Below are positions 1 to 64,000 of a DNA stretch of 64,000 bases, piece by piece. The DNA comes from Botryllus schlosseri. Lineage: Eukaryota. The translations under genes were made by a program, and so were the position numbers. The first letter of the stretch is position 1. Each line of letters starts with the position of its first letter. Location of the stretch: contig CM119371.1 in NCBI GenBank assembly GCA_051294905.1, positions 38,132,001-38,196,000 on the forward strand, read 5' to 3'. The notes under the pieces were generated by a model. That model did no database searches and had not been told where the DNA came from. It was given only the letters and a program-made list of their open reading frames with translations.

Positions 1-320
1 ACGGTTGAATTTCTTTTCTTGTTATATTGGAAATTCAAGCCTCATTAGTTGGTAGTGAAGGCTGTGTGATCCGAAAGTGTATCCCTTTGTCAACCCTTTG
101 GAATTGTTGTGATAAGTACTGTTGTGATGTTGGTGTATATCGGTAATCAGGGCTGTAACTACCTCGCCCGAAACTCTCGACTAGGGATGGGCCCAAAATT
201 AATTCGTAAATGAATAGGACATGAAGTAGAATATTCGTGGGCAGAGTTGTGCAACTAGACATTTTTCTTTGCTATTCGCGCAATTTGGTGTTGCTATATT
301 TAATATTTTGTCTCAATTAT

Positions 321-788
321 TTTAACGCAGAGCGAACGTTTGTAGTTGTATAATTGTATATCTGACTCCAAGATGTATTATTGACTCCAAGAAGGCTGCG
401 TTTACAATTCGCTGCGTGTTCCTCTTCCGTTCGACTGTCTATTGCACACGAATTCGATGAATCACACGGACGAATATATTTTGTTTCTGTCTCCACAACT
501 CGTAATTTTATTGCCAATCACGTATGGTTCAAAATGCAGTATATATTTCTCGCAATTAGCGAAGTACTTATGAATGTCTATCGACTTCCGAACCGGCTAA
601 TAATCATGCATGTATATCGACTTCCGAACTAGCTAATAATCATCAATGTCTCTACGTGGTATTACACACGTACATCTCGAATATCCACGAGCGATTACAT
701 GCACCAAACATCGTACGATTTATCGTCTTATCAGTATTCACACTCCCTATTGCTCAAATCTTAAATGGCGTGAACAATATATTTCGTT
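321..788 (+). repeat. Direct repeat, copy 1 (copy 2 at 2172-2669)
   Basis: About 350 bp nearly identical to 2316-2669 plus a diverged 5' part; the ORF track shows the same peptides twice. Confidence 0.9.
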
Positions 789-2171
789 GAAAGTTCCCCC
801 TTGCTACCAAAAGAACTTGGTGTAAAAAAAAAACGAATATATTGTTCAAAATGTTCGGTTATAAATTCCCCCCTTTCAGCAAAAGAACTTCGTGTAAAAA
901 AAAACCGAACATATCGTTCAAAACGTCATACCTAGGGTCATAACTAATCATAGCGACTGGAGACAGTTAACAATTTTATATGCAGGGGAAAAGTAACTAA
1001 TAAAACGAAATACCATCATAACATAGTATTCGGCTGATCTTGAAATGACTCGAAGTAACATCATTCTGTTTATGCAGACTACTGAAATACAAATCCACGA
1101 CATTAGGCGCTCAAAAAACACAAACATCACTTAATACCTCAAAACAATACATACATGATATAACGGCAACATTAAAGGATACATTACATTGGGCATTCAG
1201 AAAACCGATAATATCACTCGCACACGAACTAATTAGCAAGATACTGTTATGGGTATAAAAAAAATCGAATATTCACCTGCAATAATTTTATTCTAAATTG
1301 ATATAAAACTTCCTAATTCATATCACGTAGCATTTAACATTGGTATATACCGACAGAACGAGAGTGTGCCCTATTTATTGTATTACATGCAAAGCAATGT
1401 TTGCAAATATCATGCACTACCGCGGTGCATATTTCTCAATGATATACTCAACATAAGGGTATCGTCGTATGGTAGAGGCCTAATATCTCTTCATAAGGCT
1501 TGCAATATATCATCATTCATCACACATACATATCAAGCTATTCAGCTATTGGATGCATCATGGCATCGAATAAATAGGGTAGCCTTCTTGCCACGGGTTT
1601 ACCCGCACACATCTCTTATCAAAACATCATGCTATATAAGCACCTGCGTCCTACAGCTCTAGCAGCGGAGGATTAGACTCCCAGGAAATGCGACCCCTAC
1701 CTGGGTTTAGAAACCAATGATTGCAAGTTACTTTACAAAACTATACTTTGTCAATATCCCAATAACAGTAACCAACTAACGTCGTAGCGCAAGAGAATAA
1801 AATCGATCTACCTTAAATTTTTCTAATCCGTGTGATACATGCTTGGAGCACCACTGTCCGCAAATCTGCCAAGCTTCTGCAATTTACGAGCATTTTCTGA
1901 CACTGCAGACGTTGTCTTCATCATTGTCTCCTCTCTGGCGTATTGATCATCGAAAGCACAACCCCGCTGCATTTCTTCCTGGCAATAACGTATAGTCGTT
2001 TACTCTGAATGGTCTTTCTCGCCGTTTTGCAAGGCGAATCTTTGTATTGATCGTTTCCGTGGTCCGTTGCTGTATTTCTATTTCTCGCCGTCGTGCAAGG
2101 CGAATCTTTATATTGATTGTCTTCGGTCGGCCGGTCGGTCTTGATTGATTGAACGTCGGAATGTCAACCAC

Positions 2172-2669
2172 TTTAACGCCGAGCGAATGTTTGTAGTTGT
2201 ATAATTGTATATCTGACTCCAAGAAGGTTGCGTTCACAATTCGCTGCGTGTTCTTCTTTCGTTCGACGACCGGCGTACACGCCGTACGACCTTGTTGGCT
2301 GACGTACCACGAAGCCTGTCTATTGCACACGAATTCGATGAATCACACGGACGAATATATTTTGTTTCTGTCTCCACAACTCGTAATTTTATTGCCAATC
2401 ACGTATGGTTCAAAATGCAGTATATATTTCTCGCAATCAGCGAAGTACTTATGAATGTCTATCGACTTCCGAACCGGCTAATAATCATGCATGTATATCG
2501 ACTTCCGAACTAGCTAATAATCATCAATGTCTCTACGTGGTATTACACACGTACATCTCGAATATCCACGAGCGATTACATGCACCAAACATCGTACGAT
2601 TTATCGTCTTATCTGTATTCACACTCCCTATTGCTCAAATCTTAAATGGCGTGAACAATATATTTCGTT
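2172..2669 (+). repeat. Direct repeat, copy 2
   Basis: Matches 321-788. Confidence 0.9.
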
Positions 2670-2931
2670 AAAATTATTCACATATTTACATACATACATG
2701 TAAATAAATCAATTGAAATCCCAACAACTGGTAGAAGTATGACTTAAAATAGATCAGATAATTACAAATATAGTAAATCAGTATTAGAATTAAAAATCAT
2801 ATTCACTTACCACTGCTATTGGTAGAAATGGTAGAAATACGACATGTATTCGATAGAATAATTGAAAAATAATTAAAAATTGAAATATTCTAAAATAATT
2901 TCAAATGCAACACCTTACCCATTGTCCACAG

Positions 2932-5900
2932 GGCAAATCCATCGAAGCCATCCTGAGAGAGCTGAGGGGCGCTGGCCTCGAAGTGGACCGAGGTGGTTTC
3001 AGAAAGTCAACTGGTAGTTCCCAACTGGGAAACCCCCGATTACGGCATTACAAGAGGTTGGCGTCTCTGGATTCTTCGCCTGTCGTCACGACTAAGGTTT
3101 GCCTTTTCTCAACACGTGGCGTCATCGAGTGTAATAGTGTGTGTGTGTGTGACTCGACAGACCGCAACCGATGATGACGTCGTAAAGGAGACCCCGCCTA
3201 AGATGTGGCGAAACACGTTTACCGTCGTGCCGAGTCAAAGGTCATCCGATTTCGGGAGTCCCGTTTCGCGATCTACCCCAAAAGCAAAGTTCAGTGATGC
3301 TGGACGCTCGGTATCGTTGGAGAGAGCGAAACGTGAGGAACCCAAACGGGGAGACGAATTAGAAGGTTCGGAATTGACGTGATTGGTCGGTCACAAAGTT
3401 GTTCCTCTCTTTCTTTTAGAGTGCTGGAGTAGGCTGTGCATTCGTGTATGAAACATTCTAATGAGCGAAATCGTCACAATGTGTATCATAGTGACTGCTG
3501 AATATATTTTCGAAAAATGCTTACTCATCACTGTAATTGATCATTTTACATTTGCTACAAGGATACGTATTGCAATTACGATAGCAGCTTCCTTAAATTA
3601 ACTGCTAAAGGTGTGCGCAACATCAACCAAACCTACCTACTAGACCAGGGGCGGGCAACTTCTCCAGTCGGCTGGCCTGTTATATGGAAATGAATTACTT
3701 GCCAGGCCGGAATACAGAATCGAAACATTAATCGCGTATTCGTTCACCTATACAAGGAATAAATCGTATTTAATGTACACCATAAGTTTTATGGAGACCA
3801 AAAACAGTATTTAATGACTTTATTAACCATATGTAGGCTACTTTAATAGCTGTTGAGGTCAATCAGACATTTGTGATCGATCAAAGTTGTCAACAAGTTC
3901 TCTGAACTCTGGTTGCATGTCAGATGTATCCACTTATACAAGGAATAAATCGTTTTTAATGTACACCTTGAGTTTAAAGCATAGAGATCAAAAACAGCAT
4001 TTAATGACTTTATTAACCTAATGTAGGCTACCTTAATAGCTGCTGAGGTCAATCAAACAATTGTGATCGATCAAAGTTGTCAACAAGTTCTTTGAATTGT
4101 GGCTGCATGTAGGATGTATCCACATATCCACGGAATAAATCGTTTTTAATGTACACCTCAAGTTTGAAGCATAGAGACCATAAACAGTATTTAATGACTT
4201 TATTAACCTAATGTAGGCTACTTTAATAGCTATTGAGATCAATCCAACAATTGTGATCGATCAAAGTTGTCAACAAGTTATTTGAGCTCTGGCTGGCTGT
4301 AGGATGTAGCAACCCTAATTCAAGACCGCACGTGAACATCAGTTGTATTGGAACGCAGCCTTGTCTTGTTTATGTTCATGGCCGAAAATGTTTGCTCGCA
4401 AATGTATGTATAGTAGCCCCGAACAGAGCAAGTAGTTTCATTACCATCTTTCACGGCTTGGCGAACTTAGATTGATTCTGTGACGCATAAAACTTGTCAA
4501 TACTTTCAGATCAGAATTTCACTTTCGAGGTAGAAACTCTCTGCGGGCCGTTCAAAATCCTGCCGCATACCATATGTTGCCCGCCCCTGTACTAAAGTAA
4601 TTGCATGTGCAGTATTCAGATATTCATTTGAAATAGTTCTTAAATATCATGAAATTGGGTAAAAATTCACGTCGTTCCTTCTGTGTTACTTCGACAATCT
4701 CCAGATGTGGATTCCTGAATTATTGTTACTGGACCTTGAATTTTTCATCGTTTACGATATTCGACTTTCAAATCAAATTTCAACCATTTCCTGTTTCGGA
4801 CTTTCGGAATTTGAATTGAAATCTGGATTTCAAAATCCGTTTGTTCCAGCCACGATCGCGTCAATATTGAGTCGCTCGTCACGAGTAGGACAGATGCCGT
4901 ACATCGGAAAACGCTTGGAGGCAAATCTGAACGCAAACAACTCGACGGCGACAGATTTCGTCGGTAAGTCGGCATTTTACATCGATTTACAAGATTGAAA
5001 AAAATCTTCAAAACCTCCTGATAAAAATTTGCAGACTCTACCACGCCGCCAGAAAATCCCTTCAGATTACAAAGATCAAGAAGCGAGAGTCCGGTGGAGC
5101 GTGACGAGTCAGGTGCCGTTTATTTGGATGTGAATTTGAGAGAACTGTATTTATGCCTAAGCCTTATTATGTTCAAAATAGATAAATTGGTTTATGTTTA
5201 GATCTTGGCCTAAGGATGAATGCCCCATTTCGTCCCCACTCTAACATTATTATTCTCTGACCTGCCGATTCGAATGGATATTGTTTCTTTTCGTACCAGC
5301 GTGACCCTTTTTGTTCAGGCCTAGCCGGCGATTCGTCAAGCTCCTCCAGCTCCTCGGATTCTTCTTTGCCAAGCGCACTTGCAGATAGTACCGACGCTAT
5401 GACGTATCAAGCAGGTATTCACAACGTTTCTGTAGTAGCGTTTGACTTATCGCGTTAATCTTGCCGTCTTTGCTGAAATTTCCAAAGGCAGATCTGCATT
5501 TCATTTATGTGTGAAGCAATCGACAAGTTTGCAATGACAAGTTATCAAATAACACGTAAGACTTATCAACTGCGAACGATGCTGAACACTGCCTGATAGC
5601 CATGTTACCTTTGAATATATAAGTTTCAGCCAATGTGTAATGTCTTATCATGTAAAATTCGTTTGCTTTATATGACATCTCATAATTTGATAAGTCGTAC
5701 ATGTAATTAGGAATTCCGGTTTAAATTGGTTACTCAAATTGCGACAACGGATTCATTATATGACAAGTCATACAAACTTCGTTACCTCCGACGCCGAAAC
5801 TGAAATGCTTTTCAGTCGATTCTTTATGGAAAGCAAAGCATTCAGCTAATCAAGTTTTCCCTTTTAGCTAGCTTTAAACAGCTCATTACTAACTAACTGT

Positions 5901-8900
5901 ACCTAACTGCACATGCACATACAGGGGACGAATCTACCCGAGACATGCACACATCGGTTTTTACGAATACAGTACTGAAAGTAATAGACTTGCTGAAGCA
6001 CTCAATCTAAAATCACATTGGTTATCCGAATTATGTCATTTGATTTGGCTTTCTAGGACGTTTAGGAACCGAAACCTTTTAAACCTCTACTAGTTGCTGA
6101 CGATTACCCCTGACGAGTGTCAGCCGAAAATATTCGGGTTCATTTCAATATGAATATATTATTCAATTGGAAACCTTTTAAATAACCCCGAGCACATGCT
6201 ATTGCGGCAGTAATCATGTAAAAAATGCTATATTAAGACGATAACTTAGGGATATTTTGGTCAAATATATTAGGAAAAACTTCGAGAGAAATTCGATATT
6301 TTCTACGAATTTTATCAATATTTGATAAACAGTTATGGAAGCTTTCTCGGGGAGTAAAATTGTCATAGTTCACCCACCCCAGGCCAGGCACACGGAATAT
6401 CTTCGAGTTGAACACACTGAAAGCGATCTTCACGCTTAGTATGGCCGGCCACCTATTAATCTGCCTGAGAAAATACCTGCATGCCTGCTTTACATGGCAT
6501 TGATATCTGTCTGAATTGTAGCCTCAGTTTTCTTCCATAATCAATGTTTCACATTTCAGGCTTTCCCGTGGACGATTCCATTTTACCGAAAGGGCCTTCG
6601 CCAATTCAGGAAGAAGAGGAAGACAGAACTAGTTCGGGAAAACTTGAGATTTCGAGCCAGAGTTCGGGTACGCCGTGTATTTTTTAAGCTTAGTTGCTCA
6701 CAGTAGTAAAAGCTTACCGTATTTATTGTTTTCAAATAGTTCAAACTAGTTTCCAGATTCTAAAGTCAAATCAAAATCCTCAATTACTTTTCTTTCATGT
6801 CCAAATCCAGTAATAGCTGAGATTTTCAAGCAAATGTAGCTTGCAAATAAATCATAAATCCATATCTGATGTAAATGCGGCCCACACTCTCCATTCCACG
6901 CTCATCACTACAACCGGCTCAAGTAGACATCATGGAAGTAGCATTGTAAATTTTTACTCCGGCGCAAGTACATTCAAGCATACAAACTGAAGTAGAAGTA
7001 GTACAAGCCGGTGAAAACTGCTTCAGTACTCGAAAAAATTACTTTGCAGGGTTGTAACCAGGTCACAAGTCAAATCTACTATTATAGCTTTGACTCGAGT
7101 GGAGCTCGAGTCCGAGTCAGGGTTCAAAGGTTTTGAGTCCGAGTCACAGTGCTGAGATTCGTGTCCGAGTCCAAGTCATTGTGTTCATTGTTCCAGTTAG
7201 ACGCTGTTCAACTCAGGTTTTGTTTGGGTAATATTGACTGCCTCCCATTCATGATAGGGTAGTTACCCGCGTTTTACGCAGTTTCTGGTCTATTTTACGA
7301 TAACCAGTACTGATGGACGAATTACCAGCAATGCAGTCTTCGAAGCTGCAACGAAATGCCGGTCTTGGCCGTCCCATTCTCGAGTCATATAACTTGACTA
7401 CAAGTTGGAGTCAATACAATAATAGCCTCAAGTCGAGTCATTTTACATGTTGTGGAAATTGACTCGAGTCAAGCCGAGTCACCAAGAAATCGCGACTTGA
7501 GTCATGACTCCAGTCATCACAATCCTAGTACTTTGTAGAAGTACTTCGTTACTAACCGCGTCTGGTTATATCTTACGGCAAATCCATTTATCCCTCTTGA
7601 AAACGCAGCTGAAAAATCGGAAGTGATTCCAGCTGTCAGTTTCAACAAATTCCAAAGCGACAATTCGTCGAAAGGTCAAAGTTCGTCTAGTTCGTCTGGA
7701 AGCGAGTACACGGAGCCTCTGATTGGTCAAGAGCTCGACGAATCCGATGCCAAGTTGAAAGATTCGAAAAGTTCGTTTTCTGTTGAATTCCTTTTTTTTC
7801 CAACTTTAATAAATTTATCACGTGCTCAGATCTCGTGACGGTATTTCTCTCTCGATCGCGGGGTAGCCACAAATCGGCCTCGTCGAAAGGGAGCTCGTGT
7901 GACGTCACAGAAGCGAAGAAAGGTAAATTTCGATTTCACTTTCAATGTTTTCGACATTATAGACTTGAAATTACTTTCAATTTTTAATCTTTTTATAATC
8001 AAAAGGTGAAAGTTCGTCGAGCTCGTCAGGCAGCGAGTACACGGAGCCTCTGATTGGCGAGGAGCTCGATAAATCGGGTGCAGCGCTGAAAGATTCGAAA
8101 AGTGTGTTTTCTTTCAAATTTCAATCTTTTTTCAACTTTTTTTCAACTGGGTCACGTTTTCAGATCTCGTGTCGGAGTTTCTCTCTCGGTCTCGAAGCAG
8201 CCAAAAATCGGCCTCGTCCAAGGGGAGTTCTTGTGACGTCGCGGAGGTGAAGAAAGGTGAATTTCAATTCCAACGCATTCAAATTATATTCTAATTTCTA
8301 TTGTTTTGTTTTTGTCACAACAAATTTTTAATGAATTATTCCTAACGATTAATTTGTTTCTGTTTTGACAGATTCGCGATCAAGCCTCGATAGTAAAAAG
8401 GGCGCACACGGTGAGCAAGGATTTTATGCTACTACTGGCTACTACTACTACTAGCCTGAGCTCGAGACTACCGATTTTCCATAAACTACTTCGAAGTAGT
8501 TTTAAGAAATGGACTGCATTTACTTGGGAACAAACAGACATATGGCCAAGTCGTCATGACAATTCCACAATTAAACTTGACGCAAGCATGCATGACCCTA
8601 AACCATGGGTGTCAAACATCCAGCCCGCGAAGCAATATTCTCAGTAAATGGAAAACTGCCTAACAGTTTACTGGAATAATGCGCCAAATCTCACTTTTCT
8701 CTTATTTCCAATTCGTCACCGAGTCAAGTCCGAGTCCAAGTCATGGTTTTATAGCTCGAATCCGAGACCAAGTCACTGTGTCGACTGCTCAGTTTCAGTT
8801 AAAGTCTTGTTAAACTCACTTTTTATAACTCTGTTTGGTGATATCTAGGGCAAGTTTTTGTTGCAGTTAAATCCGTGTGGAAAGTAGCATATATTTTTGA

Positions 8901-11900
8901 AAAAAGTTGAAAAGTTGCAGAAGTTGCATTTTGCTCGGTTGACAAAAAAAGGTCAATTTTCCGGCTCAGCTTCCGAAATACCCGTGAAAACGTTACTTTG
9001 GTGTTGATTTACGGTGTTTCAGTCGAATTTGGCCGTGTATTTCACCAAAATCGAAAATACTTTCATGAAAAATCGAAAAAGTTGCAAAATGTTGCAAAAA
9101 GTTGCACTATAAGATTCCTTCAAACAGCTTAAAACAGCATTCTACATATTTTACGAGTATTTAGGAAGCTGCAAAAAAGTTGAAAGTTGCAAAAGTTGCA
9201 AAAACTTGCCCTAGTGGTATCTAATTGTTCGTATTTATAATACACTAATTCTAATCACTTTTAGAAGTTTCTGGTCGCATTTTCAAGTGCCAGTACCAAT
9301 AGACGAGAAATCTCAATAGCGTGGTACTTTACTATTCTGCGAAATTACAATGAAATGTCGGTCTTGGCGGTCAGAGTCGCGAGTCATATGACTTATTTCG
9401 AGTCATACGCAATGACTCGAGTCCAAGTCGAGTCATTTCCAGATTTTGAGAAAATGACTCAAGTCAAGTCGTCGTAAAGTCGTGACTCGAGTCGAGTCAT
9501 GACTCAAGTCATTGCAACCCTGCGTATATCATATAGGCTTGATAATACGGCATTCCATGTAAAAGCGAAAGTATGGATTTGGAAGTAACATATTAGAATC
9601 ATTTTACTGATTAGAATCAATTTACTGGTCTGGCCCGCAAGCGATCAAAAGGTCTAAATCCGGCCCGCGACCTAAACTATTTCCTGCTTTATAAACCCCA
9701 AGTGTGTAGGCCTAATGAAACTAGTTTTGCTGGAAAAATACTGTTACATAAAAGGGGAAGTTATTGAAAAAGTTACATACTTGAGGGATTGGTTCAAGCA
9801 GCCAGAACCTACTTGGTTACGGCAAAAAGCACTTGATTAGTGAATGCCGTTAGTTCAGTGGTTCTAAAACTTTTTTTGGAAACGCCCACTTTATTATGGT
9901 GGAAAATTTCAAGCCCCCCTTATCGTCATATCACAAAATGCAACCAGAACGCTAGCAATCCCAACAGATAGTTTGATTGTGGGACTGTGGAAGGTTATGA
10001 CTGTTGATGAGAGAATTGTCAAATATGAAATTCGGACTATACACTGAACAATAACTGTGAAGTGAGGTAAATCAGCGCGAAACAAATATAAGTTGACGGC
10101 ATCTTCGCGCCACCCTCCCCCCCAGTTTGAGAACCACTACTTTAGTTGTAGTCTTTCTGGATATCGGAAACGAATTTCTTTTTTTTCAGGAATCGACTCC
10201 CACAAAAAATCATCTACCAGCAGCTTGGAAAATAGTGAGAAATTTCGGAACGTAGATCCGTTTGCAAAATCGCGTGTTTACCAATATTTTTGCATTTCTG
10301 CCTACGTTTAGAGACAGCCAAAACTAAAAGCAAACCCAAGCGGAGAAGTATGGATGTAGCGGAAATATTTCACGAGCATTTCAGCATGCGACATGATGAC
10401 ATAATTAGATGGGACAGTTAAGCATGCGAGTTTATAACCCCGACCATGAAATGAAGCATTTTATGCCTGGCTTTTCCCGAAATATCAAAAAATCGTAGTA
10501 GGTGTACTGCAATAAGGCAAAAACCACTCGTTTACGACGAAGATGTAGACGGAACGTCGTTAAGTTCTGCTCGTTCTACTCGAGTACACGTACAATATTT
10601 AAAATTAAAGCAACGTAGATAAGGTTTGACCCCAAAACGAAAAATACATAAGTATAAATATTACGAGTCGGTAAAACAAACTTGAGGTATTCCGAAGAAG
10701 TAGTACTACTGTCGAAATTCCCATTCGAGTACAATTACAAGTAAAAGTAACTCTTTCCAACAGGGTTTTAACCAAGTCACAAGGTTCCGAGTCACCAGTC
10801 AATCTCACTATAATAGTTTGACCCGAGTCGAGTCATTTTCAATTCACCACTGACTCAAGTCCTAGTCCAAGTCAGTGAGTCACTATGTTCATGTTCACTG
10901 TTCAGTTTTGAGTTCAATTCGGTTCAAGCCTTCATAATACCGTAATTTTCCTCAGTCTTGACAGTTTCTGGCACTATTTTCCAAGTATCAGGACTGATAG
11001 ACGAAACGTCAATAATATGGTGACTTTACTATTGTTCGAAGTTACAATGAAATGTCTGTCTTGGCAGTCCTAGTCCCGAGTCACGTGACTTGGTTCGAGT
11101 CATGCACAATGTCGTTTTACACATTTGAAAAATTGACTCATGACTCGAGTCATCACAACCCTGCTTTCCAAGTAAAACGCAAGCATTTTAGGCCTGGTTT
11201 TGCCTAAAAAACAATACAAGTACAATAGCAGTAGTAAAACAAATAAGCAGAAACCTACCCGCGTACTCCGAAAAATAGGAGCATCGTCTCGAGTACGAGG
11301 GAAAGTAGTGGTAGGGCATTCCGCGTATATAGAACGCAAGCATTTCAAGCCTATTTTGCCTTGAAAAACGAAGAAAGCTGCTGTAGAAGTAGCGAAACTA
11401 CGAAAAATTTCACTTGAATACTCAAAAAAAGTAAAGTTACTTTGTTAATGTGAATATCTTCTCGGCCACATGCAGAATTAGTCGCTGAGTAGCGGAAATA
11501 TGATTGACCATATTTGAGCACGCGATGTTAAAACCCTCAAATTAACCCTGACTAAAACCATCATTTTAACAGTAGCCTCACCATAACTTTATCTTTGGCT
11601 CAACGATTTTGGTATCGATTGTAATGAATCTTGTCGAGCAGTAAGCATTGAATTCACTATTAGCCGTAGTTTAGCATCGACAAATATGTTGCACAAGGTC
11701 ATTGGTTCCCAATCACTTCCGGCCCCCTTTAATATGTTCGGATTCGAAAAAGAGGGATTAGAAACTGGAAATTTATTCGCCTAAATCCGAACGCTCGTGA
11801 ATTGACTCCTAAAATGGTCATTTTCCGAGTAGGAAGTCGTAAAACAGGGTTCTGCGTCTTACGTTCCGATGAGTTGACCTTTTTATAGTCAACTCGCGTC

Positions 11901-13917
11901 TTCACGTGCATTTTTGCCCGTGTTAATTGAATATATCTCCCTTGAAGCTCTAACATTTTCACTTCCTTATCGCCCCTTAGGTATTTTCGCCCCCTTGTTT
12001 TACAAAATCTCCCACTCGGGGACAATATCGCCCAGGCTGGGAACCATTGCACAAGGCTACCAATATTTGTGCGACGGAAATTCATGTCAAGTATAGTGAT
12101 CGAATCGATTTTATCGAGTAGGTACTAAGATGACACGCACCTTTTCCACAAAGAGTAATATTATTACCGATAATTATAGTTTCGATACTTTCTTTTCAAT
12201 ATTGACGCTTTTAAGCCTCGACTGGCCACGTCACAGCATGCATAACATGTGACACCAGGCTGTGTATGTCGATGGAATGGACTTTTGTTTTATGATACCC
12301 AATGAAATGATCGCGGTAAAGAAGTACAATATGAATTTTGGTGACTTGCAGCTGAATCGCTGCGCTACTACAGCGGCATTTAAAGGTATATTCAAGTCGT
12401 TCGAGTCATTGTAAGTCATTCGTACTCGAGTCCAAATCAGTTAGGCACTTGAATTTCCGCAACCCACATACAGAGGGGGGTCATTAAGAATTACTTCTAC
12501 TCGCACTATCCACTCAAATGGTTGAGTGTCGCATGTTGTATGTCTACTAGAGTCACTGTTAGTATAAAATTACAATCAGCACGATAATTCCGACACTGTA
12601 ATTTGAAACAAAGCGATTTGGGATTTCTTTAGATCAATAATATTTTTTGAAGAGACTTGTAGGTAAAATTGAATAATATATTCACATTGACATAAACCTA
12701 CGCATTTTCGGCTTAATATTGTTTCTGTATTGTTACTTTTTAGTATTGTAATATTTTTTCAATAATATATTTTATATTAGAATGCATTTTCAGGTAGATT
12801 CGCAGATTTGAGCTTGGAAGAGCAACGGGAAATGGCCCGCGTCGCATTGCTGCATCTTCCCGAGACTTTCATCGCGGATGACAAATACGTGACCAAGGAA
12901 ATCAACGTTGTGACGTCGCAGGTAGGTCATGGCTGATTGGTACTAGAGCAGGGGTGGCCAACCTTTTGACCAAGTGACCGCATGCCATTTTCCAAGCTAT
13001 TGTGCGGGCCACTTGAGCTTTGAAAACCTTTTGTTTGGAGCTAGATTGGGAGACTGTGAACGCAAGACTTGTCTTACTATGTGCAGCAAAATCGTTGACA
13101 TTTATGTCATGCATTCGTGTTCTATCTGCGCAAAGATAGTTCAGGTAACGCATGAATTCGATCAATAATATCAGTACTTGCATATATTGCGGGTCACATC
13201 TGTACCGCGGGGCTCATAGTGGAATGACAAGAGTACATGGCGCCTTGACAGATTTGTGCCAACACTGCTAGCTCGATCATTTTTGGCAAACACTTGATCG
13301 CTGACGATTATTCTGGGAGCTCAATCTCGGAGTCGCAAGTGCACCAAAATTTTATATAGGCTACCTTAGTGCGTCCTGACTTGGAGATGACTAGAGCTGA
13401 AATTCCGGCCCCGCGGGTAGGACACCACTAGCCTGAGGGATCCAAACGGCCTCGATATATACCGGGACTATTTCGTTTTCTCATAATTGCGAATATTAGT
13501 CAAGCTTTTAATAATTTTTGCGGGGGCAAGAAATCTAAGCGCGAGACGCGAAAAAATTCAGGTCAGTGTGTTGATGCTGTTGATTTTTTTACTCGTAAAA
13601 ATCCTAAATTTCGTTGTCAGACTAGTCAAAATTTTGGTTCACCATAAATTACCCAGCAATTCATTTTTGTAATAATAATAGTAGTTTCGAAAATTATGAC
13701 TGGGGTCACTCAAAACCTTCCCGGGTCGGCCTGCCCTGTCTGAGAGTAACATCACAGCATTTTCTGTTTACAGGTTATCCAGCAAGAGATAGTTCCGTCG
13801 TTGGCGCCGCAAGAAGTGAGAGAGATGGCGGAGAGGAGTGAGGAGGAAAACTCGTCCTCCTCTTCTTCATCTTCCTCTTCACCGGATACGAACAGGAAGA
13901 AGTTCAAGAAGAAATGA
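2932..13917 (+). CDS. 3' portion of an unrecognised multi-exon gene encoding a Ser-rich, charged, low-complexity protein ending ..SSSSSSSSSSPDTNRKKFKKK*
   Basis: Phase-consistent GT-AG exons at 4850-4963, 5066-5112, 5319-5414, 6560-6667, 7609-7770, 7830-7922, 8006-8101, 8164-8256, 8372-8410, 10190-10234, 12794-12921 and 13774-13917 (TGA). Upstream candidates 2932-3056 and 3161-3365 have unresolved phase. Confidence 0.75.
3161..3365 (+). CDS. Candidate exon of the Ser-rich gene (TATDDDVVKETPPKMWRNTF...KRGDELE)
   Basis: gacag acceptor, GC-rich open frame, AAG|GTTCGG donor; phase link to the next exon uncertain. Confidence 0.5.
3646..4589. mobile_element. hAT (Charlie-like) MITE carrying ~3 internal tandem ~190-bp repeats
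   Basis: TIR CAGGGGCGGGCAAC/GTTGCCCGCCCCTG; degenerate TSD tactagac/tactaaag; repeat units start near 3750, 3936 and 4126. Confidence 0.8.
4850..5414 (+). CDS. Three exons of the Ser-rich gene (4850-4963, 5066-5112, 5319-5414)
   Basis: Splice sites ttccag/GTAAGT, ttcag/GTGCCG and gttcag/GTATTC; spliced frame HDRVNIESL...FRRLQRSRSESPVERDESGLAGDSSSSSSSDSS.. Confidence 0.7.
6560..6667 (+). CDS. Exon of the Ser-rich gene (GFPVDDSILPKGPSPIQEEEEDRTSSGKLEISSQSS)
   Basis: atttcag acceptor, GTACGC donor, phase 1-1. Confidence 0.75.
7047..7527 (+). mobile_element. hAT MITE, GACTCGAGTC-rich family
   Basis: Left end CAGGGTTGTAACC; TSD ttactttg/gtactttg (7/8). Confidence 0.8.
7609..8410 (+). CDS. Five exons of the Ser-rich gene including the duplicated two-exon cassette
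   Basis: Exons 7609-7770, 7830-7922, 8006-8101, 8164-8256 and 8372-8410 are all phase 1-1; repeated peptide SSSSSSGSEYTEPLIGxELD...KSASSKGSSCDV. Confidence 0.8.
8846..9213. mobile_element. hAT MITE nested in a GACTCGAGTC-family MITE (~8715-9522)
   Basis: TIR TAGGGCAAGTTTT/AAAACTTGCCCTA; TSD gtgatatc/gtggtatc; the host element resumes after it. Confidence 0.8.
9856..10139 (+). mobile_element. hAT MITE (CAGTGGTTCT termini); related copy at ~49229-49545
   Basis: Ends CAGTGGTTCTAAAAC..GTTTGAGAACCACT; internal sequence matches the 49.2-49.5 kb copy. Confidence 0.7.
10190..10234 (+). CDS. Exon of the Ser-rich gene (GIDSHKKSSTSSLEN)
   Basis: Polypyrimidine tract plus cag acceptor, GTGAGA donor, phase 1-1. 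Confidence 0.7.
10761..11163 (+). mobile_element. hAT MITE, GACTCGAGTC-rich family
   Basis: Ends CAGGGTT..AACCCTG; perfect 8-bp TSD ctttccaa. Confidence 0.88.
12794..12921 (+). CDS. Exon of the Ser-rich gene (SRFADLSLEEQREMARVALLHLPETFIADDKYVTKEINVVTSQ)
   Basis: ttttcag acceptor, GTAGGT donor, GC-rich island in an AT-rich intron. Confidence 0.8.
13774..13917 (+). CDS. Terminal exon of the Ser-rich gene (VIQQEIVPSLAPQEVREMAERSEEENSSSSSSSSSSPDTNRKKFKKK*)
   Basis: gtttacag acceptor in phase 0; TGA at 13915-13917. Confidence 0.8.
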   Translation, partial: VIQQEIVPSLAPQEVREMAERSEEENSSSSSSSSSSPDTNRKKFKKK

Positions 13918-14860
13918 ATTTTTGTTAATTCCTTGTCAAAGTTTATTCGCAATTAATTTTTCAACATCTATTAGTTTTAATTATCGTCGGCACTACGAAT
14001 AACAGATATCTTTTATACGTAATACCGATTTGCTGTCAACGCAAGGCACAAAATGAGACACGAGTGCAGTTTCCGTGCGGGATGCGATCGTTTTTTTTCA
14101 CGCAATGAATTAGCGAAAAAAGATCTTTCGATTCAAAAATTAACGGAACTGATATCGAGCCTGCGCCTTCATAAACAAACACACGGATTTTCACCCTAAA
14201 AATCGGGCTGCAATGCCACAACGGATCGTTTGCAACGCCAGAGGTTATAAAGATATTAGTCTTATAGGCAGATAAGGTTCTACGGAGGTATTAACGACGT
14301 CGGCTAATATGCAATGTACGCATTTTCGTGGAAGTTACTGTTATAGAGCGTTTGTCGTGTCCGATGGCCTGTGAGGGTGTACAGCTAGTCCGTTGTCTAC
14401 GGATAGCGACATACAAATATACTCATTTACTCAACTGGAAGTATAGCTGATACGAACGTCCTGACGAATGAGTTCTTGACTAGTAGTTCAACAGACGACC
14501 ATTTGCCTTTTCCAGATATATTGTACGGATAAATCAATCAGTATACGTTTTCTATTACACATAAATCTCATCCTCTCAGTGATCCAATATACGGTATGCA
14601 CTTGGTTTTATACCAACGGCGAATATAAGTCACGTGATCTGGTAATATTCCATAACGGATAGGAGAGAGAGAGACAGGGCTCTGCACTGTATTGAATTCA
14701 AGTAAAAGTTATATAAAAATAAACGTACGACGGTGCGTTTCAAATACAATAAGCTATTGCATATGTCTAGCTAGGCGAATATGAAACTATAGGGAGAAGG
14801 GGGTGACTGAGGCATTTGGCACCCAGCCTGTTTATCCTTGGAACTATATGTCCCTATGGG

Positions 14861-15291
14861 CAGTGGTGGCTTTTGGGGTGGGCGAGGTGGGCGGTCGCCC
14901 GGGGCCCCCCTGGTCGAAGGGGCCCCCCCTATTCGGATTATTCGCGTTTTTAAGGATAATAACGAATAAACATGGAAATCCGTGTACGAAGCAAGAATAT
15001 GATTCCGTACGGATGTGTCAATCATCATCAAATCTCTGCATTTGTTAGAAAAGTCCCGTATCCCGATGATCATCACGTCTCTGCATGCGATAGAATTACT
15101 TAGTCTTGATGTAGTCTATCCTTAGACACATACAATAATAGACATAGCCGAATCCAGCAGCTCAACCTTACCGCGGGAAAGGGGGGTCTGGGGGGCGGAG
15201 CCCCCCATAAGTTACGGTTAGATAGCCTACTTATAGGCCTCCCCCCCGGTAAGTCTCGCCCAGGGCCCCCCCGTTCGTAAGGCCACCACTG
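14861..15291. mobile_element. hAT MITE with GC-rich ends
   Basis: TIR CAGTGGTGGC/GCCACCACTG; TSD cctatggg/cctatagg. Confidence 0.8.
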
Positions 15292-16038
15292 CCTATAGGA
15301 CAAGACTACAAATCTCGTCATGTACTGTGATATGTGCATTTATGCAAGTAACAATATTTGTGACCAAATTCATTCATAAACTTTGAAACTGTTATGCGAC
15401 CGGCGATTTATACACTTTCGATCCGTATCTCTTCCTGCAAGTCCGGTGCAGTCGTCACCTTTGGCGGAAGCAGACTGCGCTATTAGAACTGGTAGCTACT
15501 GTCGTTGGATACAATTATCCGAGTATTCCATGCAAACTGCAGGATATAGGAAGAAAATTATTTCGTGTTTAGTATCCGCTATAGGTCCAATGCCACATTC
15601 AGCTTATCTAGTGTAACTTGAAACTTATATACGCTGTATAATTTGGATCAAGAAGAAGCAGATCTTACGGATAGCGGGCATAATGATGAAGATTTTGTAA
15701 TCGAAGATGATTCAGAAAGTAGAGTAGGCTAGTCGATCAACACAAGGTAAATGAGCTGACATGGGCTCTGGGCTTTGGGTCTTGGAATAGAAATATTCGC
15801 AACATTACAAGCATCCTTGCGAATTGAGAAAAGATTACTTGGCAAGAGAGAGAGAGAAGATATCTCACATTCGATCATGAGAAACGGTGTTTTTATCGTA
15901 GGGCTACTTTCGGTAACTTGTGCATTGCTGGGATACTGGCAGTGGCACGATATTGTTACCATGGGCTGCTGGAGGAGTTAGGAATCCCGATTTACAACTC
16001 AAGTGAATGGCAAAAGTCTATTGGTATAGCTCATAAAG

Positions 16039-16975
16039 CAGTGGTCGGGAACCTATGGCTCGCGAGCCATATATGGCTCTTTTGGGTGTAAGATATGGCT
16101 CTTTGCCAAATGTTTATTTTTGTACTGAATTGATCAATATTGCAGCGACTTGTTGGTAAATTTTCATCACGGCTAAAATAACTATGATCGTGGCAGTATA
16201 AACACGTCTTTGAGAGGTAAAGACAATGCCGTCTTCACGTTTAGGGGCTCGGACCCCCTCTTTTCAAAATCATAAAATTTAGGTTACTGTCACGCCAGCG
16301 GCCAATATCACTCGCGAATTCTATGTACCGACTCGAAAAATTGAACTGTGCGATACGTTGATTAATCAAAGAGCATTAGACATGGCGACGACCATTTCGA
16401 AACGAAGTTTTCAAATACCCATTCTGTTCCTGATCTACGGTGCGAAATGAACTGTTGTGGATGTGACATTCACAATTAAAAACTGAATTACAAACAACGC
16501 CATAGTTATCCACGAACGTGATTGGTAAGTATAGCTCTGTGTAGTACCGGCGATAAAATGTATGCGTGTCGCGCAGCGTTATGTTACCGCCGAATACTTT
16601 GAGAATTGAGAAGTCTATACGCATTTAGATTTTCGGAATCAGTGTGACACTGTGACAGTCACATTCGATTAATATCAGTTATAACGAATTCTAAGCTACT
16701 TACGATGAATTGCGTTATCAATGGTGAGGCTTGGCCCGTCTGTGACTTACCTCTCGCTTCGAGCTTTATTTTCGAACAATAAATTCCAGTTTTTACAGAG
16801 AAAATATGGCGCACACGAGGAATCCCATGTAGTGAGTTCGAATTATTGCTACTATGACGTCACAAATTTTCAATTGTGACGTAACTGTTGATTGGCATGT
16901 ATGGCTCTTTGGAAGTTGAGATGGAAAAAATAGGGCCAATATGGCTCTTCGGACATAAAAGGTTCCCGACCACTG
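16039..16975. mobile_element. hAT (Charlie-like) non-autonomous element
   Basis: TIR CAGTGGTCGGGAACCT; perfect TSD tcataaag; subterminal ATATGGCTCT repeats. Confidence 0.9.
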
Positions 16976-17229
16976 TCATAAAGGATCCTAAAGTGTGGCA
17001 TTGTCAAAAATAGTAACGTCTTAGGCGCGGTAGCAATTGCACTTTCAGTTAGTCTTCGTGAATGATACAGAAACATTGAATTGTTTCCCGATTGGATTAT
17101 ATGTGTCACATTTGAAATATTGTGTTTTCTTGTGACCAGACAATAAAAATGCACAATGGGACATGCACATGTAACCCTGATACACATGTGCGAATTCCAG
17201 ATGTTATGTCGGACAGCAGACATTCAAAA

Positions 17230-17771
17230 AGGCTTGAGTATCTAAATAATTTCACGGAAAACCTTGGCATAGTCAGCGATGGACAAGGACAAAGTGTCGC
17301 CCAATATATGAAGATGATGGAGGGTATATACGATACCAGAGTAGATTGGAGCTTACGTAGGCTATGTTAGCTGACTATTGCTCTGTTATCAAACGAGACA
17401 ATCCACTGAATTATGAGTTATTAGCGGAAATGTGGACCCTGAAACCAGGGTTATATAGTTCTAAATATCCCTGCCTGAAACTCACACATTATTTGTCCTG
17501 CAGAAGCAATATCAGTTTAAATCAGCCAAAGAAAGCTATAGTCTATATTAGGCCTATTTTCGACTGCATGTGGCTTTTGCGAAGTTTTATACAATAAACA
17601 CAAAATATTAAAAGTAGTCGTCTTATGTGGGTTATGAGACAATGTGGTGGGTGTCCAACCCAAAAACTTGACGTGATAGAGAGAAACGGAAGTCATTTTT
17701 GAATTCAGCGCCCAAAAGTTAGACAAAATTAATTGTCTGATCAAAGTCAACAAAAATTGGGTTGACCAGTG
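17230..17771 (+). mobile_element. Degraded CMC/Chapaev3-like transposon 3' end
   Basis: Peptides LNNFTENLGIVSDGQG..MEG.Y and MLADYC..KRD resemble the FPENLGAVSDEQGERFHQD...MLADYCW transposase C-terminus; terminus ..GACCAGTG followed by TAA. Family assignment is from recall. Confidence 0.6.
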
Positions 17772-18086
17772 TAATATACGCTCCTTCCCACTGAGGTCAA
17801 CTTATAAACTAGAGAAACATGAGTATTCTATTGCTCGATTCCCGATAACACAATCACTCAGGTAGGCCTACTCGAAGTTTGTTTCCCAAGCGGTGCGGGG
17901 AATATTTTTATTTTATTTGCTTCATCAATCTGCTGAACTAAATATTAAAGTTTCAACCAGTCAATATAATACAAGATTGTGATACAAATCAACAGATAGG
18001 AAGGTTCCGAAACGACTTTGGAGTAATCTTTGAAATCAGACACCCACCTTTGCATAGGTGAAGTAAAGAGAGGAGCCATACACACC

Positions 18087-18280
18087 CGGGCTGCGGAGTC
18101 GGTAAATTTTACCACCGACTCCCACTCCGACTCCGACTCCACATATTTTCAATGGACCGACTGCGACTCCGACTCCGACGTCTTTAAACGTACCGACTCC
18201 GGCTCCGACTCCAGCTCCTGAGTCTTTAAACTTACCGACTCCAACTCCGACTCCGATTCCGACTCCAACCCTGACTCCAA
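18087..18280. repeat. (CCGACT)n subterminal repeats of a hAT MITE end
   Basis: GGGCTGCGGAGTCGG followed by many CTCCGA units; related sequence at 36481-36938. Confidence 0.7.
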
Positions 18281-19305
18281 CAGTATTACCAATTTACTTC
18301 GAAAATTTTATGCCACATGGACGGATAAATGACTATCATATACCTATTAGATCTATGCAAACATAGGATTAACGATGGCATGTGAAATTGTTTCATTGTG
18401 GCACAGCTCGAATTATTCACTATGTATGAAATATTTGCTTTTTTCATATTTTATCAGTTTTTATAACATGAACTATAACATAATATGTATGAATCATTCA
18501 AACACGGCATATATCCCACCCTGTATAATTAAAATATAGATAACACCATAGTGTCCTATATGGTGTCGACACAAGCAAATCTCACGGCTCAGTGAAATTG
18601 TATCACGTCACAATTTCCATTTGGCTACAGGCAATTTGACGGTCATTTTTGACCAGCTTGCCGAGCATTAAATTTGGTAAAACGTGTATCAATCGAAAGC
18701 TGACTCTGCACTGATGACGAAAATATAAATTTTATTCCGCTCGTGGCCCTGGAACTCCCACAATCAGCCTCGAATTTTTCATTGTTATGGAGATTGGCAT
18801 TGGGACGCAACAATGCTGTCTGGCGAAACGAGAGAGTAACGAGAGTTGTCTCGTGGCCGGCCACAGTGAATTTCATGGCCGGCCATATGAATTCATCGTG
18901 GCCGGCCACGAGTTTATGGCCAGTTCGTGATTTTGGCGCATCTAGTTGTATCAAAATCCTCCATTTGCATCCAATCTGACTATACCCAAGTATAGATCTT
19001 CTCCATCTGCACTACGAACTTGCTGGCGGATTGGTTTGTAGACGAATTCCACTAACATTGCACGTAGGGGAGATGTGGTACTGATGGATCAAAAATTGGA
19101 AAATGATCGCTGGCCCCAAAATGTTCAGCCGAAAACAGCAGATCTTTTGCTGGCTCAGCACTTTGATACAAGCTCTACCTATCGCGCCCATATACATGAA
19201 TATCCGTCTTTTCGAAAAATATTTATGGACGTTTAAAATTTGTTGCTCGAACGTGTCATCGGTCCTCACCCGGTGGGTCCAATGGCACACGACCCGGGGA
19301 CCTAT

Positions 19306-20976
19306 CAGGGTTGTAACCAAGTCACATTGTTCCGAATCACGAGTCAATCTTACTTTTTTGGTTTTGACTCGAGTCAAGTCGAGTCATTTTCAATTCATCA
19401 CCGAGTCGAGTCCGAGTCCAAGTCACCGTTTAAAGGCTCAAGTCCGAGTCATGGTGCTATGACTCGAGTCGAGTCCAAGTCACAGTATTGAAGTCATGTT
19501 CAACTCATGTTTTCAATCCTGAATTAGCTTATACCTTATAGAGAATCAACGAATTCATTCTACATCTACATGCTATCTGATATAGAACCAACGAATTCAC
19601 GTCTAGATACCAGCTGATAGAGAATCAACAGATGCATGTTTATGTAGACGTACAGTTTTTCTTTCACATTGTCAGGTGGTTGACTGAAAAAAGGTCAGCT
19701 TTCCTGCTCAGCCCCGGAGCGTTACTAATATGAGAGGAAAGTTTGGATTAACTACAAATAGAGATTTTCGAATTTTATCGGCCACCTCATGATATTGTTA
19801 TATTGTGTAAAAATATGATTCATAGCAAATTTGGCTCAATTCCAACTAGAAAAAGCGAATTTATTAGAGTGGAATATTTTGGATATGAAAAAATAGTCGG
19901 CTTACTACTAGCATGTAATTATATTATATGAAATAATTTCTCACCAAAAACACTCCCTTTATTTTCAAATATAGAATTTTCTCCTTTCATATCATTGATT
20001 CTACTTTTTAAAATTAAGCCAGATTCAGTGTTTTTTTTATGCAACATAACAATTTTACCAAGTAGCCACCCAGTAAAATAAATAAGAAGTTATTTTTTCA
20101 GAACAACCCTATTGTAAAAAAATCACACAACATTAGGCATTCATTATTACTCACGTGCACAATGCACATACCTAACAAAACGTCAAATGGATGGAGTGTA
20201 TTGTGTGTTTTCACTGACAGCAGATCAAATCAATGATGAGTTACAATTCAAAAATACTAAAGTGGAAAGGAGATCCTCATATATGTTATAGCGGCATGAC
20301 CTTAGAATAAATCCACATCTACTGAAACACGTTCCGCTGGTGCACTAGATACAGGAATTGACAAGCATTTTTGAACCACATTGAAGAGCACTGGATACTC
20401 ATTATTTCTGATCGCCCAATAATGCAAAGAATCATCGCCTTCAAATCTACACATGAGCTTATCAGTCTCTTCCAAGTACTTGACCATCTGAGTCATTTCA
20501 TTGCCTCTAATTGAACTTTGCTTCGATTGCTCGCTTGTACAATTGAAAAGTATCGAGTACTTTTATTGCGGAGGATCTATTACCTCTTCATCACAGGATA
20601 ATTTTGTACAATGCTTTGCTCCTATATGTGCCATTGTCTGTTTATTTTACGGCGGCATATCTGATATCAGACGAGTGCAACGAAAGCAGTGGCGTCAAAT
20701 AGCGATATTGGCAGAATTCGTCATATGCGTTGATCTAGCCAGTACGATTCGCAAATTTCTTCATCTTCAAGTCATATAAAATGTGCCGAGTCAATGACTT
20801 GGGTCGAGTCACGCGTAATGACTCGAGTACAAGTCGAGTCAATCCAAATATTGACTCGAGTCGAGTCGAGTCATTTTCCATTTTCAAGAAAATGACTCGA
20901 GTCAAGTCGAGTCACCAAAAATTCGTGACTAGAGTCTGACTCGAGTCGAGTTATGACTCGAGTCATTACAACCCTG
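19306..20976 (-). mobile_element. Internally deleted hAT transposon of the GACTCGAGTC family with a transposase remnant
   Basis: Ends CAGGGTTGTAA..TTACAACCCTG; perfect TSD ggacctat; the minus-strand peptide at 20302-20496 (LHYW...YPVL...LSIPVSSAPAERVS) is the hAT C-terminal dimerisation motif. Confidence 0.9.
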
Positions 20977-21169
20977 GGACCTATGACACATATACCCTAA
21001 AAAACTCAGATGTGACAACTTTTCTTGCTCAGTATTATAATCTAAGCTACAGTAAGCCAAAAAAGAATGTTTGGTCGCAACCGTCAAAAAATAGAATAAA
21101 TATTAACTCAAATGTCGTCATAAAATCACGTTTCGATTTAGGCTCGGACTTATAAATTTGAGGGTACAT

Positions 21170-22852
21170 TAGGGTTGCCATACGTCCGGAATTTCCCGGA
21201 CATGTCCGGAATTTCACTGTTCAAAGTAGCGTCTGGGAGGAATTTATAAAATAGGCCAAATGTCCGGAATTTTTACGTAGGTTCATAATTTTTTCGTAAA
21301 TCAACATAAAAACATTATTTTGGGGAATATTTATGCCAGGGTTGTAACCAAGTCATTAGGCTCCGAGTCACAAGTCAATCTCAGTTTTTTAGTTCTGACT
21401 CGAGTCAAGTCGAGTCATTTTCAATTCACCACCGAGTCCAGTCCGAGTCCAAGTCACCGAGGAGAGGTTCGAGTCCGAGTCATGGTAGTATGACTCGAGT
21501 CAAGTCCAAGTCATTATGTTGACTTCCCAGTTTACAGTTAAAGGCTTGGTAAATCCACTTTTTATGACTCTGTTTGGTGATATCGAATGGTTCGCATTTA
21601 TAATATACTATTTTTTGTCATTTTTAGCAGTTTCTGGGCGTGTTTTCAAGTACCAGTACCAACAGACGAAATCCTAATAGTGTGATTACTGTACTATTCC
21701 TCGAAATTACAATGAAACGTCGGTCTTGGCCTCCTGAGTCTCGAGTCATATGACTTGGTTCGAGTCATGCACAATGACTCGAGTCCAAGTCGAGTAAATA
21801 CACAAATTGACTCGAGTCGAGTCGAGTCATTTCCGTATTTTGAGAAAATGACTTGAGTCAAGTCGAATCATCTGAAGAACGTGACTCATCGAGTCGGACT
21901 CGAGTCGAGTCATGACTCGAGTCATTACGCCCTGATTTATGCTGATACACGACATTTTTCTTCGCGCCGCGCGCGATTCAATATCACATTTATTGATTGT
22001 AATATGGGCACTACCACCCTCGCCAAAACTGCAATAAAATATGAAGAAAAAACGACCTTCATTTACTGGAATAAGTTTAATCGCAATTATACGAGAACGG
22101 TATATTCCTTAAAATCGTTCAGGCAGTATAAATTCTTCATTCAAAGATAGTGGTTCCAAACGTGGGGGTCGTTTGCCTTTATTCTGGGGTTCGTGAACAT
22201 GCTGAACGCAATCAGCTTCCAAAATAGCCCGCGAGTAAGTGTGGGCAAAGGTGCTGACTTCTTTTAGTAATCAGCTCGTCAAATTTTGATCTGGGCCACG
22301 GAACATTTTCAAATTGGAGATGGAGTCGCGACCATAAAAGGTTGGCTTAAGGCTGATGAACAATCTTATCGATGGGACATGAACAATGTTCATTGAACAT
22401 GATTTAACGATGTACAATTACGCTCCCTGTATTTTCGAATTCATCATCCTCCACCAGCTCTACCGCTAACTCTGATCATGCGGGCGGAGAGTAGTAACTA
22501 TATACTAATATATGGAACAACCAATATTATTGACAGAATTCATTCAAAAAATCATAGGTAAGAATCATACAGCAACGACCCCCCTCCCACCCCACCCACC
22601 CGAAAGTGGCATCGATTGCCCTACGGTGGGCTCAAAAACATTGTTTATTTGGGCGGGAAGGGGATGGAAAAAAATGGTTTCGGTCCCGGTTACACAACAC
22701 ACAGCCACATAGGCTACTCCTGAACCGAATCGTGACCACCTCTGGTCTGTGAGTAAAGCTTTTGCTAGTGTGACTTCACAGCTCATATTGAAGTCCAGTA
22801 GTGGGCGCTAAAGAGTGTCCGGAATTTGGATCACAGAAATATGGTAACCCTA
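21170..22852. mobile_element. hAT element with TAGGGTTGCCATA/TATGGTAACCCTA ends
   Basis: TIR pair and TGTCCGGAATTT subterminal repeats; TSD not preserved. Confidence 0.6.
21337..21934 (+). mobile_element. hAT MITE, GACTCGAGTC family, nested in 21170-22852
   Basis: Perfect TSD atttatgc. Confidence 0.9.
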
Positions 22853-22926
22853 GGTTAAGGTCGCCAGGACAGGAACATTCGACGTCAGTCATTGAGGCAC
22901 CTACGGACAATTAAACACATATGTAT

Positions 22927-23490
22927 TAGAGGTCGACCGATATTGACTTTTGCAGCCGATACCGATACCGATTATCGACACACTCACAAGGCCGATAACC
23001 GATATCATAGGCCGATATTAATATGGAAGGAGCAGAGTACCATTTCGCTAAATATATTATATATTAGGCAAGATGGCACTTGTATATGCCACAGAAAACT
23101 GAACAACAAACGAGAAAACTGAAATTGAAAAGAATTATTGCCCAATTGTGCTCATTCGATGAAATTTGGGATAAGCCAAAAAGCAAAATATGATACAGAA
23201 TTGCAGATCAGTCCAGAAAAGGTAGATTGTAATGCAGGAAGCATAGTTTCTCTGCATGCTCACCCATCTAAACTCGTCCTGCAAGGGTAAATCTGTCATA
23301 TATCGCCCTTTGCGTCGTCGATTTCTTGAGATTGAGAACTACGGAGCATTGAATTTTCGAAATTTTTGATTTTTTTTAAATATAAAATATCGGCCGCAAT
23401 ATCGGCCTTCATAGGCCGATATTGGTAAATCGGGAAAGCTCTAAATATCGGCCTCGATAATCGGCCATGTCGATAATCGGTCGACCTCTA
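22927..23490. mobile_element. hAT MITE with CCGATA repeats
   Basis: TIR TAGAGGTCGACCGAT; perfect TSD atatgtat. Confidence 0.9.
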
Positions 23491-24309
23491 ATATGTATAT
23501 ATATCGAAGTTTTCGGTCAGCACGAGGGCATTCCTTTTCGGCCAAGGTCTTCTCGCTGCTGATCGTTCTGGCACACTTCTCGGAGTCGCATGTTACATGG
23601 CCTCTAACTTCATATGTATTGGTGCGTCGTGACGCAGTAATGGCCGACGCCGAAGTCTCCCATTTCCATAAATCATGCGTATTTTTGTTGGGTGACGGGG
23701 CCCCCAACATCAAGATACATGAAAATATTAAATCGCGCCCAGCGCGAAAATTTTTTGAAGAAGTCGCATTAATTTCTGAAAAATTACTCTATCATTCATG
23801 TTAATCCACGAAATAATTTTGAGCTTCCTTCTATTTCGGGCCCCCTACCCCCAATTGGGGGGTTTGAGGTGCGGTAGTTACGGTCCCGACTCCAATATAG
23901 CCGTTTTAACGTGGCATCGCCCCCTGGGGGGCGATATCGCCCACGTTGAGAACCACTGAGCTATACGAAACAAGTAAAACCATAATTTTCCATGTATAAA
24001 TACGCACATTTTAACCCATTTTTGTCCTAAAATCGGGGGGTGCGTAGGATACATGGGCATAACATTTTTGAAAAAATTTCCCTCAGAATAAAACTTGAAA
24101 TCACACCTTTCTTCTTGTTTGCTGTCAATCGCACATCACATTCAGCCATGCTGCATGAGCAGTAATTTGTATTATCAGTGTTGCGTGCGGCCAATTAGCG
24201 AGATTCGCTTGCGCCGTGCTGACAGCATGCGATCTCCTGCTGAGTTTGTTCACAGCGAAATTGGGTCATTGATTGCTGTAAGACCGCGCTATTCTCGTTG
24301 GCTTGATTC

Positions 24310-24500
24310 AGCATATCGCTACAAGAATAGGCCTGAATAATCGCATCTACAACAGACCAGGTGCGCTTGATATCATCGCTGGCCTAAACAATCGCATCTA
24401 CAGTAGGCCTAGTGCGCACGATATAATCGTTGACCTGAGCAATCACATCTGCAATAGGCCCGGTGCGCAAGATATCGTCGCCGGCCTGAACTATCGCGCC
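24310..24500 (+). repeat. ~51-bp degenerate tandem repeat; inverted related copy at ~28840-29190
   Basis: Unit ggcctgaataatcgcatctacaacagaccaggtgcgcttgatatcatcgct repeated about 3.5 times. Confidence 0.75.
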
Positions 24501-24848
24501 TTGGCCTCGCATACTTCAGCTCCTATCCCTCCATCGTTTAGAGACAATGTCGATAAGTGTATAATGATTACATTGATCAGCGATGGTTATGTCATGATGG
24601 TTAAACAGATGACAGCGAATCGCCCGTATCATACATGGGTACAGGCTTTTTTTTCCAGTTTGACATGTCATTTCAAGGGTGCGTATTATACATGGAAAAT
24701 TGCAGTGTATATATTTAAAAAAAAGTTCAAAATTTCAGTCTTATTTTGAGCAGTCAGTCATATATTGATATTTGGAGTTAATAAACGTCATGTTTTTCAA
24801 TTCCAATTGATTCAGTTCTTCGTCTTCTGGTTGCAGTTGTTTATGTAG

Positions 24849-25820
24849 CAGTGTTGGGATGACTCGAGTCATGACTTGACTCGAGTCCGACTCGAGTCAC
24901 CTTTTTCGCATGACTCGACTTGACTCGAGTCACTTGGCAAAAATGACTTGACTTGACTTGACTCGGCGCTTCAAAAATGCGGATTGACTCGTGACTCGAA
25001 GTAAATTTTACGAGTCAATTTCAAGTCATCAAGTAATCGGTGTCAATAAAAATCACTGTTTCTTGCATATGTTCGGATTGTTCGCGAAACGCTGACGTAA
25101 CCCGTAAGGGTGACCATTCAGTAAATAATGGTCGTGAGTTTTACTGAGAGTCCATTGTTCTCTCACAAATAAATTGACCGCAAACGAAGTGATCGAAGCT
25201 TACAGTTAACGTTATCTTAAACTAGTATAGTAAAGTAATTTAATAGCAAAATGTCTATTTCTGTTCTCTGTTCTTACCTTAACCAAACCACATGTTTTAT
25301 TGAAATTGAATTCGAATATAGTTTATATAGTTCTGAACCATTGGCGTAGGCTCGAATTGTATATGTATTTGTAAATGGGTAATGTATTGCATATTATCAA
25401 TTCGTTTCTCTATTCTCTATTTTGGCGGGTAACTATATAAACTGTGGCTAGGCAATTGCGTAGTTTACCAGTTCTACTTATATGTGAGTGATAAAGCGTC
25501 TTCTTGTGTGTATATTTAACTCTATATTCGCTCATCGGTTCGGAAACAATGACCACTCAAACTGTATTTCAGACTGCTAGCAAATTGCAATGACGTAATC
25601 ATGCCTCATAAATACTTCGAAAAGGCAACTTGACTTGAAATGTGACTTGACTCGTGACTTGACTTGACTTGACTCGACTTGACTCGAGTCACCTGCAAAA
25701 ATTGAGTGACTTGACTTGACTCGAGTCATCTTTGAAAATCGATCGACTTGACTTGAGTCAAAATGTGCAATGACTCGAAATGACTCGTGACTCGAAGGTA
25801 GTGACTTGATCCCAACACTG
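24849..25820. mobile_element. hAT MITE with GACTT/GACTC subterminal repeats
   Basis: TIR CAGTGTTGGGAT; perfect TSD ttatgtag. Confidence 0.92.
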
Positions 25821-25949
25821 TTATGTAGTAGTAGGTCTTCTGATTGTTGTAGTTGTGGCCGTTGGTTTAGCTGTAGTCGCAGTTCTTCTCCATTGTAACC
25901 ATTTTATAGCCGTTGGTTGTTTTGTAGTGTGCGTCTGTCTGCGTGTAAT

Positions 25950-26203
25950 TGTTATGTTCTTGATCTTGTTTGAACAATAACTCAATACGACGAGGTTGCA
26001 ATATGAAATCAGTATATTAACAGCAGAATAACTTAGGACAGGCGACACGATCCAGAGTGCAGTTAAACGAAAGAGCACGAGACAACAGAACACAGGGTAT
26101 AAATACGAAGCACGACACACGAGGAAATAATGATTGGCGGTAATTACTAATCCTAGACAAATTAGAGATAAACGACACCAACGTAAAATGCACGAACATA
26201 ACA
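25950..26203 (+). mobile_element. Solo LTR of an LTR retrotransposon (254 bp)
   Basis: TG...CA ends with a short inverted repeat TGTTATGTTC/GAACATAACA; 5-bp TSD gtaat (25945-25949 and 26204-26208); TATAAA at 26098. Confidence 0.8.
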
Positions 26204-26301
26204 GTAATTTGTTTAGGTCTTGTTATTTTCTTGGTCACGGCTATAGTGTATTGTGTGGTAGTTGTCCGAGGGGTGGTTTTTGGCGCTGGCTTTGCTCCCC
26301 G

Positions 26302-26360
26302 TTAGGTAAGACGTGTGAATTGCTTTGTTGTGATGGGTGGCGATACTGTCGTTGTCGCAT
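26302..26360 (-). CDS. Terminal coding exon ([19 protein letters not shown])
   Basis: gttaacag acceptor in phase 1, Thr-rich, TAA at 26304-26302. Confidence 0.75.
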
Positions 26361-29300
26361 CTGTTAACACAAGGTCGTTGTGAGCCTACCATATTTAAGA
26401 CAACATACGTCTACATATGCCTACATATCTGCCCTCAGACTTGGGCAACTGGACGATTCAAGTTGTCCGATTAGACTGGTAGAACGAAATGTTGGTGATC
26501 TCTAATTCTCAAAATACGGAAATGACTCGACTCGAGTCAATTGTGTATTGACTCGACTTGGACTCAAGTCATTGCGCATGACTCGGACCAAGTCATATGA
26601 CTCGAGACTCGGACGGTCAAGACCGACATTTCATTGTAATTTCGAAAAATAGTAATAGAGCCAGACTATTGGGATTTCGTCTATTGGTACTGGTACTTGA
26701 AAATGCGACCAGAAACTGCTTAAAGTGAGGAACATTATTATATTATAAATTCGAACCATTCGATATCACCAAACAGAGTTATAAAAAGTGGGTTTAACAA
26801 GACTTTAACTGGAAACTTAGCAGTCAACACAACGACTCGGACTCGGGTCATAATACCATGACTCGGACCCGACCCGCTGATCGCTGACTTGCACTCGGAC
26901 TTGACTCGGTGGTAAATTGAAAATGACTCGACTTAACTCAAGTCAAAACTATAAAATTGAGATTGACTTGTGACTCGGAGCCTTGTGACTTAATTAAAAC
27001 CCTGATATTGCAGAACTTAAATTTTACTGGGCATACCGTCAAATGTTCAATCATGTTTTTCTCTGTAAAATTTTGTTATATCGCTTCATTATCAACCAGA
27101 AAATTAGTATGAAATTATCCCCGTAAATGACTCACTCCTGGCGTTTTTGAAAGCCAACATCCAGATTTATATTTGGCTATGATTCTAATTCAAATATAAT
27201 TTGGAAAAAACTGTGTAGGTATGATTCTGGTTCTAATCTAATTTAAAAAACTGAGAATTTTTTAGTTGTTCAATACTGTTCGCAACTTCTTCTATGCACT
27301 TGATAAATGCCGTATCAAAGCAGCTATTGAACGTACACTCACCAGCAACAGGATCGGTCGATCCTGGCGCTGTTGTCTTCGTTAGCGCTGGCTTTGTCGT
27401 TTGTGGGGCTGGTGATGATTGAAGCGGTGGTGCCTTAGCGTTTGCCACACACGCCGTGCCCATTTTGGCGTCCGAGATTTTGATGTCGTCCAAGCCAAAG
27501 TCAGATTGGTAAAAATGCACGAATGCTTCCCAGTAGAATTGCACGAACTGTGGCATTAATGATAGCACGTAAGCAATTCCGAAAATCAGGTTAGGTACAC
27601 TCTAAACCAGGAAAGGTTTTGAGTGGCTCGCACGGTGATTTTTGAAATTAGATATACTCTCAAAAAATGAACTGCCTACGTAATATAGTGTGAGCTTACA
27701 AAGCCAACAAAAACTTTGAGTGGCCTGACCATAGCAATTTACGGCGTCGTTATGGTTATTTCCATGTCCTGATCTAAAAACTCGGAATGTGGATTACTAA
27801 CAGGGGACATCCGCAGGTTTTCTTAAATCTTTGTACATTAACATAAAGTATTTAGCGGTAGATTAATTTAATTTCATTTTTTTTCGCACTTTACGATGAT
27901 GTGCCTCTAGAATTCTTGTTTTTAGTATCCCTCCCGAAAAAAACAAACACATAATATACATCATTTAGTCAAACTACATGCGCATGTGTATCCACGTCGT
28001 TAAGGTAGTACAAAAATCACTCTTTTCGCTAGAAGTACGTTTCTTTCCTGGGCTTTTGTAACAGGCAGTTACGCCAATGTCAATGCATTAAATCAAATAC
28101 CTGGACATCGGGGGTCGGCTTGTAATCGTAGGACTGAAGATGCCATTTATCGCCATGGTTTCCGTGACGCTCCCACAGCAGAACTTCATGCCCGTACGGA
28201 CTCCATCTCCTGAAATAGAGACGTTATATCAGCACCCAGGCGCGTTGCCAGCCGGAAAATAAGGGGGGGTTGAAATAAAAGGGGGGGTTTCGATTCTTTT
28301 GGAATTTAGTAATATAGCATCAATTCATTATGGTTAATTACATGCGTAAATGCCGATTATACATCATCCTCGTGTTGACAATTACACGCGTACGATAAGC
28401 TTGCCGACGAGTCCGGAAGTGCTGTTAATTAGCGACTCCATGATCTGACGTGAACAATTAAATACGCCCGCCCGCTTATCAACGCGTCGAACAATTAAAT
28501 CCGCCCGCTTATCAATGCGTCTTACGTCTTATGTAGCCTCAGCGAACATTTGCACAAGTCAAAATGTATGAGTTTTTATCGAATATGTGCTATGATGACG
28601 CCGATTTCAGGTGGTTCATACCTTACCTCTTTTATAACTCAAGCCTTGACACAAAGCTTCTGATGGTTATGTTCAAGTAATAGCGGATATCAATTACGCA
28701 TGTACGCACGCGTCGCACATGTTTGCGGACATTCGGTGTCATTCAGTTTCGAGACGCCACTCTTTAATCACAATCGCTAATCAGCATATACTCAACGGCA
28801 TTTTATCCAAGCCATCGGGAAATAGGAGCCAAAGCATGGTAGGCCCGAGACGCTGCAGTTAGGCTAGCGATATCTTTCGTACTAGGCTATTGCAGATGCG
28901 ATTGTGTAGGCCAGCGATGATATCGTGCCCACCAAGCCAATGCAGATGTTGTAGGCTAGCGATGATATCATATCGTTCGCACCACGCTTATTGCAGATAT
29001 GATTCTTCAAGCCAGCGGAACTAGGCTTGTTGGAGACGTGATAAATCAGGCTAGCAACGATTGCCGAGCGCGCGGCAGCGAATGACCTAATTACGCAATC
29101 ATCTCAGCGGGAGATCATGCCGCGTTACATTGTGCAGTGCAATGCGCACAGGCGAATCTCGCAAATTGGCAACACGCCTTTCGTTAATTGGCCGCGCATA
29201 CGACTTATTGAATTGCAACTTAGTATTAGCGAACGGTCATTTGAAAAGGCCGGGGTTTCGCGTTTAAGGAGTGGGTTTCGACCCCCGAAACCCCCCCTGG

Positions 29301-32300
29301 CTACACGGCTGTCAGCACCCCTTTCGACGGCATTCTGTTGCGCACTCAAATTGAATTTGGAACACGACTTGAGCGAAATGATGTAATCCAATTCTAATCA
29401 TATTGTGAAAAGCTAAACATTTTCTACTTGTCCAACTCAGGCTGTGTCTCATCTGCAACAAGGCCCGCCACAGAGTTTCCATACAAGCTCACCTCTTTTC
29501 AAACGCGTACAACCTCAACGTTCCCATATATTGGCCGAGCATGTGGTATGCAAACTCTATGGTCACATGCGACTTCTTAAGCCATGGAGTACGGATGATT
29601 GCGTTATCTCCCATTTTCACAGGCAGGGATGACTCAACGTACATGTAATACCCTGAATCAGAGGAAATGACAGCGCAAGGTTAAACTTGAACTGCTCTGT
29701 CACGTAATCTCACCTTTCCCGGTGTTATAATCGCCGCTCGGCCCGGTGTCTGTGCTCGGTGTGGAGCCTTTGTATCGAATCCAGTCAGTCTGATCCAGCT
29801 TGTCTTGAGTCATTTGACAAATATCGGACTCGAAGTCGCACGAAAAGCACTTCGATCTTGAGGCGATCCGTGACAGCGTCGGTGCCCTGGGCTGCACCGT
29901 TAGTTTTCCTTTCCTGCTTGCTGAAAATCGGATATTGCTTCAAAAATGGCACTCAATCGTGCTGGAATGCGGAATTGGGAAACTAGATAATTCTAATTAT
30001 CTAAAAAGACTAATTAACAACGAACTGACGGTAATATAATCTGAGAAATCTTTCCACGCTATCCTTTCAATTCTAATGAAATTTCTGGTTTTCCTGAAAA
30101 TGCTGCAGAAGAGATTTACAGTGCGAAACAAGCCCAGCTTTTTGGTGTACGGACGTTTGACAATCTCATGCTTACTAAAACAAACTGTTATTTGACATGA
30201 ACTGAACTCAGGTAATGTTGCATTTCTTTCATATTCAGAATTTAATTCAATTTCCACGTTTTTTGCGAATTCCAATTCTAATCTCATTTAGAAAAAATGT
30301 GTAGCTATAATTATGCAGCTTATCAAATATGAAAAAGCTCCCCTACACGTGGACATCCCAGCTGTAACTTATTTACCGGGAGCCGCACAAAGTGTTCGGT
30401 TACTCACTCATTTTGAAAGTAGCCTTGAATCCGGTGTGCTTTCCGTCTTTGTTCGAGTCAGAAGTGAACATGACAAACACGGTGTTGCCGGTGCTTACAA
30501 TCTGTAAAAACACGATCAGGAATATCACAAATAAGTAGACCTGCATCAAAGTGTCCGGTGCCCGGTACAGTGAGAGATTTTAGTATCATCACTAGGGCTA
30601 GTTTTGGCAACTTTTTTTACAGCTTCCGGCAGGCGGCAGCCTTCTAAATAATCAGAGGTTACGTACTATCGTGTTTTATGCTGTTTGGAGGAATCTTATG
30701 TTGCAACGTTTCATGATTTTTCATGGAACTATTTTCGATATTTCATGCAGCTTTCTGTAAGTTTTTTTTTTTCAAATTTTCATGCAACTTGTTGCAACTT
30801 TTTTTTCCATTATTCACGCAAGTTCAATGATAGAAAGATAGGAAGGTGCCGAAACGACTTGGAGTAGTCTTTGAGATCAGACACCCACATGGGCCTAAGC
30901 GATGTAAAGAGGAGGCATACTCACTGAATAAAAAGTAAAGAAGATAGTATAAAACAACAAAATCAGGTGGCATGTGACGGAAGGCGTGATCGATGTCAGG
31001 TCGTAGTCCGGCACATGTTGAAGGCTGATACCTGATAGTATTCATTTAGTACAGTGGTTCCCAACCTTTTTGTCTTCATTCCCCGCTTCAGATTTATTCC
31101 GAGTGTTCATTCCCCACTACCCAAAACTCCTATATACTCTTTACAATAGAGTTACAGTATTTTGAGATCCTAAAAAGAGGCCACTTTTTATAAATTCTGA
31201 AAGCTCCAAGAAAACTGCTGATTTTGAAATTTTTTCGACCGATAGTATTGTATTGACTAAAAAAAAGTCATCAATTTGACTCGGCTCCCGATTTTTCGCG
31301 GAACTCTGATGTTCGCCGCGACGGAATCGCATTTTTTACGGCATTTAAATCCTTTTCAGAGAAAAAGAGGACAGTTCCCAAAAACAGAGGACATTTAGCC
31401 ATCCTCCGAGGACGCTTTCAATTTATAATTTTCTATACATACATTCCGGAGCAGTTATCTTGTAACGGTTATCGCGGATGTGTCTGTGTAAATATGTAGA
31501 CTATCCTGTATATAATGTTTAAAAAATGCGTCTATTCCCCACCAGAAACTATCGAATTCCCCGCCGGTTGGGAACTACTGATTTAGTAGAAATTGCTTGT
31601 ATTTCGACTTGAATGAGGACAGGACATGCTCGCCGACTGTCGGATAGCCGGCGAGATACTGTTCCACAATTCAGGTCCGGTATACTTGATAAAACGCATC
31701 GATCATATGATACTTGGACGACGAGGACGCAAGTGTGTTGTACTTATGTACTTTTGACACAGAGGCAAAGAAGTATTGGAAATTTTCGGGGCAGTGACCG
31801 CAATGGAACTGATACTTGGCAATCATCTAGTTTTTGCATATCTTTCATGTTTATGACATCGAATCTTTTGAGCGTTGATTAGTTAGATGCGGAGGACCTG
31901 ATGTTGAAGTTGTTGCAGTGGTTTGAGTGCGATAACTCTGGCAGCTCCCCAGCAGATGATACCATATTGTAGCTTCGATTGGAATAAGGATTTAGTGACC
32001 CAGCGCGGCATGGAGTGTCTAAGGCTGTAGAACAGACCACAGGTCCGACGACATTCACATTGAAATTAAACCAAATATTATCTGCTGACACTTGTCAGGG
32101 GTTATCGTCAGCAACTAGCAGAAAATGGAAAAGAACATTGTTACAGTAATGGCATAATAAACTTGAATATATTATCCAATCATATTGTATGTTCATTACA
32201 GACTAAAATGCTGGAGCAAATGGTTAGTGGTTCAAGTTTTGATGACTTTTGGAACAAAAATTGTAGTTTCCACGGTAATTTCCATTCTAGCAGCCTTGAA

Positions 32301-35300
32301 ACCAGACCGGTGGTGTCATAGCATAAAAGGTACATATTTCGACTTTCAATATCTATCACACCGTTCAGACGTCATATGAGTGATAAAAAGTTGCGATAAG
32401 GCACCAATTATTGTACTGTTGTTCATCAGCGTGAATCTTGACCCAACTCACCGTGGTCGTTTTTTTGTCAGTGCCACAGACAGCCTTTAGTCTCGGAGCA
32501 GCAGCGTTGTTTCCGTCGTGAACTAAGATCGCATCTTTTTGGCAAAGTTTAGAATCTGTAACGTACGAAAATATAGGTCTTGAGCGAGATGAACAATTGC
32601 ACAGTCCCTATACCAAACAAACTAGGACAACTAGATAATTTTCATTGTCTAACTTGACTAATTAGGGCGAAATTCCGGTCATTTAGTTTTAATCGAATTT
32701 GAGGAAGGCTTCTAGCTCTCATTCCAATTCTATTCTAATTTCTGGTTAACGAAAATTCTACAAAACTGTGTACTACGAAAAGAGTCTCAAGCTTGACCTA
32801 TAGATATCTACCTTTCCCTTGCTTATCAGAATCAGCTATTGAGTTGATATGGGCTGAGCTTGGTTTTATTGCATTTCTTCCTAATTCAAAATTAAATGCA
32901 ATATCCAAGTTTTTACGAATTACGAAAATTTACAAGTTATCCAACTTTACTACCAAATTGGCTCTAATAATTTCATTTGGAATCGTTCGAAAATCACCAT
33001 AACGCTAGCGATGTGATGATAGCAATAATGCTTGCCTTCAATGTCGAGATTGGTAATCACCAGCGAAACGTACGAGTTTTTCGGAACTGTGATATTCCAG
33101 GTGCAGTGGGCTTCTGTCGGGTACGGTTTCGGGAAATTTGGACTCGTGAACGTGCCGCTTCGGACGGCCTGGAAATCTCGACCGCAACGCTCGTAAGTCT
33201 TGTCAGCTGCGGAATGAAGACAATACATAGTTTGTAGATTAAGAGTTGTTCTGATTTATGAGAATTCAAAGCTTCCTTGTAGCACGAGGGTTAAGGATTT
33301 TGAAAATCTTTTATCCGCCAAAGAAGAACATGGGAAATAGGTCAGGGCTGGTGAACTCGCAAGCCGTTCCGACCTTATCTGTCTCAGTTTACGTAGTCTT
33401 TTAACAGGGTAATATCCAAAATAACTTTTTCTGCTTTTCGCAAATCAAGAGTGTAAATTCTCACTATGTTTTGCTCTACTTACAGCTGCCAGGGAGCGTT
33501 TTCCAACGCGAGCTCTGTAAAGAATAGATTTCTCATCTGTATGACCAGTGAAAACCGTTAAATCAAGAGCCAGACATTTAAAAAATCTCAATTCTACCCT
33601 AGAACAGAACAATAAATACATTTCGCTTCTTGCTTTTGCTGATACCGCATTTCATGATAGTTACAAAGGACCTAACCAGTTTTCAAGTTGTGTAACTGGA
33701 CGTTTTCTTAAAATAGTTGAGTAGTTCTGCAATAGGCTGTAATCCTAATTTGGTTTAAAGGTCGCAATCCAGCCTCTTTTTACCGATCAACAAACTGTTA
33801 GTTGCGAGGCTATCTTGCATAGAGCGAATTAATTCAGGGAACAGTTAATGATCACTCATATACCTTTTATGCGACCTCAAAGCATATAATGCCTGTTCTA
33901 AATCAATTTACAGATAATTTCTTATTTTTCCAACCATACCTACTTGATTTCACTTTAGTGACAATGCGGAGAGTTGATCGCGACTTCCGAGCGCCGGGTT
34001 CAAACCTTTAAATTGTTCGCGGGCTGCATCAGTTCACTATTTTAGTAGCCTACCTTCAGTCGCGAACAATGGAATCGTAAAAATACGATGACGGACCGGT
34101 CGAATGCATATGTAAACAGCGGCGGTAACGACAATATAATTTGACATGTTTCTATGCTCCCTTCCCTTTAGTCCTAATGTGGTGTTAGCCTTGTGTATGC
34201 GTTCTGAGGAATGCAAGAGATTCAGCTGTAAAATCACAATTCAGGTTTCACTTGATTTGACTGCGTGACCACAGATAATTGAATTAGATTTCTGTGTACC
34301 TAATATATTCTGCAACTGCATATAACGGTTTCGCATCGGTGTTTCGGCTTCTGTGAATATCTACCTTTGGCTCATTTTCCATAAAACTCTCAACTTAGAG
34401 TGCGCTTTTCCTTCTTGGGGGTGCCAATGACACCGATTTGTGCCTAGTGGGAACTAGAATGAAATCACGATACCGCAGTCAGGTGGTTATAATGTGGCCT
34501 ATGAACATACTCGACATTTGTAGTCTTGGGGGATGATTAACGGAAGTATTTCCATCAAAACATCTCAACATTCATTACAAATGTGTGAGCCGGATAATAT
34601 AGGCATTTTCCAATGAAATCAGAATTGCTTCGTGGGCCAGATAGAATCGTCTGACGGGCCGGATGCGGCCGGTATGTTTGACAACCCCGTTTCAAGGCTT
34701 TCGCAGTAGAAAATACTATCGGGACTTGATTACTTGATAACACCTGGATTAATTGTGTGGCTACTTATTTATAACAAGCATCTCAAGTAAGTGGATTCTA
34801 GGAAGGAAAATGGGATAGTGAATAGACAAGACAATCAGGCAGATGACAGTTTCCGTATTGGATAGTTTGTCCGTAAATGATAAAACTTCAGCTCTCAAAA
34901 GGCGGTTTCTCCAGAAAAGAAACGTAAACCAGGGGTGCACCATTCAACGTGCACAATCGAGATAATGAAGGTCAATAAAGTTAGTTACAACATTAATTCT
35001 TGTTATTCAAAGCATAGACACAAATTTACGCCCTCAAGATAAAATGATTGTGTGTCTTGAGCTGATGAAAACAATTCATTATGATTTATGATGTATTTGA
35101 ACTCGACATATCAAGATTTTTAATATGAGTATTTATAAGTAGGAACAGCGTGCGGGCATGAAATTATCTAATCATGGGTAAATAATCACTGAAAACTCAC
35201 CACAGTTGTACAGATATTTGACTTCTTCAATGTCATATGGGCTCATTCTTTGACTTTGGCCGATGTCCGGTTCAGGCCTACGTTTCGGCGTTATCTGCGG

Positions 35301-38300
35301 AAAGTCTGAGAGCTGTTTTATCGCATGCCTTGACGAAGCTCGAAGCTCTAAACCAGTGGTTTTTAACTTTTTCATATCGTTAGTAAAGTGTATCGATTTT
35401 TTGTGTAACACACGCACCTGAATGGTTGGTAGATACTTGAACTTTGAATAGGCATGTTTGCTATAGTGCATCAAGCTGTTGTAATCGTAGATGACCAAGT
35501 TTCTCGTGTTCTTGTGCACTTCGAAATTTGGCCACATATCTGAATGTCAAGGAAATGTCTGAGAAACTGCCGAACCAAAGCTACAGTCTGCTATTTACCG
35601 CTAAGAATGTTCTGTTTCAGGATGGTGACGTATTTGTCACGGTCACTTCTAGAATGTTCATGTAAAAATCCGAGTACGTGCATGAATTGGTGAGCGATTA
35701 TTCCTTTCGTGAGGCAGCCGGGCCTTCCCAAAGAAACTGTCTGAGCAGAGTAGCCCGTCTTGCCGACGTACGCCCAGCACCTGCAGAAATGAGCATCAGT
35801 GATTGAATGAAAACCGCATTCGTGAATTGAATGGTACTCGCGACAAGGCGTCTCTGGCATCGCAAGATTGAAACTACCATGACCAATAGGACAAAATAGT
35901 CCTGGTACCGTGTTTGAAAACTGCCAGTATTTGTAGTGTCATTATTCATTGACCGTCACTCGCGAAGAGTCTGGCAATCTCACAAGTAGGCACCTTTGAT
36001 AACTGCTAAATGTATGCGACCCCGCAGGTTTAGACTACTTGCGGTGATTGATACAGATCGTGGTCCAGTAATCTAGAACGTTCTATTATTCAGTAGAAAC
36101 TGAATTCAGCTACAGATACCGCTGTTGAGAAGTCTCGCGCACCCCGTTTTATCCGTGATGTAAATGTAGGATATTTCCGACTTGCCGGGCACAAATCTGA
36201 TGCAAGTGTGCCTGTGGAAAAGAGACATTGCGCTCTTTATGATCGCTCGCTCAGTGTTGTCTAAAACAGATGTAATACGGCTGTTTGCACGACGATGTTC
36301 TGATAGCGATCTCAACTCACTGTAATATTTGTTAATCTTGTAGGGAATCGGAACCATTCCGGCCAGGCTTCCAAATCTGCTTTTCGGCCAAGTGTCGCCA
36401 GCAGCGTTGCGGAACTGAAATCAAAAATGATTTTGAAAATTTGGTGATTACCATACGCCAACCATTATCGTGTGCGTCACGCAGGGCTGCGTTGTCGTGG
36501 AGTTGGGGTTTCGGTAAATTTTCTCTTGTTGTAGGAGGCCCAAAAAATTTGTAGCACTCCTCGGAGCCGGGGAAGCATACACTGGCTGGAGTTGGAGTCG
36601 AGTTTGTTAAAATGCTCCGACTAAATCGAACCAAATGTTACCAAAAAGTGCCGTTGCAACTAAAGAATTCCTCAAGTTTTTACGTCTTTGAACCACCACA
36701 AACTCAATTTCTCTCTGTAAGTACAGTTTTCATAATTTCTGTGAACCATACATGTCTAAAAAATGTAATGGAGGCATAATTTTCCGAGTAGATTTACAGG
36801 AATGCCAGAGTTGGAGTTCTGTGAAGAAAATATCAAGAGTTGAAGCTGGAGTCGATGAATTTAAAATTCCCGGAGTCGGTATCTTGGAAAAGTCTCGAGT
36901 CGGAGTCTGTGATAAAAGAAACCAGCTCCACTCCACAGTAGGGCTGTTTAAAAATAACTTTTTTTCCTGATTCCAGCCATTCACTGATTAAATTGTCAGG
37001 TTACCATAACAAAGGCTGCACACCAAATTTGGTTCAATTCTAACAAGTCTAAGCGTCCGCAGAGCCAATTAACAATTTCAATTTACTACGTAAAATAAAA
37101 CAAAAATTTCAAATTTTTCTGTCAACCCCATGAAATTGTCGAGTTGTCTTCAAAAAGGCTGCAAAACAAATTTGACTCAATTCCAATCCGTACAAGCGGA
37201 GTTATTGAGTTTTACGTTGATAATTCTCGGATTATCCACCGATCAAGCATAAGCCGAGAATTATCAACGAAAAACTCTAATAACCCCGCTTCTACTAATT
37301 GGAATTAAGTCAAATTCGGATTATGAATAAAATAGTATTTACGGTAGGCTTACCATACGTCCTCTTTTAAGAGGATTTGTCCTCTTTTTTGACTTTTTTG
37401 AAAGTGTCCTCGGAGGACGCCCTTTTGTCCTCTTTTTTGAGATTTTGTCCTCATTTTTGAAAATTTAGGTCAGATTTAGAGGAAATTGCGAGTGATATGC
37501 CGCAAATTAGCGCAAAAGTGGAGCTGCGGCGGGTATTTCGGAGGGAAAAGCGGTGATTTTAGCTTTTTTTAGCAATGTGGAGAGAAAAACGTTATTTTGA
37601 GCTCTGAGCGGAAGTGATGACCTTTTTTTTTTAGTCAACCGATCACGAAGTGGGAAAAATTTACCGGTTTTTGAGAATTCTTCTCCAGTTTTGCATGTCT
37701 GAAATTTCTGAAAAAGTGTCCTCTTTTTACATTTCCAAAATATGGTAAGCCTAATTTACGGTGACCAATTCTTTAATTATTTATGAAAGTGGTGCTCACC
37801 GTAAATACTATTTTATTCAAATCCAACTTTTTCGACGGCAATAACTCCGCTTCCACTGGTTGGAATTGAACCAAATTTGGTGAGCATCGTTTCTATAGGC
37901 AGCCTAACACTTTCACGGGGTGAACAGAAAATTTTCAAATTTTTTGTTATTTATTTTTATATAATAAATAGAAACTTTTTTCTCCTGTAGCAATGCGGCT
38001 ACTGGCTGGAATTGAACCAAATTCGGTGTGTAAGTTTAAATTAGGTAACCTAACAAATTTATCAAGTAGCCAGTACAATTTGAGAAAAAAAGTCATTTTT
38101 GAACACCCCTAATTCACATATGCCGTATTATTACCATACGACAGTGTTGTTATCGTTTCACTATATAGTCCTCATTAGGAGCAAGTCAGTGGTATTGAGA
38201 CCCATTCCCAAGAAGGCAAAAATGGCACATCAAGTTCAGAGTTTTACGGAAATGAGGAACAAAATGTAGTTATTCACAGAAGCGAAGACGCCAATGGGAA

Positions 38301-41300
38301 ACAATAATATGGCGGGTACATGGGGCCTAAAATATAGTTACACAAAATGGTCAGACTACGTTTGCAGTTGAATTTCCTGTATTCCTGATAACGTACACTC
38401 ATGGCTAACTCGAGATCAAAGGGAGCATTGAAATATGCCAACTCATATCATCGTTAGAGCTACTGTATTTAACCAGCCAATTACCGTATTCAGCCAATTA
38501 CGTTATTTACGGATAACGGTGTTGCTATAGATTAGAATCCCTATGATCCGACATATAATATTAGACTATCACTTCAGTTCAGTTTAATATTTAAAAGTAC
38601 TTTATACAGCTTCTGTTCTTGATGTTTTTGCGGCGTATAAACTAACTCACGAATCACGATATACATACACACGATCTGCGCATATGCGTATGCATACCAT
38701 GAGTGCATGAAGAGCATATGCCACCCAACAAGGTGCAGATATAGCCTTGTAAGGCTTTCAAAATTTTGCACTACCCCTCCATGCTATCCCGGAAATGCTG
38801 AGCTCCAAGCAGGGAAGTCACAGATACCAATTTGACTGATCAGGTCTTTGGTCTGACCCGGCCAAGGATTGAACCCACGACCGAGCGATCAAAAAGAGAG
38901 CTAGACTCTCCACCATTACGCTATCTCGTCGTAGTCATGTAGCCTACTAACAAGCTTGCATTATTTCGCAAGTGGTTCTGTTTTCAGACTACAATTCAAC
39001 TTGTTCTTCGCGGATTTTGGCGCATACCTGCTTACCTCTCACACTCTGCATTAAGAAATAGGAGGAAATAGTTTTGTGATAAGTCCGCATATGCTTTTGT
39101 GAATGAAACTGCCATAAGAATCGTGTGAAATATTCCCTGTATCACAACGATTGAATAATGAATTTATTATCGTGTATCTATTCTACAGTGAATATAGTCA
39201 TTGGCTGCTGGTAGCGGGGATTCATCCTGCAATTTTGAAAGTAGCCCCCCCCCCCCCCCCCGCCAATAAACTGCTGAAAGTATTCACACCCTCGATCAAT
39301 TCTACTATTTGAAACTACCTCCACTTGAAGTTATTCTGACGTGTTTTGGAAATTACTACTCCTGCTATAATTTACAGCATTACTTCTACTTGCGTAGCTA
39401 CACTGATTACTTGGATCACCTGTGGTTGGATAAATGCCAATACCGTTGTCACACACTTACAATATTGAAACGCATGTCTCCTTCGACGATGCCAGACACG
39501 CTGATGCCTGAAATCATAAACAGCAACGATTAGGGAAGGCATGAAAGAATTATTCCCTAGAGAGAATATAAACTGGCATTTTTCTGAGTAAAATTTAAAA
39601 CCGAGCCGCTCATTTTATCGCTGTCGACTTCAGCTGAAAAATCAGATGCTTGAATCAAACCAGTAAGCCAGTAATGTTGACAAAACGTCACACTATGACA
39701 CACTTTCAAACACACCAATCGTAGCATTCATAATGACACCTTCGTTTTCCTTTAATATCTGTGAAAATGTGTCCGTGGTTCGTAACTGATTGTGCTTCGA
39801 CAACTCTTCGGGGTTGTTCGGGTCGATAGGACGGCTTTCAAACACTTGCTGTCCGAACTCCTCAAAATGACGGATTTCGACAGTTCTGAAAGAAATGCTC
39901 GGCTTATTATTCATTCGGAGACTCCCTTGTTTGCTGCTGGTAACTCACATACACACACTCCTCACTCTAATGTTAGTATTAATGGTCTTTCCATTACACC
40001 ACGCCTAAATTCTGTACCAAGATTTATGAGCTGGCGACTTTTAAAACGGCCCATTTGTTTTCCATGCACAGGTGTATCATTGGTGTGCCATGCCTGAACA
40101 ATTTCCCAGCACTTGGTTGGCTAATTTCTCTCTCTTCGCCATCATATCTCCCTGAACTCTTTGTCAGCTTTCAATTTGTACTATCCTAATGCTTTGATTG
40201 TCAATGAATAATTATATCTATGTTTTTTTTTTTTATATTACGCGTGATCATATTAAGAGTGACAAAAATGAGTATATTATGAATCCGAGGCCTTCGATAT
40301 CACCCATGAGTTTCACTGACGTCAAGTGAACCCGACTTGAACAGTAAACACCATGACTTTGACTCGGGCTTAACTCATGAATCAAATATGACTTGACTCG
40401 AGTCTAAACTACAAATGAAAAATTGACTTGCGACTCGGACCCTTGTGACTTGGTTACAGCCCTGCTCTCTACCATTTTCCTTCTAGGACTTTGTAAGCGA
40501 CTGCTTATGCGGATCAAGGGTCAGAGAGGAGCGTAAATAAGCCTCGAGCTCAAGCAGGAAGTCAACTAGTTTTTTACCGATAGCCTACCCAATCATATAA
40601 TAAGGCCTGCGACGCTGCGAGGTAAAACGCTCGAAGGTTTTTATCGGTTAAATCGACTTTCCATTAATCGGTAGATATATTTCCACTGATTTTGGAAATA
40701 TATATCGTTTTGGCAGAAAATGCGTATTTTTCAAGATATTTTATCGCAGATTCCAGAAAAGAAATGCGATGTTGCAGCCTGTACCGCACATCATCGGTGT
40801 ATAGTAAACTATACTTCCGAGGTCCGATTGATATCATCAAATACTGACCACAATGTGGAAATTTGAAACACATTGCCAAATGTGAGCCAAAGCATTGATT
40901 ACTAATCCTGTTACAGACGCCCTCCAAGACTGAACAATTTCAAGGAATTGCGTTCAAACCCCATGAAAATGCTATTATATTCTTTATCGAATCTGATAAT
41001 CATGACTTAATCTTGAATATAGGCTGATTTGAAATTAACAACTGCGTTCATGGTTTACTGAATCAAACTGACTATATTCGTAGTCTGCAGAGTTTGCTTG
41101 GTCGTCTGTACATAGGCCTACTACTGGGCCTGGGGTATAGGAAAAGCCAATGTTTACCTACTTGACTAGTTTAGTCACTAATTAACTGTTTTAAGAAGAC
41201 TGCTAAGGGTTAAGGAAGCACACTCTCTGAATATTTGTATCATTAGCTTCCAAAAAGAAGCATACGTCAAAGTGGGTTTCAGGATAGTGTTTGGACCCAC

Positions 41301-43436
41301 TTAGGTAACGGCCAAAAAGAAGTCAGCCATCCCGGAGTTCTATATATCCCAGTACAGAAACTAAGGTTTCGTTGCATGCGTTCCCCATAAAAGAGTCTGA
41401 ACCCGTATGGAACAAGGCATGGGTTGATACGGTTAGGAGAACGAAAAAAGACTGGGTGAGAACGCGAGAAAAACCATCCGCCTTCTCTAGCTGTGTTTTG
41501 TGTTCCAGCCATTTTTAACAGGGATGCTTTGTGCCCATAAACGAATTTCACATGCAGACTGGTGTATTCATCAGAAGGAATATACAATGTGATCCTAACC
41601 TTGTAATTTTCTCCCAGTCTTCATCCTTCTCCTCAATTTCTTCTACGGTCTCCTCGTAGTCCTCAAACACTTGCCTGAAGTGGCTGATTGCGGCGTTCGA
41701 GCCAGTATTATTTTCGGGTTTTAGGATAGTCGCCTCTAGGTTGTTGTCGCGAATCATTTTCTGGTCGCCGTGACATCCTCCGAGCGGACACTCTTCCTCG
41801 TCTGAAAGTAACGGGCTTTTATGAAACCGTGGATCGGATTTAATAATAACGATATATGATTTAAATGTTTCTGCATGGGAATTTGTGTCAATCAACATTT
41901 CGGGAAATTTGCGACGAAAGCGATCAAACATTGATGCCAACAGTTGGACAGCCACAGGTGAACACTTGCCAAGTCACCAGTAAACCAATGAATAACTTGT
42001 GCTTATGCCTGAAATGTGATGTTCCATTATCAGAAAAGATTCGCTTTGTCATAAATATGACAGATAGTCCATAAAATAGCAATTGAACTTGGAAGACGCA
42101 TATCATAATATTTACCAATCATAAAATGCATAGTATGTGGACTGCAAAACGAATTATACTTGAATAAGAGCTATAAGGACAGTGCGGGTAGTAATTGCAG
42201 ATAGCACGGTGTTATTTCGTATAATCCTAATATAATGTGGTGACATAATTGAAGGCAATACTAGGCAACCAACATCACATCCACACCCACGGAGTGCGAG
42301 ATCACAGACAATTAACGAAAACTGCAGCCGTCTGCAAGCAATCATCAGCTGTCAAACCCATTGAAAAAAGACTCAAAACTGAACCTTGCTTAAAATCTTC
42401 ATCGAATACCAAACGCTCTCTCGAAGTGAGCTGGACTCAGCCTGTGCTCCGTTGAGCACGACTCGAGTGTGAGATCGAGGCGTGCCTCTGAATACTGACC
42501 TTTCACTCAAGTTGATGACAAAATGTATGTTTACGTATCATTGAAAGTGATTTTCCCGAGATAAGGCTTGCTGAAATATGTGTGCGTCGCTAATAACTCG
42601 TCCACAATGAAGTGCGATAATGCTGATTATTGGTGAACAAAGCGTATTATTGCATCTGCGGACTCGAGTGAGGTTTTAAGATGATAATTCAACGTATCAG
42701 CTCGCAATTTGCTCACCAAAGAATCTGTCGACTCTTTAAATTTTGGAGATGAGATTTTATTATGATATTCGCGAGTTTGGTATCAGTGCATAATGAATGT
42801 GCTGATCCTGCCACGTTATTATTGTTTTGTCAGACATGGAATGAAAAAAATCGAAGCTTTGCAGCGAAAGCTAATATTTCTTCTATTTTTCATTCGCAAA
42901 ATTCTACATACAGTTTTACTAGGCCTAGCCTATATATTAATCCATTTATTACTATTTATTTGTTTTTTTAATGTATTATTATCATGTTCCAATTTTTTTC
43001 AAACAAAATATTTTATCCAGTCGAGCATGAAATTTCAAGAGTAGTTGATATCGCATTCTTATACTTCCAAAAATCGCTTTCATTTATACTTTTGACAGAG
43101 TTTCCGATATTTTTAAGTCTTACCGTGTATTAAACCTAAAGTTGATAGGCTGCTACAAGCCACGGCCGGGGTAGGGTACAAAAAGTGATTAACTTACGAA
43201 TAGTATCGAAATACAACCATTGACGGAAAGTATTCATTTTAAAACATGTCAGCCCACATAAAGTTTATGACATAATTGGAATATTCATCATGAAATTCCC
43301 AAAGGCAGCGGCTAATACTATGAGAATCAACAGACGGAATAAAAAATGAACTTTTACCTTCAGCGAAGACTCCTGAAGCTGATAGTATTGCTACGATGCA
43401 TAGTGAATATAATATCCGCATCCGCATATCGAGCAT
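26302..43436 (-). CDS. Multi-exon astacin-family (M12A) metalloprotease-like gene: signal peptide, propeptide, astacin (E->Q), CUB, MAM, Thr/Pro-rich tail
   Basis: Phase-consistent spliced exons give [40 protein letters not shown] (Met-turn), then CUB ([21 protein letters not shown]) and MAM ([24 protein letters not shown]) motifs. The 5' junction and the astacin-CUB linker are not fully resolved. Confidence 0.9.
26505..27004 (-). mobile_element. hAT MITE, GACTCGAGTC family (reverse orientation, truncated)
   Basis: Reverse complement of the 21337-21934 element; ends AAACCCTG. Confidence 0.8.
27343..27547 (-). CDS. MAM end plus Thr/Pro-rich linker exon (FVQFYWEAF...GLDDIKI...[19 protein letters not shown])
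   Basis: ccacag acceptor and GTGAGT donor; LDDI.I MAM C-terminal motif. Confidence 0.88.
28101..28209 (-). CDS. MAM domain exon 3 ([36 protein letters not shown])
   Basis: tatttcag acceptor and GTATTT donor; LW...GN.GD.W MAM motif. Confidence 0.9.
28237..29311. mobile_element. hAT non-autonomous element in an astacin-gene intron
   Basis: Imperfect TIR CAGGCGCGTTGCCAG/CTGGCTACACGGCTG; perfect TSD tcagcacc. Confidence 0.85.
29493..29652 (-). CDS. MAM domain exon 2 ([53 protein letters not shown])
   Basis: gattcag acceptor and GTGAGC donor; GYYMYVES and F.YHM.G..G.L motifs; 61-nt upstream intron. Confidence 0.92.
29714..29920 (-). CDS. Linker plus MAM domain exon 1 (..[45 protein letters not shown])
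   Basis: attttcag acceptor and GTGAGA donor; MAM N-terminal motif. Confidence 0.92.
30408..30501 (-). CDS. CUB domain exon 3 ([31 protein letters not shown])
   Basis: tttttacag acceptor and GTGAGT donor; STGN..F.SD..GF.A.F CUB C-terminal motif. Confidence 0.9.
31052..31580. mobile_element. hAT MITE
   Basis: TIR CAGTGGTTCCCAACC; perfect TSD atttagta. Confidence 0.9.
32452..32555 (-). CDS. CUB domain exon 2 ([35 protein letters not shown])
   Basis: gttacag acceptor and GTGAGT donor; C..D...HDG...CG CUB motif. Confidence 0.9.
33036..33206 (-). CDS. CUB domain exon 1 ([56 protein letters not shown])
   Basis: Classic CUB N-terminal motif; ttccgcag acceptor; ends at a GC donor AAG|GCAAGC. Confidence 0.9.
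33484..33514 (-). CDS. Candidate 31-nt linker exon between astacin and CUB
   Basis: Strong tctttacag acceptor and GTAAGT donor, open in all three frames; phase requires an additional unidentified exon. Confidence 0.4.
35201..35294 (-). CDS. Astacin C-terminal exon ([31 protein letters not shown])
   Basis: ttccgcag acceptor and GTGAGT donor; IGQ...S..D....LY.C motif. Confidence 0.9.
35418..35539 (-). CDS. Astacin Met-turn exon (DMWPNF...[24 protein letters not shown])
   Basis: attcag acceptor and GTGCGT donor; YDYxSxMHY motif. Confidence 0.92.
35599..35780 (-). CDS. Astacin active-site exon (CWAYVGKTG...[30 protein letters not shown])
   Basis: ttctgcag acceptor and GTAAAT donor; astacin signature HExxHxxGFxHExxRxDRD with E replaced by Q. 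Confidence 0.95.
36143..36260 (-). CDS. Astacin exon ([40 protein letters not shown])
   Basis: ttttag acceptor, 60-nt upstream intron, TCIRF motif, phase-consistent. Confidence 0.9.
36321..36414 (-). CDS. Astacin exon ([31 protein letters not shown])
   Basis: gatttcag acceptor and GTGAGT donor; RNA activation site and WP...IPY motif. Confidence 0.9.
36939..38111. mobile_element. Foldback-type non-autonomous element with long degenerate inverted arms
   Basis: Ends TAGGGCTGTTTAAAAATAACTTTT / AAAAGTCATTTTTGAACACCCCTA; internal hairpins near 37170-37316 and 37322-37820. Confidence 0.6.
37345..37753. mobile_element. hAT MITE nested in the foldback element
   Basis: TIR TAGGCTTACCATA; perfect TSD atttacgg. 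Confidence 0.9.
38760..38928 (-). mobile_element. tRNA-derived SINE (Pol III A/B boxes)
   Basis: Minus strand has TAGCGTAATGG (A box) and GGTTCAATCC (B box) followed by GGCCGGGTCAGACCAAAGACC; the same core occurs near 55060-55105. Confidence 0.7.
39461..39507 (-). CDS. Astacin propeptide exon ([16 protein letters not shown])
   Basis: gatttcag acceptor and GTAAGT donor; conserved EGD (Asp-switch) propeptide motif. Confidence 0.85.
39740..39885 (-). CDS. Astacin propeptide exon (..[29 protein letters not shown])
   Basis: Acceptor tttctttcag; [10 protein letters not shown] resembles astacin prodomains; joins in phase 1 to the EGD exon. The donor GTGTCA is weak. Confidence 0.65.
43358..43436 (-). 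CDS. Probable first coding exon (signal peptide [26 protein letters not shown])
   Basis: ATG, basic n-region, hydrophobic core, VFA cleavage-like site, donor AG|GTAAAA. Its phase does not join directly to the 39885 exon, so a small exon is probably missing. Confidence 0.55.
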
Positions 43437-43710
43437 AGTATTGTGTATATTCCAGTTTTCTTAGATTTTGCAGTAAAATTGAGCATTCGTTACATTCAAG
43501 TCTAGGCTATATGATTTGGCTCTTGGCGTACCGAGATATTTTATAAAATATCAGCTGCCGTACGCAAGAGAAAAAAAAATGTTAGAATTTGTCTCATAGA
43601 TTTCTCGACTTGGATACAATTTTCCATTTTTTCGAAGATCAATATGCGGAAGATAATTAGCAGGTTACTTTCTACTTCCAATATGTAATTCGGACCGGTA
43701 TTCTTTAGTA

Positions 43711-46700
43711 CCGTAAACCGGGGTAACTTTGGACAATTTTCAACAATTCCGCTTTGTATCTCGGAAATGCTGGAGTGTAGGGGAGGCAAGTTTTGTGTTT
43801 TTTAGGGGTCATGGAGCATAGATTAGAATTACCTAATCCAAAATCTTCATGGTCATAAATAAGTACCTTATTTTTGTAAATTATCCGTGTCCAAAGTTAT
43901 CCCTGCATGTGGGGTAACTTTGGACAATGTAGTTTTTTGTATGCCTTTACACTCAATTGTTTATGAAACCTAGTAAATGAGGCTTATTTGGTAAGAGTTG
44001 ATGAGAGCAGTGGCAAAAACTGAAACAAAATAGTATATGTCTGGCCTATTGCATGATATTTACCTACCCCCCCCCCCCAAAAAAAAAGTATATAGGTAGT
44101 TTATGAAGGCTAATGGGCTCTTATTCATCTCTTATCTCAATTTTCCCTCATGCCTTCGCCAATTGGAACTTATAAATAACGTATGGTGATAAGGGGTATC
44201 CCACTGGCAGTGTCAGCAATCGACAGCGAACGTTAAACATGTTAACGTGGTTTATTGCCGATTTCAAATATATTACTGTTCTTTAAAAGATACACTTTCC
44301 CTTTCCTATCTCCTCTGATGGATATATTTGTCGTCATTTACAATATCCCATATTCAGCAGGCGCATCTTTAGGAGTATGTGATAAGTTTTTGAAGTAGCT
44401 TACACCGGATTACAATCTCTCAGCTCATTGCCTACCAATTTTTTAATATTTTGGAAAACTCTTATTTAGTAACCTTCTCATTCTATTTTAAAAAGCCATC
44501 AGACCGGTAATAAGGAATATAGTTGACCATACACTTTGACACAGATGAAGCAGCCACTTTCCAGAGCTCTAAATATCACATTTTCCACTGTCCAAAGTTA
44601 CCCCGTTCTGATAAAATTTGATGGGGTAACTTTGGACATCACATTTTCTTGTAGTGATCTAAGGATGAGCCCGCTGAGATTTTTGCCATGGATTAAGACT
44701 GCTGAGAGGCAGTGGCGGCTCGTCCTATAGGGCAACTGGGGCATTGCCCCACCAAACATTCTGTTCAATAACAATTCTTTACCATTTATAAACTCACAGC
44801 AATCTATATATACCGAAATCACAGCGAAAATCGTATTCTTCTTGTCCTTTCGCTTGTAAATGCCCATAAATAGCGAAGTCTCTGCGAAAATCGAATTCTC
44901 TTCTGTGTATTCGCTTTGCGAATGCCTAGCCGGGGCATGCCCCGGTAGCGCTCATAACAAGCTTTCACTGTCTATTCTCTCAAAGCCGCGCACAATAAAG
45001 AAACACTAATTTACTCTCTCATATTCATAAAATTACCGAGCAACCGGGGCACAATAGGTCTGTGCCCCTAAGGTGTGATGTAACAATCGTATCTATATCT
45101 GAACTCGGTTACCGTCATATGCTTTTAATCGACCTTTGCTGGTATAGGTCGATTTTGATGGTGTTTCACAGCATGAAAACTGTTGAAACTTGGTATGTCA
45201 AGTCGTGATGGTGATATTTAACTCTGCCCCAAGTTTCAGGGTTTCTACTTAAAGTTTAGGGTAGTAATTCCGGTTCCGAAGTTGAGTATGTGCTGATCCG
45301 TCATGTATCGCAAACAGATTTTACTCCGAAGCCGGTATTGGTATCCATTGATTTTGACGATGTTCAATACCGAGATCGGTCATGACATTTGGTACGGTAA
45401 GTCTTAATGTTAGTATCGAACGCTGTACCAAGTTTTAAGTTTGTCACTGAACTACGTTAGTGGTAATTTCGTTTCGTAAGTCGAGTGAGAGCTGACTCGT
45501 CATTTATCGCTAACAGATTTTACGCAAAGCCGGTATTGGTCTCTATTGATTTTAACGATGCTCCTTACTTAGATCCGTCATAAGCTTTTGCAGCGTATGT
45601 CTTGATTTTAGTATCGAACACTGTGCCAAGTCTCAAGGTTGACGCTCAATGATTAGGGCAGTAATTTCGTTATCAAGGTCGAGTATGGTAGAGATGTGCT
45701 CTGATCTGACACTTTAGCCTACAACGCATTGCGGATTTCCCGCAAAAGCCGGTGTATCGGTGGTAACGTTAACTGTGTTCCATACTGAGATAGGTGAAGA
45801 GATGATGATATCATTCTCAGTTTGCATTCAAATATTTACTTTGATATTATATTCTCCAATGTCAATTTCACCAAGCCATTTGCTTACAACCCCCTGTCAA
45901 GCGCGATAGCTATTTCGTTTTCGATGGCGGCTAACGGCTGATCACTTGATCAGCCTATTCCTCAGTAAATTTTACGCAAAATTCGGTCGTTCGCAATAAT
46001 TTTGACAGTGTACCATACCGAAAGGGCCATGAGGCTACTTCTCGATGATGTCATGTAACAGTGCACTAAATTTACGGCTTTCATCCACGTATTTATTCGG
46101 TAATATATTTTCTAAAGGCGATTTCGCAGCAGACCTATAGACAGCAATAAAGCCGTATGTGTCGTGTTACAGTCTCCAGTTTCAAGGCCAAAATCTCCTA
46201 TGCTGTACCGAGACCGAATTTCCGAGGCTGCTATTCTTAGTTCTTCAGAATGATGTTTTGGATTCAATATGGCAGGCCCAATGTATGAGATAACAATTGC
46301 GTATGTGTGTGTCCGAACTCGTTGACCTTTCCAATTAGGCTTACGCAATCTCTCGAGTTATAGTCATTTCCATTTCTGCAGATAATTAGTCAGGTCTAGT
46401 GCTAACGTCAACCGTGTTGAATCTCGGGATCAGGAAATTCATGTTACCGTACCATCATTAAGTTACTTGTTCACCAGTTCACGTTAAGGAAAACGCCATT
46501 GTGACGTCATCTTGATAAAAAGTCGCATGCAGCCCTTGCCCCACCACCCGATATTGTCACGAGCCGCCACTGCTGAGAGGTATCTGCTGCCAAGTTTTCA
46601 ATCGATGAATCACATGCTATCCATGTTTGGTTGTAAGAAGTTGAATGGCCATTAATTTTGATGAAATTGACCCCAGCCATTAATTTATCAATGTTGGGTC

Positions 46701-46876
46701 AAGTTTATCTGGTAGTGAAATGAATCCACCTTCTATTGAGACTACTTGTGGCACTGTTGCCACATGAAAAAGAATTGGACATCCAGCGGCAACCCTTTTC
46801 CATCAATAACCATTTAAATCTTTTACTGCTTAGTGTCCAAAGTTACCCTTAAGTCCAAAGTTACCCCGGTTTACGG
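43711..46876. mobile_element. Tc1/mariner-pogo-type non-autonomous element
   Basis: TIR CCGTAAACCGGGGTAACTTTGGAC at both ends, flanked by TA; internal GGGGTAACTTTGGAC copies. Confidence 0.88.
44710..46572. mobile_element. hAT element nested in the Tc1/pogo-type element, with ~180-200-bp degenerate tandem repeats (~45130-45800)
   Basis: TIR CAGTGGCGGCTCGT; perfect TSD ctgagagg. Confidence 0.9.
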
Positions 46877-47399
46877 TAACTACGAAACCGAATCACATTA
46901 ATATTCTGGGGTATAAAAACATGTTGCGTGTCTGATACAGATACCGCATCACACGGCCAACACCAAGTTAATAAGCTAACATAATTTCTAATGACATGAA
47001 TTGATTAGGTGTGTAGAAATGATTATGCAGGATAATTTTTCACGGTAGAGCATATACACCAAGCTATCTATGAACATACCATTAGTATTAGTAGATTTTT
47101 AGTAATCAATTATCCCTCTAGGTCAGAGAATATTGTTAATATTGACAAATAAAATCATGGTATGGTGCTTATAGCAAAAAAGCTAACTCGCGCTAATTAC
47201 TTTATTCAATAACACAAGCTACTTAGCCAATTATTTTACTTACTATAAGATATTCAAATCATTAAGAAGGTAAGAGATGATAGGTCGTGAACATAAACGC
47301 AGATTTTACATTATGATCTGCTGGGCTAATATGCGTCTGAATTTCACAAAGAAACCTATATAGCAATACATGTATACCGGTACTTTATTTTGACGAAAT

Positions 47400-47840
47400 C
47401 TGGAAAGATACTTTCCTACATTCCTAAGTAGAAAGTGTCTGTCCTAACTAAATGGCTTGCCACGAATGAAGAAAGAACGTTCAACAAGCAGTTATTGGCT
47501 GCCAACACTGAAGTTGTTTGTACACTGCTGGTAACACGCCGTGTTGCTTCATTCAGACAATGTTGTCTACATCACAATATTCATCATGCGCTTCTTGATA
47601 TAAGAACCAATGCCAACGCAGTCTTGCTTCAGTTAGGATATTGCGGTACGTTGAGCATAATACCATATCAACATATTTCTTTCATTTGACCGTTTCTGAT
47701 TTACAATGAGCAGACATTGAGCCGTCTACAACAGTAGGCCTATAAATTAGGCTAAAAGCTGTAAAATGTCAATACCAAAAGTGCAAATATCTACGATACA
47801 ACCGAATGCAGGTGGCAACAATTTCTTGACATGTAAAAAT
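47400..47840 (-). mobile_element. hAT transposase C-terminal remnant; inverted homolog at ~61110-61570
   Basis: Reverse-complement similarity to 61.1-61.5 kb, which encodes TTAAVERSFS..LLSKDRHF. Confidence 0.6.
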
Positions 47841-50377
47841 ATCGCCCGAGTTATGAGTTTAGACGAGACGCAAGCTGTGACTTAGTAAACCTCAGTTCTT
47901 TTGATAAAACTTAAAAGCCTAGAATGCTTACTCCTTCCTGTCTTAGAAATGGCTACTCTTACTTGTGCTCAAGTTAAATTAGAAGTAACTTCACGAATTT
48001 ATGCTCGAGATTGAGTAGAAGCGACTGCATTTTAATTCGGAACTGAATTCAATTTCCAGGTTTTAGCGAATTCAGTAATTCTAAATGTGTAGCTACAATA
48101 TCAACTGTAATCTAATTGCCAACAGCTGAAAATATTCTCGCACTGAATGCAAATTGACATCATAATGGTCAATCCATAAATAAGCATGGTTAAGAATTGA
48201 GAAATTTATCAGGCACCCTCTATGTTTAACGCATGTTGTATAGATCATATTCTCCGTTATGTATCTGTGTATCGCGCGATCACACGTTTTTCAATCCCCG
48301 TAGGCTGTCGACACTTCTCGATAAAGCTTGTGTTTTCGTAAATAATCACACGAAATCAGCAGAATCTTTGCGGTCCCAAGATGCGACGGCCCCGGGCAAT
48401 TACAGCAACAAACAAGTCACAATTCATCAGCCTTCCAACAATCGCGAAATCAATCGGTTCATGTAAAATGTCAATTAGGATCCCCGTTTAGAAGAAAGAC
48501 ATTGTTCAATCACGACAATTTCGCGGTTTTATAAACCGAGCTACTGCGAGTCATTAGTAAATTTTAACGGGCGCTCACTAATTCGAGTCGTATTCGCATA
48601 TGGAAGTAGAACTAATCCGTAATTCATGATATGTGACGGGACCACAATGCTATTTATCGCACAATCCATTCGATCCAATAGTGACGCATGCCCAAGTATA
48701 ACTTCAATTCTAAATTTTTGTGGAACAATGAATGCTCGAGCCGCGGGTAAAACTGTTTTTAGTCATGATAACAGCCTCTAACATACAAGATACTTCACTT
48801 GGATAATAATTACTAATCCAAATGTAGTCCAAAGCAGTACGATAATAGTAGCTACGTTTTTAACACATCTGTCAATATTCCCGACAAATTGCCGTATATC
48901 ATTCGAATTCCATCAATCTTGTGAGTTGGTAAATTATGTACATTGCAAATGTAGATAAAGTATTATGGCAGGAGTTCTCAAACTTTTTTGATTGCAGACC
49001 CCTTCAAGTTTTGCTGGCGGTTACGAGAACCCCCAACATTTCAGAAGAGCGGATGACTGGAAGGTCATCACATCACTCAACTCTATTTAAGCTATTCCAG
49101 GCCTACAATAAGATAACTAATGACTAGAAAATGTAGTCACCATTCCTACGAAGAACATCATTCTGAAAGAATAATCTGTTTTTGTCGTTTCTTGACGACT
49201 TATTGCACTTTCACGGAGCCCCCAAAAAAGTGGTTCTCAAAGTTTTTAGACACGCCCCACTTTATGACATTGAAAAATTGTGCGCTTTTTTTTTACAGTG
49301 ACATCATAAAATATTTAAGAGAGCAATCAGAATATTAGCGATCCCAAGGGGTAGTTTGATGGCGGGAAAGGCTATGTCTGTTGATGAGAGAATTCTCCAA
49401 AATGAAATTCGGACAATATACAGAACAATAACCATGAGTTCAAGGTAAATCGTGTGGAGCGCGAAATTTTTTCGGGTAATTGCCGCTTCGCACAGACGCA
49501 CACCCCTTCAGATGCCTTCACGCCCCTCAGTTTGAGAACCACTGCCCTAAAACAAGGTGGTGGACCCCAGTTTAAGAACCCCATTATTACAGGATAGTTG
49601 ATTGGTCACAAGTAAGGCAATGTGAGCCTCTATCATAGGCCTACATGTAGAGGATATATAGAGAGTGACTGATTCCCTTTAGTAATAGTGAAAATTCAGG
49701 CTTTTGTCGCATCGCATTTTGATTAGATGAGGGCCGCAATTGGACCGATACCAATACTGACACTTAGCACGTTCTCTGAAAATCGCGATATGTTCAGCCA
49801 ATATTCAAAAAATTTATCCAAACAACTTTACAGCACTTGATATGCTTGAACATGTGGTCTTTTGATTTGATGTAAATTCTAAAAAATGATGATTTCTCTA
49901 TCTCTACTATGTTGTGCCTGCACGGAAGTTGCCGATATTTTTTTACCTCCGATCGCCTATACCGATATTTCTTCCAGAGTGTGATACAGACTCGACACTA
50001 TCATCAGCCTGATAAATCGCTCGGGGTCTACATTTGATCCATGTATTTCAAACCACACCTTCAAGGCTCTCGCGGGATCGAGTCAGCAGACACCCCATGG
50101 CATATAGGGAGCAGCACAGACCAACCAGTATAAATACAGTTTTCCGAAGCATACATAACAGGGTGCCGTTGATAACACGTTTCAAACTGATTCACATTCC
50201 TTTGGTATTTTTATGGCTCACAACCTTTTGAGAAAATATCAACAATAACCTTGATTCGGTACCACAACCCTAATCCAACACCTAAACCCCAATTATAAAC
50301 GTCAGAAGTTTGGCATGTTGATGGGAAACACTGATTGCCGATCGTCATGTTATTGTAGGTAAGAATGCACACTAGAC

Positions 50378-51155
50378 CAGTGGTTCTCAACCTTTTTCAG
50401 TTCACGGACTGGCAAAATTACACAAATAATTGGCGGACCAGTGGACCTTCAAGAATTGAAATCAACCCAAAATGTGTAAAATATGCAACCATTTTCTTGC
50501 AAGAATGGCATCACAGTCTCAACAGAGTAACATTTTGCGAGTTTTGTTCGTTACGTTTACGGTGTAATTTTATGGTAGTGTGTCTGCTGAATCGAAGTTA
50601 AATTGCCTTGCCAGATAAACGTGCTTTCGTCGAGATTTGCTTAGTCTTCCGCGTAGATGGCTGTGGATCCACCGACTACGCCAAATCCAATAATATTCTT
50701 CTTTTCGACAATATTAAGATTTGAAAACAGACCAAACACCTCGTCGCGCTATCTAGACATACTACAAATGCAATGTGACACACGAAAACACCCTACACAG
50801 GGTCAGACGGATATTCACAAAATTATTGAATCAAAAACGAATGATCATGCAAAATGCGCGGTTTAGGTTTAGTTTAAGTTGTCGCTCGCATGTGGTCAGT
50901 GGAGACGGATTCAACTTGTCAGCGGAGACGGATTTAACTAAACGTCAAATCGAACATGTTACAAGGCCTAATGTTACACCACAATGTTATAAATTAAGGA
51001 ACTGACGAAGTTCCGAATCAGCTTAAATTTGATATTTCATTTTTTTTATCAATGGACAAGACGTCAACATCTTGCATTTGCAATTGCAATAAAGTTGTAA
51101 AATTTCAATATATCAGGCCGAAATGTTGCCGCGTACCGGCGGTTCAGAGCCACTG
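50378..51155. mobile_element. hAT (Charlie-like) MITE
   Basis: Ends CAGTGGTTCTCAACC/GGTTCAGAGCCACTG; TSD cactagac/cactatac. Confidence 0.8.
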
Positions 51156-51838
51156 CACTATACCCATGAGAAGCATACCTTTAATTCCTTGGCATGCATC
51201 AAAATGCAATGGGCCGCTTTTGTGCATTTATCGCATTCCGAGTCCAGATTGTAAATGCACCAGACGTACAACTCGGAGAGGTTGATTACTTTGTAGAAAT
51301 TCTGAAATACGAATAATTAATATGGATTCATTTTATAGATACAAGACTCTTGGAGATAGAGAACTTCAATATGCAACTAGATAATATAAAAACACTACAT
51401 GAACTTCAGTATTTTCGGTCGGAGATGGAGTTAGCGACATCATGCGTAGGCTTGATAATATCCCTAAGCTAACGCTAACGCCCCCCACCCCAACCCTAAC
51501 ATCGGTCATCCTCCAATCCTAATGTCCGACACCCACGACCCTAATATCCCTCACCCACAACTCCAATCCCAACAAGAAAAACAATTTATTTTGATGTTTA
51601 TAAATTTTGACACCTTAATGGGAAACATTTATTGATGTCATTGGGAACACTCGATTGAACTAGGGGCATATCGAGAGAAGCGCTAAGAATTGAAGGTCTA
51701 ATCGTCAGCTACATATTTCTTTCCTTCAGCAAACGTTTTAATCTGTGGAAGAAGGTCATACAATCTTTTGAGCCATGAAGCGCCGCTTAGCCTTCGAATG
51801 CTCAAGTGTGTTTGCTCTAATCCATTTCACTGTTGTTA

Positions 51839-52090
51839 TTACCACATGCATCGCATTAGACATGTAGAGTGACTTAGCAACCAGACTTGCTTGAAATGTA
51901 ATTCTTCAAGAGTAGCACGAAATTCACGAAATATATCTGCTCTTTTAGTTAAGCCATGAATGGACAGCAAAGTGAGATATTTTTCACAAATCGTAAAATC
52001 CGGGATGACTCCCTCAATATACACAGCTAATTGCTCGATGTCAGTGAGATCATTTGAGCTGTTACGCACGACAGAGTAGCACAAATTTAA
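51839..52090 (-). pseudogene. Degraded hAT (Charlie/SPIN/GTF2IRD2-like) transposase fragment
   Basis: S.DLTDIEQLAVYI.GV..DFTICE.YL.L..IHG.TK.ADIF matches the DESTD..D..QL..FIRGV region of Charlie/Buster transposases. Confidence 0.75.
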
Positions 52091-54999
52091 TTTTTGATTT
52101 CACAAGAAGATGATCATGTTGGTCGTTTGCTTTTCATTCAATGCACCGTGTTACTGCAGTATTACTCAGCTGCACTGCTTATCACCACATGACAAAGAAG
52201 GCAACGGGCTTGGTTGTCAACCTCATTTTGAAAATACTTTTATTTCCAATCGCTTTGAAAAACACGTTTGTCCTGAACGTGCTATTTTTGAAGGCTGTTC
52301 AGACATAATTTGAAGCTTGAATATATGTAAGACTTGAGCAAATGACTGCTTATTAATTATCCTATTGCAGTTTCATGGCATTTGTAACTACTTTATATCA
52401 AGTTCAATAAAAAGTCCACAAAAATGAGTAAAATCGAGAAGAACTAGACAGCTGCTGCTGGGTTTTGCCTTAAATATATATAGCTGCTGCTCAACTGGAA
52501 AGTTATGGGACATTGCTTTGAAACAACAGTGATGTATGGCAGTCTAATCACAACTCTCCCCATAATTATAGGACTCCAGACTCCAAGCCTAGGAAGCAAG
52601 GGTTATTTTTTTATATCAATTTCATTTCTTTGTTAAATAAATCAATTTTTCAATATTTTTGTGGAATTTTCAAAAGTCAATGAGAGCCGCAAGAAGACTG
52701 GGAAGCTGGGAGCCACGGCAGGGAATCACTGCTATAGAGTGACACCCAAAAATATTCAGGTTTATTTCAATTGGAATATATTATTCAAATAAAAATACCC
52801 ACATCACGCACTGCATGTGGAGTACCGTTATCTTGAAGTCGAATAATCGTCTGGATCAGAGCCTGAAACATATAGGCTAGTGTTCACCACTTCCTTATCC
52901 GTTTATAGATCCCTATTTGAAAAAAACATATTATACTAGTTTGAATTATACCAAACACCATTCTAAATATCGTTCCACTCACAACATCCTTGGACCCGAG
53001 CAACGTGACAATATCCGCAAGCTGTTTGATGCACAAATCCAATTCTTTTCTTTTTTGCGTCAGACTTTCAAATCGCGAGTCATTATTTTCAACAAAATGA
53101 GTGCGTATTTACTATTCAGCAGTCAATTTAGAAAATGTAAATCTGCATCGAATTCTAATTCAGAAAACCGGCCGGACTCCAGTTCGGTTAGAATCCTGTA
53201 AAACAGGAAAAACACTGTGACAGCAATCCAACAGTTCCATTGTCAGGATAGATGCAGAGAGACGAATTGAAAAACTCCAGCAGTTGCAGCAAAAGATTAC
53301 CGTCATTAAACCTAGTCTGGTCTGATTTCCCGGAGTCTGATAACCAGTTGCTTAAATGGTATAGTACAACAAATCGGATTCGTTCCCAATATTGCAATCT
53401 TCTTAAGTAATATGTCCCCAAATGTCTTCTTTTTATCTAGACAACTCCTAGTCGCTTCGACATCTTCCTTTCTCTTCATTGTATCGCATTTTTTGTGGTG
53501 TATTGAACTGATAAAATTGCTAATAAACCAATGATGATGATGATGAGGACGCCCTCTTACTGCTTACCCGCGATCAGAAGTACGTGTATAAATTCCAAAG
53601 TTTTTATATCTGTTACTGCAACTTGAAAAGAGTGTCCTCTTTTTATGATCTGAAAATATGGTGCTAGTGCCAGTAGCAAACCGGTCATGCCGCCTCCAAT
53701 ATTACCGCCGATTTCACATCAGGAACAGCGCGCAAGTTTCTGCTCGAATCAATAATATATACATCGCTCGTGTCCATATAAATCAATTACTCGACTTAAA
53801 ACTCAGCTCATATAGCGATCATTGCTTCGATTTCGAATGCAGCGTAGCCGCAGCTGCTAATGCATCACGACTATAGAATGTAAACAATGTTTACAATGCG
53901 ACATGCGATACCGTGATTGCGCAATAATTCCAGTGATGCGTAGCGAGTATGTTTTGAATTTTTTGATAAACCACCGGGCTAAGCCGGAAAGTGAAGTCGG
54001 ATCAGCGTGTACCTTTGAGTATACATGCTGCTCGGATCTCGCAAAGTCGCAATCGATGCGGTTTGTACTTGTGGTCGATCAACCCCACGCAGAACGTCTT
54101 GTTGGTGTTATTTGATATACTTGTTATGATTTATGAGTCTGATTTTCCAAGAGTTACTCCAAATCGTTTCGACACATTCCTATCTTTAATTAGGCCCCGT
54201 GGATATACTCACCTATCGCGTTGGGATTAGGGTTAGAGGTGCGGTATATTAGGGTTGCCTGTGGGTTAGGGCATCCTAATGTTGGGGTTATATAGGTGAG
54301 GCATGCTAGTTTTGGGGTCTTGGGGATGACAGATATTAGGTTTGGGGAAGGGGATATTCGAGTCGGAGTGGGATATATTAGGGCTAGTGAACGGGATATT
54401 AGGGTGGGTTAGGGTATCCCAAGGGCCAAGATTTGGGTTGGGAGTACTCCCTCCTATCGTCTCCCCCAACCCTTATCCCAAGGTGATAGCTGAGTATATC
54501 CACGGAGCCTATCATCGCAGTCGTGTGGTGTTCTGGATTGTTTGCTGCGTAAATTTTGCAAGATAGCAGTCGAACGCAAAGGCTGAAACTAAACAGCCAA
54601 AGTTTTTGACGAGTCAACTATAATACTGCAATTCTACGGCTACATGCACTCATCTCATTTAGTCGCTCGAATATGTGTGATATGTGTTTGAATTATCCTA
54701 CGAGTAAGTCATCACTAATCATTTTTGAGTGTGCGCATATCAAGCATACAGCGAAAATACGCCGTGAATTTCTGCGATATAACGATTCGAGTTCCTATTT
54801 CCCAGCAACTGTTTGAACTGCGACAAGATTTTACACGGTACAGAACAGATATCTACAATAAGTATATAATAGGGGCGCCAATCGTTTTGCCATTCACGGC
54901 CGCATTTCGACCACTGATGTAGCCTACGGCCGCATTCCGGGACATAGTCGAAATGAACTAGCGGGACGCCAAATATTCATGCTAAAGTGTCTGTCGCCC

Positions 55000-55105
55000 T
55001 TTCTGGGGAACCAGCACGAGCGCCAAGCAGTGAAGTCATGAATACCAGTACCAACAAGGTCTTTGGTCTGATCCGGCCGGGGATCGAACCCACGACCTAC
55101 CGATC
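55000..55105 (-). mobile_element. Second copy (fragment) of the tRNA-derived SINE
   Basis: GGTCTTTGGTCTGATCCGGCCGGGGATCGAACCCACGACC matches 38843-38882. Confidence 0.65.
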
Positions 55106-56710
55106 ATCATTGCGGAATTGTATAATCACGGCAAAGTAAGAAATATTGACCAGAAAGAGAGGACTTGAGTACGTGGGTTAACGTTTTTTCGCTAATAAAG
55201 TCACACGCTCAAGTCGATTTCATTGTATCACTCAAATGTCGGGCATCCCACGACGGAACCGATTATTTCGAAGAGGCGAATACTTTCGTCGCCGGTGAAT
55301 CGCAGCGATCAAAAAAGATAGTAGGATGTCAAAGCACTCTGCAAATTCCGTTTCGAAGAAAAGTGAAAAATTTGAACTGATGAGTAACAAAAACACCGGA
55401 TCCGCTTCGTCAATAAACAGAACATGCGGACTGTTTTCTGCTTCAATAATAACGATGTAAACTAGATAACCTCGCATAAAGGCTGCATCACATCTTAATC
55501 GTCAAAGCACCGCGATGGCGCAGACGAAAATAACCCTGATCCCTCTCTCCTTCAGGTCAATCTCAACCACTTTGAAATATTGCCGAAGACGTGGTATTCC
55601 AAACCACGAACAGGGCGCGGCTTCATTTCATGGATAATTTCAGCGACATGTTTATCAGGAGGCGGGAGTGCCTTTGTTTTGAGTGCACCGGTCGGATTCA
55701 AACAACAGTGAACGCGCTGTTATGACAAGGTGCAATCTTTTAAGGCGATCAAAGAGCGAACTGATGTTACTCCGCGTGCCGATGCAAAAGATCAATTAGA
55801 CATTTCCGGATTTGTTCTAACCGGGCGATGAAATAAATAGTTCGTAGCGATGTGTCACGGAATTCGCAAACTTCAAAACGTGAGGCCATCTCTATACGTC
55901 GGGGGGCTTTAACGCATCCAGAAACAGAAACCTCGCTAAACCAATAACCGACTAATATTTCACGTCCAAATGAAAGCATTTAGTCAGGAACAAACCTGTC
56001 CAGTATCCATTTACTCCTCACAAAATTAAAATTTACGGTCTTGAATCCGGATGAAAAAAATCAAACCGCTCAACCCACCCAGGGCGTAACTATTAGTGTC
56101 GTTTAAGGCAAAAATGCGTGGTTAAAATTCCTTGCCTTATTGTTGCCCCATCATAACAAGCGCATAAGTAGGCTACCTACAACCAGGGTTGCATTTAAAA
56201 CAAAAATCAATTTAAAGCAAACATGTTTAAAACATGTTTTTTATTCAACTCAGGACGTCACGAATATTTAATTGTGACGTCACAGTTGATTGACATTGAC
56301 AATTGAAAATATTGGATAAATATGGCTCTTTCGACGAAAATGGCTTCCAACCACTGTCATAAACAAACCAAAAATATATTTAACCAGGACTACACCGTTA
56401 TGCTGCATTTTTACAGTCGGCGGTAATCATTATCAGAACACCCATTCCGTACCAATGATCTATGTCTAGCTAGGTTGCTAAATCTGTTGCACCGACAACG
56501 ATTTCGAGGGCTCCACCACCCCACATCGTATACGTCAACTATTATGGGTGCAAATCGTCCGTAGGCTCATCTCTACATGGCTTTATGGACGTATATTTAC
56601 ACAATTGCGGAATAATTAGACGTTTGAAAAAAAAAACACTAACTTGTTTTTTGTTTAAAACACTGTTGAAAACATATTTTAAACAAAGTGTTTTAAACGC
56701 GACCCTACAG

Positions 56711-59019
56711 TAGGGTGGAGTGAAAATGACTTTTTTTTTCAAATCAAAAAAAGGCCTTCCTCAATCCTGACAAATGACCTAAAACTTCAATAAAAAGTGA
56801 CTTCAGGGTGTTGCCCCCATTTTCCAGCCGGCAACCCCCCAATTTCTGCGCGTGGGGGGGTAAAATGGCCCATCTCGGCAACCGCTGGTCGTAGAGTCAT
56901 GATATATAGCTCAAAATCTGCGGAAGCATCATGTTTCTATCTGTCTTAAGAAGAAAGTTTTCTCTATTGTGAACACAAAATGAGTTATAGCCAAAAAACA
57001 ATATATACGCACATTTTTGTTGAAATTCAGCATTTATTCTGACGAATTGTGATCTGTCATTAGTTTTTTTTTAAGAAAAGTAACACACTGACAATACCGA
57101 ATATTGGGCCCATATTACAAATATATTCACAACACAGTCCTTTTAAAATCGGTTCAAAACATCATAATGAAACACTTACATTTAACGACTTATTGAAAAT
57201 GCATTCTTTTGTCAAGTTTTGTCATCAGTTTACGAGACTTAATTTTTCGGCGAATGAGGCCATCTCGTCTTTGAAATCCCGAAACTTGTGCTGATGCTTC
57301 TGTTACGAGCTTTACATGTCGTTCCACTGTTTGATTGTGGCATGGATGAAACAAAATCAGAGGCTTCTCGCGGCATTCTTCCAAATCTGCATCAGTTAAG
57401 AACTCAATCGCTTGAGGAAGTTGTTGATATAAGGTTCAATATCAACCAACTCGTGGTATGCCTTTGCTTCCAAGTTCAACTTTGGGACACAGAATAAACG
57501 AACAGGACCGCAGTTCGATTGGTTGGAACTGCTATGATTCTCAATGTCAAGAAGTGAATTTTATTCAGCGGCATGTTTTCGAATCGCCAGCACCTTGGTC
57601 ACACCCAATTGGAAAAAAACTACGTGGAAGTGTATCTTGCTGGCCAGTTACTCAATTCAAAAAGCTCTCGCCACCACTTATGGCCTTTCCAAAGCTCCCA
57701 TCGGAAATTGTTGGTGACTTAAGGACCAGTTATATGCTTATAAATGTGCTGGGCAATTATTCAAGGAAATGCTGATGATGATCCGGCTTACTTGGAGGTT
57801 GGACCACCAGTTGCGCATTCAAGATGGCTAACAGGATGCAGTGCAGAGTTTTACGGTATTATGTAACAGTTGATGAACCGCCTTTGAACCTAGAGATTCT
57901 GGTTCGTTTTTGCCTTGAAGTATATTTTCCGACTTGGTTTGAGATCAAGGGAAACAAACATATAACACATGGACCCAGAAACATCTTCAACTTGATTCAA
58001 CAGGTTTTGAATTTCTCTGACCGAAACGTTCGAAAAATTACTTTGAATGTGGTGATAAGAAACGGTTATTCCGCACACCCCGAAAATATTATGATTGCAA
58101 TGCTGGTAGATGATAATGAAGACATACGAAATAAGGGTGTGACCAAGGTGCTTGCGTTTCGAAAACATGCCGCTGAATGAAATTCACTTGTGGATATTGA
58201 AAGTCATAACAGTTCCAACCAATTGAACTTGGGTCCTATTCGTTTATTCTGTGTCCCAAAGCCAAGGCATACCACGAGTTGGTTGATATTGAACCTTATC
58301 AACAACTTCCTCCAACGATTGAGCACTTAACTGATGCAGATTTGGAAGAATGCCGCGAGAAGCCTCTGATTTTGTTTCATCCATGTCACAATCAAACAGT
58401 GGAACGACATGTAAAGCTCGTAACAGAAGCATCAGCACAAGTTTCGGGATTTCAAAGACGAGATGGCCTCTCAATTGCCAAAAAATTAAGTCTCGTAAAC
58501 TGATGAAAAAATTTGACACAAAAATGCTTTTTCGATAAGCTGTTAAATGTGGGTGTTTCATTATGATGTTTTGAACTGATTTTAAAATGACTGTGTTATG
58601 AATATATTTGTATTATGGACCCAATATTCGGTATTGCCAGTGTGTTACTTTTAGTTTCAAAAAAACTGATGACAGATCACAATTCGTCAGAATAAATGCT
58701 GAATTTCAACAAAAATGTGCGTATATATTGTTTTTTTGGCTATAACTCATTTTGTGTTCACAATAGAGAAAACTTTCTTCTTAAGACAGATAGAAACATG
58801 ATGCTTCCGTAGATTTTGAGCTATATATCATGACTCTACGACCAGCGGTTGCCGAGATGGGCCATTTTACCCCCCCACGCGCAGAAATTGGGGGGTTGCC
58901 GGCTGGAAAATGGGGGCAACACCCTGAAGTCACTTTTTATTGAAGTTTTAGGTCATTTGTCAGGATTGAGGAAGGCCTTTTTTTTGATTTGAAAAAAAAG
59001 TCATTTTCACTCCACCCTA
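56711..59019. mobile_element. Palindromic hATm-type element: two inverted copies of the transposon 3' end plus a transposase fragment
   Basis: Arms 56711-57606 and 58135-59019; perfect TSD ccctacag; peptides HSRWLT, RVLRYYV..NGYSAHPENIMIAML and PCHNQTVERHVKLVTEAS. Confidence 0.92.
57607..58503 (+). pseudogene. Frameshifted hATm transposase C-terminal half
   Basis: Discontinuous ORFs 57824-58180 and 58279-58503 carry hATm motifs (AHPEN, PCH.Q.VER.VKLVTEAS). Confidence 0.85.
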
Positions 59020-59687
59020 CCCTACAGACAACACACGCGCGCAGTCGTTGCCAACTATCAAGTTTACGCCGGGCTACAATTGTGAAACGATATTTCTACG
59101 TCAATCCGACCAGTCGTCGAGCGTTTCCACTGTCCATGACAAGCGGCGAAGACTATTCATTACTTTCTCGCTATAGCCTACTCAACTTATAATGGAATCT
59201 CAAACTAAAAAAACATCTTTCGTGAGAGGCGCGCGATAGCTAATTCGTATTTCTTCAAATGCTTCTTCGCCTTTGCGTACCGCAATTGTACCACGGGCTC
59301 GGACTGTAGGCATAATAGTGTTCGACCACGGCTATTTTGGGGCTTGTACAGTGTATACATATCAATTCGAAGAGGCTTCCGGCAACACACTGCTGTCAAA
59401 GTTTAATCGCCGCCGATCTGTTTGGCAGCCCACTTCGGCGAGTCGCATGGGCGTAAATGGCCTGCGCCGTGTTTACATTAACCAGGATAAATATAGGCAA
59501 GGTGCGCTTGGTTGCAACTGGCGTAGCACACTCCCCGAGCTCAATCTGAATGGAACTGCTGCATCACTTCAGGTACGTCGCCCCTGTTCATGTAAACCCA
59601 ATTTCTACTTCACTATGAGACATTATGTTGACGTTAGTAAAATTGAGTCGAAATGTACTCTTCACAAAGACGATCCATATTATAGAT

Positions 59688-60601
59688 CAGGGGTCGCCAA
59701 CTCAAAACGGGTCACGGGCCACTTTTCAAAATTTGCCGAGGCCGCATGACTTCTATATCGATATAAAAACAGGCAACGCTGGTTAACGGCGACGTTTTGA
59801 TAACTCTGTCAGTACAACGATAACTTGGGCGACGAGCACATCGTGATTAGTCAATTTATGAATGACCACAAGCATACGTATTATAGTCGCGCGAAGCGCG
59901 AAAAATTTCTCATGTTCTTGAGTGTATTTCATCATTAATATTAGTAAATTTTCACATATTACATCAAATATTTATCCTTCATCGGTAGAGTTGATGCATA
60001 GGGGGTGTCTAAGAAAATTTAGCAAAGTTATTAATGCCGTTGCTGCATCTTTGGGTGGCCAAATTGTTTATAGTCCCTTTCAGAATTTCAAGAATAATGC
60101 AAGCCTCTCAGCAATTAGGGAGTCAATTCGTAAATTCAATTTGAATATTGACGGCTGCCAACACATCCTATTCAAAATAAGTGTCTACGGCCGCATAATT
60201 GCCCTTCTACTGCCTCAGATTTACCATCGATGGACTAAAGAATCGATACTGTGATTAGATAGACACTTTACTTGCTGGAAAACTATCTCCTCGTAAAGCT
60301 TGGTGTTTTGGAGAGCCCGAAGTCGTTTTCTAAGCGTCTCGGTCTGGGCAGTGGTGGGCCATTGCACGTCACGGCAATATGCTCATTCATATCAGGAAAT
60401 TCTTCCTCCATGGAATGCTATTACAATCGCCGAAGCCGTAACAGCTAGTAGGCAATAGTAAGATGAGGCATAGGAGAATAGCTCACATTGAATGACAGCA
60501 ACAATATGTCCAAACTGAAATCATCAGCATTTCAAAATGTTTTACTAAGCGTTCTTCCGAAATTTCAAATCAGGTCGCGGGCCGCGGGTTGGTGACCCTT
60601 G
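59688..60601. mobile_element. hAT (Charlie-like) MITE
   Basis: Ends CAGGGGTCGCCAAC/GTTGGTGACCCTTG; perfect TSD ttatagat. Confidence 0.85.
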
Positions 60602-61109
60602 TTATAGATCTATGACCACTGACCAGCAGAACGCAAGATATGTCCTTATCTGATGAGTGTTCATCTATGCGTTTGACGCCAATCTGCAAGAACTCTCTTC
60701 CCAGCTTTTAGAAGCGACCTTGGGCGGCTTTAGACATAACTAATATCCCCTCATTATAGCGTTCATTCACAGAAATTGTCTTTGTATTTTTGTGGCATAT
60801 CCAGAAGACAATCAGAGCCGCAACAAGGCTACCTTGGAGCCGCATTTGGGAATCACTGCTCTGGACGCACATAGGCAGAAATTGCGCGCTAAGCACACTT
60901 GGACTAGATAATTATAATTGTATGATTAAAGTAATTTGAAGTAAAATACCGGTAATCTAAATCCAATCTAATTTGTGAAATGTTTCTATGTTCTAATTCT
61001 ATTGCACTTCTGAAAATGCCACAGGAGAACTGTATCATGAATAACGAATTTAGTTTACGAATTCAGTTATTCTAATTCTAATCTAGTTCAGAAAATAACT
61101 TTAGTTATA

Positions 61110-61570
61110 ATCAGGGCGATTTTTTTGACATGTCAAAATTGTTTACGAAGTCAAAGAAATTTTTCATCTGCATTTCGTTTGTATCGTAGATGTTTGCACT
61201 GTCGATGAACTTATCATTTGACAATTTACAGCTTGTAGCCTGCTTTATAGGCCTACCATTGTCTGATCACCGTAAACCATAAACGGTCAAATGAAACAAA
61301 TAGGTTGACATGGTGTTATGCTCAACGTACCGCGATATCCTAACTGAGGGAAGACTGCATGGGCATTGGTTGTTATATCAAGAAGCGCGTGATGAAAATT
61401 GTGATGTAGACGCCATTGCCAGAATGAAGCAACACGGTGTGTCACCAGCAGCGTACGCCAACAACTGCCGCTGTTGAACGTTCTTTCTCCATTCATGACA
61501 AGCTACTTAGTAAGGACAGACACTTTCAACCCGAGATTGTAGAGAAGTATCATTCGTTGTACTACAACGA
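61110..61570 (+). mobile_element. hAT transposase C-terminal remnant
   Basis: Plus-strand frame TTAAVERSFSIHDKLLSKDRHFQPEIVEKYHSLYYN. Confidence 0.65.
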
Positions 61571-61898
61571 ATTCTAATTATTTCTACCGTTATGTTTTTT
61601 TCTTGTAAAAAGTTATCAGTTTTCGAGTCAAAGAAGTTTTTCAGGCGAAACTACTTCGTAAGGACAGACAGTTACAACCAGAAATGAAGATAAGCAGTAC
61701 AATTCTAACATTATGAGGGAAAACAACTAATTTGCATACATGAGGTCAAAATAAGCTTATTAACATAAAAAATGTTAAAATTTTGATTTTTTAGGTCAAA
61801 ATCTTCCGTTTATATGTAAAAAAAATGGCAATAATTAAACTTCTAATCCAATTCGGAAAATCTGAATAGTTTCTAGGGGTGCCTTTATTTTGTACATG

Positions 61899-62578
61899 CA
61901 AGCTAATGAAAAGCTAATGCAGCTAATTAAGCTAAGGAAAAGCTAATTAAGCTAATGAAAGGCTAATTAAGCTAATGAAAAGCTAAGTAAGCTAATGAAA
62001 AGCTAATGAAAAGCTAATTAAGCTAATGAAAAAGTAAGCTAATGAAAAGTAAGCTAATGAAAAGCTAATGAAGCTAATTAAGCTAATGAAAAGCTAATGA
62101 AAAGCTAATTAAGCTAATGAAAAGCTAAGTAAGCTAATGAAAAGCTAATTGAAAGCTAATTAAGCTAATGAAAAAGTAAGCTAATGAAAAGTAAGCTAAT
62201 GAAAAGCTAATGAAGCTAATTAAGCTAATGAAAAGCTAAGTAAGCTAATGAAAAGCTAATTAAGCTAATGAAAAAGTAGGCTAATGAAAAGTAAGCTAAT
62301 GAAAAGCTAATGAAGCTAATTAAGCTAATGAAAAGCTAATTAAGCTAATGAAAAAGTAAGCTAATGAAAAGTAAGCTAATGAAAAGCTAATTAAGCTAAT
62401 TAAGCTAATGAAAAGCTAATTACGCTAATGAAAAAGTAAGCTAATGAAAAGTAAGCTAATGAAAAGCTAATGAAGCTAATTAAAAGCAATTAAGGTAATG
62501 AAAAGTAAGCTAATCAAAATCTAATGAAACAAGGTAATGAAAAACTAATGAAGCTAATGTAACAAGGAAGCTAATTGA
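61899..62578. repeat. Satellite of variant AAGCTAAT(GAA/T/GAAAAGT) units
   Basis: About 680 bp of directly visible 9-16-bp units. Confidence 0.95.
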
Positions 62579-63455
62579 ACACCACGCATCGAAAAACTTC
62601 GCTGATTGCAATTGCTAAATGTGTGCGTTTGTTGATTGACGCTGAATTGGTATCTTTGAAATAATAATTATTAACCGACATCAATGCCAGCCTCGTTTAT
62701 AAATAAACTATGCTGCGAGTACTATCTCGCGATATTATTGAAAATACTCGTGATATACTCATTTACGACTATGAAAATGTTGCTACTTTATCGTTCCCAA
62801 TGACTATGAAAATTATTATATTTGGAACCACTACACATCGCCGATTTTAGGTTGAACATTGTGCCAATGAAAACGTAGCTTTCTCTTTACAAAATATATT
62901 GACCCTACATTGCTTAACTAGACCAGTTATAGAACTTTTTCTCTCCTGCGAACTGTTTGCTCTGGTTAAACCTGTACTCTACCAAACGATAGCTGTCCCG
63001 ACAACCCATAGCCGCAGGCGCGTAACATCAGTGCCGATATCCAGTCTGGTTAAAAAGGTACGATAACGACAGAAAAGGAATCCGTCGTGAAAAAATCTGT
63101 CAACTCATTTAGCGGATCACCGGTTCGTTGAGGCAACCTCACATTCGGGAGAAACCGAAATACGCCATCTCATCCTTGCTGTTCATGTCATTGGGTGATA
63201 ATTTTCAGTTTTGAAACACGAGCAAGCGTAACACTGTATTGAAAAATATAGCAACATATAAAACGAAACTGAGCATTCACTTGCAGAAAATTACGACAAC
63301 GAAAGGAAATACGCCAAAATGGACAGGGATTTCAGTACTTGCAGACAGAAAATGTTGTACATGTTGTATATGTTCAATTGTTCATGCTGGCAGTATAGGC
63401 ACAATTGCTGCAAATGTACAGTGCATTTATGAACTTGATTTTCTTTAGTTACAGC

Positions 63456-64000
63456 TCAACGAACTTTTCTTTTGCATTTAGTTCCTCCTGGCTTGCTGCC
63501 ACTTCGTTTCGAAGGATTATGCGCCATCAATTGCCCATCAGTGGAGAGTGATAATGATTTAGGCAGCTTACAGGCTGTCGGGGCGGGAAAATTCATTAAC
63601 TGCTGAAATGAACGGTCTTGCTCGTCTTTTGGCATGTCGTCCCAATCCCAAGGAGATACCAAATACTTTTTACAATTCTCAGCAAGGGTAAAAGTACCAC
63701 GGCCTGTGATACTCTTTCGTACATCCAAGTATTGTGAAGTGATCGCTGATTTGAGTAGATTAATTAGATCTGGTAACTTTTTCTTTTTCCAATCTGTCAA
63801 TCGCTTGAGAACATGGTTCATGCTCTCGCAGTTGTTATTGGTGAACCATTTGTGCTCGGCGCCGATAAAGCTACGCATTTGCCAGACCTTTTTTCGCAAC
63901 AACGGTAGCAATCTATTTTGTAAGTATGTGACCAGCATTGGGCATATGCTATGGCACCTAGTGAGTAGGTCTTCTTCTCTTCGATTAAATTCAATTTCGT
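63456..64000 (-). mobile_element. MULE/MuDR-like transposase C-terminal part (continues beyond the window)
   Basis: 160-aa ORF with WFTNNNCESMNHVLK, the TNN.xES.N..LK catalytic-Glu motif of Mutator-like transposases. Confidence 0.65.

Follow-up and report, generated by a model that had tools for sequence, protein, structure and literature searches.

A spliced and probably truncated duplicate of a conserved tunicate astacin-CUB-MAM gene in Botryllus schlosseri may encode a secreted pseudoprotease

Does an astacin gene whose zinc motif carries glutamine in place of the general-base glutamate encode a pseudoprotease, a decaying remnant or a protease that still works? The question is raised by a gene on the minus strand of a 64-kb stretch of Botryllus schlosseri DNA, hereafter the window. 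Its zinc motif is read from 35692 to 35660, with a His codon (CAC, 35692-35690) followed by the Gln codon (CAA, 35689-35687), and a sequence-only reading had proposed from this substitution that the product is a secreted pseudoprotease. The explanation that we favor, to which we give about an even chance, is that the locus is a spliced, likely young, truncated duplicate of a conserved tunicate protease composed of astacin, CUB and five MAM domains, and that it likely encodes a secreted pseudoprotease.

The gene model comprises 17 exons on the minus strand, from 43436 to 26301, that form a single open frame of 730 codons separated by 15 GT-AG introns and one GC-AG intron. The product consists of a signal peptide, an acidic propeptide, an astacin domain (residues 161-361), a CUB domain (369-484), one MAM domain (511-672) and a Thr/Pro tail, the last 50 residues of which include 17 Ser/Thr and 9 Pro. 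Exon 1 (43358..43436, model) contains the start codon and the predicted signal peptide, whose hydrophobic residues 4-26 are the only such stretch of the product. The acidic propeptide is modelled in exon 2 (41600..41801), which is phase-compatible and by eye resembles the N-terminus of the Styela protein P0003. The propeptide continues in exon 3 (39740..39885, model), which aligns with the DPNDPEE..TF.KI stretch of the orthologs, and in exon 4 (39461..39507, model), which carries the EGD motif and whose 3' end corresponds to a loose end at 36415 in two contigs of run X19.

The astacin domain begins in exon 5 (36321..36414), placed by the model, tblastn and ortholog alignment, which also holds the activation site R|NAA. 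It continues through exon 6 (36143..36260; Cys209), modelled and joined to exon 7 in three of four runs, and through exon 7 (35599..35780), which bears the zinc motif and is backed by the model, Pfam and contigs. Exon 8 (35418..35539; model, Pfam and joints in runs) provides the Met-turn SLMHY with the zinc-binding Tyr. The domain ends in exon 9 (35201..35294), where ortholog alignment places GQS, with Ser344 (AGT, 35255-35253), opposite the GQR that supplies the S1' Arg. The CUB domain spans exon 10 (33036..33206; N-terminal half, Pfam), whose GC donor is seen in contigs as a joint ending in CT..GC, and exons 11 (32452..32555) and 12 (30408..30501; CUB end), both backed by tblastn, the model and joints. 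Exon 13 (29714..29920) encodes a linker and the MAM start, with a new Cys509, Cys512 and Cys519, and exon 14 (29493..29652) encodes MAM sequence in which a conserved Cys is replaced by Thr584; the model, joints, Pfam and alignment agree on both. The MAM domain continues in exon 15 (28101..28209; tblastn, model and joints) and ends in exon 16 (27343..27547; model and joints), where the Thr/Pro tail begins. The Thr-rich tail and the TAA stop lie in exon 17 (26301..26360, model); its start was recognized where one of the X19 contigs breaks off loosely at 27343. When six single exons were tested against Pfam, five scored above the cut-off for Astacin, CUB or MAM, while exon 16 had no match.

To follow the transcript, we aligned to 27250-36500 four of the 24 runs listed, each from a different study and none from the possible source. 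In three of them (X15, X16 and X19) contigs are spliced as the model predicts, GC donor included, and raw reads of X23 cross three exon joints with two reads each; ~6% of X23 was read, and its depth over the astacin exons is below 1. Contigs or reads thus back introns 4 and 6-16, the joint of intron 5 comes from the second copy described below, and introns 1-3 and the stop codon are those of the model. The transcript passes from exon 16 to exon 17, which holds the stop in the genome. X15 record 1 covers exons 6-16; between 27343 and 35776 it is as long as the model predicts (1444=1444). These spliced joints rule out an unexpressed locus.

Behind the stop, on the minus strand from 26300 to 24790, we observed Thr/Lys/Arg/Pro-rich frame remnants (26300-26190, 25960-25820 and ~24845-24790) with in-frame TAA stops. 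They are compositionally like the mucin-like linkers of the orthologs and may represent a decayed longer tail. The remnants are split by a MITE-like insertion (~25820-24850), which we take to be of the hAT type; its inverted ends are 12 bases long and its target duplication is 8 bases long. An AATAAA at 25301 sits within it, and relatives of the element occur at 26506-27004, at 40378-40464 and in several other places in the window. The window also contains a minus-strand fragment of a hAT transposase dimerisation domain at 20305-20562 (PF05699, E=8e-9), as well as transposase-like open frames recognized by eye at 57190-58610, which includes an inverted partial repeat, and at 63459-63998, neither of which has a Pfam match above the cut-off. 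Local duplications, seen as repeated translations in a six-frame scan, lie at 366-787 with 2217-2668 and at 7539-8291. A 51-base tandem repeat at 24330-24497 has an inverted relative at 28868-28970, inside intron 14.

The Gln codon is real and transcribed. Exon 7 matches the Pfam Astacin profile with E=4.8e-21, which excludes a chance match, and exons 7 and 8 both exceed the PF01400 cut-off. The codon CAA for Gln260 occupies the position of the general-base Glu of active astacin peptidases. Over 35599-35776, the only mismatch of the spliced X15 record 1, which comes from another study, falls at 35720 in a silent Pro codon, and therefore the X15 transcript carries CAA at 35689-35687 as well. 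This confirms the substitution first read from the genome and rules out a sequencing or assembly error as its source. The own-copy contigs of X16 and X19 each have one further, unplaced mismatch in exon 7, and Gln is presumed there; X15 is thus the one independent sample in which Gln is shown. DNA runs of the source sample contain 0.99-1.00 of the words of 35150-36450 and are not independent of the assembly.

Apart from this residue, the astacin domain retains the features of its family as defined in PMC9848320. The zinc ligands His 259, 263 and 269 are present, as are the family Glu270, RSDRD and SLMHY (Met313, Tyr315), the cysteines 209, 230, 251 and 361, the EGD motif at 151 and the activation site R|NAA at 160/161. 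The residues and motifs that had been described as intact (His ligands, RxDRD extension, Met-turn and Tyr, four Cys, EGD and RNA activation site) could be located. With a Pfam match, a domain of ~200 residues, the zinc His, ExxRxDRD, SxMHY, the Cys of two disulfides, a signal peptide and EGD, the protein belongs to the astacin (M12A) family. Four departures had gone unmentioned in the sequence-only reading: Arg344Ser, the loss of the conserved MAM Cys at position 584, a shifted last Cys in the MAM domain and a product shortened in comparison with the orthologs. In the MAM domain, the conserved Cys is lost to Thr584, the last Cys comes four residues later, at 676, and Cys509 is new. The codons of these changes lie at 29849-29847, 29563-29561 and 27451-27449, and it is possible that the rearranged cysteines re-pair in disulfides.

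What does the substitution do to catalysis? Astacins require this Glu as their general base (PMC9848320), and the same Glu-to-Gln change in an astacin, BMP1 E214Q, leaves LDLR uncleaved (PMC6684651). Furthermore, the S1' Arg/Lys (GQR/K), a typical but not obligatory feature, is absent from the window protein. As described in PMC3186203, >80% of 765 astacins have Arg or Lys at this site, a residue that sets the preference for acidic P1'; crayfish astacin and LAST do not favor acidic P1', yet are active. Among the astacins that we retrieved, Arg was found in 69 of 78 GQx motifs and was missing from nine. Because Glu is the general base, E214Q abolishes cleavage by BMP1 and the S1' Arg is also gone, proteolysis has likely been lost, as judged from sequence. 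The earlier proposal that the change is inactivating is therefore matched by a laboratory precedent and joined by a second active-site change, Ser344. A literature search returned no data on astacin E93Q.

To place the gene, we compared it with tunicate proteins that a search with exon 7 matched at 78-84% identity. Three of them, from Styela clava (XP_039262787), Clavelina lepadiformis (CAK8675733) and Ciona intestinalis (XP_026691427), have the same domain order as the window protein and share with it 66-73% identity in astacin (73% for Styela), 51-61% in CUB and 57-60% in MAM1. The Styela, Clavelina and Ciona orthologs are 1,646-1,841 residues long and consist by Pfam of astacin, CUB and five MAM domains, with HE and GQR at the active site, whereas the window protein, of 730 residues, combines HQ and GQS with a single MAM; one further unnamed relative has six MAM stretches. 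In trees of astacin-CUB-MAM1, the tunicate clade was separated from five outgroup astacins with 100/100 support and the window protein was sister to Styela with 100/99, a placement from which the host would likely be a stolidobranch ascidian. The window protein thus belongs by sequence to a tunicate astacin-CUB-5xMAM orthogroup. The window gene lacks the five MAMs and the C-terminal Cys-rich end of this orthogroup and has a single MAM locus, and tblastn found no second astacin exon or further MAM exon in the 64-kb window, including 27 kb downstream. Conservation of Gln among orthologs, which the sequence-only reading had suggested checking, was not found: all 25 tunicate-clade records have Glu at this position (at least 66% identity; ~12 sequence groups, isoforms included), and since none carries Gln, the substitution is lineage-specific. 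GQR is likewise kept in all 16 tunicate-clade records that cover the site, and P0189, a vertebrate-type fragment outside the set of 25, also has HE. Ciona apparently possesses a pair of nearly identical genes, whose astacin domains agree at 88%.

The order astacin-CUB-MAM-mucin had been thought distinctive. The orthologs rule this out: the same order makes up the N-terminal third of the gene conserved in Styela, Clavelina and Ciona, and the architecture is therefore not new. Public tunicate orthologs (P0003, P0005, P0006 and P0199) carry the automatic name 'MAM and LDL-receptor class A domain-containing protein-like', and Pfam found neither an LDL-A repeat in the three tunicate orthologs scanned nor a MATH domain. 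The window protein is distinct from meprin, tolloid and the ascidian Tast (PMC4545420, PMC1867822, PMC11673157). Meprin combines MAM with MATH/TRAF and a transmembrane segment (PMC4545420), whereas the window protein has no hydrophobic segment beyond the signal peptide. BMP1/tolloid has five CUB and two EGF domains (PMC9848320), in contrast to one CUB followed by MAM, and the TSP1 repeats and type II anchor of Tast (PMC11673157) are absent. Hatching enzymes share astacin and CUB with the window protein, and CUBMAM_BUGNE of Bugula, named in PMC9848320, is an astacin with both CUB and MAM. No paper on the function of tunicate astacin-CUB-5xMAM proteins was found in literature outside subscription journals. 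The available text of PMC8191133, PMC4398375 and PMC12817120 contains nothing on the gene, and the ESM Atlas returned only generic astacin-MAM or astacin-CUB clusters, below 0.9.

Where, then, is the full-length gene of this species? Runs X15, X16 and X19 contain a diverged, spliced second sequence; its five displayed pieces amount to 647 bases, of which 69 differ from the window (~89% identity), compared with 20 of 1152 bases for the own copy in X15 record 1. X16 record 3, of 4958 letters, aligns only by its end over exons 13-15, and we infer that the longer copy extends ~4.5 kb past MAM1, a length fitting further MAM domains. The alignment of the longer copy within exon 16 ends at 27474, where a loose end of X19 departs from the window and reads by eye ISKTKPC, with the last MAM Cys near its usual place. 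At the joint of exons 6 and 7, a contig of depth 177 encodes TDAKGC as in Styela, while the window encodes TDKTGC. The longer copy has Styela-like residues wherever it can be read, the displayed pieces lying outside the catalytic residue. Contig depth, a poor measure, is of similar magnitude for the two copies in all three contig runs. Because the second copy is longer and Styela-like at the sites read, the window gene appears to be the truncated, derived duplicate and the other its full-length parent, and we consider it likely that this duplicate is young. No protein more than 85% identical to exon 7 was found in three protein searches and one representative search; therefore, neither copy from this species was retrieved.

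The gene thus combines what is expected of a pseudopeptidase: a catalytic residue is lost, the fold residues are kept and the gene is expressed. If our favored explanation holds, the protein would be secreted and its propeptide removed at R160|N161. The zinc domain would fold and bind zinc but, being unable to activate water, would not cleave. The dead cleft and the CUB and MAM modules could then occupy substrates or partners of the longer, co-expressed copy, for which the short protein would act as a competitive decoy or adaptor, the glycosylatable Thr/Pro tail serving as a spacer. With the S1' Arg lost, the cleft would no longer hold acidic P1' substrates in the usual way, so that binding may rest on CUB and MAM. 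Data on the gene include nothing specific to gametes, matrix or immunity, and name no tissue or target. In a bolder version that we consider unlikely, partial duplication would have created a natural decoy whose dead astacin domain traps substrates of the putatively active parent, or pairs with it and damps it. In this version the CUB exon would diverge from one individual to the next and present a polymorphic surface for recognition in self/non-self or gamete encounters.

The strongest rival, which we hold to be less likely than not, is that this duplicate, although transcribed, has recently ceased to function and is now in decay; Gln260, Ser344, the truncation and the missing MAM Cys would then be lesions tolerated beside the longer copy. 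The existence of that copy is itself consistent with decay, as are the truncation, the lost conserved MAM Cys and the broken Thr-rich remnants, with their in-frame stops and MITE, after the stop codon. The evolutionary rate points the same way: pooled private changes number 30 in the window protein and 18 in Styela (p=0.083), with branch lengths of 0.56 and 0.30. In the astacin domain, however, private changes (10 vs 6 in Styela, chi2 1.0) show no acceleration, and all zinc, Met-turn and astacin and CUB Cys residues are retained. Splicing was seen in all four runs aligned, and frame and splice sites are whole over 17 exons although the two copies have diverged by ~10.7%. If half of this change (5.3%) accrued neutrally here, ~4.7 nonsense changes would be expected and the chance of none is 0.009, a chance that falls further with an assumed indel rate; under that assumption, the frame has therefore been under selection for most of its history. 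The chance that the frame stayed intact since the allele split (~0.5-1%) is 0.14-0.64, so that a more recent loss of function is compatible with it.

Variation between samples is not uniform, which also argues against simple decay. Compared with X15, exons 7-8 are near-invariant (2 of 300 bases), in contrast to CUB exon 10 (11 of 171, p=0.0004), and all other displayed exons differ at 9 of 981 bases (p=3e-5 for the contrast with exon 10). Exon 10 (33036-33206), the GC donor of which is confirmed by RNA, is a variation hot spot against X16 as well (10 of 153). Eight exonic variants fall among 40 of 375 variant rows, a small and filtered sample, and five of the eight lie in CUB. Seven of the eight are non-synonymous (P=0.36 under neutrality, 0.023 at omega 0.3 and 0.0015 at omega 0.15), and several replace the residue shared with orthologs (P by S469, A by V565, K by N434), both of which favor decay. 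Relaxed constraint, diversifying selection acting on CUB and gene conversion by the parental copy could each account for the high share of non-synonymous variants. Signs of purifying selection are therefore mixed, with an intact frame and near-invariant astacin exons set against the seven non-synonymous variants. The sequence-only reading had held up an unexpressed locus with relaxed constraint as the mark of a decaying pseudogene: the first part fails on the spliced joints, and the second is partly borne out by the variants, with the frame and the astacin exons against it.

We judge it distinctly improbable that a single locus accounts for both sequences as its alleles, or that Gln is a segregating null allele of an active short protease. 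The longer copy is known from contigs rather than from a genomic map position, the own-copy contigs of X16 and X19 each have a second, unplaced mismatch in exon 7, and the samples may be pooled. Against allelism, both forms occur together in all three contig runs, from three studies, and are ~11% apart with different 3' ends, and further MAM exons are absent from the 27 kb downstream. Gln is present in both the window and X15, and no variant at 35689 was found among 40 of 375 variant rows, a weak argument. Finally, a slow or re-specified protease that retains activity through Gln or its deamidation, with a neutral S1' preference due to Ser344, is very unlikely given uncleaved LDLR with BMP1 E214Q (PMC6684651) and the general-base role of Glu (PMC9848320), even though the activation site, zinc ligands and Tyr switch are whole, nine of 78 GQx motifs lack Arg, and crayfish astacin and LAST are active without an acidic P1' preference (PMC3186203).

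Our favored explanation, a secreted pseudoprotease encoded by a truncated duplicate, has a known parallel in ADAM7, an M12B pseudopeptidase of the metzincin clan whose motif HQLGHNLGMQHD likewise replaces Glu by Gln and keeps three His (PMC11266112). Many ADAMs are pseudopeptidases according to Tables 1-2 of that paper; its main text uses the word astacin once, not for a pseudoenzyme, and no astacin pseudopeptidase is listed in the passages available. In contrast to the window gene, which encodes a secreted M12A astacin and is likely a recent duplicate, ADAMs are membrane-bound adamalysins with disintegrin domains encoded by old mammalian genes. BMP1 E214Q carries the same substitution and is inactive, but it is a laboratory mutant with the CUB/EGF architecture of tolloid (PMC6684651). 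Among 180 of 187 retrieved astacin proteins, a set biased by the Gln-bearing query, 10 of 232 zinc motifs have no Glu and two of these are HQ; astacin domains that lack the Glu are no rarity among sequences. The HQ domains of P0076 and P0095 are unannotated, share 45% and 57% identity over exon 7 and are no close relatives; in P0076, unlike in the window protein, the HQ domain is paired with an HE domain in one chain. Six unnamed proteins (P0076, P0110, P0090, P0112, P0115 and P0159) have two astacin-like stretches with one or both motifs lacking Glu (HQ, HL or HH), possibly a recurrent tandem design of an active and a dead domain. That natural inactive forms may exist among pipefish, seahorse or platyfish astacins is a further lead. 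The main text of PMC3853555, PMC5168715 and PMC8127814 did not confirm it, and their supplements may bear on it. Pseudopeptidases are thus well known among ADAMs, while a characterised astacin case, that is a natural astacin pseudoprotease with a described function, was not found in a literature search that reached a minority of subscription journals.

If the short copy is merely decaying, it is of little importance. The analysis nevertheless brings to notice the conserved astacin-CUB-5xMAM gene of tunicates, which appears in databases under a wrong, MALRD-like name. Furthermore, a young pair formed by a long copy and a short Gln copy, ~89% identical and co-expressed, would offer a natural test of how pseudoenzymes originate and bears on whether a pseudoenzyme is retained as a regulator or lost.
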